This document shows positions 1-64,000 of a DNA stretch of 64,000 nucleotides, in pieces. A model generated the notes under the pieces. It was not told the DNA's origin, ran no database searches, and worked only from the letters and a program-made list of their open reading frames with translations. This stretch comes from Gemmatimonadales bacterium (GTDB taxonomy: Bacteria > Gemmatimonadota > Gemmatimonadetes > Gemmatimonadales > GWC2-71-9), in NCBI GenBank assembly GCA_035575675.1, contig DATLXS010000182.1, positions 880 through 64,879 of the forward strand. Reading direction: 5' to 3'. Positions within the stretch are counted from its first letter, which is position 1; each line of letters opens with the position of its first letter. The translations under genes were made by a program, and so were the position numbers.

Positions 1-194
1 TTCTGGATCTCGTAGTTGCCTGGACTCCACGCGGGCAACGAGACGAGCAGCGTGTCCTTTCCGCTGGTTGGAAAATCCGCGCTGACGTGGAACGTCCCCG
101 GGGTCAGGGAGACTTCGTAGCGCACGGTCTGCGCGCCGAGCGGCGTGGCGATTAGCAGTGTGAAGGCGAGGCGGCCGGTGAAACGACGCATCAT
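1..194 (-). CDS. M61-like secreted peptidase, N-terminal fragment (gene continues past window start)
   Basis: Not in the ORF track because it runs off the window. Reverse-strand translation from ATG-ATG (194/191) gives MMRRFTGRLAFTLLIATPLGAQ TVRYEVSLTPGTFHVSADFP..LLVSLPAWSPGNYEIQ. This is a signal peptide followed by the LPxWxPGxY N-terminal pattern I associate with M61 glycyl aminopeptidases. Confidence 0.4.
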   Translation of the reverse strand, partial: MMRRFTGRLAFTLLIATPLGAQTVRYEVSLTPGTFHVSADFPTSGKDTLLVSLPAWSPGNYEIQ

Positions 195-221
195 CACTCC
201 GGGCAAGCAGTTGAGAGATAC

Positions 222-258
222 TTAAAACTAGAACGGCCTCGGCGTGAGCGCCGAGGCC
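222..258 (-). terminator. Rho-independent terminator downstream of the HU/IHF gene
   Basis: Perfect 10-bp stem GGCCTCGGCG-TGAG-CGCCGAGGCC (235-258). On the minus strand it is followed by GTTCTAGTTTTAAG. It lies 29 nt after the stop at 287. Confidence 0.5.
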
Positions 259-286
259 GCGTCCCAAGTTGCCGTCACGTCGCGTC

Positions 287-601
287 TTACGACGAAACCT
301 TCTCGCTCGCGTCGGCGACCATTGCACGCAACTCCTTGCTGGGCTTGAAGACAGGCACCGGACGCGCGGCGACTTCGACTGGATCACCAGTCCTCGGGTT
401 ACGCGCCATCCGTGTTTTGCGCTGACGGATTTTGAACGTGCCAAATCCGCGTATCTCAATGTTATGCTGCTCAGCCAGCGCGGCTTTGACGGCGTCGAGG
501 AACGAGTCCACGACCCGTGCACAGTCCTTTTTTGAAATGAGGGGACCGGCGGTACGAGCGATTTGCGCGGTGACCTTTTCGACCAGATCGGCCTTCGTCA
601 T
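287..601 (-). CDS. HU/IHF-family DNA-binding protein
   Basis: 104 aa. MTKADLVEKV... and GFGTFKIRQRKTRMARNPRTGDPVEV form the canonical HU/IHF beta-arm motif (RNPxTG). Confidence 0.9.
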   Translation of the reverse strand: MTKADLVEKVTAQIARTAGPLISKKDCARVVDSFLDAVKAALAEQHNIEIRGFGTFKIRQRKTRMARNPRTGDPVEVAARPVPVFKPSKELRAMVADASEKVSS

Positions 602-655
602 TGGTCCCCCCGAAACCTTTCCGGGTCAAAGTCGGGGGCTATCATACGAGCTTAC

Positions 656-1630
656 TTATTTAGTGTCAAGAGCTTGTAGGAATTGTTGAAAGTGTCCCTG
701 GGCGTCGTGTGGGCCCGGCGAGGCCTCGGGATGGTACTGAACGGCAAAAATTGGGTACTCGCGGTGCTTGATCCCTTCGACGGTCCCGTCGTTGAGGTTA
801 AGGTGGGTGACCTCAAGCGACTTCGCGCCCGGAACGCCCGCCGTCTCCCCCTTCACTGCGAATCCGTGGTTCTGGGACGTGATAAGTACTTGTCCTGTAG
901 CAATATCGCGAACTGGATGATTGCCGCCCCGATGGCCGTATGGCAGCTTCACCGTCTCCCCGCCCATTGCGAGACCGAGCAATTGGTGACCGAGACAGAT
1001 CCCGAAGATGGGCAGCTTCCCGTCGGCGAGCGTCCGAATTGTATCGATCGCGTAACCCACGGCCGCGGGGTCGCCGGGCCCGTTCGACAAAAAAACGCCA
1101 TCGGGTTTCAGTGCGCGCACCTGCTCGGGTGTAGTCGCCGCCGGGACGACGGTGACCCGGCACCCGTGTTGCACGAACAGCCGCAGAATGTTGCGCTTCA
1201 TCCCGAAGTCGAATGCCACGACGTGTTGTTTCGCGTCCGCCGGTCCTTCGGTGTACGCGCGCGGGATCGTCGCGGCACTTGCCAGGTCGAGTCCGTTCAT
1301 CGATGGCGAAGCGGCGAGCGCTGCCTTGATCGCGTCGGTCGGTTTGTCGCCGAGGGCGAGCACACCGCGCATCGCGCCACGGGAGCGGATGTAGCGGGTG
1401 AGCTGACGGGTGTCGACATCGGCGATGAGCGGCACCTTTGCGCCGGCGAGCCAATCGAGCAGCGTCCCCGTCGAGCGCCAATTCGATGGCGTGGCGGACA
1501 GCTCGCGCACCACGACGCCGACGACCCGCGGCCGATCGGACTCCACGTCGTCCGGGTTGATGCCGTAATTGCCGATCATCGGCGCCGTCATCACGACGAT
1601 CTGACCGAGATAGGAGGGGTCGGTAAACAC
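656..1630 (-). CDS. carA: Carbamoyl-phosphate synthase small (glutaminase) subunit
   Basis: Carries the GATase triad region FGICLGHQLL and HGFAV...QYHPEASPGPHD. The ORF-track GTG start (1630) is a minimum: in-frame CarA N-terminal homology (AYVLLEDGAWFPG..AEVVFTTNLSGYQEVFTDPSY) continues upstream to about 1741 with no ATG/GTG/TTG (see findings). Confidence 0.9.
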   Translation of the reverse strand: MFTDPSYLGQIVVMTAPMIGNYGINPDDVESDRPRVVGVVVRELSATPSNWRSTGTLLDWLAGAKVPLIADVDTRQLTRYIRSRGAMRGVLALGDKPTDAIKAALAASPSMNGLDLASAATIPRAYTEGPADAKQHVVAFDFGMKRNILRLFVQHGCRVTVVPAATTPEQVRALKPDGVFLSNGPGDPAAVGYAIDTIRTLADGKLPIFGICLGHQLLGLAMGGETVKLPYGHRGGNHPVRDIATGQVLITSQNHGFAVKGETAGVPGAKSLEVTHLNLNDGTVEGIKHREYPIFAVQYHPEASPGPHDAQGHFQQFLQALDTK

Positions 1631-1751
1631 CTCCTGATATCCGCTCAGATTTGTGGTGAAGACGACTTCTGCGTATGCCGGCTCAAATGCGAGTGGCGCC
1701 GTTCCGGGGAACCACGCGCCGTCCTCCAGGAGGACGTAGGCGGGTGCTGGA

Positions 1752-2123
1752 CTAGGGCCGGCGATTGCTCGGACGCGGAGTCGCCGGCGCTGCTGCGGGA
1801 GGCGCCGTCGGTTGCGTTTCGATCGGGAGCGGCGTCGGCGCCACGGGTGTGGGGTTCTGCCCCTGGCCCTCGAGCACCGAGCGAACCTGTGTGGCGGACT
1901 GTGACATGAACGTCAGCACCAACGCGAGAAACAAGAAGATCCCCGCGGTCCACCACGTGACCTTCGTCAGCAGCGTCGTCGCCTGACGGCCGCCCATGAT
2001 GGTCTCGGTGCCCGCGCCGCCCCCCATGGAGGCGAGCCCGCCACCCTGCCCCGCCTGCAGCAACACGGCGACGGCGAGGATCAGCGAGTCGAGGATCAGG
2101 ATGCCAACGAGGATTCCGTACAT
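1752..2123 (-). CDS. secG: Preprotein translocase subunit SecG with Pro/Ala-rich C-terminal tail
   Basis: 123 aa. Two-TM SecG pattern MYGILVGILILDSLILAVAVLLQAGQGGGLASMGGG..TTLLTKVTWWTAGIFLFLALVL, in the usual position downstream of tpiA. Confidence 0.8.
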   Translation of the reverse strand: MYGILVGILILDSLILAVAVLLQAGQGGGLASMGGGAGTETIMGGRQATTLLTKVTWWTAGIFLFLALVLTFMSQSATQVRSVLEGQGQNPTPVAPTPLPIETQPTAPPAAAPATPRPSNRRP

Positions 2124-2139
2124 GCGCGGGGCAAGATAC

Positions 2140-2885
2140 CTAGGCTACGGTGGTGCGCACAAGTTGCGCCCAGCTTCTGGCGTCGAGCGACGCGCCGCCC
2201 ACCAACACGCCATCCAGCTCGTGCTGGGCTAAGAGCTCGGCGGCGTTCTTCAGGTTCACGCTTCCACCATAGAGAATTACGAACGGCGCGGCCGTGACCG
2301 CTCGGGTTTTGAGCCACTCCCGAATGACCCGGTGGACTTCGGCGGCATCTTGGGGCGTTGCGTTGCGGCCGGTGCCGATCGCCCAGACCGGTTCGTAGGC
2401 GACGGTCACACGTGCCTTGCCGTCGCGCTTCCCCAGCGCGGCCTCGAGCTGGCGAGTGACGACCGCCATCGTGTCGCCGGCCTCGCGTTGCTCCAACGTT
2501 TCCCCAACGCAGAGGACCGGTTGGAGATCGGCGGCGAGGGCCGCGCTCACCTTCTTGCCCGTCTGCTCGTCCGTCTCGCCAAAGACATGACGCCGTTCGG
2601 AGTGGCCGATGAGCGTGAGGCGGGCCCCCGCCTGCTTGGCGAGCGATCCGGAGGTCGCGCCGGTGAACGCGCCCTTGGGTTCCCAGTAGATGTCCTGCGA
2701 TCCGGCCAGCACGTTGCGATGGCCCGCGATGCCCTGTGCGACTGTCTCGAGCGCAACGGCCGGAGGGAAGAACCAGACCGATCGCTCGAGCGCGATTTCA
2801 CCGGCCGCAAAGAACGCGCGTAAGTACTCGCGGGCTTCCACCGGGCCTACGTTCATCTTCCAATTGCCCGCAAAGATGAGCGGCC

Positions 2886-2889
<4 letters not shown>
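2140..2889 (-). CDS. tpiA: Triose-phosphate isomerase
   Basis: 249 aa with AGNWKMN, IGHSERR and YEPVWAIGTG motifs. GTGA overlap with the pgk stop. Confidence 0.95.
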
Positions 2890-5086
<2,197 letters not shown>

Positions 5087-5854
5087 TTAGGTGAAGTCTG
5101 GAATTGCGGCGCGCGCGAACGTCACGCCCTCGACCCGCGTCGCGCCGGCCTGCTCGAGGGCACGCGCTGCCTCAGCGAGCGTCGCGCCGGTTGTAAAAAC
5201 ATCATCGACCAGGATTAATGCGAAACTCGAAATGTGGAATGCGAAATTGACGCTTCCAGGTCCATTTTGGATTTCGCATTTCGCATTTCGCACTTCAAAC
5301 GCCCCCGCCACGTTCGCCAGACGCGTGTCCGGTGTCAACGCCGTTTGCGTCGGCGTCTCCCGCGTGCGGACGAGCAGGTCGGGAAGCACGGGAATCCGCC
5401 ACTGTCGGGCCAGCGCGCGCGCCAGCATCGCACTCTGGTTGTAGCCGCGCGTGCGCAAGCGCTTTGTGGCGAGAGGAATCGGGATGAGCACCGACGCTCC
5501 GTCGGCCGGGGACTGCCGTTTCCCCATCGCGATTGCCAAGTCGTCGGCGATCCGCGGCAGGCCGCCGTACTTCAGGGCGTGGACGGCGGGCCGGGCGTAC
5601 GCATCGAGCCACACCGCGGATCGCACCGCTCTGAGCGCCTCCGGCCACGCAACGCACAGCCGGCAGGGGCCGAAGTGGGGCTCGGGCTGGCCACACCGCT
5701 CGCACCAGGGTGGCCGCACCGCGCGCCAGCGCTGCCGGCACAGCGGGCAGACGATCCTGGCGGCATCGCGGGCATTGAGCAGACCGTGACAAATGAGACA
5801 CTCTGCAGGAAGGAGAAGCTGTTCAACCGCGGAGCGCACGGACGACGGCAGCAC
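5087..5854 (-). CDS. ComF-family phosphoribosyltransferase-like protein carrying an in-frame repeat insertion
   Basis: 255 aa. N-terminal double zinc ribbon (CLICHG..CPLCRQ..CERCGQ..CRLC) and a C-terminal PRPP loop LILVDDVFTTGATL. The AT-rich repeat at 5217-5293 is read in frame as NAKCEIQNGPGSVNFAFHISSFA. Confidence 0.8.
   Translation of the reverse strand: MLPSSVRSAVEQLLLPAECLICHGLLNARDAARIVCPLCRQRWRAVRPPWCERCGQPEPHFGPCRLCVAWPEALRAVRSAVWLDAYARPAVHALKYGGLPRIADDLAIAMGKRQSPADGASVLIPIPLATKRLRTRGYNQSAMLARALARQWRIPVLPDLLVRTRETPTQTALTPDTRLANVAGAFEVRNAKCEIQNGPGSVNFAFHISSFALILVDDVFTTGATLAEAARALEQAGATRVEGVTFARAAIPDFT
5217..5293. repeat. Inverted pair of GCGAAAT-type heptamer arrays inside comF
   Basis: Left arm AATGCGAAACTCGAAATGTGGAATGCGAAAT (5217-5247), a 23-nt spacer, and right arm ATTTCGCATTTCGCATTTCGCAC (5271-5293). 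The arms are reverse complements at the unit level. The region is visibly AT-richer than its surroundings. Confidence 0.85.
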
Positions 5855-6647
5855 GCATCACCTCGACTGGTGCATCGGTGCCGGGAAAGAAGCGTTCGAA
5901 CGCGGCTGCCCCCTGCTGCACCAGCATCTCCCGGCCATCGGCGGCCTCGATGCCGCGCTCGCGCAGGGCGTGGACCCACCGCGTCTCCCCCGGCGCGTAG
6001 ACGAGGTCGAGTGCCCGCTGCACGCCGGGGATGTGATTGATGTCGACGGGCAGCGGATCGTGACCGGCAAGACCCAATGGAGTGGCGTTGATCGCGACGT
6101 CCACCTCGATCGGCCCGTTGGCGACCGTGGTGGGAACGCCAACGCCCGTCGCCCAGGCCGCGAACGCCGTCGCGCGCGCGCCGTCGCGCGAGCGCACGGA
6201 CAGCGTGACGCCGCGGTCCACCGCGCTCACCGCCGTCGCGCGCGCCGACCCCCCGGTTCCCACCACGAGCCACCGTTCCCCTTTTCGCGCCGCGCCGATT
6301 CGGTCGAGCGCCGCGGCGACGCCGGACACATCGGTATTGTCGCCGACGAGCGCTCCGTCCTCAGTCCAGAACGTATTGCACGCGCCGACGCGGGCGCAGA
6401 CATCCGTTTTCCGCGCGACGGATCCTTCGACTGCTTCTTTATGCGGAGCGGTGACGTTGCCGGCGCCCCCGGTCGCCGCCTGCATCGCGAGGAAGGCGGG
6501 CAGCGATTCGGGCGTGACGCGCAGCGCAACGTACACCGCGTCGAGGCCGAGCGCGCGACAGGCCGCGTTGTGCATCGCGGGGGAGAGGGAATGGGCCACC
6601 GGGTCACCGATGACCGTGAGCAGCCGCGTCTTAGCGCTGATCTCCAC
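5823..6647 (-). CDS. aroE: Shikimate dehydrogenase
   Basis: Contains VIGDPVAHSLSPAMHNAA, NVTAPHK and GDNTD motifs. The ORF-track start at 6716 overlaps the upstream gene by 86 nt. GTG at 6647 gives 274 aa. Confidence 0.85.
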   Translation of the reverse strand: MEISAKTRLLTVIGDPVAHSLSPAMHNAACRALGLDAVYVALRVTPESLPAFLAMQAATGGAGNVTAPHKEAVEGSVARKTDVCARVGACNTFWTEDGALVGDNTDVSGVAAALDRIGAARKGERWLVVGTGGSARATAVSAVDRGVTLSVRSRDGARATAFAAWATGVGVPTTVANGPIEVDVAINATPLGLAGHDPLPVDINHIPGVQRALDLVYAPGETRWVHALRERGIEAADGREMLVQQGAAAFERFFPGTDAPVEVMRAAVVRALRG

Positions 6648-7101
6648 GCTTGCTCTCAGCGACGAGCCGGTCGGCGACGGCGGCCGTGAGCGACTCGAGC
6701 TCCTGGCAGGTATCACGATAGATGCCGAGATCGCCGCCGAAGGGATCGCTCACTTCGTCGCCGCCCTGGCCGGCGTACTCGGCGAGCACGAACACGCGAC
6801 CCTCGCCCCCGAGCTCGTCGACGCGCGCGCGATGATGGCGGGCCATGGTGAGAATCAGGTCGGCGCGCTCGACCAGTTCCCGCGTCAACAGGCGGGCGCG
6901 GTGGCCGGACAGGTCGAGCCCGCGCTCGAGCCCCACGAGATACGCGCCTTCGGATGCAGGCGCGCCATCCCACGCCCCCGTCCCCGCCGACGACACGGTC
7001 ACCTCGATCCCGCGCTCGGTGAGCGCGCGCTCGAGCAGCGACGCGGCCAGCGGGCTGCGGCAAATATTGCCGGTGCAGACGAACAGGACGTGCTGGATCA
7101 T
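6631..7101 (-). CDS. Low-molecular-weight protein-tyrosine phosphatase family protein
   Basis: MIQHVLFVCTGNICRSPLA carries the CX5R(S) P-loop. ATG at 7101 forms an ATGA overlap with the upstream stop. The ORF-track extension to 7185 is Arg/Pro-rich and implausible. Confidence 0.85.
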   Translation of the reverse strand: MIQHVLFVCTGNICRSPLAASLLERALTERGIEVTVSSAGTGAWDGAPASEGAYLVGLERGLDLSGHRARLLTRELVERADLILTMARHHRARVDELGGEGRVFVLAEYAGQGGDEVSDPFGGDLGIYRDTCQELESLTAAVADRLVAESKRGDQR

Positions 7102-7751
7102 GGCGCGAGCCGCCCGACGGCGCGGCGGAGCTCGTGGACGCTGAGCGTGCCTTCCCGGACGATCTCCGCCCGCGGCCTGGTGCAATCAACCACGGTCGAG
7201 GGGGGCCGGTTTCCCAGCACGCCGCCATCGAGCACGAGCAGCTGTCCGGCCGCCACCGCCGGCGCGAAGTCGCGGGCGATCGCGTCAGCCCCGGGCCCCG
7301 GCGGCTGGCCGGGCAGATTCGCCGAGGTGGACGTGAGCGGCGAGCCGAGCGCCGCGACCAAGCGCGCGATCGCCTGGTGGGACGTCCACCGCACGGCGAT
7401 CCCGCCATCGGGTCCGCGCAACATGTCCGGCAACCGGCCGGAGCCGCCGGGCAGGACGAGTGTCAGCGGGCCGGGCCAGAATGCGCGCGCCAGAGCGTCG
7501 GCGGAGGCATTGAAGGCCAGGCCGTGCGCCTCAGCCATACCGCGGTCGCTGATCAACAACAGAAAGGGCTTGCTGGCCGACCGCCCTTTCATCGCGGCGA
7601 GCGCCGCGACATCCGCTTGCACCGCGCGTGAGCCGAGACCGTACACCGTCTCGGTGGGATACGCGAGCAAGCCTCCCTTTCCCATATGCGTCACCACCTG
7701 CGGGATCGCGGTGGCAACATCCGCATCCGATTGAAACGGAATCGGTTTCAA
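7098..7751 (-). CDS. tsaC: L-threonylcarbamoyladenylate synthase (YrdC/Sua5 family)
   Basis: 217 aa. YrdC-domain signature LAYPTETVYGLG and SANLPG. TTGA overlap with the ispD stop. Confidence 0.85.
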   Translation of the reverse strand: MKPIPFQSDADVATAIPQVVTHMGKGGLLAYPTETVYGLGSRAVQADVAALAAMKGRSASKPFLLLISDRGMAEAHGLAFNASADALARAFWPGPLTLVLPGGSGRLPDMLRGPDGGIAVRWTSHQAIARLVAALGSPLTSTSANLPGQPPGPGADAIARDFAPAVAAGQLLVLDGGVLGNRPPSTVVDCTRPRAEIVREGTLSVHELRRAVGRLAP

Positions 7752-8476
7752 CGCAATTCACGAGCGAGAGCCTCGGCGATCCGGAAGTCGTCGGCTGTGG
7801 TAATCTTGACATTGTACGGCGAATCGGGAATCAATTCCACCGGAAACCCTGCTCGCTCACAGACCTCGGCGTCGTCGCTCGGCGCGCCACCGTTCGCGGC
7901 CGCACCGAGCTGTGCGTAGGCGGCGTTCAACATTTGCCGCGGGAATCCCTGCGGCGTCTGGGCGCGCCAGATGCGTTCCCGGTCTACGGTCCGCGTAATG
8001 CGCGGTGTGGCGCGTGGCGCGCCCTCGCCAATCTCCTTCAATGTGTCGGACGTGGGCACCGCGGCGACGGCGCCGACGCCCGCGCGCGCGCGGGTGATCA
8101 CCGCATCGATCGTTTCGCGACTCACGAATGGCCGGGCCGCATCGTGGATCAGGATGATCGTGGCATCGGCGGGCAGCACGCGGAGCCCGGCGCGCACCGA
8201 GTCCACGCGCTGCGCGCCACCGGGTACGAAGCTCAGCCGCTCACCGCGGAGCTTGCCGAGCCAGTCGGGCGGGCGCTCCAGGTACCCGGGCGGCAGCGTC
8301 ACGACGACCTGACGGACTTCCGGATGCCCGATGAACGCCCGCAAGGCGCGCAGCAGCATCGGCACGCCGTGGATCGGACGGAATTGTTTCGGCTCGCCGG
8401 GGCCCGCCCGTACGCCGGCCCCCGCGGCGACGACGACGACGCCGACGTCAGGCTGCGAGGCGGCGGGTGAGCTCAC
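7748..8476 (-). CDS. ispD: 2-C-methyl-D-erythritol 4-phosphate cytidylyltransferase
   Basis: VVVVAAGAGVRAG..PKQF N-terminal motif and ILIHDAARP. The ORF-track start at 8728 lies inside radA. GTG at 8476 gives 242 aa. Confidence 0.85.
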   Translation of the reverse strand: MSSPAASQPDVGVVVVAAGAGVRAGPGEPKQFRPIHGVPMLLRALRAFIGHPEVRQVVVTLPPGYLERPPDWLGKLRGERLSFVPGGAQRVDSVRAGLRVLPADATIILIHDAARPFVSRETIDAVITRARAGVGAVAAVPTSDTLKEIGEGAPRATPRITRTVDRERIWRAQTPQGFPRQMLNAAYAQLGAAANGGAPSDDAEVCERAGFPVELIPDSPYNVKITTADDFRIAEALARELR

Positions 8477-9800
8477 CGATTCCCTCCAGCCCGATGATCT
8501 CGAGCTCGCCGGCCGCGCCGCGCGAGCGGGCGGACAAGAACACGCGGCGAAAGCCCTGGCGTGCGGCCTCGGCGAGGCGTCGCTCCACGCCCGCGACGGG
8601 GCGGATCTCGCCGCCGAGTCCCACCTCGCCCAGGAACAGTGCGTCGGCCGGCACGGGCCGGTCATGGACCGTCGAGACGAGGGCGGCGAGGATGGCGAGG
8701 TCGGTGGAGGGTTCGATGAGGCGCACACCTCCCGTGACGTTGACGAAGACGTCCAGGTTCCCGAACGGGAGGCCGCCGCGCCGCTCGAGCACCGCGAGCA
8801 GCAGCGCGAGGCGGCGATGATCGAGCCCAGTCGCCACGCGCTGCGGCGTCCCGAATCCCGCCTTCGAGGCGAGCGCCTGAATCTCGACCAGCATCGGGCG
8901 CGTGCCTTCCATCAAGGCCGTCACCGCGGAGCCGGAGGCCCCGGTGCTGCGGCCCGCGAGGAACGCCGCGGCGGGGTTGGCGACCGGCTCGAGCCCGCTC
9001 CCCGTCATCCGGAACACGCCGATTTCGTCCACCGACCCGAACCGGTTTTTCACGGCTCGCAGGATCCGGTGGTCGAGCGTCGTTTCACCTTCGAAATAGA
9101 GGACGGTGTCGACGATATGCTCGAGCGTCTTCGGGCCCGCGATGCCGCCGCCCTTGGTGACGTGTCCGACGAGCAGCACCGCGGGACCGGATTCCTTGGC
9201 GAACCGCATCAGGCGGGCAGCGCATTCGCGCACCTGGCCGACGTTGCCGGGCGCCCCTTCCAGCTCTTCGGTATAGGTGGTCTGCACCGAGTCGAGCAGC
9301 ACGACCTGTGATTGCAGCTGGGTCGCGTGATGCAGGATCGATTCGAGGCGCGTTTCGCCCAGGACATGAATGCCGCCGGCGTTCTCTTCCAGACGGTCAG
9401 CGCGCAGCCGCAGCTGGTCGGGGGACTCCTCGCCCGAGACGTACAGCGTCGAGACGCCCTGGTTCTCCAGGCGGGCGGCGCATTGCATCAGCAGCGTCGA
9501 CTTGCCGATGCCCGGCTCGCCGCCGACGAGCGTCACGGAGCCTGGCACGATGCCCCCGCCCAGGACGAAGTCGAACTCGGCGAGGCCCGTCCGCCAGCGC
9601 TGCGCGCTGGCCGTTGGAATGGTGGACAGTTGGACGGGAACGGCCCCAGTTTCATTCCGACCTTCCAACCTTCCGACATTCCGCCCGACAGGCTCCTCCG
9701 CCAGCGAATTCCACGCACCGCAACTATCGCAGCGCCCCCCCCACTTGGGCTGATCGGCCCCGCATTCCGTGCAACGAAAGACGGACTTGCCTTTAGACAC
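8448..9800 (-). CDS. radA: DNA repair protein RadA/Sms
   Basis: 450 aa. Zn ribbon CTECG..CDSCGAWN, Walker A GEPGIGKST, KNRFG motif, and a Lon-like C-terminal domain. Confidence 0.95.
   Translation of the reverse strand: MSKGKSVFRCTECGADQPKWGGRCDSCGAWNSLAEEPVGRNVGRLEGRNETGAVPVQLSTIPTASAQRWRTGLAEFDFVLGGGIVPGSVTLVGGEPGIGKSTLLMQCAARLENQGVSTLYVSGEESPDQLRLRADRLEENAGGIHVLGETRLESILHHATQLQSQVVLLDSVQTTYTEELEGAPGNVGQVRECAARLMRFAKESGPAVLLVGHVTKGGGIAGPKTLEHIVDTVLYFEGETTLDHRILRAVKNRFGSVDEIGVFRMTGSGLEPVANPAAAFLAGRSTGASGSAVTALMEGTRPMLVEIQALASKAGFGTPQRVATGLDHRRLALLLAVLERRGGLPFGNLDVFVNVTGGVRLIEPSTDLAILAALVSTVHDRPVPADALFLGEVGLGGEIRPVAGVERRLAEAARQGFRRVFLSARSRGAAGELEIIGLEGIGELTRRLAA
9613..9685. repeat. GGAAKG-type octamer array (possible inverted pair) inside the radA linker
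   Basis: C-rich arm TCATTCCGACCTTCCAACCTTCCGACATTCCGCC (9652-9685). Its reverse complement starts GGCGGAATGT, identical to the left end of the 35631 element. The upstream G-rich stretch GTTGGAATGGTGGACAGTTGGACGGGAACGG (9613-9643) is only partly complementary and may be native radA sequence. Confidence 0.4.
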
Positions 9801-11214
9801 GGCCAGCCTCCACCGGCGACTCCCGCGCGGTGTAGTTGTCGAATCGGGTGTACTCCTTCTTGAAGTGCAGCTTCACCGTCCCGGTCGGGCCGTTGCGCTG
9901 CTTGCCGACGATCACCTCGGCGAGGCCCTCGATGCTTTCGTTGGTCTTGGGATCGACGGGCCCGTCATAGAATTCCTGCCGGTAGATGAAGCACACGACG
10001 TCGGCGTCCTGCTCGATCGCGCCCGATTCGCGGAGGTCCGACAGCTGGGGCCGCCGGTGCTCGCCACCGCGCTGCTCCGGCGCGCGCGACAGCTGCGAGA
10101 TCGCCACGACCGGAACGTCGAGCTCCTTGGCCAGCGCCTTGAGCGAGCGCGAGATGTAGGAAATCTCCTGCTGGCGGTTCTCGACGTCGCCCGGACCTTG
10201 CATGAGCTGCAGATAGTCGACGATCACGAGCGAAATATTGTGCTCGGATTTCAACCGCCGTGCCTTCGAGCGCATGGCGAGCGGCGTCAAGGAGCCGGAA
10301 TCGTCAATCCAGATCGGCGCCGTGCCGAGCAACCCCGCCGCCCGCGCGAGTTTGGGATAGTCGTCATCCCGCAGCTGTCCGCGGCGCAGCCGTTGCGCAT
10401 CGACCAGCCCCTCCGAACACAGGAGCCGCTGCACCAACGCGTCCTTCGACATTTCGATCGAGAAAAAGGCGACGCCCGTGTTGTGCTCGATCGCGGCGTG
10501 CTGGACGATGTTCAGCGCCAGCGCCGTTTTTCCCATCGACGGCCGGGCGGCGATAATGACCAGATCGGCGCGCTGGAACCCCGCCGTCAGACGATCCAGA
10601 TCGACGAACCCGCTGGGCACCCCGGTGACCGAGCCGGCCCCGGACTGGAGCTGCTCGATCCGCTCCATCGTCGGCCAGATGAGCTCCTTGATCCGGATGA
10701 ATTCCTCAGCGCGGCGGAACTGCGCGACCTGAAAGACGCGATGCTCGGCGTTGTCGAGCACCTCGCCGGCGGAGCCGTGCCCCTCATAGACGTCCTGGAT
10801 GATCCCCGTTGCCGCTTCGACGAGGCGGCGGAGCACCGCCTTGTCCCGGATGATCTTGGCGTGATACTCGACGTTGGCGGCGGTGGGCACGACGTCGATC
10901 AGCGCGGCGATGTACTCCATCCCGCCCGCGCGATCGAGGTCGCCGCGGCGGCTCAGCTCGTCGCGGATCGTCACGGGATCGATGACATCGCCGCGCTCGG
11001 TCAGGGAAATCATCGAGCGGAACAGCAGCCGGTGGCTTTCCTTGTAGAACATCGTGTCGTCCAGGATTTCGGCGGCTTTGAGCGCCGCATCCTGGTCGAG
11101 CACCATCGCGCCGAGGACCGCCTGCTCCGCCTCGTTGCTCCACGGCGTCTGGCGGCCGGCGAACTCGCCGGCTCTGTCAGCGCTCGAGGAGGCGAGCTGC
11201 GATACGGACGTCAT
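9793..11214 (-). CDS. dnaB: Replicative DNA helicase
   Basis: 473 aa. N-terminal PWSNEAEQAVLGAM, Walker A AARPSMGKTA, IVDYLQLM and SQLSR motifs. Confidence 0.95.
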   Translation of the reverse strand: MTSVSQLASSSADRAGEFAGRQTPWSNEAEQAVLGAMVLDQDAALKAAEILDDTMFYKESHRLLFRSMISLTERGDVIDPVTIRDELSRRGDLDRAGGMEYIAALIDVVPTAANVEYHAKIIRDKAVLRRLVEAATGIIQDVYEGHGSAGEVLDNAEHRVFQVAQFRRAEEFIRIKELIWPTMERIEQLQSGAGSVTGVPSGFVDLDRLTAGFQRADLVIIAARPSMGKTALALNIVQHAAIEHNTGVAFFSIEMSKDALVQRLLCSEGLVDAQRLRRGQLRDDDYPKLARAAGLLGTAPIWIDDSGSLTPLAMRSKARRLKSEHNISLVIVDYLQLMQGPGDVENRQQEISYISRSLKALAKELDVPVVAISQLSRAPEQRGGEHRRPQLSDLRESGAIEQDADVVCFIYRQEFYDGPVDPKTNESIEGLAEVIVGKQRNGPTGTVKLHFKKEYTRFDNYTARESPVEAGRV

Positions 11215-11986
11215 CCCAGGTTGGTCTCTTCCAGTTGGGGTTCCGGAGCAGCGCCGCCGGGTGATACGTGACGATCACAGGGGTGCCGCGGAACCGGTGA
11301 ACCTGATTGCGTAATGAGCCGAGGGACTGCTTGGTGTTGAGCACGCTCTGCGCCGCCGTCCCGCCCATGGCGAGAATGACCTTCGGCTTCACGAGCTCGA
11401 TCTGGCGGTGGAGGTAAGGGAGGCACGCCGCGATTTCGTCGTATTGCGGCAACCGGTTTTCCGGCGGCCGGCACTTCACGACATTGCAGATGAAGACCTG
11501 ATCGCGCGGCAGCTTGATCGCCTCGAGGATCTTCGTGAGCAGCTCGCCCGCCCGGCCGACGAAGGGACGGCCGGTCTCGTCTTCGGTCTTGCCCGGCCCC
11601 TCGCCGATCACCACCAGGCGCGCGGTGGCCGGACCTTCGCCCGGGACGGTGTTCGTGCGGCGTTCGCACAGCTTGCACTTGCGGCATTCCGCGATGAGCG
11701 CCGCGACGGCCGCGAGCGACTGGGTCTGCTGGATCGGATCGGCGGCGAACAGGTCGCTCGACGGCGGATCGAACCTCAGGCCCGCAGGTGGAAGATCGGC
11801 GGCAATGTGGGTTTTCCCCGGGCTTGCGCCGGGGGTGAGAACTGCGGGAGCGGCTGTGGCTGTTTGGTCGTCTAACCCCGGACGCAAGTCGGGGGTTGGC
11901 GAGATGGTCGGGAGAATCACGGAATCTCCCCCCAAGAGCCGCTGCTGTTTTAAGTATTCCGCTGCCAGAGCCCGGCTGTCGGTCAA
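11177..11986 (-). CDS. Uracil-DNA glycosylase, family 4
   Basis: 269 aa. CRKCKLC..VPGEGP..VIGEGPGKTEDETGRPFVGRAGELL and the HPAALLRNP C-terminal motif. Confidence 0.85.
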   Translation of the reverse strand: MTDSRALAAEYLKQQRLLGGDSVILPTISPTPDLRPGLDDQTATAAPAVLTPGASPGKTHIAADLPPAGLRFDPPSSDLFAADPIQQTQSLAAVAALIAECRKCKLCERRTNTVPGEGPATARLVVIGEGPGKTEDETGRPFVGRAGELLTKILEAIKLPRDQVFICNVVKCRPPENRLPQYDEIAACLPYLHRQIELVKPKVILAMGGTAAQSVLNTKQSLGSLRNQVHRFRGTPVIVTYHPAALLRNPNWKRPTWDDVRIAARLLER

Positions 11987-13179
11987 AGCGCCTCTTCCAC
12001 GACGTCGAGGATGCGTTCGGCCACATCGCGCTTGGGCAGCAACGGCAAGTCGACTTGCGTACCGTTGCGTCCCAGGATCGTCACGCGATTGGTCGTGACC
12101 TCGAATCCGGCGCCGGGCTCAGTGGCGTCATTCAGGATCACGAAATCCAGCGCTTTATTCTGCATCTTGGACCGCGCGTTCGCGAGTCCGTTGCCCGTCT
12201 CCAGCGCGAACCCGACGACCACCATCCCCTTGCGCCGTTTGAGCGAGCCCAGTATGTCGGGCGTCGCTTCGAGCTCCACGGTCAACGCGCCGGCGCTCCG
12301 CGCGCGTTTCTTGTCGGCCGGACTCTTGGGCCGGTAGTCCGCGGGCGCGGCGCACATGATGAGGGCGTCGGCGTTCGGGACGAGGGACGCGAGTGCCTGC
12401 TGCATCTCTTCCGTCGTCTCGATGCGTGTGGTCTCGAGGCCTGGAGGCGGAGTCAATTCTGTGGGCCCGGTGACGAGCGCCACGTTGGCGCCGCGCGCAC
12501 GCGCCGCCTCCGCGAGGGCGTACCCCATCCGGCCGCTCGAAGGGTTCGTAATCACGCGCACCGGGTCGAGATGCTCGCGCGTCGGCCCCGCGGTCACCAC
12601 GACGCGCTTGCCGAACCACTTGCTCGTGGTGGTCTGTCCCAGCAGCCGCTCGGCCGCCGCGAAGATCGCGTCCGGCTCGCTCATCCGCCCCGGTCGTTCA
12701 CTCGGCCCTTCGGCGAGCGCGCCGATCTCCGGCCCCACGAAGTGCCAGCCGCGCGCGCGGAGCGCGCTGATGTTCGCGGTCGTGGCGGGGTTCGCATACA
12801 TCGCGTCGTTCATGGCGGGCGCCGCGAGCACGGGTCGATCGGCACGCGCGAGCAGCAGCGCGGTCAACAGGTCGTCCGCCATCCCCATCGCGCAGCGCGC
12901 CAGGGTGTTGGCGGTCGCCGGCGCGAGGATGATGAGGTCGGGGTGTTTCGCGAGATCGATGTGGGCCAGCGCGCGTCCCCGCTCCCACAACGACGTGAGC
13001 ACGGGGCGCCCCGTGAGCGCCTCGAACGTCAGCGGACGCACGAACTCGGCCGCTGCCGCCGTCAGCGCCACGTCGACCGTGGCGCCCGCTTCGGTCAGGC
13101 GGCGCGCCAGGATACAGCTCTTGTAACACGCGATTCCGCCCGACACGCCGAGCACGACGTGACGGCCGGCGAACGGCAT
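11983..13179 (-). CDS. coaBC: Bifunctional phosphopantothenoylcysteine decarboxylase / phosphopantothenate-cysteine ligase
   Basis: MPFAGRHVVLGVSGGIACYKS flavoprotein N-terminus and a C-terminal CoaB domain. ATG at 13179 shares 1 nt with the rpoZ stop (TGATG). The ORF-track extension to 13275 lies inside rpoZ. Confidence 0.9.
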   Translation of the reverse strand: MPFAGRHVVLGVSGGIACYKSCILARRLTEAGATVDVALTAAAAEFVRPLTFEALTGRPVLTSLWERGRALAHIDLAKHPDLIILAPATANTLARCAMGMADDLLTALLLARADRPVLAAPAMNDAMYANPATTANISALRARGWHFVGPEIGALAEGPSERPGRMSEPDAIFAAAERLLGQTTTSKWFGKRVVVTAGPTREHLDPVRVITNPSSGRMGYALAEAARARGANVALVTGPTELTPPPGLETTRIETTEEMQQALASLVPNADALIMCAAPADYRPKSPADKKRARSAGALTVELEATPDILGSLKRRKGMVVVGFALETGNGLANARSKMQNKALDFVILNDATEPGAGFEVTTNRVTILGRNGTQVDLPLLPKRDVAERILDVVEEAL

Positions 13180-13394
13180 CAGGTTTCCTGCGAGCGCCGC
13201 CGCCGCACCAGGCGGTACTTGAGGCCGCCGCGGACGAGCTCGTCGAACGCGCGCGTGGTGAGCTTCTCCTCCCAATCCACTGACCGGTCGCGGGGGAAAT
13301 CATTCACGAAGCGTGCGAACTTGGCGGCCACGAGGACGCCCAGGTACTTGTTCTGTGTCTGTCCTGCGACTTCTGCCGGTGTCACGATCCGCAT
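13179..13394 (-). CDS. rpoZ: DNA-directed RNA polymerase subunit omega
   Basis: 71 aa. Sits in the conserved gmk-rpoZ-coaBC order, with an NKYLGVLVAAKFARFVN omega-like helix. Confidence 0.7.
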   Translation of the reverse strand: MRIVTPAEVAGQTQNKYLGVLVAAKFARFVNDFPRDRSVDWEEKLTTRAFDELVRGGLKYRLVRRRRSQET

Positions 13395-13409
13395 TGCTCA
13401 GCCTTTCGG

Positions 13410-14060
13410 TTAGTGCAGCTCATCGTACAGTGTTCGGAGCATCCGTCCGTAATTCGTGATCCATTCAAAGTCTTTCTTGTCGCGCGTGCGCCCGCGCGCG
13501 CTATTCTCGTTCGCGATCGCCACCACCTGGGCGACCGCGGTCGTCAGATCGTCGTTCCGAATCCAGCGGTCGAACAGCGTCGCCTGCTGCAGCTCGTACT
13601 CGGCCCGGTCGAGCCGCCACCGGATCTGCTCGATCGACTCGCTCTTCCGCTGCCGCAGCCGCTCGAGCAGCACCCGCGGTTCGCTCGGCAGAATGAAGAT
13701 CGACATCGAGCGCGGCGGGGGATACTGCTCGCGCACCTGCCTCGCGCCTTCGACTTCGATGTCCAGCAGCACGTGCCTGCCGGCGCTCCAGACCTTCTCG
13801 ACTTCCCGCTTCAGCGTGCCGTAAAGCTCGCCGCCGTACTCCGCGTACTCGAGGAAGTGTCCCGCGCCCACGGCCTCGAGAAACTGCGACCGCCCCAGAA
13901 AATGATAATCGACGCCGTCGTGCTCGTTCTCGCGGGGCTTGCGCGTCGTCGCCGAGACGGAGAATCCGAAGCCGTCCGGGTGTTTCTCGCGCACCGCCCT
14001 CGCGATCGTCGTCTTGCCGCCACCCGATGGCGCGGACAAGACGACTATTCGTGGCGTCAC
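13410..14060 (-). CDS. gmk: Guanylate kinase
   Basis: 216 aa. P-loop SAPSGGGKTT and TTRKPRENEHDGVDYHF. Confidence 0.95.
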   Translation of the reverse strand: MTPRIVVLSAPSGGGKTTIARAVREKHPDGFGFSVSATTRKPRENEHDGVDYHFLGRSQFLEAVGAGHFLEYAEYGGELYGTLKREVEKVWSAGRHVLLDIEVEGARQVREQYPPPRSMSIFILPSEPRVLLERLRQRKSESIEQIRWRLDRAEYELQQATLFDRWIRNDDLTTAVAQVVAIANENSARGRTRDKKDFEWITNYGRMLRTLYDELH

Positions 14061-14950
14061 TCCAGATTCTCCAGCTGCTCCCGGAACTTCTCGAGGTCAC
14101 CCTTCATCGCGATCACCGTCTGCGTGATGCGGGCGTCGTTCGCTTTGGAGCCCATCGTGTTGACTTCGCGCAGCAGCTCCTGCGCCAGGAACCCGAGCTG
14201 CTTCCCCACCGCTTGCTCGGACTGCAGCGCCGCGCGGGCCGCCGCCACGTGCGCCTCGAAGCGCACCAGCTCCTCCGTGATATCCAGCTTGTCCGCCAGC
14301 AAGGCGATCTCGAGCGCCAGCCGCTGCTCGTCCACCGTCGCCTGCGCCGTCAGCTCGGCGACGGCCTGTTTGAGTCGCGCATGCTCGGCCTTGAGCCGCG
14401 CCGGGGCCTGCGCTTCGACGGCCCGCGCGCCGGCCTCGAGCGTATCGAGCCGGCGGCTCAGCTCGCCGACCAGTGCCTTCCCTTCCCGCTCGCGCATGGC
14501 CACGACGTCCCGGGCGGCGCGCTCGACGATGGTCTGGATGTCCGACCACTGCACGAGCTGCTCGCCTCCTCCTGCTCCGCTCCCGCCATTCGTCGCCGTG
14601 ATGACGTCAGGCTGCCGCGCCACGAATGCGAGATCCACCGTGCCCTTCAGCTTCAACTTCTTCTTGAGCTGCTGCGCCGCCGCCATCACCTGCCGGGCGC
14701 GCTCCAAGTCGACCGCGACCGCGCGCTCGGGACCTGGCGCCTCGACCCAGCGGGCCGTCACCGCCACATGCCCCCGCTCGAGCAGCTGGCGCAGGCGCTC
14801 GCGCAGTTCGGTCTCGACCCCGGCCAGGTCAGCCGGCAGCTTCAGCTGCGGGTTGAAATAGCGGTGGTTGACGGTGCGGATGTCGACTCGCAGCCGTCCG
14901 CGGAGCACTCGATCTTCGGCGGAGCCGAAGCCTGTCATACTACGCGGCAC
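14057..14950 (-). CDS. yicC: YicC-family stress-induced protein
   Basis: 297 aa. SMTGFG N-terminus and the C-terminal LREVNTMGSKAND motif. 4-nt overlap with gmk. Confidence 0.85.
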   Translation of the reverse strand: MPRSMTGFGSAEDRVLRGRLRVDIRTVNHRYFNPQLKLPADLAGVETELRERLRQLLERGHVAVTARWVEAPGPERAVAVDLERARQVMAAAQQLKKKLKLKGTVDLAFVARQPDVITATNGGSGAGGGEQLVQWSDIQTIVERAARDVVAMREREGKALVGELSRRLDTLEAGARAVEAQAPARLKAEHARLKQAVAELTAQATVDEQRLALEIALLADKLDITEELVRFEAHVAAARAALQSEQAVGKQLGFLAQELLREVNTMGSKANDARITQTVIAMKGDLEKFREQLENLE

Positions 14951-14975
14951 AGGGCGTTAAATGTAGTCGGGTGCG

Positions 14976-16763
14976 CTAGTTATTGAAGAACCACCGGGCG
15001 CCATACTGCTGCGCCGCCCTGGGATACCCCAGCCCCTCGACGAAGCTCGAGCGCATGATGTTGATGTTCTGCACGCTCCAGAAGATCGTGACCCCGGCGA
15101 GCTGCATCTCGAGGTCGGTGTCGACGAAGCTCGATCCGGCCATCGCCCGCTTCGCGCCGGTGCTGTCGAGCCCTCCCAGCGCCGACCGGCTCCAGGACTC
15201 CATCGCCACCTCGCCGCGCAGGGCGAAGATCCCGCTCTTGAAGACGCGCCAGAATTTCGAGTAGAACGTTGCCGACACGCGCCCGTGGCGGGGCGGCTCG
15301 AAATCGCCCCCGCCCACGGCCGGGTCGAAGTACCACCCGGCCAGCGCGAATCCGGGCGCGAGCCGAATCATCGCGCGGGCCGCGACGAATTCTGTGAGCG
15401 GCGTGGGATTCAGCGAGTCGACGGTCTTGATCCCGTCCGCGAACCCGAGCGGCGCGAACGGATCGCGCCTGCCGCGCCCCACCTCCAGCGTCAGCAGGCG
15501 ATTCTCGAAGCGTACCCACCCCGCGACGTCGAGCGTCTGTTGCACCTGATCGGTGGTCACGAATGGTGCCTGCACGTCGTGCTGCCACGCCACCTCGACC
15601 CGCGCCGAGACGCCAAGCGGCAGCGTCAGTCCCGCCGTGGCGAATGCCCGGACACCGGCGCGATGATTGGAGTAGTCCGTCTGGCGAATCGTTCCCGCGA
15701 GCGTGAGGGGAGGGATCGGCATCCATCCGGCGCGCCCTTCGAACTGCTGCGGCATGCCGGCGGCGCCAACGCGCGCAATCGCGGTGACGCTGGCATGGGG
15801 CCACGCCTGAATGGCCTCGACGCTGGCCACTGAGATGGTCCGCTCCGCAACCAGGGTGTCATGGCTGATCCCGCTGGTCCCTACCGTGGCCGTGAATCGC
15901 CACCCGAGGCCGTCATCGCGCTGCGCGACGAACAGCCGCAATTGCCGGTCGCGGCGATCCTGGCGCCACGGGTCCACGCGGCCGTCGGGCGCGGCGGACC
16001 GGTGCCAACTCGAGCTCGACACCTGGAAGGATGCGCCGAGCCGTCCACCTTCCGGGACGTAATCGGCCTTCAGCCAGATATCGCTCGTGCCGAACGGCGG
16101 GCTCGTGTGGCCGGGTAAGCCGACGCCGATGCTGGCCCAATCGGCGAGCATCGAGATGCCGAACCCCGATCGGGCGCGCGTGGCATAGCCTGCCCGATAA
16201 TCGGCGATGTCTTGCTGGCCGGTGACGATTCCGATCTGGGTGCGCGGCGTCGTCGAGCGGTGCTGCGCGGTCACGAGATAGACGCGGAGCGATGCGGGCA
16301 ACACGATGACGTCGGCGCGCTCGATCGGCCCGAGTGGGATCCGCGCCGGATCGAGATAGACGGAGTCACGGCCGAGCGGCAGCATCGGCACGCCGTCCCA
16401 ATAGACCTCGAGTGATGCGGGACCGCGGCCGCCGTACAACACGATCTCGGGTTCTCCATACCAGCCGCCCCGCGCGACAAAGACGCCCGGAATGTGCAGG
16501 AGCAGATCACTCAGCGTGCGCGCGTTCGACAGCAGAACGGAGTCGGTCGTGAAGGTGTAGCGCGTGCCCAGCGGCATGGGGCCGGACATGATGGCGGGCG
16601 CAAACGTCGGCAGCAGGGCGGGCGTCGTGTCGCGCGCCGTGGTATCCCGTGCCGACGTGTCCCGCGCCGCCCTGGCTCGACCCGCCGTATCCACCTGGGC
16701 GGCGAGCGCCGCCGGCAACAGGGCGAGGACGAGGAGGCTCGCCCTCGCCCATGGAGGAATCAC
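14976..16763 (-). CDS. Outer-membrane beta-barrel protein with TonB-dependent-receptor plug-like domain
   Basis: Signal peptide ...LLVLALLPAALAAQ, plug-like LSDLLLHIPGVFVARGG..LYGGRG..VYWDGVPM, and a beta-rich body ending ..GARWFFNN. GTG at 16763 forms a GTGA overlap with the pepA stop. The ORF-track start at 16886 lies inside pepA. Confidence 0.6.
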   Translation of the reverse strand: MIPPWARASLLVLALLPAALAAQVDTAGRARAARDTSARDTTARDTTPALLPTFAPAIMSGPMPLGTRYTFTTDSVLLSNARTLSDLLLHIPGVFVARGGWYGEPEIVLYGGRGPASLEVYWDGVPMLPLGRDSVYLDPARIPLGPIERADVIVLPASLRVYLVTAQHRSTTPRTQIGIVTGQQDIADYRAGYATRARSGFGISMLADWASIGVGLPGHTSPPFGTSDIWLKADYVPEGGRLGASFQVSSSSWHRSAAPDGRVDPWRQDRRDRQLRLFVAQRDDGLGWRFTATVGTSGISHDTLVAERTISVASVEAIQAWPHASVTAIARVGAAGMPQQFEGRAGWMPIPPLTLAGTIRQTDYSNHRAGVRAFATAGLTLPLGVSARVEVAWQHDVQAPFVTTDQVQQTLDVAGWVRFENRLLTLEVGRGRRDPFAPLGFADGIKTVDSLNPTPLTEFVAARAMIRLAPGFALAGWYFDPAVGGGDFEPPRHGRVSATFYSKFWRVFKSGIFALRGEVAMESWSRSALGGLDSTGAKRAMAGSSFVDTDLEMQLAGVTIFWSVQNINIMRSSFVEGLGYPRAAQQYGARWFFNN

Positions 16764-18223
16764 GCGCCGGCGCGTTTGAGCAGGAATTCCGTGAACAGAC
16801 GAACGCCGATCGCCGTTGGCCCCTTCGCGTGTGCTGCGCCTTCGCCCTCGAGGTATGCCGTGCCGGCGATGTCGAGATGGACCCACGGGAAGCTGTCGAC
16901 GAACTCACGGAGGAACCACGCGCCGGCGATGGTACCGGCGGAGCGGCCGCCGGAATTCCTGACGTCGGCGACATCGGACTTGAGCAGCTCCCGGTATTCC
17001 TCCCACAGCGGCAGCGGCCAGCACCGCTCCCCGGCGCGCTCGCCCGCGTCGCGCACTTCCGCGAGCAGGGTCTCGTCGTTGCCGAGCATGCCGATCGCGT
17101 GGTGGCCGAGCGCGATGACCACCGCGCCGGTCAGCGTCGCCACGTCGATGACCGCGGCCGGTTTGTAGCGGCGCGCGTAGGACAACGCGTCGCAGAGAAT
17201 GAGCCGGCCTTCGGCGTCGGTGTTGATGATCTCGATCGTCTTGCCGAGGTGGCTCTTCACCACGTCACCGGGCTTGATGGCGGTCCCGGAGGGCAGGTTT
17301 TCCGTGGCCGGGATCAAACCGACCACGTTGATCTTGGGCTTCAGCCGCCCCAACACTTCGAATGCGCCGAGCACGGCGGTCGCGCCGGACTTGTCGAACT
17401 TCATGTCCTCCATGTTCAGCGCCGGCTTGATCGAGATGCCGCCGGAATCGAACGTCACTCCCTTCCCGATGAGCGCGACAGGGGCTCCGCTGCCACCCTG
17501 GTATTCGAGCACGATGAAACGGGGCTCCTCGGCGCTGCCCTGGGCGACGGCGAGGAGCGCGCCCATCCCTTCCTTCTTTATCTGCGCCGTGTCGAGGATC
17601 GTGACGGTGAACCCGTGCGCCGCACCCAGCTTGCGGGCCTGTTCGGCGAGGTAGCTGGGTGTGCACACGTTCCCCGGTTGCATCTGGAGATTACGCGTGA
17701 AGAGGTAGCCCGCCGCTATGGCGTCGCCGATGCGGCGTCCGGCTTCGGCCGCGGTCTTGTCCGGCGCGTCGACCACCAGCTCGACGGTCTCGATCTCCGG
17801 CTTGGCGTCCTCGGGCTGCTTCTTGAGCTCTGTGAACTGCCAACCGCCTTGCGCGGCGCCTTCGACGACCACCTGGGCCAGCTCGGCGGCGCCGAGGCCT
17901 CCGCGCGCTTCCCGCGACACCGCCAGCGCCAGGGACTTGGTACCCAGGCCCCGTGCGCGTTTCGCGGCGATCGCGCTCGCGCGGCGGATCGAGTTGCGGG
18001 TGATGTCGCCGGGCTTTCCCACACCGACGAGCAAGATGCGCGAAGCTTTGCCGCTGCCGTAGACGAGTAACGTCTCGTCCTTCTTTCCCTTGTAATCCCC
18101 TGACGCGATGGCGCGGTCGAGACTCGCATCCTGGACCGGCGGTGCCGATCCCTGGGCAACGACGACCGCGAGCAGCGGTGTCTCGAGGCTCGCGAGGGGG
18201 CGCGTCGAAACAAGAGTCTTCAT
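16760..18223 (-). CDS. pepA: Leucyl aminopeptidase (M17)
   Basis: M17 signature NTDAEGRL and [14 protein letters not shown] at 18223 (MKTLVSTRP) forms an ATGA overlap with the icd stop. Confidence 0.9.
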
Positions 18224-19440
18224 GACAGGTGCTCGATGATGGCATCGGCGAAGGCAGACGTGGACACCTCGGTGGCACCCGGCATCTGCCGCGCGAGATC
18301 GTACGTGACGCGCCGGGCCCCGATCGCACCCTCGAGGCCGCGCACAATCGCGTGCGCGACGTCGTCCCAACCCAGCTCTTCGAACATCATGACTCCCGAC
18401 AGGACGACGCTGCTTGGATTGATCTTGTCCTGCCCCGCATACTTGGGCGCCGTGCCGTGCGTCGCTTCGAACACCGCGTAGCCGTCACCCACATTGCCGC
18501 CGGGCGCGAGGCCCAGGCCGCCGACCTGCGCGGCGGCGGCATCGGACAGGTAGTCGCCGTTGAGATTGGGCGAGGCAATGACGGAGTATTCGTCCGGGCG
18601 TAACAACAACTGCTGGAACATGGAATCCGCGATGCGATCCTTGATCATGACCGTGCCGGTGCCTGCTGTGGCCTTGCCACCCTCTGCTTCCGTTACCGTC
18701 TGCTGGCCAAAGCGTTCCTTCGCGATTTCGTATCCCCAGTCGCGGAACGCGCCTTCGGTGAACTTCATGATGTTGCCCTTGTGCACCAGTGTTACCGACG
18801 GGAGGCGGCGCTTGATGGCGTGCTGAATCGCCTTCACGATCAGCCGCTGCGAGCCGAATTTGGACATCGGCTTGATGCCGATCGCGCTGCCTGCGCGGAT
18901 CTTGGCGCTGAAGCGGCTCTGCAGGAATTGGATCACGGCGTCGGCGTCGGCACTGCCCGCCTTGTACTCGATCCCGGCGTAGACGTCTTCGATATTCTCC
19001 CGGAAGATGATGATGTTGAGCTTGCCGGGGGCTTTCATCGGGGACGGGACGCCCTCGAAGTAGCGGACGGGCCGGATGCAGGCGTACAGGTCCAGAATCT
19101 GACGCAACGCGACGTTCAGCGAGCGGATGCCGCCGCCCACCGGTGTCGTCAGCGGTCCTTTGATCGCGACGCGGTGCTCGCGGATGACCGCGAGCGTTTC
19201 TTCAGGCAGCCAGCTTCCGTTCTGATTGAATGATTTCTCTCCGGCCAACACCTCGCGCCACACGACGCTGCGTTTGCCGCCGGAGGTCTTGGCGACTGCC
19301 GCGTCGAACACCTTCGCCGAGGCGCGCCAGATGTCGGGCCCGGTGCCGTCGCCTTCGATGAACGGGATGATTGGATGGTCGGGGACGATCCACTGGCCGT
19401 CCCGGTGGTCGATCTTGCGGCCTGCAACCTGTGTTGGCAT
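18220..19440 (-). CDS. icd: NADP-dependent isocitrate dehydrogenase
   Basis: [14 protein letters not shown] and NLNGDYLSD motifs. ATG at 19440 gives 406 aa. The upstream ORF-track extension has no homology. Confidence 0.95.
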
Positions 19441-19506
19441 GGCCCCCAGTTTACCACAAAAAGGTGACCGGAGGGAACGGCGGCGGGTTGGGTGGGTAGC
19501 GAACCA

Positions 19507-19950
19507 ATGCGAATCGCACACGCCGCCCTAATTCTCACGCTGGTGACGCTGACGGGCGGCGGCTGCTTTGGCGGCACGGGCTCCGGTCTCGTCGGCACAT
19601 CCGGTGGCGATGGCGGCACCGGCAACGGCGCCGCCGTACTGGACTTCTTCGTCCAGCCGAACACCGCGAACGTCGGTCAGGTGATCTCGCCGCCGGTCGA
19701 GGTCCTCGTCCGCGATTCTCTGGGCAGTATTGACAGCGCGTTCACGGCAAGCATCACGATGGGTCTCGCGTCGAACTCGACCGGCGCGGCACTGGGCGGC
19801 ACGACAACGGTACGACCCACCAATGGAATCGCGACCTTCAGCAATCTCTCCGTCAATGCAGCGGGCACGTACACGCTGCAAGCGAGCGCCGACGGTGCCA
19901 CCAGCGTGACGAGCGGCGCCTTCACGATTACGACCGCGACGGAGCCCTGA
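19507..19950 (+). CDS. Lipoprotein with an Ig-like (Big-type) domain
   Basis: [20 protein letters not shown] is a lipobox-like signal. It is followed by a Gly-rich linker and a beta-rich domain ([23 protein letters not shown]...[21 protein letters not shown]) typical of bacterial Ig-like repeats. Confidence 0.5.
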
Positions 19951-19970
19951 TCATTGGACATTCTACATTC

Positions 19971-21923
19971 TCACAGCCGATAGCCAGCCAACGTTCCACT
20001 GGTAGTCTGTAAGAAAAGCATCCCCGAAATGTCGTCGACCGCATAGACGGGCTCGCGTTGCTTCCCGAGGTCGACGCGCGAGCGCGGTTGCCCGCTGTCT
20101 TTGTCGATCTGCAGCAGCACGTTGCCGTTCCCATCGGGCGAGCGCGTGAGCACGAACACGGCGCTCGGCGTCGCGAGGGAGGCTTTGAACCGCTTCGACG
20201 CCAGCGCGCCCGCCTGTTGTGAATATCCGCTCAGCTGTGCTCCGCCCTGCGAGTACGCCGTCGCCAGCTGGCTGGTGATGCGTTTGGCGGTCGTGTCGGT
20301 CGCGGTGCGCGAGGCCTGCGCAAACGCGTCGCCGTAGGCGGACGCCGCGGCGCCGTACAGTCCGGCGCGGACCGAATTGATCCGGTACAGCGCCCGCAGC
20401 AGTCCGGGCAGCTGCGGCGCGGGATTGTAGACCTGTTGCTTGATCTGCCCGTCCCGGCTGACGATCACCATGTTTTGTGGTGACGTAAGCACGAGGCCCG
20501 CCGTGCGAACCTCGAGCGCGGTGGGATCCTCATCGCCTTGCAGCTTGATCTCTCCACCGAGCGCGTGATAGGCGCCGTCCTGGCGATTCACGGCGTAGAG
20601 ATGACGGTCCTTGTTCGCGTATACGTAGAGCGTGCTTCCTTCCGCGGCGTGGAGCAGCAGGGATGACTTGCCGCCTTCGATCGCGTCTTTGTATTTCGGT
20701 TCGCCGCTGGACAGGTCGATGACGTTCACTTCGCCGTTGGTCGAGGCATCCGGCCGCGAGACATACAACAGACCCGCGGGAACGAGCTCGGCATAGTCGA
20801 GCTGGCCTTTGATCTTCACGTCCTTCTGCAGTCGCAGGGTGGCGGTGGCGACGTTCAGGACATTGACGAACGTCTTCGAATCGGCGTCCACCGCGAGGAC
20901 GACCGCGTCACCGGTGACCATGGCGTCCTTCACGGTACCGCGCATGCGGAGCGGCTTCGCGGCGATCATCGTGCCGTCGTCATAGCGTGCGACGTTCAGG
21001 CCGGTCTGCACCACGCCGTTGATGATGCGGACGTTGCCGGTCGCTTGATCGGGTGGCGGACCGACGGGCAACATGATGATGCCGGCCGGATGCTGGACGA
21101 TGTCCCGAATCCAGCCGTCCACGTTCGCCGGCTTCGCCCAGAGCGCCTGTCCGTCGGCGAGCCGGTAGGCCATGAGCCGGTCGTCGTAGCTCACGTAAAT
21201 GCGGTCGTTCCTGGCGAGCGAGGGATAGAGCTTGACTTGATGGGGCACCGCGCCGGAGCGCGCCATCGGCAAGGTCGCCGTCCAGCGGATCGCGCCGGTT
21301 TTCGCATCGAGCGCGCGCAGGCCCATCAGCGTGTGGACCACGATCACCTCGGGCCCTGCCTGGAGCACTTCGAGCGTGGTCGCCGCCGAGGCCATGCGCA
21401 CCAGACCCTGCATGAGGCCGCCGAGGCCGCCGCGCTTCGGCTCGGTCTGTTGGAAGAGCGATTCACTCACCCAGCGCTGGGTGCCGGTCGCCAGATCGTA
21501 GAGCGCCACCACGGGCGGACCCGAAGCGCGTTGACCGTGCACGAGCAGCGTCCCCGTCTGAGGCAGCACACGACGCGTGACGACGCGCGTCAGATTCAAG
21601 CGCCGCGAGTCGAAGAGCACGGTGCCGGTCACCGGGTCGAAGATGAGCGACAGGCCGGGCTTCGCCGCCTCCATCAGGAGCGATCCCTCGACCATGCGCA
21701 CGCTGTCCACCGGCAGGCCGCCGAGCTCCGGTTTCTGCCAGGCGATCTGCCCGCGTTCCACGTCGACGCCCGAGAGCGCGGCATCGCTCGCGACCAGCAG
21801 TGCGCCGGCAGGCGTGATCTGCTCCCAGCGGAGGTCGCCGGGGAAATGCAGCGTCCAGGCGGCGACCGAGCCTACGGGGGCTTGAGCAGCCTGAAGAAGG
21901 ACGAGGAGCAGCGGCAGTGTCAT
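19971..21923 (-). CDS. Secreted PQQ-like beta-propeller repeat protein
   Basis: 650 aa. Signal peptide MTLPLLLVLLQAAQA and repeated ..G.V.ALD..TG...W.. blades (GVDVERGQIAWQ, LYDLATGTQRWV, ALDAKTGAIRWT, AYRLADGQALWA). Confidence 0.6.
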   Translation of the reverse strand: MTLPLLLVLLQAAQAPVGSVAAWTLHFPGDLRWEQITPAGALLVASDAALSGVDVERGQIAWQKPELGGLPVDSVRMVEGSLLMEAAKPGLSLIFDPVTGTVLFDSRRLNLTRVVTRRVLPQTGTLLVHGQRASGPPVVALYDLATGTQRWVSESLFQQTEPKRGGLGGLMQGLVRMASAATTLEVLQAGPEVIVVHTLMGLRALDAKTGAIRWTATLPMARSGAVPHQVKLYPSLARNDRIYVSYDDRLMAYRLADGQALWAKPANVDGWIRDIVQHPAGIIMLPVGPPPDQATGNVRIINGVVQTGLNVARYDDGTMIAAKPLRMRGTVKDAMVTGDAVVLAVDADSKTFVNVLNVATATLRLQKDVKIKGQLDYAELVPAGLLYVSRPDASTNGEVNVIDLSSGEPKYKDAIEGGKSSLLLHAAEGSTLYVYANKDRHLYAVNRQDGAYHALGGEIKLQGDEDPTALEVRTAGLVLTSPQNMVIVSRDGQIKQQVYNPAPQLPGLLRALYRINSVRAGLYGAAASAYGDAFAQASRTATDTTAKRITSQLATAYSQGGAQLSGYSQQAGALASKRFKASLATPSAVFVLTRSPDGNGNVLLQIDKDSGQPRSRVDLGKQREPVYAVDDISGMLFLQTTSGTLAGYRL

Positions 21924-21966
21924 GGGTGGCCTCCTGAGAGGCCCCCATATCCCCCAACGGGGGACG

Positions 21967-22971
21967 TTAGCGCAAGGGCTGTCGGCGGAACCTGACCTCG
22001 ACAGTGCGTTGGGTGTCGATTTTGGTCCGCCTGCCGTAGCGGTACGTCGTGACCGCGGTCAACGAGTCTTGGAGGGGCACGCCGGGCGCGATGTTGCGAA
22101 AGCGGGTCCGGAACGTCATCGCCTTCACGTTCGTCAGTGCCGACCGGTCCGGCCGAGTGAGCGTGGTGATCGTGTAGCGCAGCTCGTAGGTCGTGGGATC
22201 GAGAAACGCGGTGCCCGCCATGTCGGCCGAACCGATGCGCAACGCGGGCTCGAAGTCGAGCCGCACCAGCGTTTCGCCGCCGATCGTGTCGCGACCAGCA
22301 AGATGGAAACAGTGATTGGCGATGAAGTCCTCGTTGCCGAGGTCCTCGAGGTCCGCGCTCCGGATGACAAGGACGTTGTCGGGAGAGCCCCAGGGACCCC
22401 AGCCCGGCTCGACGACGCGACCCACCGCATATGGATGCGTGTCGGTGCTCTCGAATCGCAGCCGGCGGATCGCGGGGCGACCCGTGTCCCCGCGCTGGCT
22501 CACTTCCCGCAGTGACAGCTCGAGCTCGTAGTGGAATGGGTAGGAGTCAACAAGCAGCGCGAAGCGTCGCGCGTTCTCCTGCAGTTGGTCGAACACGGCG
22601 AACAGCGCAGCGTCGCTCGAATCGGGACGGCCGGGTTTGGTGCACTGGCTGCCGGCGATCGTGACCGGAGGCAGTTCGATCGCGAGATGCCGGAGGGCGA
22701 CCCGCACGACGGTCGTGCTGTCGCCACGAATCACGATCTGGGTGTCGAGCGGCGTGTAGCCAATCTGCCGGACGCTGAGGACATAGCTCCCGGCGGCTGG
22801 GGCGGTGAATGCGAACGCGCCGGCCGAGTCGGTGAATTGGCGCCCGCCGTTCGGGCGCAGACTCACGATGCTGAAGCCGAGCGGTTCACCGGATTCGGTG
22901 CTGACCACGGTGCCGTGGAGTGATGGCTGCTGCGCCGTGGCGAGCGGTGCATACAACAGAGGAATGAGCAA
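21967..22971 (-). CDS. CarboxypepD_reg-like domain protein
   Basis: N-terminal LHGTVVSTESGEPLGFSIVSLRP..TDSAGAFAF..GSYVLSVRQIGY matches the carboxypeptidase-regulatory fold. The ORF-track version (to 23778) reads through the tRNA-Leu gene. I place the start at TTG 22971, 13 nt from the tRNA, but this is uncertain. Confidence 0.5.
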   Translation of the reverse strand: MLIPLLYAPLATAQQPSLHGTVVSTESGEPLGFSIVSLRPNGGRQFTDSAGAFAFTAPAAGSYVLSVRQIGYTPLDTQIVIRGDSTTVVRVALRHLAIELPPVTIAGSQCTKPGRPDSSDAALFAVFDQLQENARRFALLVDSYPFHYELELSLREVSQRGDTGRPAIRRLRFESTDTHPYAVGRVVEPGWGPWGSPDNVLVIRSADLEDLGNEDFIANHCFHLAGRDTIGGETLVRLDFEPALRIGSADMAGTAFLDPTTYELRYTITTLTRPDRSALTNVKAMTFRTRFRNIAPGVPLQDSLTAVTTYRYGRRTKIDTQRTVEVRFRRQPLR

Positions 22972-22983
22972 CGTCGTGACTGA

Positions 22984-23066
22984 TGCCCGAGGAGAGAGTC
23001 GAACTCTCATGGGGTTGCCCCCGACGGATTTTGAGTCCGTTGCGTCTGCCATTCCGCCACTCGGGC
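22984..23066 (-). tRNA. tRNA-Leu (anticodon CAA)
   Basis: 83 nt: GCCCGAGTGGCGGAATGGCAGACGCAACGGACTCAAAATCCGTCGGGGGCAACCCCATGAGAGTTCGACTCTCTCCTCGGGCA. Acceptor stem GCCCGAG/CTCGGGC, anticodon stem ACGGA/TCCGT with loop CTCAAAA, a long variable arm, and T arm GAGAG-TTCGACT-CTCTC. No encoded CCA. Confidence 0.9.
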
Positions 23067-23365
23067 GAGGGGCGGAAATATAGTCACGCCCATTCCCTCC
23101 GCGGAGATGCGCGAACCACGCGCCAGGTAACGCAGCAAAATTCAACATGGGCTGACCTGACGTTTTGTGATTGCGAAACGCTGACAGGTAATCGCCCAGG
23201 GTGTCGCCGACACGCAACGTTTTGCGCTTCCCCCCGACCACGCGGATGCCCTGGGCGTCCCGGCACATGCCTTGCCCAACGCTCGGGCCGGTCGCGCCTC
23301 CGAGGGTGCGACCGGAAGCTCTCGCAGCTCTGGCAACCATCTCCGTGCAAAAGGAGAAGCGAACC

Positions 23366-24223
23366 ATGCATCTGCAAAACTTCCTGGCCCGCTCGCGCGG
23401 GCTGCACGCCGCGGCCCTCGCGAGCGCATTCATTCTGACCGGCGCCTGTCGCGACACTTCACACCAGCCGCTTGCCCCGTCGTTTGCCTCGTCATCGTCC
23501 CTGCCCCACATCAACATCACTGACCTGGAGATCCCGATCAGCGTGAACGCGGAGCTCGACGCCGTGGACTGCAGCAACAACCCCGGTCCGCAGATCACGC
23601 TCAGCGGTGCGGCTGCGTTGGGTGGATTCGGCGTGGAGATGACCTTCAGCAACAACCTGAAGGGGACGCACGAGTACACGGCTGACAAGGTCGTGGACTT
23701 GTCGCTGCAGCCCGCCGGGCAGTCGATCACGATCCCCAAACAGCCGGTGCTGGGAGGCGTGGGCGGCAACCCGTTCATTTGGGTGCAGTTCGTGGACGCG
23801 AAGGGTACGCCGACCAGCGACGAGATCTATCTCGGCCGCTGTGTACAGGGCAGCCGCTATGGCTTCACGCACGCCCAGCAAACTCCGGCAAACGCCTTCG
23901 CCGATTTCGGCATCACGAGCTGCGAGAACAGCCCCGGGCCGTTCATCAGCATGGACGCGAGCCTGGCGTATGCGGGGCTCGGCATTCAGGTCATCTTCCG
24001 AAACAACGACAACCCGGTGGGTGGCCCGCACGAGGCGGTCCGCAGCCAGGCGCTGTCCGTCATTCCGGCCGGGATGAGCTTTACCTTCCCGAAGCAGCCC
24101 GTGCAGGGCGGCGTGGGTGGTAATCCGTGGATTCTCGCAGGCTTCCTGGACGGCGCCGGTGCTCGCGTGAGCGATCCGACGCTACTCGGTCGCTGCGAGC
24201 AGCTGAGCAAGGCATTGAGCTAG
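23366..24223 (+). CDS. Lipoprotein with two tandem ~100-aa cysteine-bracketed repeat domains (unknown family)
   Basis: AAGGAG RBS 10 nt upstream of ATG 23366. Lipobox ..FILTGAC. Internal duplication: CSNNPGPQITLSG..FPKQPVLGGVGGNPFIWVQF..GRCVQ versus CENSPGPFISMDA..FPKQPVQGGVGGNPWILAGF..GRCEQ. Confidence 0.6.
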   Translation: MHLQNFLARSRGLHAAALASAFILTGACRDTSHQPLAPSFASSSSLPHINITDLEIPISVNAELDAVDCSNNPGPQITLSGAAALGGFGVEMTFSNNLKGTHEYTADKVVDLSLQPAGQSITIPKQPVLGGVGGNPFIWVQFVDAKGTPTSDEIYLGRCVQGSRYGFTHAQQTPANAFADFGITSCENSPGPFISMDASLAYAGLGIQVIFRNNDNPVGGPHEAVRSQALSVIPAGMSFTFPKQPVQGGVGGNPWILAGFLDGAGARVSDPTLLGRCEQLSKALS

Positions 24224-24255
24224 CCACGCGATTACTCGAAGGGGGCTGGATAAAC

Positions 24256-24290
24256 GTAGGGGCGCAGCATGCTGCGCCCCTACATTTTTT
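24256..24290 (+). terminator. Rho-independent terminator between convergent genes
   Basis: Perfect palindrome GTAGGGGCGCAGC/ATGC-centred/GCTGCGCCCCTAC (24256-24283) followed by ATTTTTT (24284-24290). Confidence 0.75.
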
Positions 24291-24337
24291 CCAACTCAGC
24301 GTCCTTTCCAACCCAGCGTCCTCGACTCCCCGGTGTC

Positions 24338-24910
24338 CTAGATCCCCCGACCCCGTCGCCCTCCCCGCAACCGCGGAGCCGGCGCGCCCATACGCCCGCC
24401 TCTTTCGACTCCCCGCCCTTCCCGCCGTTCCATGCGCATTTCGCCCACGCGCTGCATGAGGCGCTCGCGCATTTGCAGGAATTGGGCGCGCTGGACCGGG
24501 GTGAGGTATCCCGCCATTTCGCGATCCTCATCCTGGTCAATCCTGACCATCTCGGCTCGCCCGGTGCGCATCCCGTCCATGAGCTTGTTCACGCTGTCCG
24601 CATTCGCCGGAATGCCGGGTCGCATTTGGCCGTCGAGCGCGCGCCGGCGCTCGAACTGCTGTTGCATCACCGCACGGCGGCGCGTGCCGAAGCGCTCTTG
24701 TGTGTCGCGCAGCTTCGTGGTCTGATCGGCATTCAGGTTGAGCTCCTGTTTTACGCGATCGTTGAACCGTTGCTCGATCTGCGCCCGCAGGCGTCCTGCC
24801 TCGGCGGTGTCGCTCGACGCGCGCATGCTGTCACGCTGCTGGGCGGCGAGACGTCCCCCCGCCCCCCCCGCGAGCAGGACGGCAAGGCTGAGTAGGATGT
24901 GCTTCCTCAT
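24338..24910 (-). CDS. Periplasmic Spy/CpxP-like (LTXXQ-motif) protein
   Basis: 190 aa. Signal peptide, a helical Arg/Gln/Glu-rich body with LNADQTTKL and LTPVQRAQF (LTXXQ-type) motifs. Last gene of the ECF sigma operon. Confidence 0.55.
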   Translation of the reverse strand: MRKHILLSLAVLLAGGAGGRLAAQQRDSMRASSDTAEAGRLRAQIEQRFNDRVKQELNLNADQTTKLRDTQERFGTRRRAVMQQQFERRRALDGQMRPGIPANADSVNKLMDGMRTGRAEMVRIDQDEDREMAGYLTPVQRAQFLQMRERLMQRVGEMRMERREGRGVERGGRMGAPAPRLRGGRRGRGI

Positions 24911-24912
24911 GT

Positions 24913-25341
24913 TTATCCCTCCAGAGAGCGCAGTACTGCCCGCAGCTGCTGCGCGTCGAGTTCATGTAAGTCCGTGCTGCCTTCCGGTACGGCCACACTA
25001 TCGCTGCTGATGATCTGATCGAACGTCGCCAGCACGTCGCGGAGCTCATCGGCCGAGAGATCGTTCAGGTCGTCAGCGACGAGGTGGGCGGTGTGCACGG
25101 AGATGTCGCGAACGAACGTCTGGCGGACAGCCACGGCCCCCCCCACCACGATGACCAGCCCGGCCGCAATCCTCAGCCAGCTCGCCTGGACCCACGACAC
25201 ACGCCGCACCGGCTGCTCGCGCAGCCGGGCGACGACCGACCCCGCCGTCGCCTCGACGTCGAGTCGATCGGCGACTTTGCGGCCGAGTTGTTTCGCGAGG
25301 CCCTCGAGCCTAGCGTCGCCGTTCACAGCGTCGCCTTTCAT
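24913..25341 (-). CDS. Putative anti-sigma factor / single-pass membrane protein
   Basis: 142 aa. One central TM segment (WLRIAAGLVIVVGGAVAV). ATGA overlap with the ECF sigma gene immediately upstream. The call rests on position only. Confidence 0.4.
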   Translation of the reverse strand: MKGDAVNGDARLEGLAKQLGRKVADRLDVEATAGSVVARLREQPVRRVSWVQASWLRIAAGLVIVVGGAVAVRQTFVRDISVHTAHLVADDLNDLSADELRDVLATFDQIISSDSVAVPEGSTDLHELDAQQLRAVLRSLEG

Positions 25342-25892
25342 TTCACTATCTCCTTCAGCCTGCGAACTGCATGATGGTAGTGCACGCGCGCTGCTCCAGG
25401 TGTCGTCGCCAGCGCTGCCGCGATTTCTTCGTACTCCAGCCCCTGCTGGGCTCTGAGCAGGAAGACTTCACGTTGCAACCGCGGCAGCTTCTGCAGACCC
25501 GCCGCGAGTAACGCCTCGGCTTCGCTCGCCTCGGCATGCTCATGCGGGTCTCCGGCCCAGTCGCGAACGCCTTCATCCAGGGGCAATACCTTCCGCCGCG
25601 CCGCCCGCCGTCCGAAATCCTTCAGCACGTTGCCGCCGATCGTCAGCAGCCAGGTGCGGAACTGACACTGCCCGCGAAACCGGTCCACGCTCCGAAACGC
25701 GCGGATGAACGTCTCCTGCACCAGATCGTCGACGTCCGCCTCGGGCGCGCCGGCACCCGCCAGAAAACGCGCCAGGGGCCGAGCGTGACGCCCGACCAGC
25801 TCGGCCGCCGCCTGTTCGTCGCCCCCCTGCCACGCCCGAATCAGCGCGGCATCGGGAGGGGGGACTGCTGGAACCATGTGCGGGTGGGCCAT
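25338..25892 (-). CDS. ECF-type RNA polymerase sigma-70 factor
   Basis: 184 aa. Region 2 (DDLVQETFIRAF..F..WLLTIGGN) and region 4 (LPRLQREVFLLRAQQGLEYEEIAAALATTPGAARVHYHHAVRRLK). Confidence 0.9.
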   Translation of the reverse strand: MAHPHMVPAVPPPDAALIRAWQGGDEQAAAELVGRHARPLARFLAGAGAPEADVDDLVQETFIRAFRSVDRFRGQCQFRTWLLTIGGNVLKDFGRRAARRKVLPLDEGVRDWAGDPHEHAEASEAEALLAAGLQKLPRLQREVFLLRAQQGLEYEEIAAALATTPGAARVHYHHAVRRLKEIVK

Positions 25893-25976
25893 CGGGCTCC
25901 GGTTTATGACGTGAGATCGTGCTCGATATTAAGAAGCTAGCCTTGCAAGCACAGCGCCGGCGGCATAGCTTCCACT

Positions 25977-25994
25977 TTCGAACGATCGTTCGAA
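25977..25994. promoter_or_regulatory. Perfect 18-bp palindrome, candidate TetR operator
   Basis: TTCGAACGATCGTTCGAA ends 3 nt before the TetR start codon (25998), in the 105-nt divergent region shared with the ECF sigma operon. Confidence 0.5.
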
Positions 25995-25997
25995 CTC

Positions 25998-26567
25998 ATG
26001 CGACCATACGACGAGCGTCTCGACCACCTGCTCGCCCGCGCCGCCCGGGTCTTCGCGGACAAGGGCTACCATCCCACCACGATGCGCGATCTCGCGGCGG
26101 CGAGCGGGATGTCCCTGGCCGGGATGTACTACTACGTCCGCGGCAAGGAAGACCTGCTCGCCCTGATCCAGGATCGGTGTTTCACGCAGGTGCTGGACGG
26201 CGCGCGGCGCGCCGTCACCGCGGCGACCGATCCGCAAGAACGGCTGCAGGCGTTCATCCGACACCATGTCGCGTTTTTCGCGCAGCACATGCCGGAGATG
26301 AAGGTGTTGTCGCACGAGGCGTCGCCCAAGGGCGTCAGTGCCATCAAGCGGCGCTACGTCGATCTGCTCGAATCGATTCTCAAGGAGGCGGCGCCCGAGC
26401 AGAGTGGCCCCGACCGCAGCGCTGCGGCCTACATCCTCTTCGGCATGATGAACTGGATCTACAACTGGTATGACCCGGCCGGCGCGATCGATCCCGCGCG
26501 GCTGGCCGATCTCATGACGAGCATCTTCCTCGGCGGCTTCGTCGAGACTCATCCGGAGGCTAAGTAA
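25998..26567 (+). CDS. TetR/AcrR-family transcriptional regulator
   Basis: 189 aa. N-terminal HTH FADKGYHPTTMRDLAAASGMSLAGMYYYVRGKEDLL. Confidence 0.9.
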   Translation: MRPYDERLDHLLARAARVFADKGYHPTTMRDLAAASGMSLAGMYYYVRGKEDLLALIQDRCFTQVLDGARRAVTAATDPQERLQAFIRHHVAFFAQHMPEMKVLSHEASPKGVSAIKRRYVDLLESILKEAAPEQSGPDRSAAAYILFGMMNWIYNWYDPAGAIDPARLADLMTSIFLGGFVETHPEAK

Positions 26568-26570
26568 CCC

Positions 26571-27380
26571 ATGGCAACAATGACAGAACCGCAGGTCAAG
26601 ACACTCGTGCAGTACCGGAGCGAGGGCGGGCTTGCGATCATCGCGCTCGACGATCCCCCGGCCAATACCTACACGTATGACATGATGCGCCAGCTCGACG
26701 AGGCGATCCTCCGCGCGCGTTTCGACGACACGGTGCACGTCATCGTCCTGCGCGGCCACGGCGACAAGTTCTTCTCGGCCGGCGCGAACATCGGCATGCT
26801 GAACACGGTCACGCCCCGCTTCAAATACTTCTTCTGTCTGCACGCCAACGAGACGTTGAACCGGTTGGAGCAGACGCCCAAGCTGACGATCGCGGCGCTC
26901 AATGGGCACACCGTCGGCGGCGGTCTCGAGATTGCGATGGCGTGCGACATCCGGCTCGCAAAGGAGAATGCCGGAAAGATCGGTCTCCCCGAGGTCAACC
27001 TCGGCGTGCTCCCGGGAACCGGTGGCACCCAGCGGATGGCGCGTCTCCTTGGCAAGCCGCTGGCGATCGAGCTGATGGTGAAGGGCGAGCTGTTCTCGTT
27101 CGACCGCGCCAAGGAAATCGGGCTCGTGAACGAAATCTTCCCCGCCAAGGACTTCTGGGAGCAGGTGCTCCTCTACGCCAAACAATTCTGTCCGCCCCAC
27201 AAGGCGTCGAAGGCGGTCGGCTTGATCAAGCGCGCCGTGCAGTCGGGAGCCGAGGTTCCGTTCGAGTCGGCGCTCGCGATCGAGCGTGAGCTGCAACAGC
27301 AGCTGTTCCAGAGCGAAGACGCCAAAGAAGGGATCGCCGCGAATCAGGAGAAGCGGGTGGCGGAGTTCAAAGGGAAGTGA
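26571..27380 (+). CDS. Enoyl-CoA hydratase/isomerase family protein
   Basis: 269 aa. Crotonase-fold motifs FFSAGANI and LNGHTVGGGLEIAMACDIR. Confidence 0.9.
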   Translation: MATMTEPQVKTLVQYRSEGGLAIIALDDPPANTYTYDMMRQLDEAILRARFDDTVHVIVLRGHGDKFFSAGANIGMLNTVTPRFKYFFCLHANETLNRLEQTPKLTIAALNGHTVGGGLEIAMACDIRLAKENAGKIGLPEVNLGVLPGTGGTQRMARLLGKPLAIELMVKGELFSFDRAKEIGLVNEIFPAKDFWEQVLLYAKQFCPPHKASKAVGLIKRAVQSGAEVPFESALAIERELQQQLFQSEDAKEGIAANQEKRVAEFKGK

Positions 27381-28806
27381 AGACCGACCTCTTCATTAAT
27401 AACGAGTGGCGGCCGGCAAGCTCTGGGAAACGCTTCCGCGTCGAGAATCCGGCCACCGAAGAGAACCTGGCCGACGTCGCCCAGGGCGATGCCGCGGACG
27501 TTGACAATGCGGTTCGCGCCGCGAAGACCTGCTTTGAATCGCAAGCGTGGCGGGACATGTCAGGGAGGAAGAGAGGAAAACTCCTCTTTAAGGCGGCGGA
27601 TCTGTTGGAAGCACGGCTCGACGAAGTCGCCCGGCTCGAGACGGCACAGAACGGCAAGACGCTGTTCGAGTCGAAGATCGAGATCGGGATGACGATCAAC
27701 ACGCTGCGCTACTACGCGGGGTGGGCGGATAAGATCGTCGGCGACACGCTGCCGGTCGAAGGCCCGTTCTTGACCTACACCTTGCGCGAGCCGATCGGCG
27801 TCGTTGGCGCGATCGTGCCCTGGAATTTCCCGCTCAACATCGCGAGCTGGAAGTTCGCCCCTGCCCTCGCGGCCGGGTGCACGGTTGTCCTGAAGCCCGC
27901 GTCGGAAACGCCCCTCACGGCCCTGCTCTTCGCCGAGATCGCGCTCGAGGCGGGCCTGCCGCCGGGCGCGTTCAACGTCGTGCCGGGCGGCGGCGCGACG
28001 GCCGGAGCCGCACTCGTGCGGCACCCGGATGTCGACAAGATCTCGTTCACCGGATCGACCGAGGTGGGCCGGCAGGTCATGAAGATGGCCGCCGAGACGA
28101 ACAAGCGCGTCACCATGGAGCTGGGTGGCAAAAGTCCCAACATCATCTTTGCCGACGCCGACCTGAAAGCTGCCGTGCGCGGCGCGCAGACGGGAATCTT
28201 CTACGGCAAAGGCGAAGTGTGCGCTGCCGGATCGCGTCTGTTGGTTGAGAAATCGGTGCATGCGCAGGTGATCGAGCAGCTCGCTGAGGGTGCGAAGAAA
28301 ATGACGCCCGGCGATCCGCTCGATAAAAACACCCGGCTCGGCGCGCTCGTCTCCAGGAAACAGCAGGAGACGGTGCTCTCCTACATCAAGCGCGGTGTGG
28401 ACGAAGGGGCGCAGCTCGTGGCCGGGGGGAAGGCGGCGAAGCCCAACGGCAAGGGCTACTACGTCGAAGCGACCGTGTTCGACGGCGTGCAGCCAGACAT
28501 GACGATCGCGCGCGAAGAGATCTTTGGGCCGGTGCTTGCCGTGCTCACGTTCGACGATTTCGAGCAGGGTGTGAAGCTCGCGAACAACACCATTTACGGT
28601 CTCGCCGCCGGGCTGTGGACGAAGGACATCCAGAAAGCGCACCGCGCCGCCAAGGCGATTCGCGCCGGCACGGTGTGGATCAACTCGTACAACTTCTACG
28701 ACTCCGGCGCGCCCTTTGGCGGGTTTAAAGCATCGGGATTCGGCCGCGATCTCGGCCGCGAGGCGCTCGACGGTTACCTCGAGACCAAGACTGTGTGGGT
28801 CGCCCT

Positions 28807-28810
<4 letters not shown>
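27377..28810 (+). CDS. NAD(P)-dependent aldehyde dehydrogenase
   Basis: 477 aa. ALDH motifs VPWNFPL, FTGSTEVG, MELGGKSP and GEVCAAGSR (catalytic Cys). GTGA overlap with the upstream gene. Confidence 0.9.
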
Positions 28811-29990
<1,180 letters not shown>

Positions 29991-29991
<1 letters not shown>

Positions 29992-30728
29992 TGGCGGCGT
30001 ACGAGCGCGTGCTGGTCGAGATCACCGATCACATCGGGACGCTCACCCTCAACCGGCCCGAGAAGCTCAACGCATTCGACCCCGACGGCTGCGAAGATCT
30101 GCTCGCGGCGCTGCGCATGCTTGCGGCCGCGGACGCTGTGCGGGTCATCGTCCTCACGGGCGCCGGACGCGCGTTCTGCGCCGGGGCGGACCTCGCCGTG
30201 CTGGGCACACAGGGTGAACAGCTCGTGCGGGCCGGCAAGGAGATCGCGCTGACAATTCGCAACGCGCCGAAACCGGTGCTCGCGGCGGTGAACGGTCCCG
30301 CGGCCGGTGGCGGCGCCAACCTGGCGCTTGCGTGCGACTACCGCCTGGCGTCCGATCAGGCGTCGATCGGCCAGGTATTTCACAAGCTGGGCCTCGGGCC
30401 GGACTGGGGTGGGAGCTACTTCCTCCCGCGGCTCACGGGCATCTCGAGGGCGCTCGAGCTGGTCTGGAGCGCCCGCATGGTCCCGGCGGCGGAAGCGGCC
30501 CAGCTCGGCCTGTTCGATCGCGTGGTCCCGGCCGAGGCCCTAGCCCCGGAGACCCAGGCCCTCGCTCAGCGCTGGGCGGGCATGGCGCCGCTGGCGGTGC
30601 GTAAGGCGAAAGCGGCCCTGTACCGTTCGCTCCACAGCACACTCGAAGAGATGCTCGACGTCGAAATCGCCGATCAAGAGATTCTGTTCGCCACTCCCGA
30701 AGCACGCCAACTCATAAGGAATCGCTGA
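29991..30728 (+). CDS. Enoyl-CoA hydratase/isomerase family protein
   Basis: 245 aa from ATG 29991 (TGATG junction). LNRPEKLNAF, FCAGADL and VNGPAAGGGANLALACD. Confidence 0.85.
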
Positions 30729-31858
30729 TGGTCCGCAAACTTCACAACTTCGACGACTGGATCGACTACTTCCGCTACTGGCAGGACTCGATCGGTCTCC
30801 CGCAGGGCGATCTTCGCAAGTACGGGTTCGAGGCCAAGTTCGGGGAGCCCGAGGTGCCGCACATCGAGTTCGGGCACTACAAGGGCCAGCGCAAATGGCC
30901 GACCGTGATGCACATCCCCGACCAGCGCATCCGCGACGCGCTGCTCAACCTGATCGTCTACCAGGGTGATACGGAATTCGCCTCGGTGGAGCAGCAGCGC
31001 AACCTGCTGCAGCACGCGCCCTCCGCGTATGACCTCCTGTCATTGCAGCGCGTGATGACCGAAGAGATGCGGCATGGCTGGCAGATGTCCTATCTGCTCT
31101 GCAGCCATTTTGGTGATGAGGGCAAGCGCGAAGCGGCGAAGCTGCTCGAGCGGCGCGCCGACGAGGGCGAGCGGCTGCTCGGCTCGTTCAACGAGATCGT
31201 CGACAACTGGCTCGACTTCTTCACCTACACCCAGTTCATCGACCGCGACGGCAAGTTCCAGCTCAAGATGCTGTCCGTCTCGGCGTTCGATCCGCTGTCC
31301 CGCTCGATGGGTCCGATGCTGAAGGAAGAGTCGTACCACCTGGGCACCGGCAACAACGGGCTGCTGCGCATCGTGAAGGCCGGCAAGATGCCCCCGGAGG
31401 TGATGCAGCGGTTCTTCTATAAGTGGATCCCCACGGCGTTCGACCTCTTTGGAACCGACAATTCCTCGTCCGCGCACTGGGCGTACGTGTGGGGACTCAA
31501 GGGGCGGTATGACGAACGCGAGAATCCCACCAACGGCGCGGAGCCGGACAAGAGCAAGCTGAACGAGCTGGCGCGGAATCTGTACCGCCAGGAGATCGTG
31601 AAGCTGGTCGAGCGGCTCAACATGTTTATCCCGGAGCGCGAGCGGCAGCTCAAGGTGCCGGATCTCAAGTTCAACCGCCGGATCGGGATGTACGCGCACC
31701 AGACGTTCACGGTGGACGGGCAGCCGATCGACGCGGCCAAGTATCCCGCTTATCTGGAGTCGGTGCTGCCGCGCCCCGAAGACATCGCGACCGTGCACGA
31801 CATCGAGAAAGAACCGGACTGGATCGAGCCGAAGAGAGCCGACAGCCTCCAACAGTGA
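30728..31858 (+). CDS. BoxB-like diiron oxygenase (benzoyl-CoA 2,3-epoxidase subunit B family)
   Basis: 376 aa. YQGDTEFASVEQQ, TEEMRHGWQM (EXXH), FIDRDGKFQL and LKEESYHLGTG (EXXH). From memory these track the BoxB ligand-bearing helices closely. The protein is shorter than canonical BoxB at both ends. Confidence 0.6.
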   Translation: MVRKLHNFDDWIDYFRYWQDSIGLPQGDLRKYGFEAKFGEPEVPHIEFGHYKGQRKWPTVMHIPDQRIRDALLNLIVYQGDTEFASVEQQRNLLQHAPSAYDLLSLQRVMTEEMRHGWQMSYLLCSHFGDEGKREAAKLLERRADEGERLLGSFNEIVDNWLDFFTYTQFIDRDGKFQLKMLSVSAFDPLSRSMGPMLKEESYHLGTGNNGLLRIVKAGKMPPEVMQRFFYKWIPTAFDLFGTDNSSSAHWAYVWGLKGRYDERENPTNGAEPDKSKLNELARNLYRQEIVKLVERLNMFIPERERQLKVPDLKFNRRIGMYAHQTFTVDGQPIDAAKYPAYLESVLPRPEDIATVHDIEKEPDWIEPKRADSLQQ

Positions 31859-32541
31859 AGCCTTTGGTGATTGCCCACCGGGGTGCCTCCAGCATCGAGC
31901 TGGAGAACTCCCTCGCCGCCTTCCGCGCGGCCCGAGGGCAGGGCGCCGACGGCGTCGAGCTGGACGTCCACGCCACGATCGACGGAGAAATCGTCGTTCA
32001 CCACGATCCGTCCATTATCGGCCTCCCGATCGCGCAGACGCTGGCGACGGACCTCGCGACCGTGCCACTCGCGAACGGTGAGCCCATTCCCACGCTCGCG
32101 CAGGCGCTCGACGTGCTCGGCACGCTCAGAGTCTTCGTCGAGGTGAAAGTGCTCGACCCCCGCTGGGATGATCGGTTGTTCGCGACGCTCGAGCGCGGCC
32201 CGAACCCGGCCGGGTACGCGGTACACAGCTTTCTCGAGCCTGTGATCCGGCGACTGGGTGAGAAACGGCCGACCCTGGCGCGGGGGATTCTTTCGGAAGT
32301 CCGCTCGCCGTCCGCCAAGCAGATCCTCGCGGACGCCGCGGCGCAGACACTCTGGCCCGAGCAAACGACGATCGATGAGCGGCTCGTGCAGGCGGTTCAC
32401 GGCCTGGGCGCGACGCTCATTGCGTGGACGGTGGACAATCCGGCTGACATGGAGCGCCTGGTGCACTGGGGCGTAGACGGTCTCTGCACCAACCATCCCG
32501 AGCGCGCGCGGCGGGTGGTCGACGGGAGCCGAGCCGCGTGA
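31855..32541 (+). CDS. Glycerophosphodiester phosphodiesterase family protein
   Basis: 228 aa. VIAHRGAS..ENSLAAF..GADGVELDVH...VVHHD GDPD signature. Confidence 0.85.
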   Translation: MKPLVIAHRGASSIELENSLAAFRAARGQGADGVELDVHATIDGEIVVHHDPSIIGLPIAQTLATDLATVPLANGEPIPTLAQALDVLGTLRVFVEVKVLDPRWDDRLFATLERGPNPAGYAVHSFLEPVIRRLGEKRPTLARGILSEVRSPSAKQILADAAAQTLWPEQTTIDERLVQAVHGLGATLIAWTVDNPADMERLVHWGVDGLCTNHPERARRVVDGSRAA

Positions 32542-33395
32542 ACCCCCCTCGCGTCGCCGTACTCGGCGCCGGCACGATGGGGCACGGCATCGCCTACATC
32601 GCTGCGCTCGCAGGATGCAAAGTCAGGCTCACCGACGCACAACCCGATGCCCTGCCCCTGGCGATGAGTAAAATCGAGAGCTTGCTCGAAGGTGGCGTGA
32701 AGCGCGGGAAGATCACCGAGCAGGAGCGGAATCAGGTCCACGAGCGGCTGCGCGCCGAGCCGCAGCTCGGTGCCGCGGTCGCCACGGCCGACATCGTGAT
32801 CGAGGCGGTCGTCGAGGACCTGGCGATCAAGCAGCGCCTCTTCGCGGATGTCGAACGCGCGGCGCCGCCCGATGCCCTACTCGCCACAAACACCTCTTCA
32901 TTATCGATCGGGCAGATCGCCGCCCCGATGGCGCACCCGGCGCGACTGGTCGGCATGCACTTCTTCAATCCGGTGTACGTCATGAAGCTGGTCGAGGTCG
33001 TCACCCACGGACGCAACAGCCGGCCCGCGGCCGAGCGCGCCGTGGAATTCGCCCGGCAGCTCGGCAAGGAGCCGATCGTCGTGCGCGATTCCCCCGGTTT
33101 CGCGTCCAGCCGGTTAGGGGTCGTCCTCGGCCTCGAAGCGATGCGCATGCTCGAGCAGGGCGTGGCGAGCGCGGAAGACATCGACAAGGCGATGGAGCTG
33201 GGCTACAACCACCCGATGGGGCCGCTCAAGCTGACCGATCTCGTGGGCCTCGACGTGCGCCTGGCGATCGCCGAGTACCTGCATGCGACGCTCGGCAAAC
33301 CGCAGTACGAGCCGCCGAAGATTCTGAAGGAGAAGGTGAGCAAGGGCGAGCTGGGGAAGAAAACGGGAAAGGGGTTCTACGCCTGGGGCGATTGA
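32538..33395 (+). CDS. 3-hydroxyacyl/3-hydroxybutyryl-CoA dehydrogenase
   Basis: 285 aa. VAVLGAGTMGHGIA Rossmann motif, FFNPV.., SPGFASSR and MGPLKLTDLVGLD. Confidence 0.9.
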   Translation: MNPPRVAVLGAGTMGHGIAYIAALAGCKVRLTDAQPDALPLAMSKIESLLEGGVKRGKITEQERNQVHERLRAEPQLGAAVATADIVIEAVVEDLAIKQRLFADVERAAPPDALLATNTSSLSIGQIAAPMAHPARLVGMHFFNPVYVMKLVEVVTHGRNSRPAAERAVEFARQLGKEPIVVRDSPGFASSRLGVVLGLEAMRMLEQGVASAEDIDKAMELGYNHPMGPLKLTDLVGLDVRLAIAEYLHATLGKPQYEPPKILKEKVSKGELGKKTGKGFYAWGD

Positions 33396-34261
33396 GCCGT
33401 ATCACCGACGTCCACATCCATATCCAGCCGTGGCGCGACCTCAAGCCCAAAGTCCAGGAGGCGATGCGCAAGGGGAAAGAGGACCATTGGGAGGTCCTCA
33501 TCTCCCTGATGGACGATCCCCGCGCGCTGCTCGAGATGATGGACAAATCGGGCGTCTGGCGCGTCGGCCTCGTCAATTATCCGAGCCCCGACATCATGGG
33601 GTTCGACGATTCGACCAACACATTCGCCGCCACCTACGCCCGCGCGAATCCCGAGCGGCTGTTGCCCTATGGCGGCGTGCACGCGCGTTTCACGCGCGAT
33701 CCTGCGGGCGACGTCGATCGCTTGATCGATATGGGCATCCGGTTGCTCAAAATCCATCCGCCGCACCAGGCCTTCCCCGCCAACGCCTACACCGACGGCC
33801 TCGCGGCGCTTGGCCAGATCTACCGGCGCTGTGAAGAACGCGGCCTGCCGGTGATGATCCACACCGGCACATCGATCTTCCCGGGCGCGCGCTCGAAATT
33901 CGGCAATCCCATGGAGCTGGACGATGTCGCCATCGATTTTCCGGATCTGCAACTCGTGATGGCCCATGGCGGGCGGCCGCTCTACATGGAGGAAGCGTTT
34001 TTCATCCTGAGACGTCATAGGAAAGTCAGGCTCGATGTCTCAGGCATTCCGCCCTCCAAGCTGCTGGAGTACTTTCCTCGCCTGACGGAGATCTCGGACC
34101 GCGTGCTGTGGGGCACCGACTGGCCCAGCCCCGGTGTGAAAGACCTCCGGCAAAACATCGATCAGTTCCTGGCCCTGCCGCTTACGAACGAGCGGCAACA
34201 GGCTATCCTCGAAACCAACGCGCTGGCGCTTTTCCCTATGGAGTCTCGAACCCATGCATAA
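33392..34261 (+). CDS. Amidohydrolase-2 (TIM-barrel metal-dependent hydrolase) family protein
   Basis: 289 aa. ITDVHIHIQPW (HxH), ..IHPPHQ.., MIHTG and WGTDWP motifs. TTG start overlapping the upstream stop. Confidence 0.75.
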   Translation: MSRITDVHIHIQPWRDLKPKVQEAMRKGKEDHWEVLISLMDDPRALLEMMDKSGVWRVGLVNYPSPDIMGFDDSTNTFAATYARANPERLLPYGGVHARFTRDPAGDVDRLIDMGIRLLKIHPPHQAFPANAYTDGLAALGQIYRRCEERGLPVMIHTGTSIFPGARSKFGNPMELDDVAIDFPDLQLVMAHGGRPLYMEEAFFILRRHRKVRLDVSGIPPSKLLEYFPRLTEISDRVLWGTDWPSPGVKDLRQNIDQFLALPLTNERQQAILETNALALFPMESRTHA

Positions 34262-35627
34262 ACTGTTCGTGCTGCTGGTGGTGCTTCCTGGAACGCTGAT
34301 CGCGCAGGCCGCGCCGGCCACTGCTCCCGCCGGACGAATCGCGTTCGAGCAGTTCACGCTGCCCAGTGGCCTGCGCGTCATCTATTCCGAAGACCACTCG
34401 ACGCCGATCGTCACGGTGGATGTGTGGTACGAGGTCGGCTCGCGCAACGAGCGCCCCGGCCGCTCGGGGTTCGCGCACCTGTTCGAGCACATGATGTTCC
34501 AGGGGTCGGCGCACATCAAAAAGGCCGAGCACAACAAGTTGATCGAGCGCGCCGGCGGCGAGTTCAACGGCTCGACCGCCGAGGACCGCACGAACTATTG
34601 GGAGACGGTGCCGTCGAACCGTCTCAACCTGGCGCTCTGGGCGGAAGCAGACCGGATGCGCTCGCTTGCGATCACCCAGGAGAACTTCGAGAACCAGCGG
34701 CAGGCGGTCAAAGAGGAACGCCGGCTGCGCGTCGACAATCAACCTTATCAGGGTGCGTTCACGGACGGTCTCACGTTGCCGTTCGACAGCACCAGCTGCT
34801 TCCCCTACGCCCACACCGTCATCGGCTCAATGGCCGATCTCGACGCGGCGAAACTTCCGGATGTCCAGGCGTTCTTCGACAGCTACTACGCGCCCAACAA
34901 CGCGACCCTCGTCGTGGTGGGCGATTTCGCGCCGAGCGAGCTGCGCCGCCTCGTGAATCAGTACTTCGCGGGGGCGCCGAGTCACCCGGTGCCGGAAGCG
35001 CCGCGGTGCGATGCGACGGCGACCGGCACCGTTCCCCGGCGCCGCGAGGTGCATGACGCGCAGGCAAATCTGGACGCGGTGCTCCGCATCTACCGCGTTC
35101 CGGACCATCGCCACGCCGACACGCCCGCGCTCGAGATCCTCAACATCATCCTCGGCCAGGGCGAGAGCTCGCGGCTCAACGTCTCGGTCGTGCGGCGGGA
35201 AAAGGCCGCGGTCGGGTCGGGCGCCATTCTCAACCCGTTCGGCTCGCGCAACGGGCCCGGGATCTGGGTCGCGTACGGTATCGTGAACTCGGGAGTGCCG
35301 GCGGACCGGCTGGACAGCCTGATTGGGGTGCAACTGGACAGCATTCGTGCCAACGGCATTACGCCGGACGAGCTCGACAAGGCGAAGAACGCGCTACGCG
35401 CCGGCTTCATTACCAACCGGGAGACCACGTTGGGCAAAGCGGAGGAGCTGCATCACTACCTGACGTTTCATACGTCGATCGAAGAGATCAACACCGATCT
35501 CGACCGGCTGCTCGCGGTGACGAGCGACGATGTGAAGCGGGTCGCGAACACCTACCTGGCGCCCGGCAATCTGACGCTGGTGGTCGTTCGTGCGGGTGCG
35601 GCGCCGGCGAGCGGAGGTGCCCAATGA
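34254..35627 (+). CDS. M16 (pitrilysin-family) zinc peptidase, active subunit
   Basis: 457 aa. Signal peptide MHKLFVLLVVLPGTLIAQA and an intact HLFEHMMFQGS (HxxEH) zinc motif. Confidence 0.9.
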   Translation: MHKLFVLLVVLPGTLIAQAAPATAPAGRIAFEQFTLPSGLRVIYSEDHSTPIVTVDVWYEVGSRNERPGRSGFAHLFEHMMFQGSAHIKKAEHNKLIERAGGEFNGSTAEDRTNYWETVPSNRLNLALWAEADRMRSLAITQENFENQRQAVKEERRLRVDNQPYQGAFTDGLTLPFDSTSCFPYAHTVIGSMADLDAAKLPDVQAFFDSYYAPNNATLVVVGDFAPSELRRLVNQYFAGAPSHPVPEAPRCDATATGTVPRRREVHDAQANLDAVLRIYRVPDHRHADTPALEILNIILGQGESSRLNVSVVRREKAAVGSGAILNPFGSRNGPGIWVAYGIVNSGVPADRLDSLIGVQLDSIRANGITPDELDKAKNALRAGFITNRETTLGKAEELHHYLTFHTSIEEINTDLDRLLAVTSDDVKRVANTYLAPGNLTLVVVRAGAAPASGGAQ

Positions 35628-37738
35628 ACCGGCGGAATGTGGGAATGATGGAACGATGGACTGGACTACTGCTTCTCCTTTCCATCATTCCATCATTCAT
35701 TCCATCATTCCATCTTTCCGCCCAGGAGCCCTTCCCCACCAAGGCACCGGCTCCCAGTCGCCTCCGGCCCGTGCAGTTCCCGCCGTTCCGGGATGTCGCA
35801 CTGCCGAACGGGATGACCCTGCTGCTGGTCGAGAATCACGAGCAGCCGACCCTCTCGGTGAGTCTCAGCTTCCGCGCGGGAACCGCGTACGATCCCGCCG
35901 GCAAAGAAGGGGTCGCGGCGCTGGTCGCGGAGCTGTTGACCAAGGGCACCCCCACGCGCACCGCCGACCAGATCGAGGCCGCGATCGAGGGTGTGGGCGG
36001 GAGCATCGGCGCGAGCACGGGCGACGACTTCCTGACGATCTCGACCGACGTGCTGAGCGATCACGCGGATCTGGCGTTCTCGCTGCTCGGCGATGTGACG
36101 CGACGGGCGACGTACCCCGAGCAGGAGCTGGAGCTCGCGCGCACGCGGTTCCTTTCGTCGCTCGAGGTGGAGCTGTCGCAGGCCGATAATGTCGCCGCGC
36201 GCGCGTTCCAGAAGGAGATTTACGGCCGCAATCCGTACGGCCGAACCACGAGCGTTGCCGCCTACAAGGCGATCACTCGGGACGACGTCGTGGGGTTCGC
36301 GGCGCGGCGGCTGCGTCCCGGTGGCGCGCTCCTCGTGATCTCAGGCGATATCACCCTGCCGCAAGCCCGCGCGTTCGCGACCGAGGCGTTCGGCACCTGG
36401 CGCGGCGCCGCGGCGCCGACGCCCGCATTTCCCGCGGTCCCCACCAAACGCGGCACGGACATCCTGCTCGTCAACCGGCCGGGCTCCGTGCAGTCGAATA
36501 TCGTGATCGGCAATACGACCTTCCTCCCGACCGACAGCGGCTACTACCCGGCGCGGATCGCGACGCACGTCTTGGGCGGTGGCAGTGATTCCCGCCTGTT
36601 CATGATCCTGCGCGAGCAGAAGAGCTGGACGTACGGCTCCTACGCCGCGCTGCGGCGCAGTCGCGGCATGGGATTCTGGCAAGCGACATTCGAGGGCCGC
36701 ACCGAGGTCACCGACAGCGCGCTGACGGAGCTGCTCCATCAGATCGACCGGATACGCACCGAGACCATTTCCGACAGTGAGCTCGTTGCGGCGAAGGGGT
36801 TCCTCGTCGGCTCCTTCCCGCTGACGATCGAGACGCCGCGCCAAATCGCGCAGGTCGTCACGTCGGCGCGGCTGCTCGGGCTCGGCGCGGACTACATCCA
36901 GCGCTATCGCGAACGCCTCACGGCGGTGAGTGCCCTGCGCGCGCGCGCCGCGGCGCAGCGCGTCTTCAAACGCGATGCGCTCACGATCGTGGTGGTCGGC
37001 GACGCCAAGGCGCTATACGACAAGCTCAAGGCGATCGCGCCCGTGCGACTCGTGGATGTCGGCGGCAAGTCGATGGATCCGGCCGACCTGAATCCGACGG
37101 GCGGGCCGGTGGCGTTCGATCGCAGTCAGATCGTGGCGCACAGCGACAGCTTCCAGGCACTGGTGCAAGGCAACGCACTGGGGGGTCAGACCTCGAAGGT
37201 TGTCGTCACCGGTGATTCGATCGTCTATACCGAATCGACCGTGATTGGTGCGTTCGTCCAGCAACAGTCGACGGCCGTGCTGAACAGCGACCTGTCGATG
37301 CGTCGGACCGATCAGACCAGCGTGGTTCAGGGCCAGCACACGGAGATCCATCTCGTTTACGCGGGCGGGCGAGTGAAGGGCACGAGCCAGACGCCGCAGC
37401 CCGGCGGTCCGAAGACGATCTCGGTCGACACGACGGTTACCGCGGGGACGATCGACGACAACGCGCTCGCGGTCCTGTTGCCCGCGCTGGCGCTCGAGCA
37501 AGGCAAAACCTTCAACCTGAACGTCTTCTCGTCCGGCGAAGGCGTGACCAAGGTCGTCAGCGTGAAGGTCGCCGGCGTCGAGAACGTCGCGGTGCCCGCG
37601 GGGACCATCCCGGCCTACCGGCTCGAGTTGTCCGGGATGCAGCTGCCGCTCGTGATGCATGTCAGCCAGCAGGCGCCGCGGCGGGTCGTGCGGGTTGCGC
37701 CGACGGGAGCGCCGCTGGTGTTTGAACTCGTGAAATAA
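35624..37738 (+). CDS. M16-family peptidase, non-catalytic partner with ~250-aa C-terminal extension
   Basis: 704 aa. M16 fold with no HxxEH motif. ATGA overlap with the upstream M16 gene. The first ~33 codons are encoded by the inverted repeat at 35631-35722. Confidence 0.8.
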   Translation: MNRRNVGMMERWTGLLLLLSIIPSFIPSFHLSAQEPFPTKAPAPSRLRPVQFPPFRDVALPNGMTLLLVENHEQPTLSVSLSFRAGTAYDPAGKEGVAALVAELLTKGTPTRTADQIEAAIEGVGGSIGASTGDDFLTISTDVLSDHADLAFSLLGDVTRRATYPEQELELARTRFLSSLEVELSQADNVAARAFQKEIYGRNPYGRTTSVAAYKAITRDDVVGFAARRLRPGGALLVISGDITLPQARAFATEAFGTWRGAAAPTPAFPAVPTKRGTDILLVNRPGSVQSNIVIGNTTFLPTDSGYYPARIATHVLGGGSDSRLFMILREQKSWTYGSYAALRRSRGMGFWQATFEGRTEVTDSALTELLHQIDRIRTETISDSELVAAKGFLVGSFPLTIETPRQIAQVVTSARLLGLGADYIQRYRERLTAVSALRARAAAQRVFKRDALTIVVVGDAKALYDKLKAIAPVRLVDVGGKSMDPADLNPTGGPVAFDRSQIVAHSDSFQALVQGNALGGQTSKVVVTGDSIVYTESTVIGAFVQQQSTAVLNSDLSMRRTDQTSVVQGQHTEIHLVYAGGRVKGTSQTPQPGGPKTISVDTTVTAGTIDDNALAVLLPALALEQGKTFNLNVFSSGEGVTKVVSVKVAGVENVAVPAGTIPAYRLELSGMQLPLVMHVSQQAPRRVVRVAPTGAPLVFELVK
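35631..35722. repeat. Inverted pair of GGAATGA-type arrays with GGCGGAA/TTCCGCC termini
   Basis: Left arm GGCGGAATGTGGGAATGATGGAACGATGGA (35631-35660), a 20-nt spacer, and right arm TCCATCATTCCATCATTCATTCCATCATTCCATCTTTCCGCC (35681-35722). Confidence 0.85.
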
Positions 37739-37751
37739 CAGGAGATCCCTC

Positions 37752-39158
37752 ATGCGATATCTGTCGACCAGGCTGGCGATGCCGGTGCTCCTCGCCGGCT
37801 GCGCCTCAGCGGGTGCACGGACGACGACCGCGGCCGCACCCCCACAACCCGCCGCGCCAGCCGCGGCGGCCACACAGGATGCGGGCATCGGGCCCCAGTA
37901 TCCATCGACCTATCAGCGCCATCCCAATCCTCCGGTGCTGATCCGCAATGCCACGATCATGACGGCGGCGGGACAGGAGATTCAGGGCGGCTCAATTCTG
38001 TTCCGTGACGGCCGGATCGTCGCGGTGGGCGCGAACGTCACGGCGCCGACCGACGCGACGATCGTCGACGGCACGGGCAAGTGGGTGACGCCGGGCGTGA
38101 TCGACACGCACTCGCACATCGGCGTCTACGCCGCACCCGGCACGTTCGGGGAATCGGACGGCAACGAGGCCACGAGCCCGGTGACGGCCGAGGTGTGGGC
38201 GGAGCATTCGTTCTGGCCGCAGGATCCGCAGATCCCGCTCGCCATCGCGGGCGGTGTCACGACGATCCAGGCGCTCCCGGGGTCCGCGAATCTCATCGGC
38301 GGACGCAGCGCGGTGTTGAAGCTCGTCCCGGCGCGCTCGGTGCAAGAGATGAAGTTCCCCGGCGCGCACTACGGGCTGAAAATGGCGTGCGGTGAGAATC
38401 CCAAGCGCGTGTATGGAAACCGCGGCGGTCCGTCGACGCGGATGGGCAACATGGCCGGCTACCGCGCGGCATTCATCGCCGCTCAAGCCTATCGCCAGAA
38501 GTGGGACAAGTGGAACAAGGATCACCAGGGCGATCCGCCGGAGCGCAATCTGCGGAACGAGTCGCTCGCCGAGGTGCTGCGCGGCAACATCTACGTGCAG
38601 AACCACTGCTACCGCGCGGACGAAATGATGCAGATGCTCGATCTCGCCCATGAGTTCGGGTTCAAGATCCGCTCGTTCCACCACGCGGTGGAGGCGTACA
38701 AGATCGCCGACGTGCTGGCGCGCGAGGGCACGGCGGTGTCGATCTGGTCGGACTGGTGGGGTTTCAAAGAAGAGGCGATGGACGGGATCTACGAGAACGC
38801 CGCGCTGGTGCAGCAGGCGGGTGGGCGCGTGGTGATCCACTCCGATGACGCATCCGGCATTCAACGGCTCAATCAGGAGGCGGCAAAGGCGATGTATCAC
38901 GGCCGGCGCGCCGGAATTCCCATCACGCGGGACCAGGCGGTGCGCTGGTTCACCGCCAACCCGGCCTGGGTGCTCGGCCTCGACTCGATCGTCGGGTCGC
39001 TCGAGCCCGGCAAGATGGCCGATGTCGTGCTCTGGTCGGCCGATCCGCTTTCCGTCTATGCCCGCGCGATTCAGGTCTACAACGACGGCTGGCTCGTCTA
39101 CGACCGCAACGATCCGGCGCATCAACCAAGAACCGACTTCACGCTGGGGCAGCCATGA
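37752..39158 (+). CDS. Amidohydrolase-family lipoprotein (metal-dependent, HxH intact)
   Basis: 468 aa. Lipobox LLAGC. TPGVIDTHSHIG metal motif and a C-terminal ...PGKMADVVLWS pattern. Confidence 0.8.
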   Translation: MRYLSTRLAMPVLLAGCASAGARTTTAAAPPQPAAPAAAATQDAGIGPQYPSTYQRHPNPPVLIRNATIMTAAGQEIQGGSILFRDGRIVAVGANVTAPTDATIVDGTGKWVTPGVIDTHSHIGVYAAPGTFGESDGNEATSPVTAEVWAEHSFWPQDPQIPLAIAGGVTTIQALPGSANLIGGRSAVLKLVPARSVQEMKFPGAHYGLKMACGENPKRVYGNRGGPSTRMGNMAGYRAAFIAAQAYRQKWDKWNKDHQGDPPERNLRNESLAEVLRGNIYVQNHCYRADEMMQMLDLAHEFGFKIRSFHHAVEAYKIADVLAREGTAVSIWSDWWGFKEEAMDGIYENAALVQQAGGRVVIHSDDASGIQRLNQEAAKAMYHGRRAGIPITRDQAVRWFTANPAWVLGLDSIVGSLEPGKMADVVLWSADPLSVYARAIQVYNDGWLVYDRNDPAHQPRTDFTLGQP

Positions 39159-40363
39159 TCGCCTTCCTGCTTGCCCAGACGATCGCGATCACCGGGGGCA
39201 CGGTGTATCCGGTTTCGGGTCCGAAGATCGAAAACGCCACGGTGCTGATCCGTGATGGCCGGATTGCCGCCGTCGGAGCGACCGTGGCCGTGCCGGCAGG
39301 TGCGACGCGCATCGATGCATCCGGCAAGTGGGTAACACCCGGCTTCATCGATGGCGCGGGTCAGATGGGATTGCGGGAGATTGGCGCGGTCGACAATACG
39401 AGTGAGTACACCTTCCGGGGCAACGACGTCGCGGCTGCCTTCAACGTGCTCGAAGGCGTCAATCCGGCGTCCGCGCTCATCGCCGTGAACCGGATGGAAG
39501 GGATCACCACCACCCTCGCGGTGCCCAACGGCAATCTGATTTGGGGCCAGGCGGTGTTGATCGATCTCGATGGCGCGACGATCGAGGCGATGCGGGTGAA
39601 ATCACCCACCGCGATGGTCGCCGATTTGAGCGAAGGGTCCAAGGCCGCGGGCGGCGGCTCCCGCGCGGGCGTGGCGCAACGGCTGCGCCGCGTACTCGAT
39701 GACGCGCGCGAATACGCGACGCGGCGTGCCGATTATCGCCGCGCGCAGATCCAGCCGCTCAGCGCGAGCGCGGCGGACCTCGAGGCGCTGCAGCCGGTGC
39801 TGCGTGGTGAGCTGCCGCTGCTCGTGGTTGCGAACCGCCGCAGCGATATCGAGACCGCGCTGCGCATCGCCAAGGAGTACAAGCTGCGGCTGATTCTCGC
39901 GGGGGTCGCCGAGGGGTGGATGATCGCGAGCGAGATCGCGGCGGTGGGGGTGCCGGTGCTGGTCGAGCCGCTCGACAACATTCCGAGCTACGACGCGCTC
40001 GGCATCCGCTACGAGAACGCGCCGTTGCTCGCGAAGGGCGGCGTGAAGGTCGCGCTGATGGAGACGGCGACCGAGAATACCAGAGACCTGCGGCAGCAGG
40101 CAGGCAACGCCGTTGCGAACGGGATGCCGTGGGAGCAGGCGTTGCGGGCCGTGACGCTCACACCCGCCGAGATCTTTGGCGTGGCGGATCGGTACGGATC
40201 ACTGGACGCGGGGAAAGTTGCGAACGTCGTCGTCTGGACCGGTGATCCCTTCGATTTCTCGACGGGGGTCGAGCACGTATTCATACGGGGCAAAGACATT
40301 CGGTTGCGGAGCAGACAGACGGAGTTGCTGGAGAGGTATAAGACGCTGCCGCCGAAGTACTAG
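39155..40363 (+). CDS. Amidohydrolase-family paralog lacking the HxH metal motif
   Basis: 402 aa. Same fold (TPGFIDGAGQMG where HxH is expected; ..GKVANVVVWTGDP). ATGA overlap with the upstream paralog. No signal peptide from the only available start. Confidence 0.7.
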   Translation: MIAFLLAQTIAITGGTVYPVSGPKIENATVLIRDGRIAAVGATVAVPAGATRIDASGKWVTPGFIDGAGQMGLREIGAVDNTSEYTFRGNDVAAAFNVLEGVNPASALIAVNRMEGITTTLAVPNGNLIWGQAVLIDLDGATIEAMRVKSPTAMVADLSEGSKAAGGGSRAGVAQRLRRVLDDAREYATRRADYRRAQIQPLSASAADLEALQPVLRGELPLLVVANRRSDIETALRIAKEYKLRLILAGVAEGWMIASEIAAVGVPVLVEPLDNIPSYDALGIRYENAPLLAKGGVKVALMETATENTRDLRQQAGNAVANGMPWEQALRAVTLTPAEIFGVADRYGSLDAGKVANVVVWTGDPFDFSTGVEHVFIRGKDIRLRSRQTELLERYKTLPPKY

Positions 40364-40776
40364 GCGGTAACAGGCGGGATTGGGCGGTAACGGGCGGTAG
40401 GTGGCGAACCCACCTGCCGCTTGTTTTTGTCGATTGCGGCATACAATCGCCACACCAACGTCCCTGCATGATTCCGCAGGCGTTCAATCGTTTGCCACGC
40501 CTCGTCTGACATCAACTCCAGGTCCTTGGCGAGTCTCAACGCGACAGATAACTCAGACAATGAACCGAGAGCGATGTCGAGGTAACGCCTGAACTCGGCG
40601 GATCCCCGTTTCGCCGATCCTTCTGCGATGTTGGCGACGACAGAGAAAGCCGCACGTCGGGACTGCGAAGTTAGTCCGTAGAGCTCATGCTTTGGGAAAG
40701 TCGCGGTAATCCGATAAACATCCAGAGTCAGTTCGTAAGAAAGCTTCCATGCTTGAAAGCGCTCATAGGGGAGCAT
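40360..40776 (-). CDS. Four-helix-bundle protein (23S rRNA intervening-sequence protein / Avd-like family)
   Basis: 138 aa. FQAWKLSYELTLDVY..FPKHELYGLTSQSRRAAFSVVANIAEGSAKRGSAEFRRYLDIALGSLSEL matches the TIGR02436/PF05635 pattern. The C-terminal tail (..GSPPTARYRPIPPVTA) is read from array A. Visibly lower G+C than its neighbours. Confidence 0.85.
   Translation of the reverse strand: MLPYERFQAWKLSYELTLDVYRITATFPKHELYGLTSQSRRAAFSVVANIAEGSAKRGSAEFRRYLDIALGSLSELSVALRLAKDLELMSDEAWQTIERLRNHAGTLVWRLYAAIDKNKRQVGSPPTARYRPIPPVTA
40363..40429 (+). repeat. GGCGGTAnnn 10-bp iteron array ending in a terminator hairpin (array A)
   Basis: GGCGGTAACA GGCGGGATTG GGCGGTAACG GGCGGTAGGT starts on the last base of the TAG stop. 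The last unit forms stem GCGGTAGGTGG-CGAAC-CCACCTGCCGC followed by TTGTTTTTG. Confidence 0.9.
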
Positions 40777-40844
40777 CAGTGGATCGTAGCGTTCAGTCTG
40801 ACAAGCGGGTTACTCAATCGAACGCATGTGGGCACAAGAAAATT

Positions 40845-40878
40845 CCGCCTGTTGCCGCCTTTTGCCGCCCATTACCGT
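40845..40878 (-). repeat. 10-bp iteron array B (C-rich on + strand)
   Basis: CCGCCTGTTG CCGCCTTTTG CCGCCCATTA CCGTC. On the minus strand it reads TGA-GACGGTAATG GGCGGCAAAA GGCGGCAACA GGCGG, starting directly after the stop of the 40880-41680 gene. Confidence 0.85.
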
Positions 40879-40879
40879 C

Positions 40880-41680
40880 TCAGCGTCTCGACCAGACGAG
40901 TATCGCTCCGCAAGGACTCAAATAACCTGAGTACTGGACGGGTACACCCTCGGGTCCGGGATATACTTCCAGCGCTTCGATATTGAATGGGTTGACGAGG
41001 TCATCGAGGCTGAGTCCACCGCTAGCCGTGCCGCCGGGCTGCAGCAAGACACCGTCGAAAACGACGCTGGGGTTACATTTTCCGCGAAAGAACATCGTGT
41101 TCGCGGCTCGCATGGTGACTGTACATTGCAAGCCGGGACCGCCTTGTGAAGGGCCCCGCTGCTGTCCCCCGCAAGTGACGCGCACTCCAGACATCCCATG
41201 AAGTAGGTCAGTAAGGTGGAGGGGATCCCGCTTGTCGATTTCGTCGCGGGTGAGGAAATGTCCAAACCCCTCCTGTCTGCGTCTGTAAAACCCGGCGTCC
41301 GCCAAGTATGGCAACCGTCTCTCGATTTCCTTCGCTACGACCGTAACGGTGTCGAGAGTTATCGGGTTCGAAGGCAAGCTCAGCGATACGCGTGCCGTGA
41401 AGGCTGAACTGAAAAGAAAGGGTTTGCTTAGACTGATCGGATAACCGATCCTACTGATTAGCAGGCGATACTCACCGAGGCGCGGAATGCTGAAGGTGAA
41501 CTGACCGTCCGAGCTTGTGACTAGAGACTTCATCGCCGTGCCCGCGCTATCGAGGAGAAGGATGCGTGCACCGACGATGGGTTTTCCGGACACACTGTCC
41601 AGCACCGTCCCGGCGAGGACCTGTGCTTCAGCGGGATGCGCGAGCAATCCGAGTGTCAGCACGCAAACGGAGAGTCGCAT
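40880..41680 (-). CDS. CarboxypepD_reg-like + TonB-plug-like domain protein (no barrel)
   Basis: 266 aa. Signal peptide MRLSVCVLTLGLLAHPAEAQ, LAGTVLDSVSGKPIVGARILLLD..SDGQFTF..GEYRLLISRIGY, then plug-like LTDLLHGMSGVRV..VVFDGVLL..NIEALEVYPGP. Lower G+C than its surroundings. Confidence 0.6.
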   Translation of the reverse strand: MRLSVCVLTLGLLAHPAEAQVLAGTVLDSVSGKPIVGARILLLDSAGTAMKSLVTSSDGQFTFSIPRLGEYRLLISRIGYPISLSKPFLFSSAFTARVSLSLPSNPITLDTVTVVAKEIERRLPYLADAGFYRRRQEGFGHFLTRDEIDKRDPLHLTDLLHGMSGVRVTCGGQQRGPSQGGPGLQCTVTMRAANTMFFRGKCNPSVVFDGVLLQPGGTASGGLSLDDLVNPFNIEALEVYPGPEGVPVQYSGYLSPCGAILVWSRR

Positions 41681-41698
41681 CTCGTTTAGTGTACCAAT

Positions 41699-41764
41699 GA
41701 AAAAGCGGCAGGGTCCGCAAACCCCTACCGCCCATTACCGCCTTGTACCGCCTGTTACCGCCTA
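41699..41764 (-). repeat. 10-bp iteron array C plus terminator hairpin downstream of rpmA
   Basis: The minus strand reads TAG-GCGGTAACAG GCGGTACAAG GCGGTAATGG GCGGTAGGG-GTTTGCGGA-CCCTGCCGC-TTTTT. The first 17 nt are identical to array A (TAGGCGGTAACAGGCGG) on the opposite strand. Confidence 0.9.
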
Positions 41765-42040
41765 GTTGTTCGCCGCCGCTTTCACTGCAGCCGGATACAC
41801 ACTCACCTGAAACCGCTGCTTGTTCTTGTGCTCGAACTTCACGTGACCGTCGATGGTCGTGAACAGCGTATCGTTCGCACCGCGGCGCACGTTCTTGCCG
41901 GGATGGAACTTGGTGCCGCGCTGAATGACGATGATGGTCCCGGCCCGCACGAATTCCCCGCCGAACCGCTTCACGCCGAGGTACTTCGGATTCGAGTCGC
42001 GCCCGTTGCGCGAGGAGCCGACGCCCTTCTTATGAGCCAT
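41762..42040 (-). CDS. rpmA: 50S ribosomal protein L27
   Basis: 92 aa. [39 protein letters not shown]. Confidence 0.97.
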
Positions 42041-42046
42041 AGGGTC

Positions 42047-42364
42047 CTAGCCGACCTTCACGTCGGCGATCTTGATCTCGGTGAAGTCCTGCCGGTGCCC
42101 GCCGTGGCGGCGATAGCCGGTGCGGCGCGCGAACCGGAAGATCCGAACCTTCTTGCCCTTGCCGTGCCGCACGACCTCGGCGGTGACCTTCGCGCCCTTC
42201 ACCTTCGGCGTGCCGGTCGCGACATGTTTGCCGTCGCTCGCGACGAGCACGGTGTCGAACGAGACCTCGTCGCCCGGCTTCGCGTCGAGCAGCGGCACCT
42301 TGATGGTGACTCCGGGCTCGGCCCGGAACTGAGCACCACCGGTCGTAAAAATCGCATAACTCAT
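42047..42364 (-). CDS. rplU: 50S ribosomal protein L21
   Basis: 105 aa. MSYAIFTTGGAQFR..VLV..DG....G.P....KV.AEVV.HGKGKKV.IF..RR..YRR..GHRQ. Confidence 0.95.
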   Translation of the reverse strand: MSYAIFTTGGAQFRAEPGVTIKVPLLDAKPGDEVSFDTVLVASDGKHVATGTPKVKGAKVTAEVVRHGKGKKVRIFRFARRTGYRRHGGHRQDFTEIKIADVKVG

Positions 42365-42398
42365 AGGGCGCGGAACCTAAATAGAGACTTGGGCTTAG

Positions 42399-44021
42399 TC
42401 AAGCGACGGCGTATTGCTCCGTCACGTCGCGACCCGCCGGCCGAGCCATCATCCGGAACTCATCCAGCCGCATCATCGGGTCGTCCCGCACCTCGAGCTC
42501 GAGGCCGGTCTGCTTCTCCAACTGACGCAGGAAGTTAGGCTCCTGCTCCACGAGGTAGAGCGCGACCTCGGGATGGAGCCGGACCGACAGCTGCCGCTCC
42601 TTGTGATCGGCGCCGGCGCGCTTGAGCGAGCGCTCCATGCGCCGCACCACGACCTCCGGCCGGAACACCCGGCCGGTGCCCGAGCAGGTCGGGCACTCGA
42701 TCGTCATCGACTGCCACAGGGACGGCCGCACCCGCTGCCGGGTCATTTCGATCAAGCCCAGCTCGGACACCGCAAACGCCCGCGTGCGCGCCCGGTCGTG
42801 GCCGAGGTGGGTGCGCAGCTCCTGGAGCACCTTGTCGCGGTTCGACCTGGTCTCCATGTCGATGAAATCGACGACGATGATCCCGCCGATGTCGCGCAGC
42901 CGGAGCTGTCGTGCCACCTCGCGCGCCGCCTCGAGGTTCGTGCGCAGGATCGTGCTCTCGGGGTCTCGCTTGCCGGTGTAGCGCCCCGTGTTGACGTCGA
43001 TCGAGATCAGCGCCTCGGTCGGCTGAATGATCAGGTACCCGCCGGTCGGCAGGTCGACCCGCTGCTTGAAGAGGTTGCGGATCTCCGCCTCGACGTCGTA
43101 TTCGTCGAAGAGCGGCGTCTCGGCGGTGTACAGCTTGACCCGGGGCAATAGCTCGGGGTCGATCTGCTTCAAGTACTGCTCGACTTCGTTGTACAGGAGC
43201 TTGGAGTCGACGAGGAGCAGGTCGACGTTGTCCGAGAGCAGGTCGCGCACGATGCCCCGCGTGAGGCTCGTCTCGCGCTGGACCAGTTGTGGCGCCCGGC
43301 CTCCCGTCTGCTTGCGCGTGATCTTCTTCCACAAGCCGAGGAGGTGGTCGATCTCGCGCTTGCAGCTCGCCTCCGTCAGATCATCGGCGACGGTACGGAT
43401 GATCCAGCCGCCCGAATCCGCCGGGACGAGCTTCGTGACCAGCTCGCGCAACTTGGCGCGTTGCTCACGGGATTCGATCTTCCGCGAGACGCCGACCTTG
43501 GACGCGAACGGCATGTAGACGAGGAACCGGCCGGCGAGCGAGACCTGCGCGGTGACGCGCGGGCCTTTGGTCCCGATCGCTTCTTTGATGACCTGGACGA
43601 GCTTCGTTTGGCCGCGCTTCAGCTCGTCGGCGATGTTGGGAGCCGGGCGCCGCCGAGACCGTTCCCGCGGAGGGCCGCCGCGGCGCTTCACTTCAGGCTG
43701 GCTGCCCCCGTTGCCACTGCCGCTCCCGTTCCCGTTGCCGTTCTCGTCGTCTGCGTCGTCCGGCTCACGGTCCTCGGGATCTTCGTCTTCGTCGGCTTCG
43801 ATTAGATCGGAGGCGTGGAGAAAGGCGCTCTTTTCGGCGCCGATGTCGACGAAGGCCGCCTGGATGCCGGGCAGAACCGCCTCGACCTTGCCGACATAGA
43901 TGTCGCCAACCGAACGGTGGGAGTCGGGACGATCGACCAGGAGTTCAACAAGGCGGTCGTCCTCGAGAATGGCCACGCGGGTCTCTCGCGGGTTTCCAGA
44001 GATCAGTATTTCGCGCTTCAA
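42399..44021 (-). CDS. Ribonuclease E/G family endoribonuclease
   Basis: 540 aa, TTG start. S1 domain (GDIYVGKVEAVLPGIQAAFVDIG..AFLHASD), DNase-I-like region (TEALISIDVNTG) and Zn-link CPTCSGTG. An acidic/Gly-Asn/basic insert lies in the S1 region. Confidence 0.9.
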   Translation of the reverse strand: MKREILISGNPRETRVAILEDDRLVELLVDRPDSHRSVGDIYVGKVEAVLPGIQAAFVDIGAEKSAFLHASDLIEADEDEDPEDREPDDADDENGNGNGSGSGNGGSQPEVKRRGGPPRERSRRRPAPNIADELKRGQTKLVQVIKEAIGTKGPRVTAQVSLAGRFLVYMPFASKVGVSRKIESREQRAKLRELVTKLVPADSGGWIIRTVADDLTEASCKREIDHLLGLWKKITRKQTGGRAPQLVQRETSLTRGIVRDLLSDNVDLLLVDSKLLYNEVEQYLKQIDPELLPRVKLYTAETPLFDEYDVEAEIRNLFKQRVDLPTGGYLIIQPTEALISIDVNTGRYTGKRDPESTILRTNLEAAREVARQLRLRDIGGIIVVDFIDMETRSNRDKVLQELRTHLGHDRARTRAFAVSELGLIEMTRQRVRPSLWQSMTIECPTCSGTGRVFRPEVVVRRMERSLKRAGADHKERQLSVRLHPEVALYLVEQEPNFLRQLEKQTGLELEVRDDPMMRLDEFRMMARPAGRDVTEQYAVA

Positions 44022-44179
44022 AGCAGTTACCCTCGCGCCCCGGCGGGAAACAGCCGCCCCCCGGGAGCCTGTGGTTTTCCCAGCAATAGTCCAACTCGCC
44101 CGGCCGATGTGGCGTGGGGAGTGAGATGATTCGATTGGAGAGGCGGCTGAGAGACGCCAGAGCCCAATGCATGAAGGTA

Positions 44180-44208
44180 AAGCTAGGAAAAGAGGAGACT
44201 TAGGTCAA
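44180..44208 (-). promoter_or_regulatory. Possible sigma-70-type promoter for the RNase E/G gene
   Basis: The minus strand reads TTGACC (44208-44203), a 17-nt spacer, then TAGCTT (44185-44180). It overlaps the acyl-CoA dehydrogenase stop and would give a ~150-nt structured leader. Confidence 0.25.
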
Positions 44209-45431
44209 TCGATCAGACCGCCGAGCAACTGCCGCGCAATCACGACGCGCTGGATCTCGCTCGTTCCCTCGCCGATCTCGCAGATCTTGGCGTCCCGCAT
44301 CATGCGCTCGACCGGGTACTCGGTGGTGTAGCCGTACCCGCCATGCAGCTGCACGGCCTTCGTTGTGGCGCGCATGCACAGCTCGGAAGCGTAGAGCTTG
44401 GCCATCGCTGCTTCCTTCTTGAACGGATGGCCCTGTTGTTTGAGCCAGGCGGCATGATATACGAGCTGCTTGGCGGCTTCGATCTCGGTCGCCATGTCGG
44501 CCAGCGCGAAATGCACGCCCTGGAAGCTCGCGATCGGCCGGCCGAACTGCTTGCGGGTGGACGTATACGCCAGACACTCGTCCAACGCTCCCTCGGCCAA
44601 CCCGAGCGACAGGGCGGCGATGCCGATCCGGCCGCCGTCGAGCGTGTGGAGAAACTGCCGGAAGCCGTTGTTCACTGGTCCGAGCACATTTTCCTTCGGG
44701 ACGATCGCGTCCTGAAAGATCAGCTCACGGGTGTCCGATGCCCGCCAGCCCAGCTTGTCTTCTTTTTTGCCTGACAGGACGCCGCGGTTCTTCGGTAGCT
44801 CGGCAGAGGACGCGTGGCCGATCCCCACGCGCTTCGCCTCGTCGAGGTCGCACGTGTCTTTGCTGACAATGAAGGCCGTGATCCCGTGCGTGCGTTTGGC
44901 GGTCGGATCGGTGCGCGCGGTGACGCAGAAGATCTCGCCGACGCCGGCGTGGGTGATGAAGATCTTCGAGCCGTTGAGGACGTAGTGGTCGCCTTTGTCG
45001 ACCGCGGTCGTCTTGGTGCCGCCCGCGTCCGAGCCCGCGCCCGGCTCCGTGAGGCCAAAACCGCCCAGGACCTTCCCGGGCGCGAGCAAGGGTACGAAGC
45101 GGCGCTTCTGCTCGTCGGTGCCGAAGTCCACGATCGGCGACGTGCCGAGCGTGGTGTGGGCGCTGACGGTGATGGCGTGACTCGCATCGACTTTCGCAAG
45201 CTCATGGATCACGGTGATGTAGGACAGATAATCCATCCCCGACCCGCCCAACTCCTCCGCCCACGGAATCCCGAACAGCCCGAGCTCCGCCATCCGTTTG
45301 ATGTTGTCCCAGGGGAAGCGGCTGTCGAGATCGTATTGGCGGGCGGTGGGTTTGACGACGTTCCGGGCGAAGTCTCGCACCATCTCGCGAACCTGGAGAT
45401 GGTGGTCGGAGAAGTAGAGGCTATCGTGCAT
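44205..45431 (-). CDS. Acyl-CoA dehydrogenase
   Basis: 408 aa. ACAD pattern ..[10 protein letters not shown].., ..QFG.PIASFQ.. and C-terminal ..YEGTSEIQ-like ([15 protein letters not shown]). Confidence 0.9.
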
Positions 45432-45443
45432 GCAGGAAAATAC

Positions 45444-45487
45444 GACGGTAAGGGACGGTAAAGAAGCGACGGTAAAGGACGGTAAGG
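45444..45487. repeat. GACGGTAAnG iteron array, single arm
   Basis: GACGGTAAGG GACGGTAAAGAAGC GACGGTAAAG GACGGTAAGG fills the recQ-stop to acyl-CoA-dehydrogenase-start spacer. C-rich in the sense of both flanking genes. Confidence 0.85.
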
Positions 45488-45488
45488 G

Positions 45489-46616
45489 TCACACCTCGCC
45501 GAAGTGTTGGAGAATGATCGCGCGGTGGTTCCGGCGCGCCTCGACGTACCGCCGCATCGCGGGCGCAATGTTGCCCCACGCGAGATCCTCCCTTCGCCAC
45601 AACACCAGACATTCGGCTGCCCTGCCGTCCCTGCCGCCCCTGCCGGCCTCTTGGTAGTAGGCCTCCAACGTGGGCGGGGGACCCCAATGCAGCACCTGCC
45701 GAACGTCCGGCTTGTCGATGCCCATGCCGAACGCGCTCGTCGCGACGATCACACGCACCTGATCGGTGAGGAACGCCCGTAATACACGCCGGCGCATGCC
45801 GGGACTGAGACCGGCGTGATAGGGGGCCGCGCGCACACTCGACCGCAGGAGCGCGCGCGCGACGAGCTCGGTCAGGCGGCGGGTTGGCGTGTAAATGAGC
45901 GACGCTCCTGCCCCGGTGCGGACGCGCTGGCGGATCGCCGCGAAGCGCTCGCGATCATCTCGCACGCGACAGACACGCAAGTCGAGATTGGGACGATCGA
46001 ACGACGTCACCACGACCTCGGCATCTGGCATGCGCAGTACGTGCAGGATGTCGGTGCGAGCGGCCGGAGTCGCGCTTCCCGTCAGGGCAATCGTCGGGGG
46101 CCGTCCGAGCGCCGCGCGGAACACGCCGAGGCGCCGGTAGACCGGCCGGAATTCGTTGCCCCATTCGGCGATGCAGTGCGCCTCGTCGATCGCGAGCAGC
46201 GACACCCGCGTGCCGGCTGCTACGAGGCGTCGCGTCAGCGATGCCAATCGCTCCGGCGCGCAGTACAGCAGCGCGAGCCGCCCCGCGGTCGCCGCGTCCA
46301 GGATGGTGCGCCGCTGGGTGGCATCGAGCTGGCTGTTCACGTAGGCGGCCGCGATGCCCCGGCGTCGCAGCGCGCCGACTTGATCCTGCATCAGCGAGAT
46401 CAAGGGCGACACGACGAGCGTCAGGCCGGCGTCGAGCAGCGCGGGGACCTGGTAGCAGAGCGACTTCCCCGCCCCAGTGGGGAGTACGGCGAGGACGTTC
46501 CGGCCGGCGAGCAGCGGGCCCAGCACTCTGAGCTGATGGACGCGGAAGCGGGCGTGACCGAACCGTTCCTTGAGGATTGTGCGCGCGGCCTCGAGTCCCA
46601 CGGTGCAGGTCGGCAT
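45489..46616 (-). CDS. RecQ-family helicase core, lacking Zn-binding/WH/HRDC domains
   Basis: 375 aa. Motifs LAVLPTGAGKS, DEAHC, TATA-like LTGSATP and YYQEAGRGGRDG. Ends ..AIILQHFGEV* exactly where RecQ proteins begin the Cys4 zinc cluster. Confidence 0.8.
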   Translation of the reverse strand: MPTCTVGLEAARTILKERFGHARFRVHQLRVLGPLLAGRNVLAVLPTGAGKSLCYQVPALLDAGLTLVVSPLISLMQDQVGALRRRGIAAAYVNSQLDATQRRTILDAATAGRLALLYCAPERLASLTRRLVAAGTRVSLLAIDEAHCIAEWGNEFRPVYRRLGVFRAALGRPPTIALTGSATPAARTDILHVLRMPDAEVVVTSFDRPNLDLRVCRVRDDRERFAAIRQRVRTGAGASLIYTPTRRLTELVARALLRSSVRAAPYHAGLSPGMRRRVLRAFLTDQVRVIVATSAFGMGIDKPDVRQVLHWGPPPTLEAYYQEAGRGGRDGRAAECLVLWRREDLAWGNIAPAMRRYVEARRNHRAIILQHFGEV

Positions 46617-46687
46617 GTCGCACGAAATGGCATTGCCGGTCGCGGACCCCTATCCCAAAAGCGCGGCACGGAGCACGTTTACGCGTC

Positions 46688-48826
46688 ATGCCTCCTCTAT
46701 TCTTCGCGACACTCATGCTGGTACAAACTGTGATCTATCCTCCCGCGCGCAAAGACGACGTTGTCGACGACTACCACGGGACCAAGGTTGCCGACCCCTA
46801 CCGCTGGCTCGAGGACGTCGACGCGCCGGAAACCCGCGGCTGGGTGGAAGCCGAGAATCGCGTCACATTCGCCTATCTCGAGCAGATCCCCGAGCGCGAG
46901 CGCATTCGGCGGCGGCTGACGGAATTGTGGGACTATCCGAAATACGGCGCGCCGTTCCAGAAGGGCGGACGCTACTTCTTCTTCAAGAATTCAGGTCTCC
47001 AGAACCAGGCGGTCCTGTACACGCAAAGCGCGCTCACCGCCGAGCCCGAAGTCCTGCTCGATCCCAACACACTGTCGGCGGACGGCACCGTCGCGCTGTC
47101 GATCCTCGCCTTCGCCGAGGACGGCAGGACGATGGTCTACGGCACGTCGGGGAGCGGCTCGGACTGGCAGGAATTCCGCGTGCGTGATGTCGCGACTCGG
47201 CAGGACCGGCCTGATCACCTGAAATGGATCAAGTTCTCGAGCGCGGCATGGACGCACGACGGCGCCGGATTCTTTTACAGCCGCTATCCAGAGCCCGCGC
47301 CGGGCGCCGATCCGCTGCTCGAGGTCAATCACAACCAGAAGGTCTATTACCACAAGCTGGGCACCGACCAGTCCACCGACCGCCTGGTGTACGAACGGCC
47401 CGATCATCCCGACTGGGGCTTCGGCGTCGAAGTGAGCGCCGACGGTCGCTACGCCGTCTACACGGTCTGGCTGGGCACCGACCGCCGCAATCGCGTCTAC
47501 TATCAAGACCTGGGCGACGCCAGGCATCCGCGGCTCGACGCACCCGTCGTCCGCTTGCTCGATGCCTTCGACGCGGCCTACGGTTTCGTCGGCAACACGG
47601 GCCCCGTCTTCTATTTCCAGACCGATAACGGCGCGCCGCGTGGCCGCATCGTCGCCGTCGATGTTCGTCATCCCGCACCGATCGCCTGGAAAGAAGTCGT
47701 GCCGCAGGCGCCGGACGTGATTGAAGGCTCGCAGATTGTCCACAACACGTTTGTCGTGCGCTACCTCCACGACGCGTACTCGCAGCTGCGCCTCTTCGCG
47801 CTCGACGGCAAGCCGGCCGGCGACGTCGGGCTGCCGACGCTGGGCTCGATCGTGCAGGTGACCGGCGAGCCTCGCGACACGGAGATGTTCTACGCGTTCA
47901 CGTCGTTCCTGTATCCGACCACGATCTTCCGGCACGACTTCACGACCGGCACCTCCACCGTCTTCAAGGCACCGGAGATTGCCTTCGACCCCGCGAAGTA
48001 CGAAACGGTGCAGGTGTTCTACCACAGCAAGGACGGGACGCGGGTTCCGCTGTTCCTGACCTACAAGAAGGGCGTAAAGCAGGATGGCTCGAACCCGACG
48101 TACCTGTACGGCTACGGCGGCTTCAATGTCAACATGACGCCGGGCTTTTCGATCGGCGTGCTCGCGTGGCTCGAGATGGGCGGCGTGTACGCGCAGGCGG
48201 TGCTGCGCGGCGGATCGGAGTACGGGGAAGAGTGGCATCAGGCGGGGATGCTCGACCGCAAGCAAAACGTGTTCGACGATTTTATCGCCGCCGCGGAGTA
48301 TCTGATCGCCGCGCGCTACACGGCACCGCCCAAACTGGCGATCGGCGGGGGCTCGAATGGCGGGTTGCTGATCGGTGCCGTGTTGAATCAGCGGCCCGAA
48401 TTGTTCGGCGCCGCCCTGCCGGCCGTCGGCGTGATGGACATGCTGCGCTTCCACAAGTTCACGATCGGCTGGGCGTGGGTGACCGAATACGGCTCGGCCG
48501 ACAGCGTCGCGCAGTTCCCGTTTCTGCTGCGGTACTCGCCGATCCACAATATGAAGCCGGGGACGCACTATCCCGCGACCTTGATCACGACCGCCGATCA
48601 CGACGACCGCGTGGTGCCGGGGCACTCGTTCAAATACGCGGCGACGCTCCAGACGGCGCAGGGCGGCCCCGAGCCGGTGCTGATACGGATCGAGACCAAG
48701 GCCGGCCACGGCGCCGGCAAGCCGACCGCCAAAGTGATCGAGGAGCAAACCGATCGCTGGGCGTTCCTCGTTCACACGCTCCACATGCAGCTACCGGCAC
48801 AGACTTCGTCCGCGCCGAGGCCCTAG
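46688..48826 (+). CDS. Prolyl oligopeptidase (S9A)
   Basis: 712 aa from ATG 46688. DPYRWLED N-terminus, catalytic GGSNGGLL, and ..DDRV.P.HS.K.. The ORF-track start at 46577 adds an implausible Arg/Cys-rich leader. Confidence 0.9.
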   Translation: MPPLFFATLMLVQTVIYPPARKDDVVDDYHGTKVADPYRWLEDVDAPETRGWVEAENRVTFAYLEQIPERERIRRRLTELWDYPKYGAPFQKGGRYFFFKNSGLQNQAVLYTQSALTAEPEVLLDPNTLSADGTVALSILAFAEDGRTMVYGTSGSGSDWQEFRVRDVATRQDRPDHLKWIKFSSAAWTHDGAGFFYSRYPEPAPGADPLLEVNHNQKVYYHKLGTDQSTDRLVYERPDHPDWGFGVEVSADGRYAVYTVWLGTDRRNRVYYQDLGDARHPRLDAPVVRLLDAFDAAYGFVGNTGPVFYFQTDNGAPRGRIVAVDVRHPAPIAWKEVVPQAPDVIEGSQIVHNTFVVRYLHDAYSQLRLFALDGKPAGDVGLPTLGSIVQVTGEPRDTEMFYAFTSFLYPTTIFRHDFTTGTSTVFKAPEIAFDPAKYETVQVFYHSKDGTRVPLFLTYKKGVKQDGSNPTYLYGYGGFNVNMTPGFSIGVLAWLEMGGVYAQAVLRGGSEYGEEWHQAGMLDRKQNVFDDFIAAAEYLIAARYTAPPKLAIGGGSNGGLLIGAVLNQRPELFGAALPAVGVMDMLRFHKFTIGWAWVTEYGSADSVAQFPFLLRYSPIHNMKPGTHYPATLITTADHDDRVVPGHSFKYAATLQTAQGGPEPVLIRIETKAGHGAGKPTAKVIEEQTDRWAFLVHTLHMQLPAQTSSAPRP

Positions 48827-48837
48827 GAGACGATCGC

Positions 48838-49581
48838 ATGCCCAAGGTGCACTGTTCGCTGTGTAACGCTCCCGTGGAGGGCCGCACGCTCGCGTCCCCG
48901 CAGAAGTTGGAAAACCGCATCATCGACCTGATAAAAAAAGACCGGCCGGAATGGGAAGGGACGCGTGGCATCTGCGCCAACTGCCTCGAGACCTATCGCG
49001 CCAAGAAGTTCGTGACCTATCTCGAAGCCGAGTATCAGAAGCTGTCGGAGCTCGAGCACTCAGTGGTCTCGAAGATCACGCGCCGCGGGCGGGTCAGTAA
49101 GCTCGTGCATCAGGACATGGAGACGTCGATGACGTTCGGCGAGCACGTGGCCGACAAGGTGGCGCAGTTTGGGGGAAGCTGGCGCTTCATCGGGCTCTTT
49201 GGAGGCATCCTGCTCGTGTGGATGGTGGTGAACGCCTGGGTGCTCGCGACCCATCCCTTCGACCCCTACCCCTTCATTCTCTTGAACCTCGTGCTGTCGA
49301 CGCTCGCGGCGCTCCAGGCGCCGGTGATCATGATGAGCCAGAACCGCCAGGCGCACAAAGACCGGATGCAGGCGAATCAGGATTACGAGATCAACTTGAT
49401 GGCGGAGATTGAAATCCGGGATCTACACGACAAGCTGGATTCGCTGCGATTCAAGCAATGGCACGAGCTGTGGCACATTCAAAAGCGGCAAATCGAACTG
49501 CTCGAGCATCTCTGCGCGAAGGGTGCGGATCCCGAGCTTAAGGCTCCCGCGCCGAGTCCCTATGTGCCCCCTGAACTCTGA
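48838..49581 (+). CDS. DUF1003-family membrane protein with N-terminal zinc ribbon
   Basis: 247 aa. AGGAGA RBS at 48825-48830. CSLC..CANC ribbon, then FGGSWRFIGLF..PYPFILLNLVLS..APVIMMSQNRQ..D (DUF1003 core). Confidence 0.75.
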   Translation: MPKVHCSLCNAPVEGRTLASPQKLENRIIDLIKKDRPEWEGTRGICANCLETYRAKKFVTYLEAEYQKLSELEHSVVSKITRRGRVSKLVHQDMETSMTFGEHVADKVAQFGGSWRFIGLFGGILLVWMVVNAWVLATHPFDPYPFILLNLVLSTLAALQAPVIMMSQNRQAHKDRMQANQDYEINLMAEIEIRDLHDKLDSLRFKQWHELWHIQKRQIELLEHLCAKGADPELKAPAPSPYVPPEL

Positions 49582-49652
49582 CGGTAGGCAAGGCGACGGT
49601 AGATGAAACGACGGTAGGTAAGGCGACGGTAGATAAAACGACGGTAGATACC
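49579..49652 (+). repeat. GACGGTAG 15-bp iteron array (left arm)
   Basis: T-GACGGTAGGCAAGGC GACGGTAGATGAAAC GACGGTAGGTAAGGC GACGGTAGATAAAAC GACGGTAGATACC. It begins inside the TGA stop of the DUF1003 gene and shows an alternating 30-bp higher-order repeat. Confidence 0.9.
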
Positions 49653-49692
49653 ATTTTGAGTTGTGGTTGATCGCCTCCCGAGATACTCCCTC

Positions 49693-50061
49693 ATGCTCGC
49701 GCATGAGAGAATCCACGCTTGGAAGTTGTGTCACGAGCTGGTGCTGGCTGTATACGATGCAACGACATCGTTTCCTAAACATGAACTCTACGGGTTGACC
49801 TCCCAAGCTCGGCGCGCCGCTTTTTCTGCGGCGGTCAACATTGTCGAAGGCTCCGCCAAGCGTGGCCCCGCCGAATTTCGACGATTCCCGGATATGAGTG
49901 TTGGTTCGCTTGCGGAGCTCGCCTACACGTTGCGTGTGGCGAAGGACCTGGGGTTCATTGATGACGAGCGCTGGCGGTCATTAGAACAACGTCGAAGACA
50001 AGCAGGCATGATGACGTGGAGACTCTACTCGGCGGTTGCGAGAGCGGCGAGAAGAGTGTGA
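49693..50061 (+). CDS. Four-helix-bundle protein (23S rRNA intervening-sequence protein / Avd-like family), paralog 2
   Basis: 122 aa from ATG 49693 (MLAHERIHAWKLCHELVLAVY..FPKHELYGLTSQARRAAFSAAVNIVEGSAKRGPAEFRRF). Aligns end to end with the 40360-40776 protein at roughly 60% identity by eye. Confidence 0.85.
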   Translation: MLAHERIHAWKLCHELVLAVYDATTSFPKHELYGLTSQARRAAFSAAVNIVEGSAKRGPAEFRRFPDMSVGSLAELAYTLRVAKDLGFIDDERWRSLEQRRRQAGMMTWRLYSAVARAARRV

Positions 50062-50063
50062 CA

Positions 50064-50132
50064 CTTACCGTCGCCTTATCTACCGTCCTTTACCGTCGTA
50101 TTATCTACCGTCGTATTATCTACGGTCGTCTC
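50064..50132 (-). repeat. CTACCGTC iteron array (right arm, inverted)
   Basis: CTTACCGTC GCCTTATCTACCGTC CTTTACCGTC GTATTATCTACCGTC GTATTATCTACGGTC. The array ends 1 nt before the TCA (minus-strand TGA stop, 50133-50135) of the 50133-50450 gene. Confidence 0.9.
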
Positions 50133-50450
50133 TCACCCCGCATCTTTCCAGTCAATCGCATAGCTGCGCCCACATTCGTGGCACTTGGCGTCCTTGCGAT
50201 TCTCGGGGACGACGGTCCGCGCGTGACATCCGGGGCACACCAGGTGTGGCTGGCGCACCACACTCCAGGCGCTGGGTCGCTCGCTCCGAATCTCGAGATC
50301 CGCTTTTGGGATCCGGATCTCCACGTGGTGCACATCCAGCACCACGAAGTCCTTGGGCGGATTTTCGACGACGCGATACCAGGCGCCGCGCCGGAGTCCC
50401 TGTCCTTCCGCACGATCACCGCGACTACGAGCCCAACCGATGTCAGCCAT
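50133..50450 (-). CDS. Hypothetical protein with C-terminal zinc ribbon
   Basis: 105 aa from MADIGW (ATG 50450, 8-nt overlap with the upstream GroES-like gene). C-terminal CPGC..(13)..CHEC. Confidence 0.45.
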   Translation of the reverse strand: MADIGWARSRGDRAEGQGLRRGAWYRVVENPPKDFVVLDVHHVEIRIPKADLEIRSERPSAWSVVRQPHLVCPGCHARTVVPENRKDAKCHECGRSYAIDWKDAG

Positions 50451-50808
50451 GCTTCCCTCGCACAAGGACGAGAATCGCCGCCTGTGGCACGACGAGATAC
50501 GTCTTACCCTCGAATGTGATTTCTACGGCCGCTTTCCGGAAAAAGAGCGCGTAGTCTCCCGCCTCCGCCTGCGTCGGCAAATACTTCACCTCAGCGCCGT
50601 GAATCTTCCACGGCTCCTCGTCCATGCTCGCCGGCTCGGGCATCGGGGTGCCGGGGCCGGTGGCGACGATGCGGCCGCCCTGCACCTGGCGGCCCTCGAT
50701 GGCGGAGGGAGGGAGATAGAGTCCGACGTTCGTGCGCTCCTCCCCCTCCTCGGGCGAGATGAGCACACGATCGCCGACGACGATCAAGCGCTTCGGGTCT
50801 TCCGGCAC
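50443..50808 (-). CDS. GroES/Cpn10-like protein (atypical, with insert)
   Basis: 121 aa. LIVVGDRVLISPEEGEERTNVGLYLP..A....QGGRIVATGPG ... GDYALF ... YLVV....ILV follows the GroES beta-barrel pattern. There is no groEL nearby. Confidence 0.55.
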   Translation of the reverse strand: MPEDPKRLIVVGDRVLISPEEGEERTNVGLYLPPSAIEGRQVQGGRIVATGPGTPMPEPASMDEEPWKIHGAEVKYLPTQAEAGDYALFFRKAAVEITFEGKTYLVVPQAAILVLVRGKHG

Positions 50809-50882
50809 GCCAGATGATTAGCCTTTCATGGGCATTTTGCGCAAGTCGCAAGGGTCCCGTGACGTCCATCACGCCCGTTTTC

Positions 50883-50909
50883 TTGACTTGAGGGGTCCGT
50901 TTTTATAAC
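50883..50909 (+). promoter_or_regulatory. Possible sigma-70-type promoter for the 50945 gene
   Basis: TTGACT (50883-50888), a 15-nt spacer, then TATAAC (50904-50909), 36 nt upstream of ATG 50945. The spacer is shorter than optimal. Confidence 0.25.
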
Positions 50910-50944
50910 AATGTGCCCGCCGACCTCCCTCTCCGGAGCCCTGA

Positions 50945-52168
50945 ATGCAAGAGGTAACGAACGCCGGGCAGACCCAACAGTGGAGCTTCGTGCTTCAGCA
51001 ACTGGTGCAGTGGGTTGTCGCGGGGTTTACGTGGATCGTCCCCATCCAGGCGCGCATCCTCGATTTCGTGCTGCGGGGTGAGTCCTTCTGGAGTCTCGCC
51101 GCGACGTCGGTGCTGCTGTTCCTGCCGGCGATGGCGGTCATCGGCGGATTGTGGCTGACGATGGCCGCGGTGTACACGATCCCGTTCCGGCTCGGTCGGT
51201 CGGTGACGCTCCTGCAGTCGGTCGCGCTGGCGTGGTGGGACGTGCTGCGCATGTCGTGGTTCTACTGGGCGGGCCTGGTGCGCTTCCTGATCGTCCTCAT
51301 CGGCTGGGTCTGGGGCCTGATCCAGTTGAGCGGGAGGCTCATCGTCGGCACGGTGAAGGGCGCGATCACGTCGCCGCTTGCCGTCCTGGACGCGACGTCG
51401 CGCCGTCCGGGCGTGCCGTGGCCCGCATTCTTCATGTTGGTGTTCTGGTCGATGATCGAGGCCACAATTTTCACCTTCACGCTGAAGCCGACGGCGAGTG
51501 AGTTGCTCGGCGAGCTCACCGGCTACGAGGTCAACGGGTTCGCGTTCATGATGTTGCTCTGGCTGTTCCTGTGGGTTCTGGTCGCGGGCAGCTTCGCGTG
51601 CATTCAAGTCTTGAACGAGGCCATCAAGAGCAAAAAGTACGGGCAGATTGTCTCGATGGTGGCCATCGAAATCGCCGTGGCGATGTTCGAGGTGCTGTTC
51701 CTGTATCGCGAGCTGGTCGACGCCATGACGCCGTGGCTCGCGCAGCAGGGCGTTCAGCTCACAGCCATTGAGACGATCGGACTCGCGTTCTTTGCCTGGG
51801 TCGGCGTGCGCGGCATGACGTGGTTCCTGTTCGGCCGCTTCGGCGCGCCGGCGATGATCGCGCTCCTCGGCCGCCAGGGGTTGGTCGTCGAGGGTGGAGC
51901 CGGCCACGGGCCCGCGCCGCAGATGGCCGACTACTGGAAGGGGCCGATCGCGGCCCTCAAAGCGGAACGCGAATGGTTTCGCAAGGAGGCGCGGGAGGTG
52001 TTCGAGCTGGCGTCGCTCCCGGTTCTGCAGGTGGTTGCCGCGGGGCTGAACTTCCTGTTCGTCGTCTTCACGGGCCGCGGCCACTTTACGTTGCCGTTCA
52101 AGTCGATCGACGAGGTGCTCGCGGCCACGCATTTCCCCGCTCGCGTGAGCGGCGAGGTGGCGCGATGA
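50945..52168 (+). CDS. Polytopic inner-membrane protein, unknown family
   Basis: 407 aa with about 8-9 hydrophobic, Trp/Phe-rich segments (e.g. FWSLAATSVLLFLPAMAVIGGLWL, WFYWAGLVRFLIVLIGWVWGLI, GFAFMMLLWLFLWVLVAGSF). I recognise no motif. Confidence 0.6.
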   Translation: MQEVTNAGQTQQWSFVLQQLVQWVVAGFTWIVPIQARILDFVLRGESFWSLAATSVLLFLPAMAVIGGLWLTMAAVYTIPFRLGRSVTLLQSVALAWWDVLRMSWFYWAGLVRFLIVLIGWVWGLIQLSGRLIVGTVKGAITSPLAVLDATSRRPGVPWPAFFMLVFWSMIEATIFTFTLKPTASELLGELTGYEVNGFAFMMLLWLFLWVLVAGSFACIQVLNEAIKSKKYGQIVSMVAIEIAVAMFEVLFLYRELVDAMTPWLAQQGVQLTAIETIGLAFFAWVGVRGMTWFLFGRFGAPAMIALLGRQGLVVEGGAGHGPAPQMADYWKGPIAALKAEREWFRKEAREVFELASLPVLQVVAAGLNFLFVVFTGRGHFTLPFKSIDEVLAATHFPARVSGEVAR

Positions 52169-52914
52169 AGCGCGTGGTCCTGGCGCTCAGCCTCCTGGCG
52201 GTCGCGTGCGCGCCGAAAGCTGGTGGGCCGCCGCCGCGGTCGACGCTGGTGGTGGGACTCGATGTCTCGGGCTCGTTCCGCAACAGCGGGCGCTTCGACG
52301 ACGCGATGCGCTACGCCGCGTTGTACATCTACGGGCACGTCAACGGCCTCGGCGGTCTCAAGCAGGCGACCGACGTCTTTGTCGGATCGCTCGGCGGCGA
52401 CGTCGTGGGCCAGCCCAAGACATTCCACCCGATTCAGGACTTGGGCGGCAAGACGCCGGCGGAGATCGAGCGCGACCTGCGCGCCTGGTTCCCTGACGTC
52501 GATGCCCTCACCGACTTCAACGCCTTTTTCCAGCGCGTGGCGGTGCACATCAAGCGCCAGAACCTGGTGCTGGCACCGCTCAATATCGTGATGTTCTCGG
52601 ACGGCCTGCCCGATCTTCCGGGCGCGCGCCGCATGCAGCCCAAAGAGCTCTATGGGAAGGTTGATCTGAGTCCGATCGAGTACCTGTCGCGCAACGTGAC
52701 GGTCCGGCTCCTGTACGCCGACCCACCGATCGCGCAGAACTGGGAAAGGCTCGTCCCCCGCAATCGCGTGAAGATCTGGACGCAGGACGCCCAGGTCATG
52801 GATGGGTGGCACCGTCACGAGGTGGCGGGTGTCCCGATGGAGCGGCAGGACTCGCTCTGGAGTTGGACGGAGCAGATTGTCGACTTCCGCGTCCGCCGCG
52901 GCAAAATTCTCTAA
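52165..52914 (+). CDS. vWA-like (MIDAS-motif) lipoprotein
   Basis: 249 aa. ATGA overlap with the membrane protein gene. Lipobox LLAVAC. LVVGLDVSGSF (DxSxS) and IVMFSDGLPD are characteristic of von Willebrand A domains. Confidence 0.6.
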   Translation: MKRVVLALSLLAVACAPKAGGPPPRSTLVVGLDVSGSFRNSGRFDDAMRYAALYIYGHVNGLGGLKQATDVFVGSLGGDVVGQPKTFHPIQDLGGKTPAEIERDLRAWFPDVDALTDFNAFFQRVAVHIKRQNLVLAPLNIVMFSDGLPDLPGARRMQPKELYGKVDLSPIEYLSRNVTVRLLYADPPIAQNWERLVPRNRVKIWTQDAQVMDGWHRHEVAGVPMERQDSLWSWTEQIVDFRVRRGKIL

Positions 52915-52918
52915 AAAC

Positions 52919-53013
52919 GACGGTAAGGGACGGTAGGTGAAACGACGGTAAGGGACGGTAAACCCTTACCGTCGTTTACCGTCGTAGTACCTACCGTCGC
53001 ATTACCTACCGTC
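52919..53013. repeat. Back-to-back inverted GACGGTA arrays with no cargo ('empty' hairpin)
   Basis: GACGGTAAGG GACGGTAGGTGAAAC GACGGTAAGG GACGGTAAAC | CCTTACCGTC GTTTACCGTC GTAGTACCTACCGTC GCATTACCTACCGTC. It sits between convergent genes, and the TAG stop of the methyltransferase (53006-53008) lies inside the array. Confidence 0.9.
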
Positions 53014-53806
53014 GATTCTCCAGGCTCACCGTCCGTATCCACTCGGCGGGATCCGTCGGCGCGTGAGGTACCAGCCCCCGCCACACCTTGTAGCGCAGCT
53101 TCCGCAAGCCGGTCAGCGCACGCCCATCCGCAAACGGAATCAGTCGCCGCACTCGTCGCGCCAGGGCCAGCCGCGCGGCGCGCCACCGCGCGCCGTCGCC
53201 CGGCCGATATTGCGCCCACCCGATCGAGCCGCAGAGACCCGCAGGACCGAATTGGTCTGAGGCGAGCAGCTCCTCGGCAAACACGCGCACCGGCCCCTCA
53301 AAGCTGTGCAGTACGTCATGCATCGCGACGATCGCACCCGGCGCCAGGTGCGGCCGAAAGAGGTCGATATCCTCCTTCGCGCCGCGGTACGTGTGGTCGC
53401 CGTCGATCCACAGGAACCGGATCGACCGAGTCCACCCCTGCGCGAGGTCACGGGAATAGGCGCGATGCGCCTCGACAGTTCGCTCGACGCCTGCGTCGCG
53501 CAGCGACGCCTGGAAGTCATCCCACGACGATTGCTGCGAGCCATGTCCAAAGTCTGTGACGGCGGGGGCGGAGTGCGGATCGACGCTTACGACGGGGCCG
53601 AGGCCATAGTGCTGCGCGATGGAGGCCAGCCCAACGGTGGACTTTCCCTTGTAGCTCCCGATCTCGAGGATCGTCCCGCGGGCGGGGGCGCACGCCGCCG
53701 CGAGCGCCAGGAACCGCGCTTCGCGCTCCGTTAAAAACCCCGGAGCGGCCCGGACGCGTGTCCAGGCCTCCTCAACGGCTTGTCCAAGATCAGACGGCGT
53801 GGTCAG
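53006..53806 (-). CDS. Class I SAM-dependent methyltransferase (Methyltransf_24-like)
   Basis: GTILEIGSYKGKSTVGLA (motif I), VVSVDPH and LWIDGDHTY. Homology begins near FLTEREARFL. There is no ATG/GTG/TTG in frame between 54079 and the domain. CTG at 53806 would make a CTGA overlap with the bacilliredoxin stop. Confidence 0.65.
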   Translation of the reverse strand: MTTPSDLGQAVEEAWTRVRAAPGFLTEREARFLALAAACAPARGTILEIGSYKGKSTVGLASIAQHYGLGPVVSVDPHSAPAVTDFGHGSQQSSWDDFQASLRDAGVERTVEAHRAYSRDLAQGWTRSIRFLWIDGDHTYRGAKEDIDLFRPHLAPGAIVAMHDVLHSFEGPVRVFAEELLASDQFGPAGLCGSIGWAQYRPGDGARWRAARLALARRVRRLIPFADGRALTGLRKLRYKVWRGLVPHAPTDPAEWIRTVSLENRR

Positions 53807-54237
53807 CAGTGCTGCTCGAATGCCGCGGTCAGGTCGGCCGCGATGTCGCGCGCGTTCCGCCCTTCGATGTTGCGCCGCTCCAGCATGAACACGATCCGCC
53901 CGTCCTTGAACAGGGCGATCTGCGGCGACGACGGTGCGTACCCGGTGAAGTAGCTGCGGGCGCGTGCCGTCGCGTCGGCATCCTGCCCCGCGAATACGGT
54001 GACGAGACGCGCGGGACGGCGATCGTGTTGGATCGCCAGCGCCGCCGCGGGCCGGGCATTGCGGGCGGCACAGCCGCACACCGAGTTCACCACGACGAGG
54101 GTCGGCGCGCGTTCGCTGGCGAGCACGCCGTCCACCTCTTCAGGCGTCCGCAGCTCTTCGAAGCCCAGACGGGTCAGCTCCTCCCGCATCGGGCGGACCA
54201 TCTCGGGATCGTACATCGGGACGTTCAGATTGCGCAT
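53803..54237 (-). CDS. Bacilliredoxin (BrxA/BrxB, DUF1094 family)
   Basis: 144 aa. TLVVVNSVCGCAARNARPAA (CGC redox motif), TVFAGQD, YFTGY.PSSP and C-terminal LTAAFEQHC. Matches B. subtilis YphP/YqiW along its whole length, from memory. Confidence 0.8.
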   Translation of the reverse strand: MRNLNVPMYDPEMVRPMREELTRLGFEELRTPEEVDGVLASERAPTLVVVNSVCGCAARNARPAAALAIQHDRRPARLVTVFAGQDADATARARSYFTGYAPSSPQIALFKDGRIVFMLERRNIEGRNARDIAADLTAAFEQHC

Positions 54238-54244
54238 ACGCTCC

Positions 54245-55003
54245 TCATTTCTGTAAGAACGCGCTCAGCGCTGCCCGGAAGTCGGGCGTGCTTCTGCTGA
54301 CCGCATTGACATCGGCGCCGAGCCGCAGGCCGTCCTCGAAGCTCAGCCCATCGAGCTGGTAGAACTGCTGCTTGGTGAACGCGAGCGCCGATGGGCTCGC
54401 CTCCGCGAGCACGCGCAGTACCTCGCCTGCCTGCTCCTCGAAGTCCGCATCCTCATACACCCGCGACGCGAGTCCCGCCGCGGCGGCCGCGGTGCCGTCG
54501 AGCAGCCGCCCCGTCGTCGCGAGGTCGAACGCGATCTTCTCGCCCACCGCGCGCCGCAGCATCGTCATCACGATGGCCGGGACAAAGCCGCGCTGGACCT
54601 CGGGGTAGCCGAACTGTGCCGATTCCGCCGCCACAACGAGATCGGATGCCGTCGCGAGCCCGCAGCCGCCCGCGAGCGCGCGTCCCTGCACCAGCGCGAC
54701 GATCGGCTTGGGCAGCCGCCGCATCCGCATGAAGACCTGCGCAAAATGCAACGCGGCCTGACGGTTCTGCTCGAGCGTGTGGTCGGCCGAGGCGAGCAGC
54801 TCGTTCAAATCCATGCCGGCGCAGAAATCTCTGCCGCTGCCGCGCACTGCGACCACCCGCACCGATGCATCCAGATCGGCTCGCTCGATCGCCGCGAGCA
54901 ACCCGTCGATCATCGCGGCGTCGATCGCGTTGCGCTTGTCGGCGCGGTTCAACGTCGCGGTGAGCACCCCACCCGCGAGCTCGGTCAGGACGCGCTCGCT
55001 CAC
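54245..55003 (-). CDS. Enoyl-CoA hydratase/isomerase family protein
   Basis: 252 aa. LNRADKRNAI, FCAGMDL and VQGRALAGGCGLATASD. Confidence 0.85.
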   Translation of the reverse strand: MSERVLTELAGGVLTATLNRADKRNAIDAAMIDGLLAAIERADLDASVRVVAVRGSGRDFCAGMDLNELLASADHTLEQNRQAALHFAQVFMRMRRLPKPIVALVQGRALAGGCGLATASDLVVAAESAQFGYPEVQRGFVPAIVMTMLRRAVGEKIAFDLATTGRLLDGTAAAAAGLASRVYEDADFEEQAGEVLRVLAEASPSALAFTKQQFYQLDGLSFEDGLRLGADVNAVSRSTPDFRAALSAFLQK

Positions 55004-55317
55004 TTGCGCACCTCGATCTCCATGCGGAGCAGTGCGGTGGAGAAGACCTTGCCCTGTGCGTCCGTCTTGAGCGAGATCGTGCCACCACCATCGAGCGCGC
55101 CGTGCAGCAGGAAGTTCAGCGCGAAGAGGTTGGGCAGCTCGAAGCGTTCGACCGTGCCGGTAATCATGCCCTTAAAATGCCGTGCGACGCGCGCCGCCGT
55201 CACCTGCTTCACGAGCAGCGGGTAATCCTTGGGCTTGAGTGCAATCAGGCCAATGTTGGCCGTGTCGCCCTTGTCGCCCGAGCGTGCATGCGCCAGCTCC
55301 ACGAGTTTGCGTTTCAT
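55000..55317 (-). CDS. AtuA-related C-terminal-domain protein (stand-alone)
   Basis: 105 aa. LAHARSGDKGDTANIGLIA.. resembles the C-terminal module of long AtuA proteins. Overlap-coupled on both sides (ATGA, GTGA). Confidence 0.55.
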   Translation of the reverse strand: MKRKLVELAHARSGDKGDTANIGLIALKPKDYPLLVKQVTAARVARHFKGMITGTVERFELPNLFALNFLLHGALDGGGTISLKTDAQGKVFSTALLRMEIEVRK

Positions 55318-56696
55318 GCCTGGATCAGCTCCACTCCGTGCTGCACCATCCGTTTGTCGATCAACGCCGGCCAGTACGCCACGATTTCCTCGGGCTTCGG
55401 GCGTCCGCCGGCAAAACCGGTCACGCTGGGCGGTCCATTGAGAATCAGCGGCGCGATCTCGCGCGTAAACCGATCGACCGGGGCCTCGTCCCGCGCCCGC
55501 ACGCCGACCCGCAGCTGCACTTCGGGCAGCGTCGCGACGTCCACGTCCTTGAGGGCGAGCGGGCCATGGGTGGCGGTGGCGCCGACAAACTCGGTGTGGA
55601 TCGCCTCGAACGCGAGCCGGAGGTCCTTGAGACGCTGGCGGAGGATGCGATCGGCGGCCTTCGCCTTCTCGAGCGCATCGGGCCAGGCGTAGACGAGCGT
55701 ACCGATCGCCTTGTAGCCGTAGAAGTAGGCGAGCGAGACTTTCAGCTTATCGGTCGCCGGCTTTCCCCTGACACCAGACACCTGCACCCGGTCTTTGCCG
55801 GCCTGGCGCAATTGGATCGTCGTAAAGTCGGCCACGCCGTCGGGCGTGATGTACGCCCGTGGATCGCCCATCTCGTAGACCAGTTGCTCCGTGACAGACG
55901 CGACGTCGATGCGCCCGCCGGTCTGCGGATGCTTGATGAGATCGAACGTGCCGTCGGCGCGGGCTTCGACGATCGGGTACCCGACGTTCGCCAGGTCGGG
56001 AATGTGCTGCCAGTCGCGCAGGCAGTTGCCGCCGCTGCACTGCGCGCCGCATTCGATGATGTGTCCCGCGACCGTGCCCGCGGCGATCTCGTTCCAGGCG
56101 TCCGGGGCCCAGCCAAACGCGTGCATCAATGGTCCGAGCGTCAGGCCGGTGTCGGTGACACGTCCCGTGATCACGACCTGGGCGCCGCGCTGCAAGGCAT
56201 CCACCACCGGAGCGGCGCCGAGATACGCGTTGGCCGACAGCACGCGGTCACGAACGTCGCCTAACGGTCGCCCGGTATCGAGGTTGGCGAGCGTATGGCC
56301 GCGCGCCATCAAGCCGTCCAGCCGGCCCAGCAGGTCGTCACCGGTCACGACGCCGATCGTGAGCTTGCCGCCAAGCTTGAGCTTCCGCGCCACCTCGGCG
56401 ACGGCCATGGCACACGCGCGGGGATTCACCCCGCCCGCGTTGGCGGTCACTTTGATGCCGCGCTCGACGACGGTGGGAAGGATACGCTCCATCTGCGTCA
56501 CGAAGTCGGTCGCGTAGCCGCGTGCCGGATCGCGCGACTTCTGTTTTTGCAGGATGGACATGGTGACTTCGGCGAGGTAGTCCATCATGAGGTAATCGAT
56601 CGGGCCGCCGCTCACCTGGCGGTACGGCGCCTCCAGCCAGTCTCCCCAAAACCCCTGCCCTCCCGCGACTCGGACGGTCGCCGGACGGGCCGTCAC
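55314..56696 (-). CDS. DUF1446 / AtuA-family (acyclic terpene utilisation) protein
   Basis: 460 aa. VRVAGGQGFWGDW..IDYLMMDYLAEVTMSIL N-terminal signature. Confidence 0.75.
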   Translation of the reverse strand: MTARPATVRVAGGQGFWGDWLEAPYRQVSGGPIDYLMMDYLAEVTMSILQKQKSRDPARGYATDFVTQMERILPTVVERGIKVTANAGGVNPRACAMAVAEVARKLKLGGKLTIGVVTGDDLLGRLDGLMARGHTLANLDTGRPLGDVRDRVLSANAYLGAAPVVDALQRGAQVVITGRVTDTGLTLGPLMHAFGWAPDAWNEIAAGTVAGHIIECGAQCSGGNCLRDWQHIPDLANVGYPIVEARADGTFDLIKHPQTGGRIDVASVTEQLVYEMGDPRAYITPDGVADFTTIQLRQAGKDRVQVSGVRGKPATDKLKVSLAYFYGYKAIGTLVYAWPDALEKAKAADRILRQRLKDLRLAFEAIHTEFVGATATHGPLALKDVDVATLPEVQLRVGVRARDEAPVDRFTREIAPLILNGPPSVTGFAGGRPKPEEIVAYWPALIDKRMVQHGVELIQA

Positions 56697-59524
56697 TTTA
56701 CCCCACCCGCTCCGCGCGACTGCGGCCCGACCACGGTGCGGCGTGCCGAGACCGAGCCCGTCGACGTCGTCACGCGTGTCTCGATGAGTGGCCCGTATCC
56801 CGCCGGCATATCGAGCGACGGCGCGTTGGGCAACCGAATCACGCTGCGTCCGCCGGCGACGACCGAGAGCGCGGTGGCATCACCCACCGCAGCGTCTGGA
56901 CCGACGAATCGCACGAGGGCGGTGCCACGCCAGGCGTGCGTCGGAAGGCGGGCGAATGCGGGATAGAACTCGACGGTGAGGGGGATCCCCCTGAGCGAGT
57001 CGGACAGGGCCAGACCCATGCGCCCGAAGGCGTAATTCACCGGTTCGTTGCCGCCGCGGACCTGCTGGCCGGTCGAGTCGTAGACCGTGACCGACAAATC
57101 CGTCAGCTCGTCCCATAACTCGGCGGGGACCTCGAAGTCCACTTCCATCCGCTTCGCCCAGCGCGGCGGGCGCACCTGCAGCGATTCGGCGGGCTGGCCG
57201 CGGCCGGCAATGGCATAGCTCCGCTCGGCGCCGACGAGCCGGTAGGCGACCTGGCCCGGCGCGGTGGTGCCCTGCGTGCCGCCGACACTCGAGGCCTCGA
57301 GCCCCCACGCTCCGCCCGCTCCCTGGTGCGCCGCGCCGAGCGCAACGGGTCCCAACTCTGCGCGCACGGTGACCGCCGTGGTTGCCAGCGGCGGCGCGAC
57401 GACGTCGAGCTCGTACACACCCGCGATCATGTCCTCGGCACGCACGGTGATGGTTGCGCTGCCCGGCTCCAGTTCGCCGATGTCGATGTCGTTCGGCGCT
57501 GCGCGCGCGGGTGCACCGTTTGGCTCGTAGAGGCGCACCGTCGCCTGCTGGCGCTGCGAATCGGGAAGCGTCACGCTCGCGCGCAGGGTGGCGTTGTCTT
57601 CGGGCACGCGCAGAAAATAGCGCTGCACCGCGCCGGGACCGACGGCGCGGCGTTCGTCGAACAGCGCATTCGTCGTGAGGTCGGTGGGTACGATGACCGT
57701 ATTCACGAGCGTGAACAACGGACCGGCAATGGGGTCGCGGGGATTCAGCGCGACGACCGTTCCCACGTAGATGCCGGGTGCCGTCAATGCGCTGCGATTG
57801 TAGGTCACGGCGATCTGGGTCGCACGGGGCGCGGCGTCGATGGAGTCGTCGACCGAGAGCCAGGGAGCGTTCGCACGCAGGACGAACTCGGCGGCGCGGA
57901 GGCCGCCCATGTGACGGACGGTAAACGTTTCCACACTGTCCTCGGGACCGGCAAACCCGTTGCGCCGGAACGCGGCGGTCACACCGCTCGAGGCCTTCAC
58001 GGCATAGATCGATCCCTGGTGGCCCCCTTCGAGCCATTGGTACGCCGTTTCGAGCACGGGCATCCCGGCACCGTCATCGAGGACGCGCGCGCCGGAGAGC
58101 TGCCGCCCCGACATCCGCAGCGCCTGCACGATGTCGGCGGACGTGGCGCGGCGGCCCTCTTGCGTCAACGCCGACACGAGGCAGGCAGCGAGACCGGCCG
58201 CGTGGGGGGACGACATGCTCGTGCCGGGCTTGATCTCGTTCCCGGTATCCCAGCGTGGGACGCTGGAAAATGCGACGCCCGGCGTTACGATGTCGGGTTT
58301 CGCGAGCTCGCCGCCGCGCGAGCTGAACCACGCGAGCACATCGCGGGCCGGCGGCACGCCCTGCCGTGGTGGTCCTGTGAAGACGCCGGGCAAGACGGCG
58401 CCGACGGACAGCGCCAGGCTCGACGAACCGGGAAACCCCAGCGTGGACCATCCAGGGCCATCGTTGCCGGCACTGATCGCGAAGACGGCCTCCGGATGGG
58501 CGAGCAGGAAGGCATCCACGATCGAATCGATCACGGCGCGGCCCTCATGCTCGTTGCCGACCCCGAAACTCATGTTGAGCACGAGCGGTAGATTGCGCTG
58601 CGCGGCGTAGCGGGCGGCGTAGTCGATCGCGCGCATCATGCTGGCGTGGACCGAGACGCCGCCGCGCGCGTTGTTCGCGATCTTGAGGCCGATGATCTGC
58701 GCCCCGGGCGCCACACCGCTGAACCCCGCCACGTCGAACAGGTTGTAGCCGGCGGCGATTCCGGCCACGTGCGTCCCATGCCCTGACGTGTCGAAGAAGA
58801 GATCGAGCGCCGGCGTGCTGTCCGCCACCACCTGACTGAAATTCGCGACGATCGTCAGCGGCTTCGTGCCGAAGGCGATCATCTCACGGCCCTGGCGATA
58901 GTCGTGCAGCGGCATCTCATCTTCGAACGAGCCGTCGCGGTTGGTATCGATGAACGCCACCCAGCCATCGGACGCCCTGACGACCACGACGGGAAACTCG
59001 TCGGTGTTGCGGCCGTTGCCGTTGACGTCACCCGCCGGCGGGCGGCCGAGCGGCAGCTCGCGAAAGACCCCGCGATACCAGGTCGTGGCGGTGGTCAGGC
59101 GGCCGATGCGTGCCGCTCCCTTCATCTCCTTGTCCGTCGGTGCGGGGAACGCCGTCAGCGCCACGCGGCCTTCGCCCGAGAAGTCGCGCAGCTCGATGAT
59201 CTTCGGGGCGCCCGTGCTGGTGACCATCAGTCCCGGGACGCCCGGGTCGACGCCACTGTCGAGAATGGCGATCAGCACGCCACGGCCGTCGTAGGTCGGG
59301 TGCAGTGAGCGAAATACGTCCACCCCGGTGCTCTTGAGCGGCATCAGACCGAGCATGTACGCCATTGCCGGATCGACCGCCGGCTGCGCCATGGCGGCGC
59401 GGCTGCCGTCCGATGGGACTGCAGCGACTGCCGCGGCCGGCTTGGGCGGAGCGGGTTTGGTGATGCCCTTGCTCGAGGCGCAGGCGGTGAGAGCGAGCAG
59501 GAAGATGGCGGCAGGCGTGCGCAT
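56693..59524 (-). CDS. S8 (subtilisin-family, TPPII-like) lipoprotein peptidase
   Basis: 943 aa from ATG 59524 ([15 protein letters not shown] lipobox). Catalytic triad AILDSGVD, HGTHVAGIAAG and GTSMSSPHAAG. The 1369-aa ORF-track version is an artefact that extends in a second reading frame into the carboxyltransferase gene region (59524-60802). Confidence 0.85.
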   Translation of the reverse strand: MRTPAAIFLLALTACASSKGITKPAPPKPAAAVAAVPSDGSRAAMAQPAVDPAMAYMLGLMPLKSTGVDVFRSLHPTYDGRGVLIAILDSGVDPGVPGLMVTSTGAPKIIELRDFSGEGRVALTAFPAPTDKEMKGAARIGRLTTATTWYRGVFRELPLGRPPAGDVNGNGRNTDEFPVVVVRASDGWVAFIDTNRDGSFEDEMPLHDYRQGREMIAFGTKPLTIVANFSQVVADSTPALDLFFDTSGHGTHVAGIAAGYNLFDVAGFSGVAPGAQIIGLKIANNARGGVSVHASMMRAIDYAARYAAQRNLPLVLNMSFGVGNEHEGRAVIDSIVDAFLLAHPEAVFAISAGNDGPGWSTLGFPGSSSLALSVGAVLPGVFTGPPRQGVPPARDVLAWFSSRGGELAKPDIVTPGVAFSSVPRWDTGNEIKPGTSMSSPHAAGLAACLVSALTQEGRRATSADIVQALRMSGRQLSGARVLDDGAGMPVLETAYQWLEGGHQGSIYAVKASSGVTAAFRRNGFAGPEDSVETFTVRHMGGLRAAEFVLRANAPWLSVDDSIDAAPRATQIAVTYNRSALTAPGIYVGTVVALNPRDPIAGPLFTLVNTVIVPTDLTTNALFDERRAVGPGAVQRYFLRVPEDNATLRASVTLPDSQRQQATVRLYEPNGAPARAAPNDIDIGELEPGSATITVRAEDMIAGVYELDVVAPPLATTAVTVRAELGPVALGAAHQGAGGAWGLEASSVGGTQGTTAPGQVAYRLVGAERSYAIAGRGQPAESLQVRPPRWAKRMEVDFEVPAELWDELTDLSVTVYDSTGQQVRGGNEPVNYAFGRMGLALSDSLRGIPLTVEFYPAFARLPTHAWRGTALVRFVGPDAAVGDATALSVVAGGRSVIRLPNAPSLDMPAGYGPLIETRVTTSTGSVSARRTVVGPQSRGAGGVK

Positions 59525-61095
59525 CACGAGAGACCCGGGAGTGCAAAGGCCCCGAGATGGGGGCCGGTGAATTCCGTAGACACCTCGAGGAGAAACGCCA
59601 GCGTGTCGCGCGTTTCGTCGGGTGTGAGAATCGCATCGACAAAGCCGCGGGCGCCTGCGAATTTCGCGTCCAGCTGATGCTCGTAATCGGCGCGCATCGC
59701 GTCCACGGCGGCCGCGTTGTCCGGCGTCGTGGCGTCGGCGCCGTACACCGCCTGAATCGCCGACTCCCCTTCCATGACGCCCATCCGGCCCGTCGGCCAC
59801 GAGACGATGAAATCCGGATCGAACCCCTGACCGGCCATCGCATAATAGCCGGCACCGGAGGCGTGGTTCACCGTGAGGACGAGCTTCGGCACCGTCGCCG
59901 TCGCCATCGCCTCGACGAAGCGCGCGCCCGCCCGGATGATGCCGGTGTGCTCCGCTTCCGTCCCGACCATGAAGCCCGACACATCCTGAATGAACAGGAG
60001 CGGCACGCGCTCCCGGTCGGCGTTCTCGATGAAATACGCGACTTTCTCGGCGCTCTCCGTGTAAATGATGCCGCCGATGCGCGGCGCTGCATTCTTCTTC
60101 TTTCCCTTGATGACGCCGCGCGAGTTGGCGATCACGGCGACTTGCCGCCCCTCGATGGCGCCGTGCCCGCAGATCATCTCGGGGGCAACGTCCGGCTGGA
60201 ACTCGTCGAGCCGTCCGCCGTCGAGCAGGCACTCGAGCAGCGCGCGGACGTCGTAGCTCATCCGATGATCGACGGGGATCAGGTCGTACAGTGCCTTCGG
60301 GTCGCGCTTTGGTGCGGGATAGGTACGGCGCGCCGGCGGCGGGTGCGGCAAACGGGCCACGTACTCGCGGATCCTGGCCAGGCAGTCTTTGTCGTCTTTC
60401 GCGCGGTAGTGCGCGACGGCACTGACCGATGTGTGCGTCGTGGCGCCGCCCAGCGTCTCGGCATCGACCACCTGGCCGGTCGCGCCCTTCACGAGGTTGG
60501 GCCCGCCCAGTCCCATGAACGACGTGCCGTCCACCATGAAGATCACGTCCGACAGCGCCGGCAAATACGCACCGCCCGCAATGCACGGTCCCATCACGGC
60601 CGCGATCTGCGGCACCTTGAGGTAGCGCCGCATGATGGAGTTGTAGTAGAAGATTCGGGCCGCGCCATATTGACCCGGGAAGACCCCGCCCTGGTACGGC
60701 AGGTTCACGCCCGCCGAGTCGACCAGATAAATGATGGGGATGCGCTGCCGCATCGCGATTTCCTGCGCGCGGAGAATCTTGCGGATCGTCTCGGGCCACC
60801 ACGACCCGGCCTTGACCGTCGCATCGTTCGCCACCACCACCACGGGGCGCCCCCCCACGCGACCCAGCCCCGTGACCACACCGGCGGCGGGCGCCTGCCC
60901 ATCGTACTGGTCCCAGGCGACGAGGAGCCCGATCTCGACCCAGGGGCCGTCCGGGTCGAGCAACGCGGCCACCCGCTCGCGCGCCGTCAACTTGCCCTGA
61001 TCGTGCTGGCGCTTGATGCGCTCCGCGCCGCCGCCCTGTTCGAGGCGGCCGCGGAGCGTCTGGTATTCGTCGTTGAGGGTCTTGAGGCGGCTCAC
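59524..61095 (-). CDS. Acyl-CoA carboxylase carboxyltransferase (beta) subunit
   Basis: 523 aa from GTG 61095 (GTGA overlap). ..[24 protein letters not shown] and GGAYLP.. motifs of propionyl/methylcrotonyl/geranyl-CoA carboxylase beta subunits. Confidence 0.9.
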
Positions 61096-61508
61096 GCGGC
61101 GACGTGCTCCACCGCCCACTCCTGGATGTACCTGATCAGGTCCGACGTCGGCGTGCCGGGGCCGAACAACTTGCCCGTGCCCTGCGATTCCAGCGCCGTC
61201 ATGTCTTCAGGGGGAATGATGCCGCCACCGGTCAGCAGCACGTCCTGCCGCCCGGCGGCGTCGAGCAGTTTGCGAACCCGCGGGAACAGCGTCATGTGCG
61301 CGCCGGACAGAATCGACAGGCCCACGACGTCGACGTCCTCCTGAATGGCGGCCTGCGCGATCATCTCGGGCGTCTGATGCAGCCCCGTGTAGATCACTTC
61401 CATGCCGGAATCGCGCAGCGCCGCCGCGACGACTTTCGCGCCGCGGTCGTGCCCATCGAGGCCCGGCTTCGCGACGAGAATGCGGATCGGACGCCGGGAT
61501 TTGGCCAT
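61092..61508 (-). CDS. Methylmalonyl-CoA mutase, cobalamin-binding (small) subunit
   Basis: 138 aa. [21 protein letters not shown] (DxHxxG B12-binding motif) and [11 protein letters not shown]. Confidence 0.9.
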
Positions 61509-62572
61509 CAGGCGCGGAACCGCAGCAGCGCCGCCAGGCCGTTCACGACGCGCCGGGCCTTGTCGTCGTAAAGGACATCGATCTGGGCGCGCTGACCGAG
61601 CGCCTCTTCGATTGCCTCATCGATGCGGGCGTCATCGTCATGGCCGTCGGCCAACAGGGTGCGCACCTGGCCGCGGCGTAGCGCCTTGAGCGTGGCGTCG
61701 ACGCCGTTGACGGCCCAGCCGCGCGGCACACCGTCTTTCACGGCATCGGCGTGAGCGCGCTCCCAGGCGCGCTCGCGTTCCTCGCGCAGCCCCAGCGTGG
61801 CGTCCCGCACCTCCGCCGCCGTCGCCTGCTTGGGACTGAGTTTCACCACACCAAACACCAGGTCGTGCACATAGGTGTGAAGGTGGGGAATCACGGCCCC
61901 GGCGTCCACACCCACACCGCCCACGACGATGCCGGCCAGCGGCCTGGTGCGATTGATCTGGAAGACGCGGTCGGCGATCTGCGCATAGAGCCGGTGCTTC
62001 TCGGTGCGAATGCGCTGGTGAAACTTGTGTTCTCCGGTGCCGCCGTGGAACTTCCCCACTCGCGATGTTTCGATGCCGGCCAGGCCGGGCAGCTCTACGC
62101 AATCGTACGCGGTGACCTCGAAAAAGCGCGCCGCCGTGCGGTCATACACGACGGCGAGGATGGTGCCGAACTCTTCTTCGAGGCCGAGCAGCTCGCGCAC
62201 CAGCGGTTCGTGCGAGACGGCGAGCCGGGAGCGATGCACGTGCGGCAGGGGCAGGACTTCGAACAGGCCCAACTCCCGTGAGGCGAAGATGGCAATGGCC
62301 CGCGCCCGCGGGAGGTGATTCGGTTGCTCCAGGTAGTCCACCACCTGTTCCAAATTCGTGGCGACGGCCGGTTGGTCTTCATACTCGCGCAGCAATCCTT
62401 TGGCGCGGGTCTTCATCTTGATCAAATACTTGCCACGCGTCCTGTCCCGGGGCTCGAGCTTGAGGTAGCACGAGACCACCCAGTGCAGCCCAGGCTCCAT
62501 CCGCGCCAGGCGCGCAATCGCTGCCTGGACGTCTTGCTCGGTGATCGCGGCAGGCAGGGGGGGAGCACTCAT
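61508..62572 (-). CDS. eRF1/Pelota-like (bacterial aeRF1-superfamily) protein
   Basis: 354 aa. C-terminal [24 protein letters not shown] ... GLAALLRF follows the eRF1/Pelota domain-3 pattern. Central loop [14 protein letters not shown]. Family-level call from motif memory only. Confidence 0.5.
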
Positions 62573-62575
62573 GAT

Positions 62576-64000
62576 CTAAAAGAAGACGGGTTCGCGGTAC
62601 GCTCCCCACACGCGCTCCAGCGCGTGGCGGATCTCGTACAGCGTCGCGTAGGCGCGCGCACAATCGAGCATTGGGCCAATCACGCTCTGATCCGCCTCCG
62701 CCGCCTGCCGCAGAACGTCGAGCCGCCGCTCGACCAGGGCCGTGTCTCGCTCCGCGCGTACGCGGGCGAGGCGGCGACGCTGCTCGTCCTCAGCATCGTT
62801 GGAGACCTTCAGGATTTCGACGGGGTGGTCGTCCTCGGACAAGAACTCGTTGACGCCGACGATCACCTTCTCATTGCGCTCGATGTGACGCTGGAAGGCG
62901 GCCGCCGACTGGGCGATCTGCCGCTGGAACCAGCCGCTCTCGATCCCGCGGACCACGCCACCGATCGAATTGATCTCGGCAAAGAGTGCTTCGGCTTCGC
63001 GCTCGAGCTGGTCCGTGAGCGCCTCGATGAAATACGAGCCGCCCAGTGGATCGATCACGTCGGCCACGCCGGTTTCGTGGGCAAGGATTTGCTGGGTCCG
63101 GAGGGCGACCTGCACCGACTGCTCGGTGGGAAGGGCGAGCGTCTCATCCAGCGAATTCGTGTGGAGCGACTGTGTGCCGCCGAGGACGGCGGCGAGTGCC
63201 TGGTAGGCGACGCGCACGATGTTGTTGAGCGGCTGTTGGGCCGTCAGCGTAACGCCGGCCGTCTGACTGTGGAACCGCATCATCCAGGAGCGCGCGTGCT
63301 TCGCTTTGTAGCGCTCGCGCATGTGCCGGGCCCAGATCCGGCGCGCGGCCCGCAGCTTGGCGATCTCCTCGAAGAAGTCGTTGTGGCTGTCCCAGAAGAA
63401 GGAAAGGCGCGCGGCGAAGCTGTCGATATCGAGACCCCGGGCGATACCGCGTTCGACATAGGTAAACCCGTTCGCGAGCGTGAACGCGAGCTCCTGCGCC
63501 GCGGTGGCGCCCGCTTCGCGGATGTGGTAGCCGGAGATCGAAATGGTGTTCCACAGCGGCGTGTGCTTGGCGCCCCACTCGAACATGTCGACGATGACCT
63601 TGAGCGCGGGCTCGACCGGATAGACCCACGCATGCTGGGCCATGTACTCCTTCAGAATGTCGTTCTGCACCGTGCCGCGCAGCTTCGCGAGCGGCACACC
63701 CTGCTTCTCGGCCGCGGCCACGTAGAAGCAGAAGAGAATGGCGGCCGGACCGTTGATCGTCATGGAGGTCGACACCTGATCGAGCGGGATGCCGTCGAAC
63801 AGAGTCTCCATGTCCGCCAGGGACGAAATGGCGACACCGCACTTCCCGACCTCGCCCTCCGAGCGCGGGTGATCGGAGTCGTAGCACATCATCGTCGGGC
63901 AATCGAACGCGACGGAGAGGCCGGTCTGCCCATGGTCGAGCAGGAACTTGTAGCGCCGATTCGTATCGGCCGCGCCGCCGAAACCGGCGAACTGCCGCAT
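62576..64000 (-). CDS. Methylmalonyl-CoA mutase, catalytic (large) subunit, C-terminal 474 aa in window
   Basis: [48 protein letters not shown]. The ORF runs off the window end, so the N-terminus is not visible. Confidence 0.9.

Follow-up and report, generated by a model that had tools for sequence, protein, structure and literature searches.

A divergent Balon-like gene of the aeRF1 superfamily placed between the genes for the two subunits of a B12-dependent acyl-CoA mutase in Gemmatimonadales

Factors of the Balon type were recognised only in 2024, when Balon, Rv2629 and MSMEG_1130 were shown to be hibernation factors of the ribosomal A site (PMC10901736), and so far their genes are known from operons for stress, hibernation and RNA repair. 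Balon binds the A site with EF-Tu and inhibits translation, and typical neighbours of Balon genes include RaiA, RtcB and Hsp20 (PMC10901736). The HP motif of Balon, an insertion in the N domain, touches A1492/A1913; the protein also has a lasso loop around A2602 and a bL27 trap, and a beta-hairpin insertion of its C domain has been proposed to select the EF-Tu state or tune EF-Tu binding. In the survey of bacterial aeRF1-like (baeRF) proteins by Burroughs and Aravind (2019; PMC6514570), hypervariable loop length is typical of the non-catalytic baeRF-1 families, and a well-conserved Gln in the catalytic loop was described for baeRF family 10 (PF18854).

Here we describe a gene in a 64-kb stretch of Gemmatimonadales DNA (the window) that encodes a three-domain protein of the aeRF1 superfamily, of the baeRF_family10 or Balon-like kind (354 aa, 61508..62572 on the minus strand, ATG start). 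It is a genuine, intact gene under purifying selection: its codon-position GC contents (GC3 0.83, GC2 0.43) are the values of a real gene, and its dN/dS lies between 0.08 and 0.13. A pseudogene or decaying passenger was ruled out by ORFs that are intact in more than 150 loci with dN/dS of about 0.1. The rate at which the protein evolves is about double that of the mutase subunits encoded on either side of it.

The initial annotation had called the protein eRF1/Pelota-like, and Pfam, profile and fold matches concur in this. The Pfam family baeRF_family10 matched residues 123–260, over the middle domain, with 42.8 bits against a gathering cut-off of 27.1. The same family is precomputed on relatives of the protein, one of which is named 'baeRF10 domain-containing protein' by NCBI, and it is a catalogued bacterial aeRF1-like family. 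The remark of the initial annotation that such families lack an experimental function is outdated, since the baeRF-1 homologues Balon, Rv2629 and MSMEG_1130 are the A-site hibernation factors of 2024 (PMC10901736). Matches to the NCBIfam models for the ribosome hibernation factors Rv2629 and MSMEG_1130 were full-length but weak; the Balon equivalog models Rv2629, MSMEG_1130 and AOC03_06830 gave 35, 26.5 and 20.7 bits against cut-offs of 320, 480 and 330. By these scores, the protein represents a subfamily distinct from the curated equivalogs.

When PDB was searched with a profile built from 57 diverse homologues, the best match was Balon MSMEG_1130 (E 3.7e-35, full length), followed by Rv2629 (5e-21), aRF1 (4af1, full length, 2.7e-20) and P. 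urativorans Balon (4.7e-13), and then by Pelota and eRF1. Balon and aRF1 were reached only with this diverse profile; phmmer with the single sequence found nothing relevant in PDB, and a narrow-clade profile found no PDB match at 1e-5. An AF2 model of the protein (pLDDT 85.7, pTM 0.76) was compared with PDB by Foldseek, and its top match was ribosome-bound Msmeg1130 (8v9j_z; E 3e-19, TM 0.64), with TM values of 0.57–0.59 for the remaining Balons. Foldseek matches at E below 1e-5 came exclusively from the aeRF1 superfamily, and neither profile nor structure led to an unrelated fold. Sequence identity to the Balons is 14–20%. Profile and model together indicate that the Balons (MSMEG_1130, Rv2629 and that of P. 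urativorans) are the nearest solved relatives, before aRF1, eRF1 and Pelota.

The protein has the three-domain architecture of the superfamily, with an N domain, an RNase-H-like middle domain and a Pelota/L7Ae-like C domain, and it shares with the Balons (PDB 8rd8/8rdv/8rdw, 8v9j/8v9l and 8v9k) both this fold and the lack of GGQ and NIKS. From the secondary structure of the model and from full-length alignment to MSMEG_1130 and aRF1, the N-terminal domain (about residues 1–122, 62207..62572, minus strand; pI 9.2) is the counterpart of the aeRF1/Balon domain that binds the decoding centre. It contains a basic loop, EPRDRTRGK (residues 40–48, 62429..62455), as a candidate for the HP-motif position. 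The segment 'THREHPAND' of P. urativorans Balon aligns with an 11-residue stretch here, in an alignment that is uncertain within the loop; the conserved Pro41 is present opposite the HP-containing loop of Balon, but the His is absent, and with it the His-Pro. In a clade alignment of 60 sequences P41, R42, D43, R46 and K48 never vary, at least 90% conservation is seen for R44, and the conservation that is specific to the clade clusters in residues 37–60.

The middle domain (about residues 123–250, 61823..62206, minus strand), placed by model and alignment, lies under the Pfam match. Its Gly-rich loop of 14 residues (about residues 173–187, 62015..62056), which had been proposed to sit where release factors carry their catalytic loop, is indeed the positional equivalent of that loop, in truncated form: in the HMM alignment the family's 'PGWGE' stands opposite 'GGQSA' of aRF1, and the window protein has GGTGE with Thr at the Gln position, where relatives have Ala or Trp. 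Among 166 relatives the loop is hypervariable, 8–45 aa long and without a fixed Gln; the 8-residue central loop of the window protein is the shortest form, common to loci L003 and L022. The model reaches its pLDDT minimum in this loop (about 52), and a conserved Arg/Lys helix follows immediately. As for the lasso loop and bL27 trap of Balon, this variable loop is the one part of that region that we located. PGWGE is conserved in the sister group, and relaxed or truncated in the mutase-linked clade. No GGQ was found in the whole sequence or in the alignment, and no NIK string occurs in the protein, in which LREYEDQP is the segment aligned with the NIKS-type stop-codon motif. Without GGQ and NIKS, the window protein is not expected to be a release factor.

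The C-terminal domain (about residues 251–354, 61511..61822, minus strand) was delimited by alignments to relatives, Balon and aRF1. The eRF1/Pelota domain-3 pattern read there by the initial annotation aligns with domain 3 of both aRF1 and Balon, and the motifs quoted for it are in place, RRGQVRTLL at residue 299 and GLAALLRF at 345, as is the Gly-rich loop. With aRF1/eRF1 the protein shares domain order, a full-length match and agreeing C-terminal motifs (GxxxxxxALxxGxVxxLL ... LRF/Y). Deeper relatives keep a Cys-containing insertion of about 28 aa at the position of the zinc-ribbon mini-domain of aRF1. Neither the window protein nor any relative of at least 59% identity has this insertion, and the motif spacing is 10 residues in the window protein versus 38 in the deeper clade. 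The window's subclade thus differs from aRF1/eRF1 in having lost the mini-domain, and from the Balons in lacking the C-domain beta-hairpin/ZnR-remnant insertion and in its minimal 8-residue central loop; the protein is also shorter, at 354 aa versus the 360–420 aa quoted for Balons. In sequence, this subclade looks stripped down, with the insertion lost and the shortest central loop. A set of 51 positions, core motifs included, is conserved jointly by the mutase-linked clade and a sister clade found in hibernation operons.

As had been noted from the sequence, the gene stands between two mutase subunit genes. Upstream is the large (catalytic) subunit of an acyl-CoA mutase (62576..64000, cut by the window end; Pfam MM_CoA_mutase, 675 bits), and downstream is the B12-binding small subunit (138 aa, 61092..61508; Pfam B12-binding, TIGR00640). 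An acyl-CoA carboxyltransferase subunit (59524..61119; Pfam Carboxyl_trans, 435 bits) and an S8 peptidase with a lipoprotein-type signal peptide (LLALTAC; 56693..59524), recognised by synteny with Peptidase_S8 genes of the relative locus L001, come next. The co-directional genes of 53803..56696 complete the series with AtuA (55314–56696), AtuA_ferredoxin (55000–55317), enoyl-CoA hydratase (54245–55003) and, as last gene, a Disulph_isomerase-family protein (53803–54237), which has a terminator-like hairpin at 53754–53739 on its 3' side; all of these genes are on the minus strand.

At the upstream junction of the baeRF gene the TAG of the large subunit is followed by 3 nt (atc) and the ATG, and at the downstream junction, TGATG, the stop codon and the start codon ATG of the B12-binding subunit have 1 nt in common. 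The tight coupling stressed by the initial annotation is therefore real, but it is not special to this gene: throughout the nine-gene block (53803–64000) junction gaps are all between +7 and −4 nt, or −28 nt with the first GTG of the carboxyltransferase, for which an alternative GTG start at 61095 would give a 4-nt overlap. Since all block junctions are equally tight, we rejected tight coupling as evidence of a special functional link. No sigma-70-like promoter was found inside the block, and terminator-like sites are at chance level. Rfam scans near the operon, in the window and in L001, detected no riboswitch or other RNA.

The placement is conserved across the order Gemmatimonadales, a group of soil bacteria. 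Among 167 sequences, which belong to Gemmatimonadota wherever a taxon label exists, the baeRF gene lies between the genes of the large and B12-binding subunits in 153, down to about 40% identity; this neighbourhood survey shows that the mutase linkage extends well beyond a single genome. The order MeaB, mutase large subunit, baeRF, B12-binding small subunit, carboxyltransferase, S8 peptidase and AtuA was seen at every one of the 80 loci from species-level genomes and at most loci from metagenomes. Where an inverted IcmF replaces the large subunit gene, the baeRF gene still adjoins the B12-binding subunit. The block or the slot also holds unrelated genes, namely the S8 lipoprotein peptidase, the disulfide isomerase and, in one subclade, an HAD hydrolase that shares the baeRF slot, which argues for a block that tolerates passenger genes. 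The persistence of the baeRF slot exceeds what would be expected for a neutral passenger, and general block synteny could alternatively explain its conservation.

The nearest relatives outside mutase operons (33–38% identity) are found in Archease-RtcB-HPF/CSD-HHH-baeRF-Hsp20 neighbourhoods, or beside Usp or Cpn60. This sister clade resembles many Balons in lying beside HPF, RtcB and Hsp20, and it alone has this Balon-type association; the mutase-linked clade sits in the mutase block, and no HPF, RtcB or Hsp20 homologue was found in the 64-kb window. Both types occur among MAGs labelled Gemmatimonadales, one Archease-RtcB-type locus being in such a MAG. A neighbour-joining tree, with internal branches of 0.004–0.02, does not separate monophyly of the mutase-linked genes from a nested position of the hibernation-operon clade. 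In our literature search no paper tied Balon to Gemmatimonadota or to a mutase operon; proteins of this type are known, but their placement in such an operon is apparently unreported.

The position between the subunit genes had also been described as one where MeaB is common, with no MeaB in the visible operon, which implied a replacement. A tblastn search indeed found no MeaB homologue in the 64-kb window, but this is an edge effect, because the window ends about 46 codons inside the large-subunit gene. In every syntenic relative with enough flank MeaB is the gene directly upstream of the large subunit, so the slot is not a vacant MeaB slot, and replacement of MeaB by the baeRF protein was rejected. 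Moreover, the protein gave no Pfam or NCBIfam match to MeaB/cobW (G3E P-loop GTPases), and its fold is unrelated to that of the MeaB/ArgK G3E GTPase chaperone, the sole likeness being that both are encoded in a mutase operon.

With a probability that we put at roughly 60%, the protein is a divergent member of the Balon-type baeRF-1 clade, a paralogue that binds the A site and has relocated to a tightly packed catabolic operon, with which it is co-expressed. Family, fold, motif losses, the conserved basic loop and Arg/Lys helix, dN/dS, sister-clade context and synteny count for this interpretation. NCBIfam scores far below cut-offs, the missing His of the HP motif, the lost C-domain insertion and the relaxed or truncated PGWGE loop count against it, and so do the exact slot kept to about 40% identity and the adjacency to the B12-binding subunit that is kept with IcmF. 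The protein would work like Balon, as a tRNA-shaped three-domain body entering the ribosomal A site. There, the decoding centre would be approached by the basic N-domain loop, and the peptidyl-transferase centre by the middle domain with the Arg/Lys helix after its degenerate GGQ-position loop; the C domain would face a translational GTPase. Ribosomes would thereby be idled and protected without peptide release.

The gene seen in Gemmatimonadales would descend from an ancestral copy, or from a paralogue of the Archease-RtcB-HPF-Hsp20 copy, that was embedded between the mutase subunit genes of a long, overlapping, catabolic block (MeaB, mutase, carboxyltransferase, S8 peptidase, AtuA, enoyl-CoA hydratase), and not in a stress operon as for Balons. 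Being embedded in this overlapping block, the baeRF gene is therefore presumably transcribed, and probably translationally coupled, with it. Binding to the ribosome and co-transcription are inferred here, as is the physiological logic behind such coupling: the dose of the baeRF protein would track a branched-chain or odd-chain acyl-CoA catabolic programme, which would be a signal of nutrient downshift. If ribosome binding is retained, this would be a natural case in which the dose of a hibernation factor is wired to a specific catabolic programme, with a whole order keeping a stripped-down Balon-like paralogue between the genes of a B12-dependent acyl-CoA mutase. In addition, such a minimal variant, with no C-domain hairpin and an 8-residue loop, may be useful for defining the requirements of A-site and EF-Tu binding.

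Other functions within the same superfamily seem less compatible with these observations. For baeRF family 10, published work has suggested activity as a class-I-like release factor or as a peptidyl-tRNA hydrolase. Such a function agrees with the passed Pfam cut-off, the conserved Gln reported for that family (PMC6514570) and the Gly-rich GGTGE loop; however, that Gln is not conserved in the clade, where the position holds Thr, Ala or Trp and the loop, at 8–45 aa, has no conserved Gln anywhere, and the NIKS-type codon-recognition motif is missing too. We rejected this function on the motifs and regard it as very improbable. Rescue or recycling of ribosomes in the manner of Pelota/Dom34, with non-catalytic binding in the A site of stalled ribosomes that are then split or rescued rather than stored, is an unlikely function. 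The protein shares with Pelota the superfamily, a non-catalytic nature without the catalytic Gln and a C domain without the mini-domain, and Pelota is among the significant matches; rescue roles were proposed for baeRF-1 proteins by Burroughs and Aravind (PMC6514570), and sister-clade genes adjoin the RNA-repair pair RtcB and Archease. However, Pelota/Dom34 matches were weaker in both sequence and fold than those of Balon and aRF1, the N domain aligns as the aRF1/Balon type, no partner GTPase or ABCE1-like gene was seen in the block, and the baeRF-1 members studied by experiment act as hibernation factors (PMC10901736).

The operon itself raises another kind of explanation, in which the protein has left the ribosome and serves as a mutase accessory that binds the large subunit, the B12-binding subunit or MeaB as a scaffold, an adaptor for cofactor loading or repair, or a regulator of the split enzyme. 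The strict slot in 153 of 167 sequences, the adjacency to the B12-binding subunit that survives the IcmF replacement, a stop/start overlap favouring stoichiometric co-translation, the loss or relaxation of the Balon-like C-domain insertion and PGWGE loop, and conserved residues peculiar to the clade all speak for it. Nevertheless, the known chaperone MeaB is encoded alongside at every locus where the flank is long enough, the 51 positions are shared with the hibernation-operon sister clade, and the top clade-specific conserved segment is a highly basic loop, as is typical of RNA binding. Position alone is weak evidence when an HAD hydrolase can occupy the slot and an S8 peptidase the block, and the faster evolution of the baeRF protein also counts against a mutase accessory, which we consider quite unlikely. 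No protein of the aeRF1 fold is known to us to act on a metabolic enzyme. Quite improbable as well is a Balon-like protein that is a functional partner of the mutase instead of a passenger co-expressed with it, either as a sensor or adaptor on the B12-binding subunit or MeaB that links the state of the mutase (cofactor loading, substrate flux) to ribosome idling, or as a fully repurposed assembly scaffold. If true, action on the mutase would put the release-factor fold to a use without precedent, and the partnership would be the first link of the aeRF1/Balon family to a metabolic enzyme.

The label methylmalonyl-CoA mutase (MCM), used in the initial annotation, is doubtful as read from the large-subunit sequence, of which the residue equivalent to Tyr89/Phe80/Ile90, relevant to substrate specificity, falls outside the window. 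The best PDB match of this subunit is HcmA (4r3u), a 2-hydroxyisobutyryl-CoA mutase, and it has 'YMAQHAW' where MCMs have 'FMVRNTY', with Gln replacing the carboxylate-binding Arg of solved MCMs, at a position that we take to be Arg207 of MCM and Gln198 of ICM.

Profile and structure searches place the 354-aa protein encoded at 61508-62572 (-), between the mutase large and B12-binding subunit genes, in the aeRF1 superfamily, and it is almost certainly a Balon-like member of baeRF family 10 with the aeRF1 fold. Its middle domain scored 42.8 bits with Pfam baeRF_family10 (cut-off 27.1), which on sequence grounds assigns it to that catalogued family; other baeRF families and eRF1 domain 2 were matched below threshold. 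Nearly full-length but weak NCBIfam matches to the hibernation-factor equivalogs Rv2629, MSMEG_1130 and AOC03_06830, and also to aRF1, were all far under their cut-offs, and in failing the curated Balon thresholds the protein differs from Balon. A single-sequence search of PDB found nothing. With a profile from alignment A1 (57 diverse homologues), PDB matches were Balon MSMEG_1130 (E 3.7e-35, covering residues 10-375 of 375), Balon Rv2629 (5.4e-21), archaeal aRF1 (2.7e-20 and 1.8e-15), P. urativorans Balon (4.7e-13), Pelota (1.7e-12) and eRF1 (about 1e-10). The AlphaFold2 model (60 homologues; pLDDT 85.7, pTM 0.76) is confident and three-domained, with a loop at residues 170-180 as its sole weak region. 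Foldseek against PDB gave ribosome-bound Msmeg1130 first (E 3.4e-19, TM 0.64), then aRF1, three P. urativorans Balon structures (TM 0.57-0.59), Rv2629 (0.57), eRF1 and Pelota, and no match outside the aeRF1 superfamily better than E about 1e-3. Because the profile and Foldseek matches belong to this superfamily, the eRF1/Pelota-like fold proposed in the initial annotation was correct. Its remark that such proteins lack experimental function has been overtaken by the 2024 work in which Balon and its mycobacterial homologues, as hibernation factors, occupy the ribosomal A site with EF-Tu (PMC10901736).

The gene is as first described, with an ATG start and a product of 354 aa, and its codon-position GC (third 0.83, second 0.43) is that of a real gene at a window GC of 65-70%. 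The motifs quoted at that stage are found at residues 174-187, 299-307 and 345-352, and the junctions were also read rightly: the TAG of the large-subunit gene is followed by 3 nt and the baeRF ATG, and in TGATG the baeRF stop shares one base with the ATG of the B12-binding small subunit. This tightness is a feature of the whole block and not peculiar to baeRF, since all nine co-directional genes at 53803-64000 (-) overlap or nearly touch (+7, -4, -4, -4, -1, -4 (or -28), -1 and +3 nt). A promoter scan found no sigma-70-like promoter within the block, and terminator-like sites occurred there at chance frequency. A hairpin with a T-run at 53739-53754 (-), about 50 nt past the last, disulfide-isomerase-family gene, may mark where the transcription unit stops, in a terminator scan that as a whole stood at chance level. 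Intact baeRF orthologues were present at more than 150 loci, and dN/dS against six relatives was 0.08-0.13, about twice that of the flanking mutase and carboxyltransferase genes (0.03-0.10). The gene is thus live and under strong purifying selection.

The linkage of baeRF to the mutase is real and old. Homologues at 75-97% identity are abundant, and every one with a taxon label is a Gemmatimonadales MAG. Two long contigs carry, on one strand and with overlapping junctions, 7TMR-HD, YbeY, CorC, CorC, MgtE, MeaB, mutase large subunit, baeRF, B12-binding subunit, carboxyltransferase, S8 peptidase, AtuA, AtuA-ferredoxin, enoyl-CoA hydratase and disulfide isomerase. When one genome was scanned for each GTDB species, the best 80 of 394 relatives were all from Gemmatimonadota (80/80, 47-96% identity), and the order from MeaB through mutase large subunit, baeRF, B12-binding subunit, carboxyltransferase and S8 peptidase to AtuA was kept wherever the flank sufficed; among these 80, baeRF fell to 47% identity with the mutase subunits still at 75-80%. 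Starting from more distant members, a scan of metagenomes added 80 further loci, and relatives sharing 40-50% identity with the window protein held the same position. Altogether 153 of 167 sequences were mutase-linked, 4 were on contigs too short to tell and 10 were elsewhere, and hence the linkage is not unique to this genome. The suggestion that baeRF fills the slot of a missing MeaB chaperone does not hold: MeaB always lies directly upstream of the large subunit in related loci with sufficient flank, as in L003, a 96%-identical relative, and therefore baeRF is not its stand-in. Only 474 of the roughly 520 aa of the large subunit are encoded before the window ends (about 46 codons are missing), so the MeaB gene of the source genome must lie just past coordinate 64000.

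The label methylmalonyl-CoA mutase (MCM) is itself doubtful. The large subunit (62576-64000, -) has 2-hydroxyisobutyryl-CoA mutase HcmA (4r3u) as its best PDB match, at 503 bits versus at most 459 for MCMs. It reads YMAQHAW, like YMAQKEY in HcmA, where aligned MCMs have FMVRNTY, so that a Gln at about nt 63635-63637 stands in place of the Arg of solved MCMs ('ILKEFMVRNTY'). That Arg (Arg207 in P. shermanii MCM) presumably binds the substrate carboxylate and is replaced by Gln in isobutyryl-CoA mutase. With genes for AtuA, a carboxyltransferase, an enoyl-CoA hydratase and an acyl-CoA dehydrogenase close by, an ICM-, HCM- or PCM-type mutase acting in branched-chain acyl-CoA metabolism is a likelier identity for the enzyme than an MCM.

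The ten relatives outside the mutase context share 33-38% identity with the window protein and about 50% with the deeper mutase-linked clade. They occur next to Usp or Cpn60 genes, or in an operon of Archease, RtcB, a 223-aa protein of unknown type, an HPF(S30AE)-cold-shock-domain chimera, an HHH_8/HHH_5 protein, baeRF and Hsp20; loci of this type are L165 (2820-8708), L167, L168 (the contig of L110) and L169 (GCA_035519565.1). RaiA/HPF, RtcB and Hsp20 are typical neighbours of Balon (PMC10901736) and of baeRF-1 families (PMC6514570), and a later preprint states that chimeric HPF genes often adjoin Balon. The Hsp20 of one sister locus is identical to a protein of GCA_035519565.1, and since this MAG, labelled Gemmatimonadales, has the full RtcB-HPF-baeRF-Hsp20 operon, both types occur in the order. 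More than one Balon copy per genome is common (38% of species; PMC10901736). In a neighbour-joining tree the mutase-linked and sister groups were nearest relatives, with a branching order that the tree does not fix. Fifty-one positions are conserved in both groups; those conserved specifically in the mutase-linked clade cluster in a basic N-domain segment (residues 37-60), and the PGWGE loop of the sister group is relaxed in that clade. This contrast is only suggestive, because the sister group was represented by no more than 18 sequences, and diverse ones.

Could the protein be a repurposed accessory of the mutase? In three or four loci a fused, opposite-strand IcmF replaces the large-subunit gene (L118, 1355-4786 (-), NCBIfam 1721 bits versus a 1500 cut-off; also L106 and L119), with MeaB upstream of IcmF and baeRF and the B12-binding small subunit still adjacent downstream, and this persistence of the pair speaks for such a role. 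However, the block accepts unrelated genes. In one subclade baeRF and the B12-binding subunit are separated by a gene for a HAD-IA family hydrolase (L102, 6173-6853; L163, 8173-8850; L164, 8149-8832), so the inter-subunit slot has taken in a second unrelated gene. Together with the S8 lipoprotein peptidase and the disulfide-isomerase-family gene, this makes the block a mosaic, which weakens any argument from position alone. An accessory role is unlikely. The peptidase (56693-59524 (-), 943 aa, with a lipoprotein-type signal) lies inside the acyl-CoA catabolic block, a position kept across the order; a mechanical ORF list over-extends its gene to 60802. In relatives the same-strand packing continues upstream through MeaB, MgtE, two CorC, YbeY and 7TMR-HD, so that more than 16 kb and 15 genes mix ion transport, rRNA maturation, catabolism and a protease.

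Catalysis of peptide release is very improbable. A string search found neither GGQ nor NIKS in the window protein, and in the HMM alignment the family loop PGWGE pairs with aRF1 GGQSA, with GGTGE in the window protein and Thr at the Gln position. In 166 related loci the length of the loop ranged from 8 to about 45 residues; the loop had no fixed Gln and ended in an invariant G-E. Unconstrained loop length and conserved arginines in the next helix, with A-site insertion retained, were described as the signature of non-catalytic baeRF-1 proteins by Burroughs and Aravind, who singled out family 10 as possibly keeping the catalytic Gln (PMC6514570); the clade of the window protein does not retain it. 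A Pelota-like rescue factor, as the Pelota matches might suggest, is a little less improbable than a mutase accessory; in all likelihood the protein acts as Balon does. The N-domain tip (K38 to residue 48) pairs, in an alignment that is uncertain over this loop, with THREHPAND of P. urativorans Balon, presumably the HP-motif loop because it holds the only HP dipeptide of the aligned N-domain stretch. In the clade of the window protein this loop keeps an invariant Pro and invariant or near-invariant basic residues, but not the His. Most of the distant relatives carry a Cys-containing C-domain insertion of roughly 28 residues, placed where aRF1 has its zinc-ribbon mini-domain and Balon its beta-hairpin; neither the window protein nor any relative at >=59% identity retains it. 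Two features of Balon, the HP-motif His and the C-domain hairpin, are thus missing from the window protein. The shortest GGQ-position loop (shared with the related loci L003 and L022), the lost insertion and a length of 354 aa, below the range of 360-420 aa given for Balons, make the window protein a trimmed-down member of its group.

We favour, at a probability of about 0.6, an account in which a catabolic operon captured the gene of a non-catalytic, Balon-type ligand of the ribosomal A site. The baeRF gene would share a transcript with the mutase genes and would probably be coupled to them in translation, and its level would follow a catabolic programme switched on once preferred substrates are exhausted. 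The analysis demonstrates the fold and family, the lack of catalytic motifs, purifying selection, the synteny, the MeaB gene and the setting of the sister group; binding to the ribosome, the common transcript and the physiological rationale are inferred. The class of protein is now understood; what was unexpected is to find it, order-wide, between the subunit genes of a B12 enzyme. Our literature search found no paper that ties a mutase operon or Gemmatimonadota to Balon or to other baeRF proteins. The placement may also be no more than operon hitch-hiking.

An Rfam scan that covered the window and L001, a 17-kb syntenic locus, revealed neither a cobalamin riboswitch nor another RNA element of this kind; a tRNA at 22984-23066 (-) is the sole match at gathering threshold in the window. 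At 50443-50808 (-) a 121-aa protein has a weak Cpn10 (GroES-like) match of 44 bits, with no adjoining Cpn60 among the window ORFs scanned. The ORF at 50945-52168 (+) encodes 407 aa with a gene-like GC3 of 0.89 and no Pfam or NCBIfam match. Genes for rpmA (bL27), rplU (bL21), RNase E/G, an acyl-CoA dehydrogenase and a DEAD-box helicase lie at 41762-46616 (-) and 40001-42000, and GC falls to its minimum for the window in the 40-42 kb bin (0.584 versus about 0.65-0.70). The protein trapped by Balon is bL27, and we treat the presence of its gene in the window as a coincidence.
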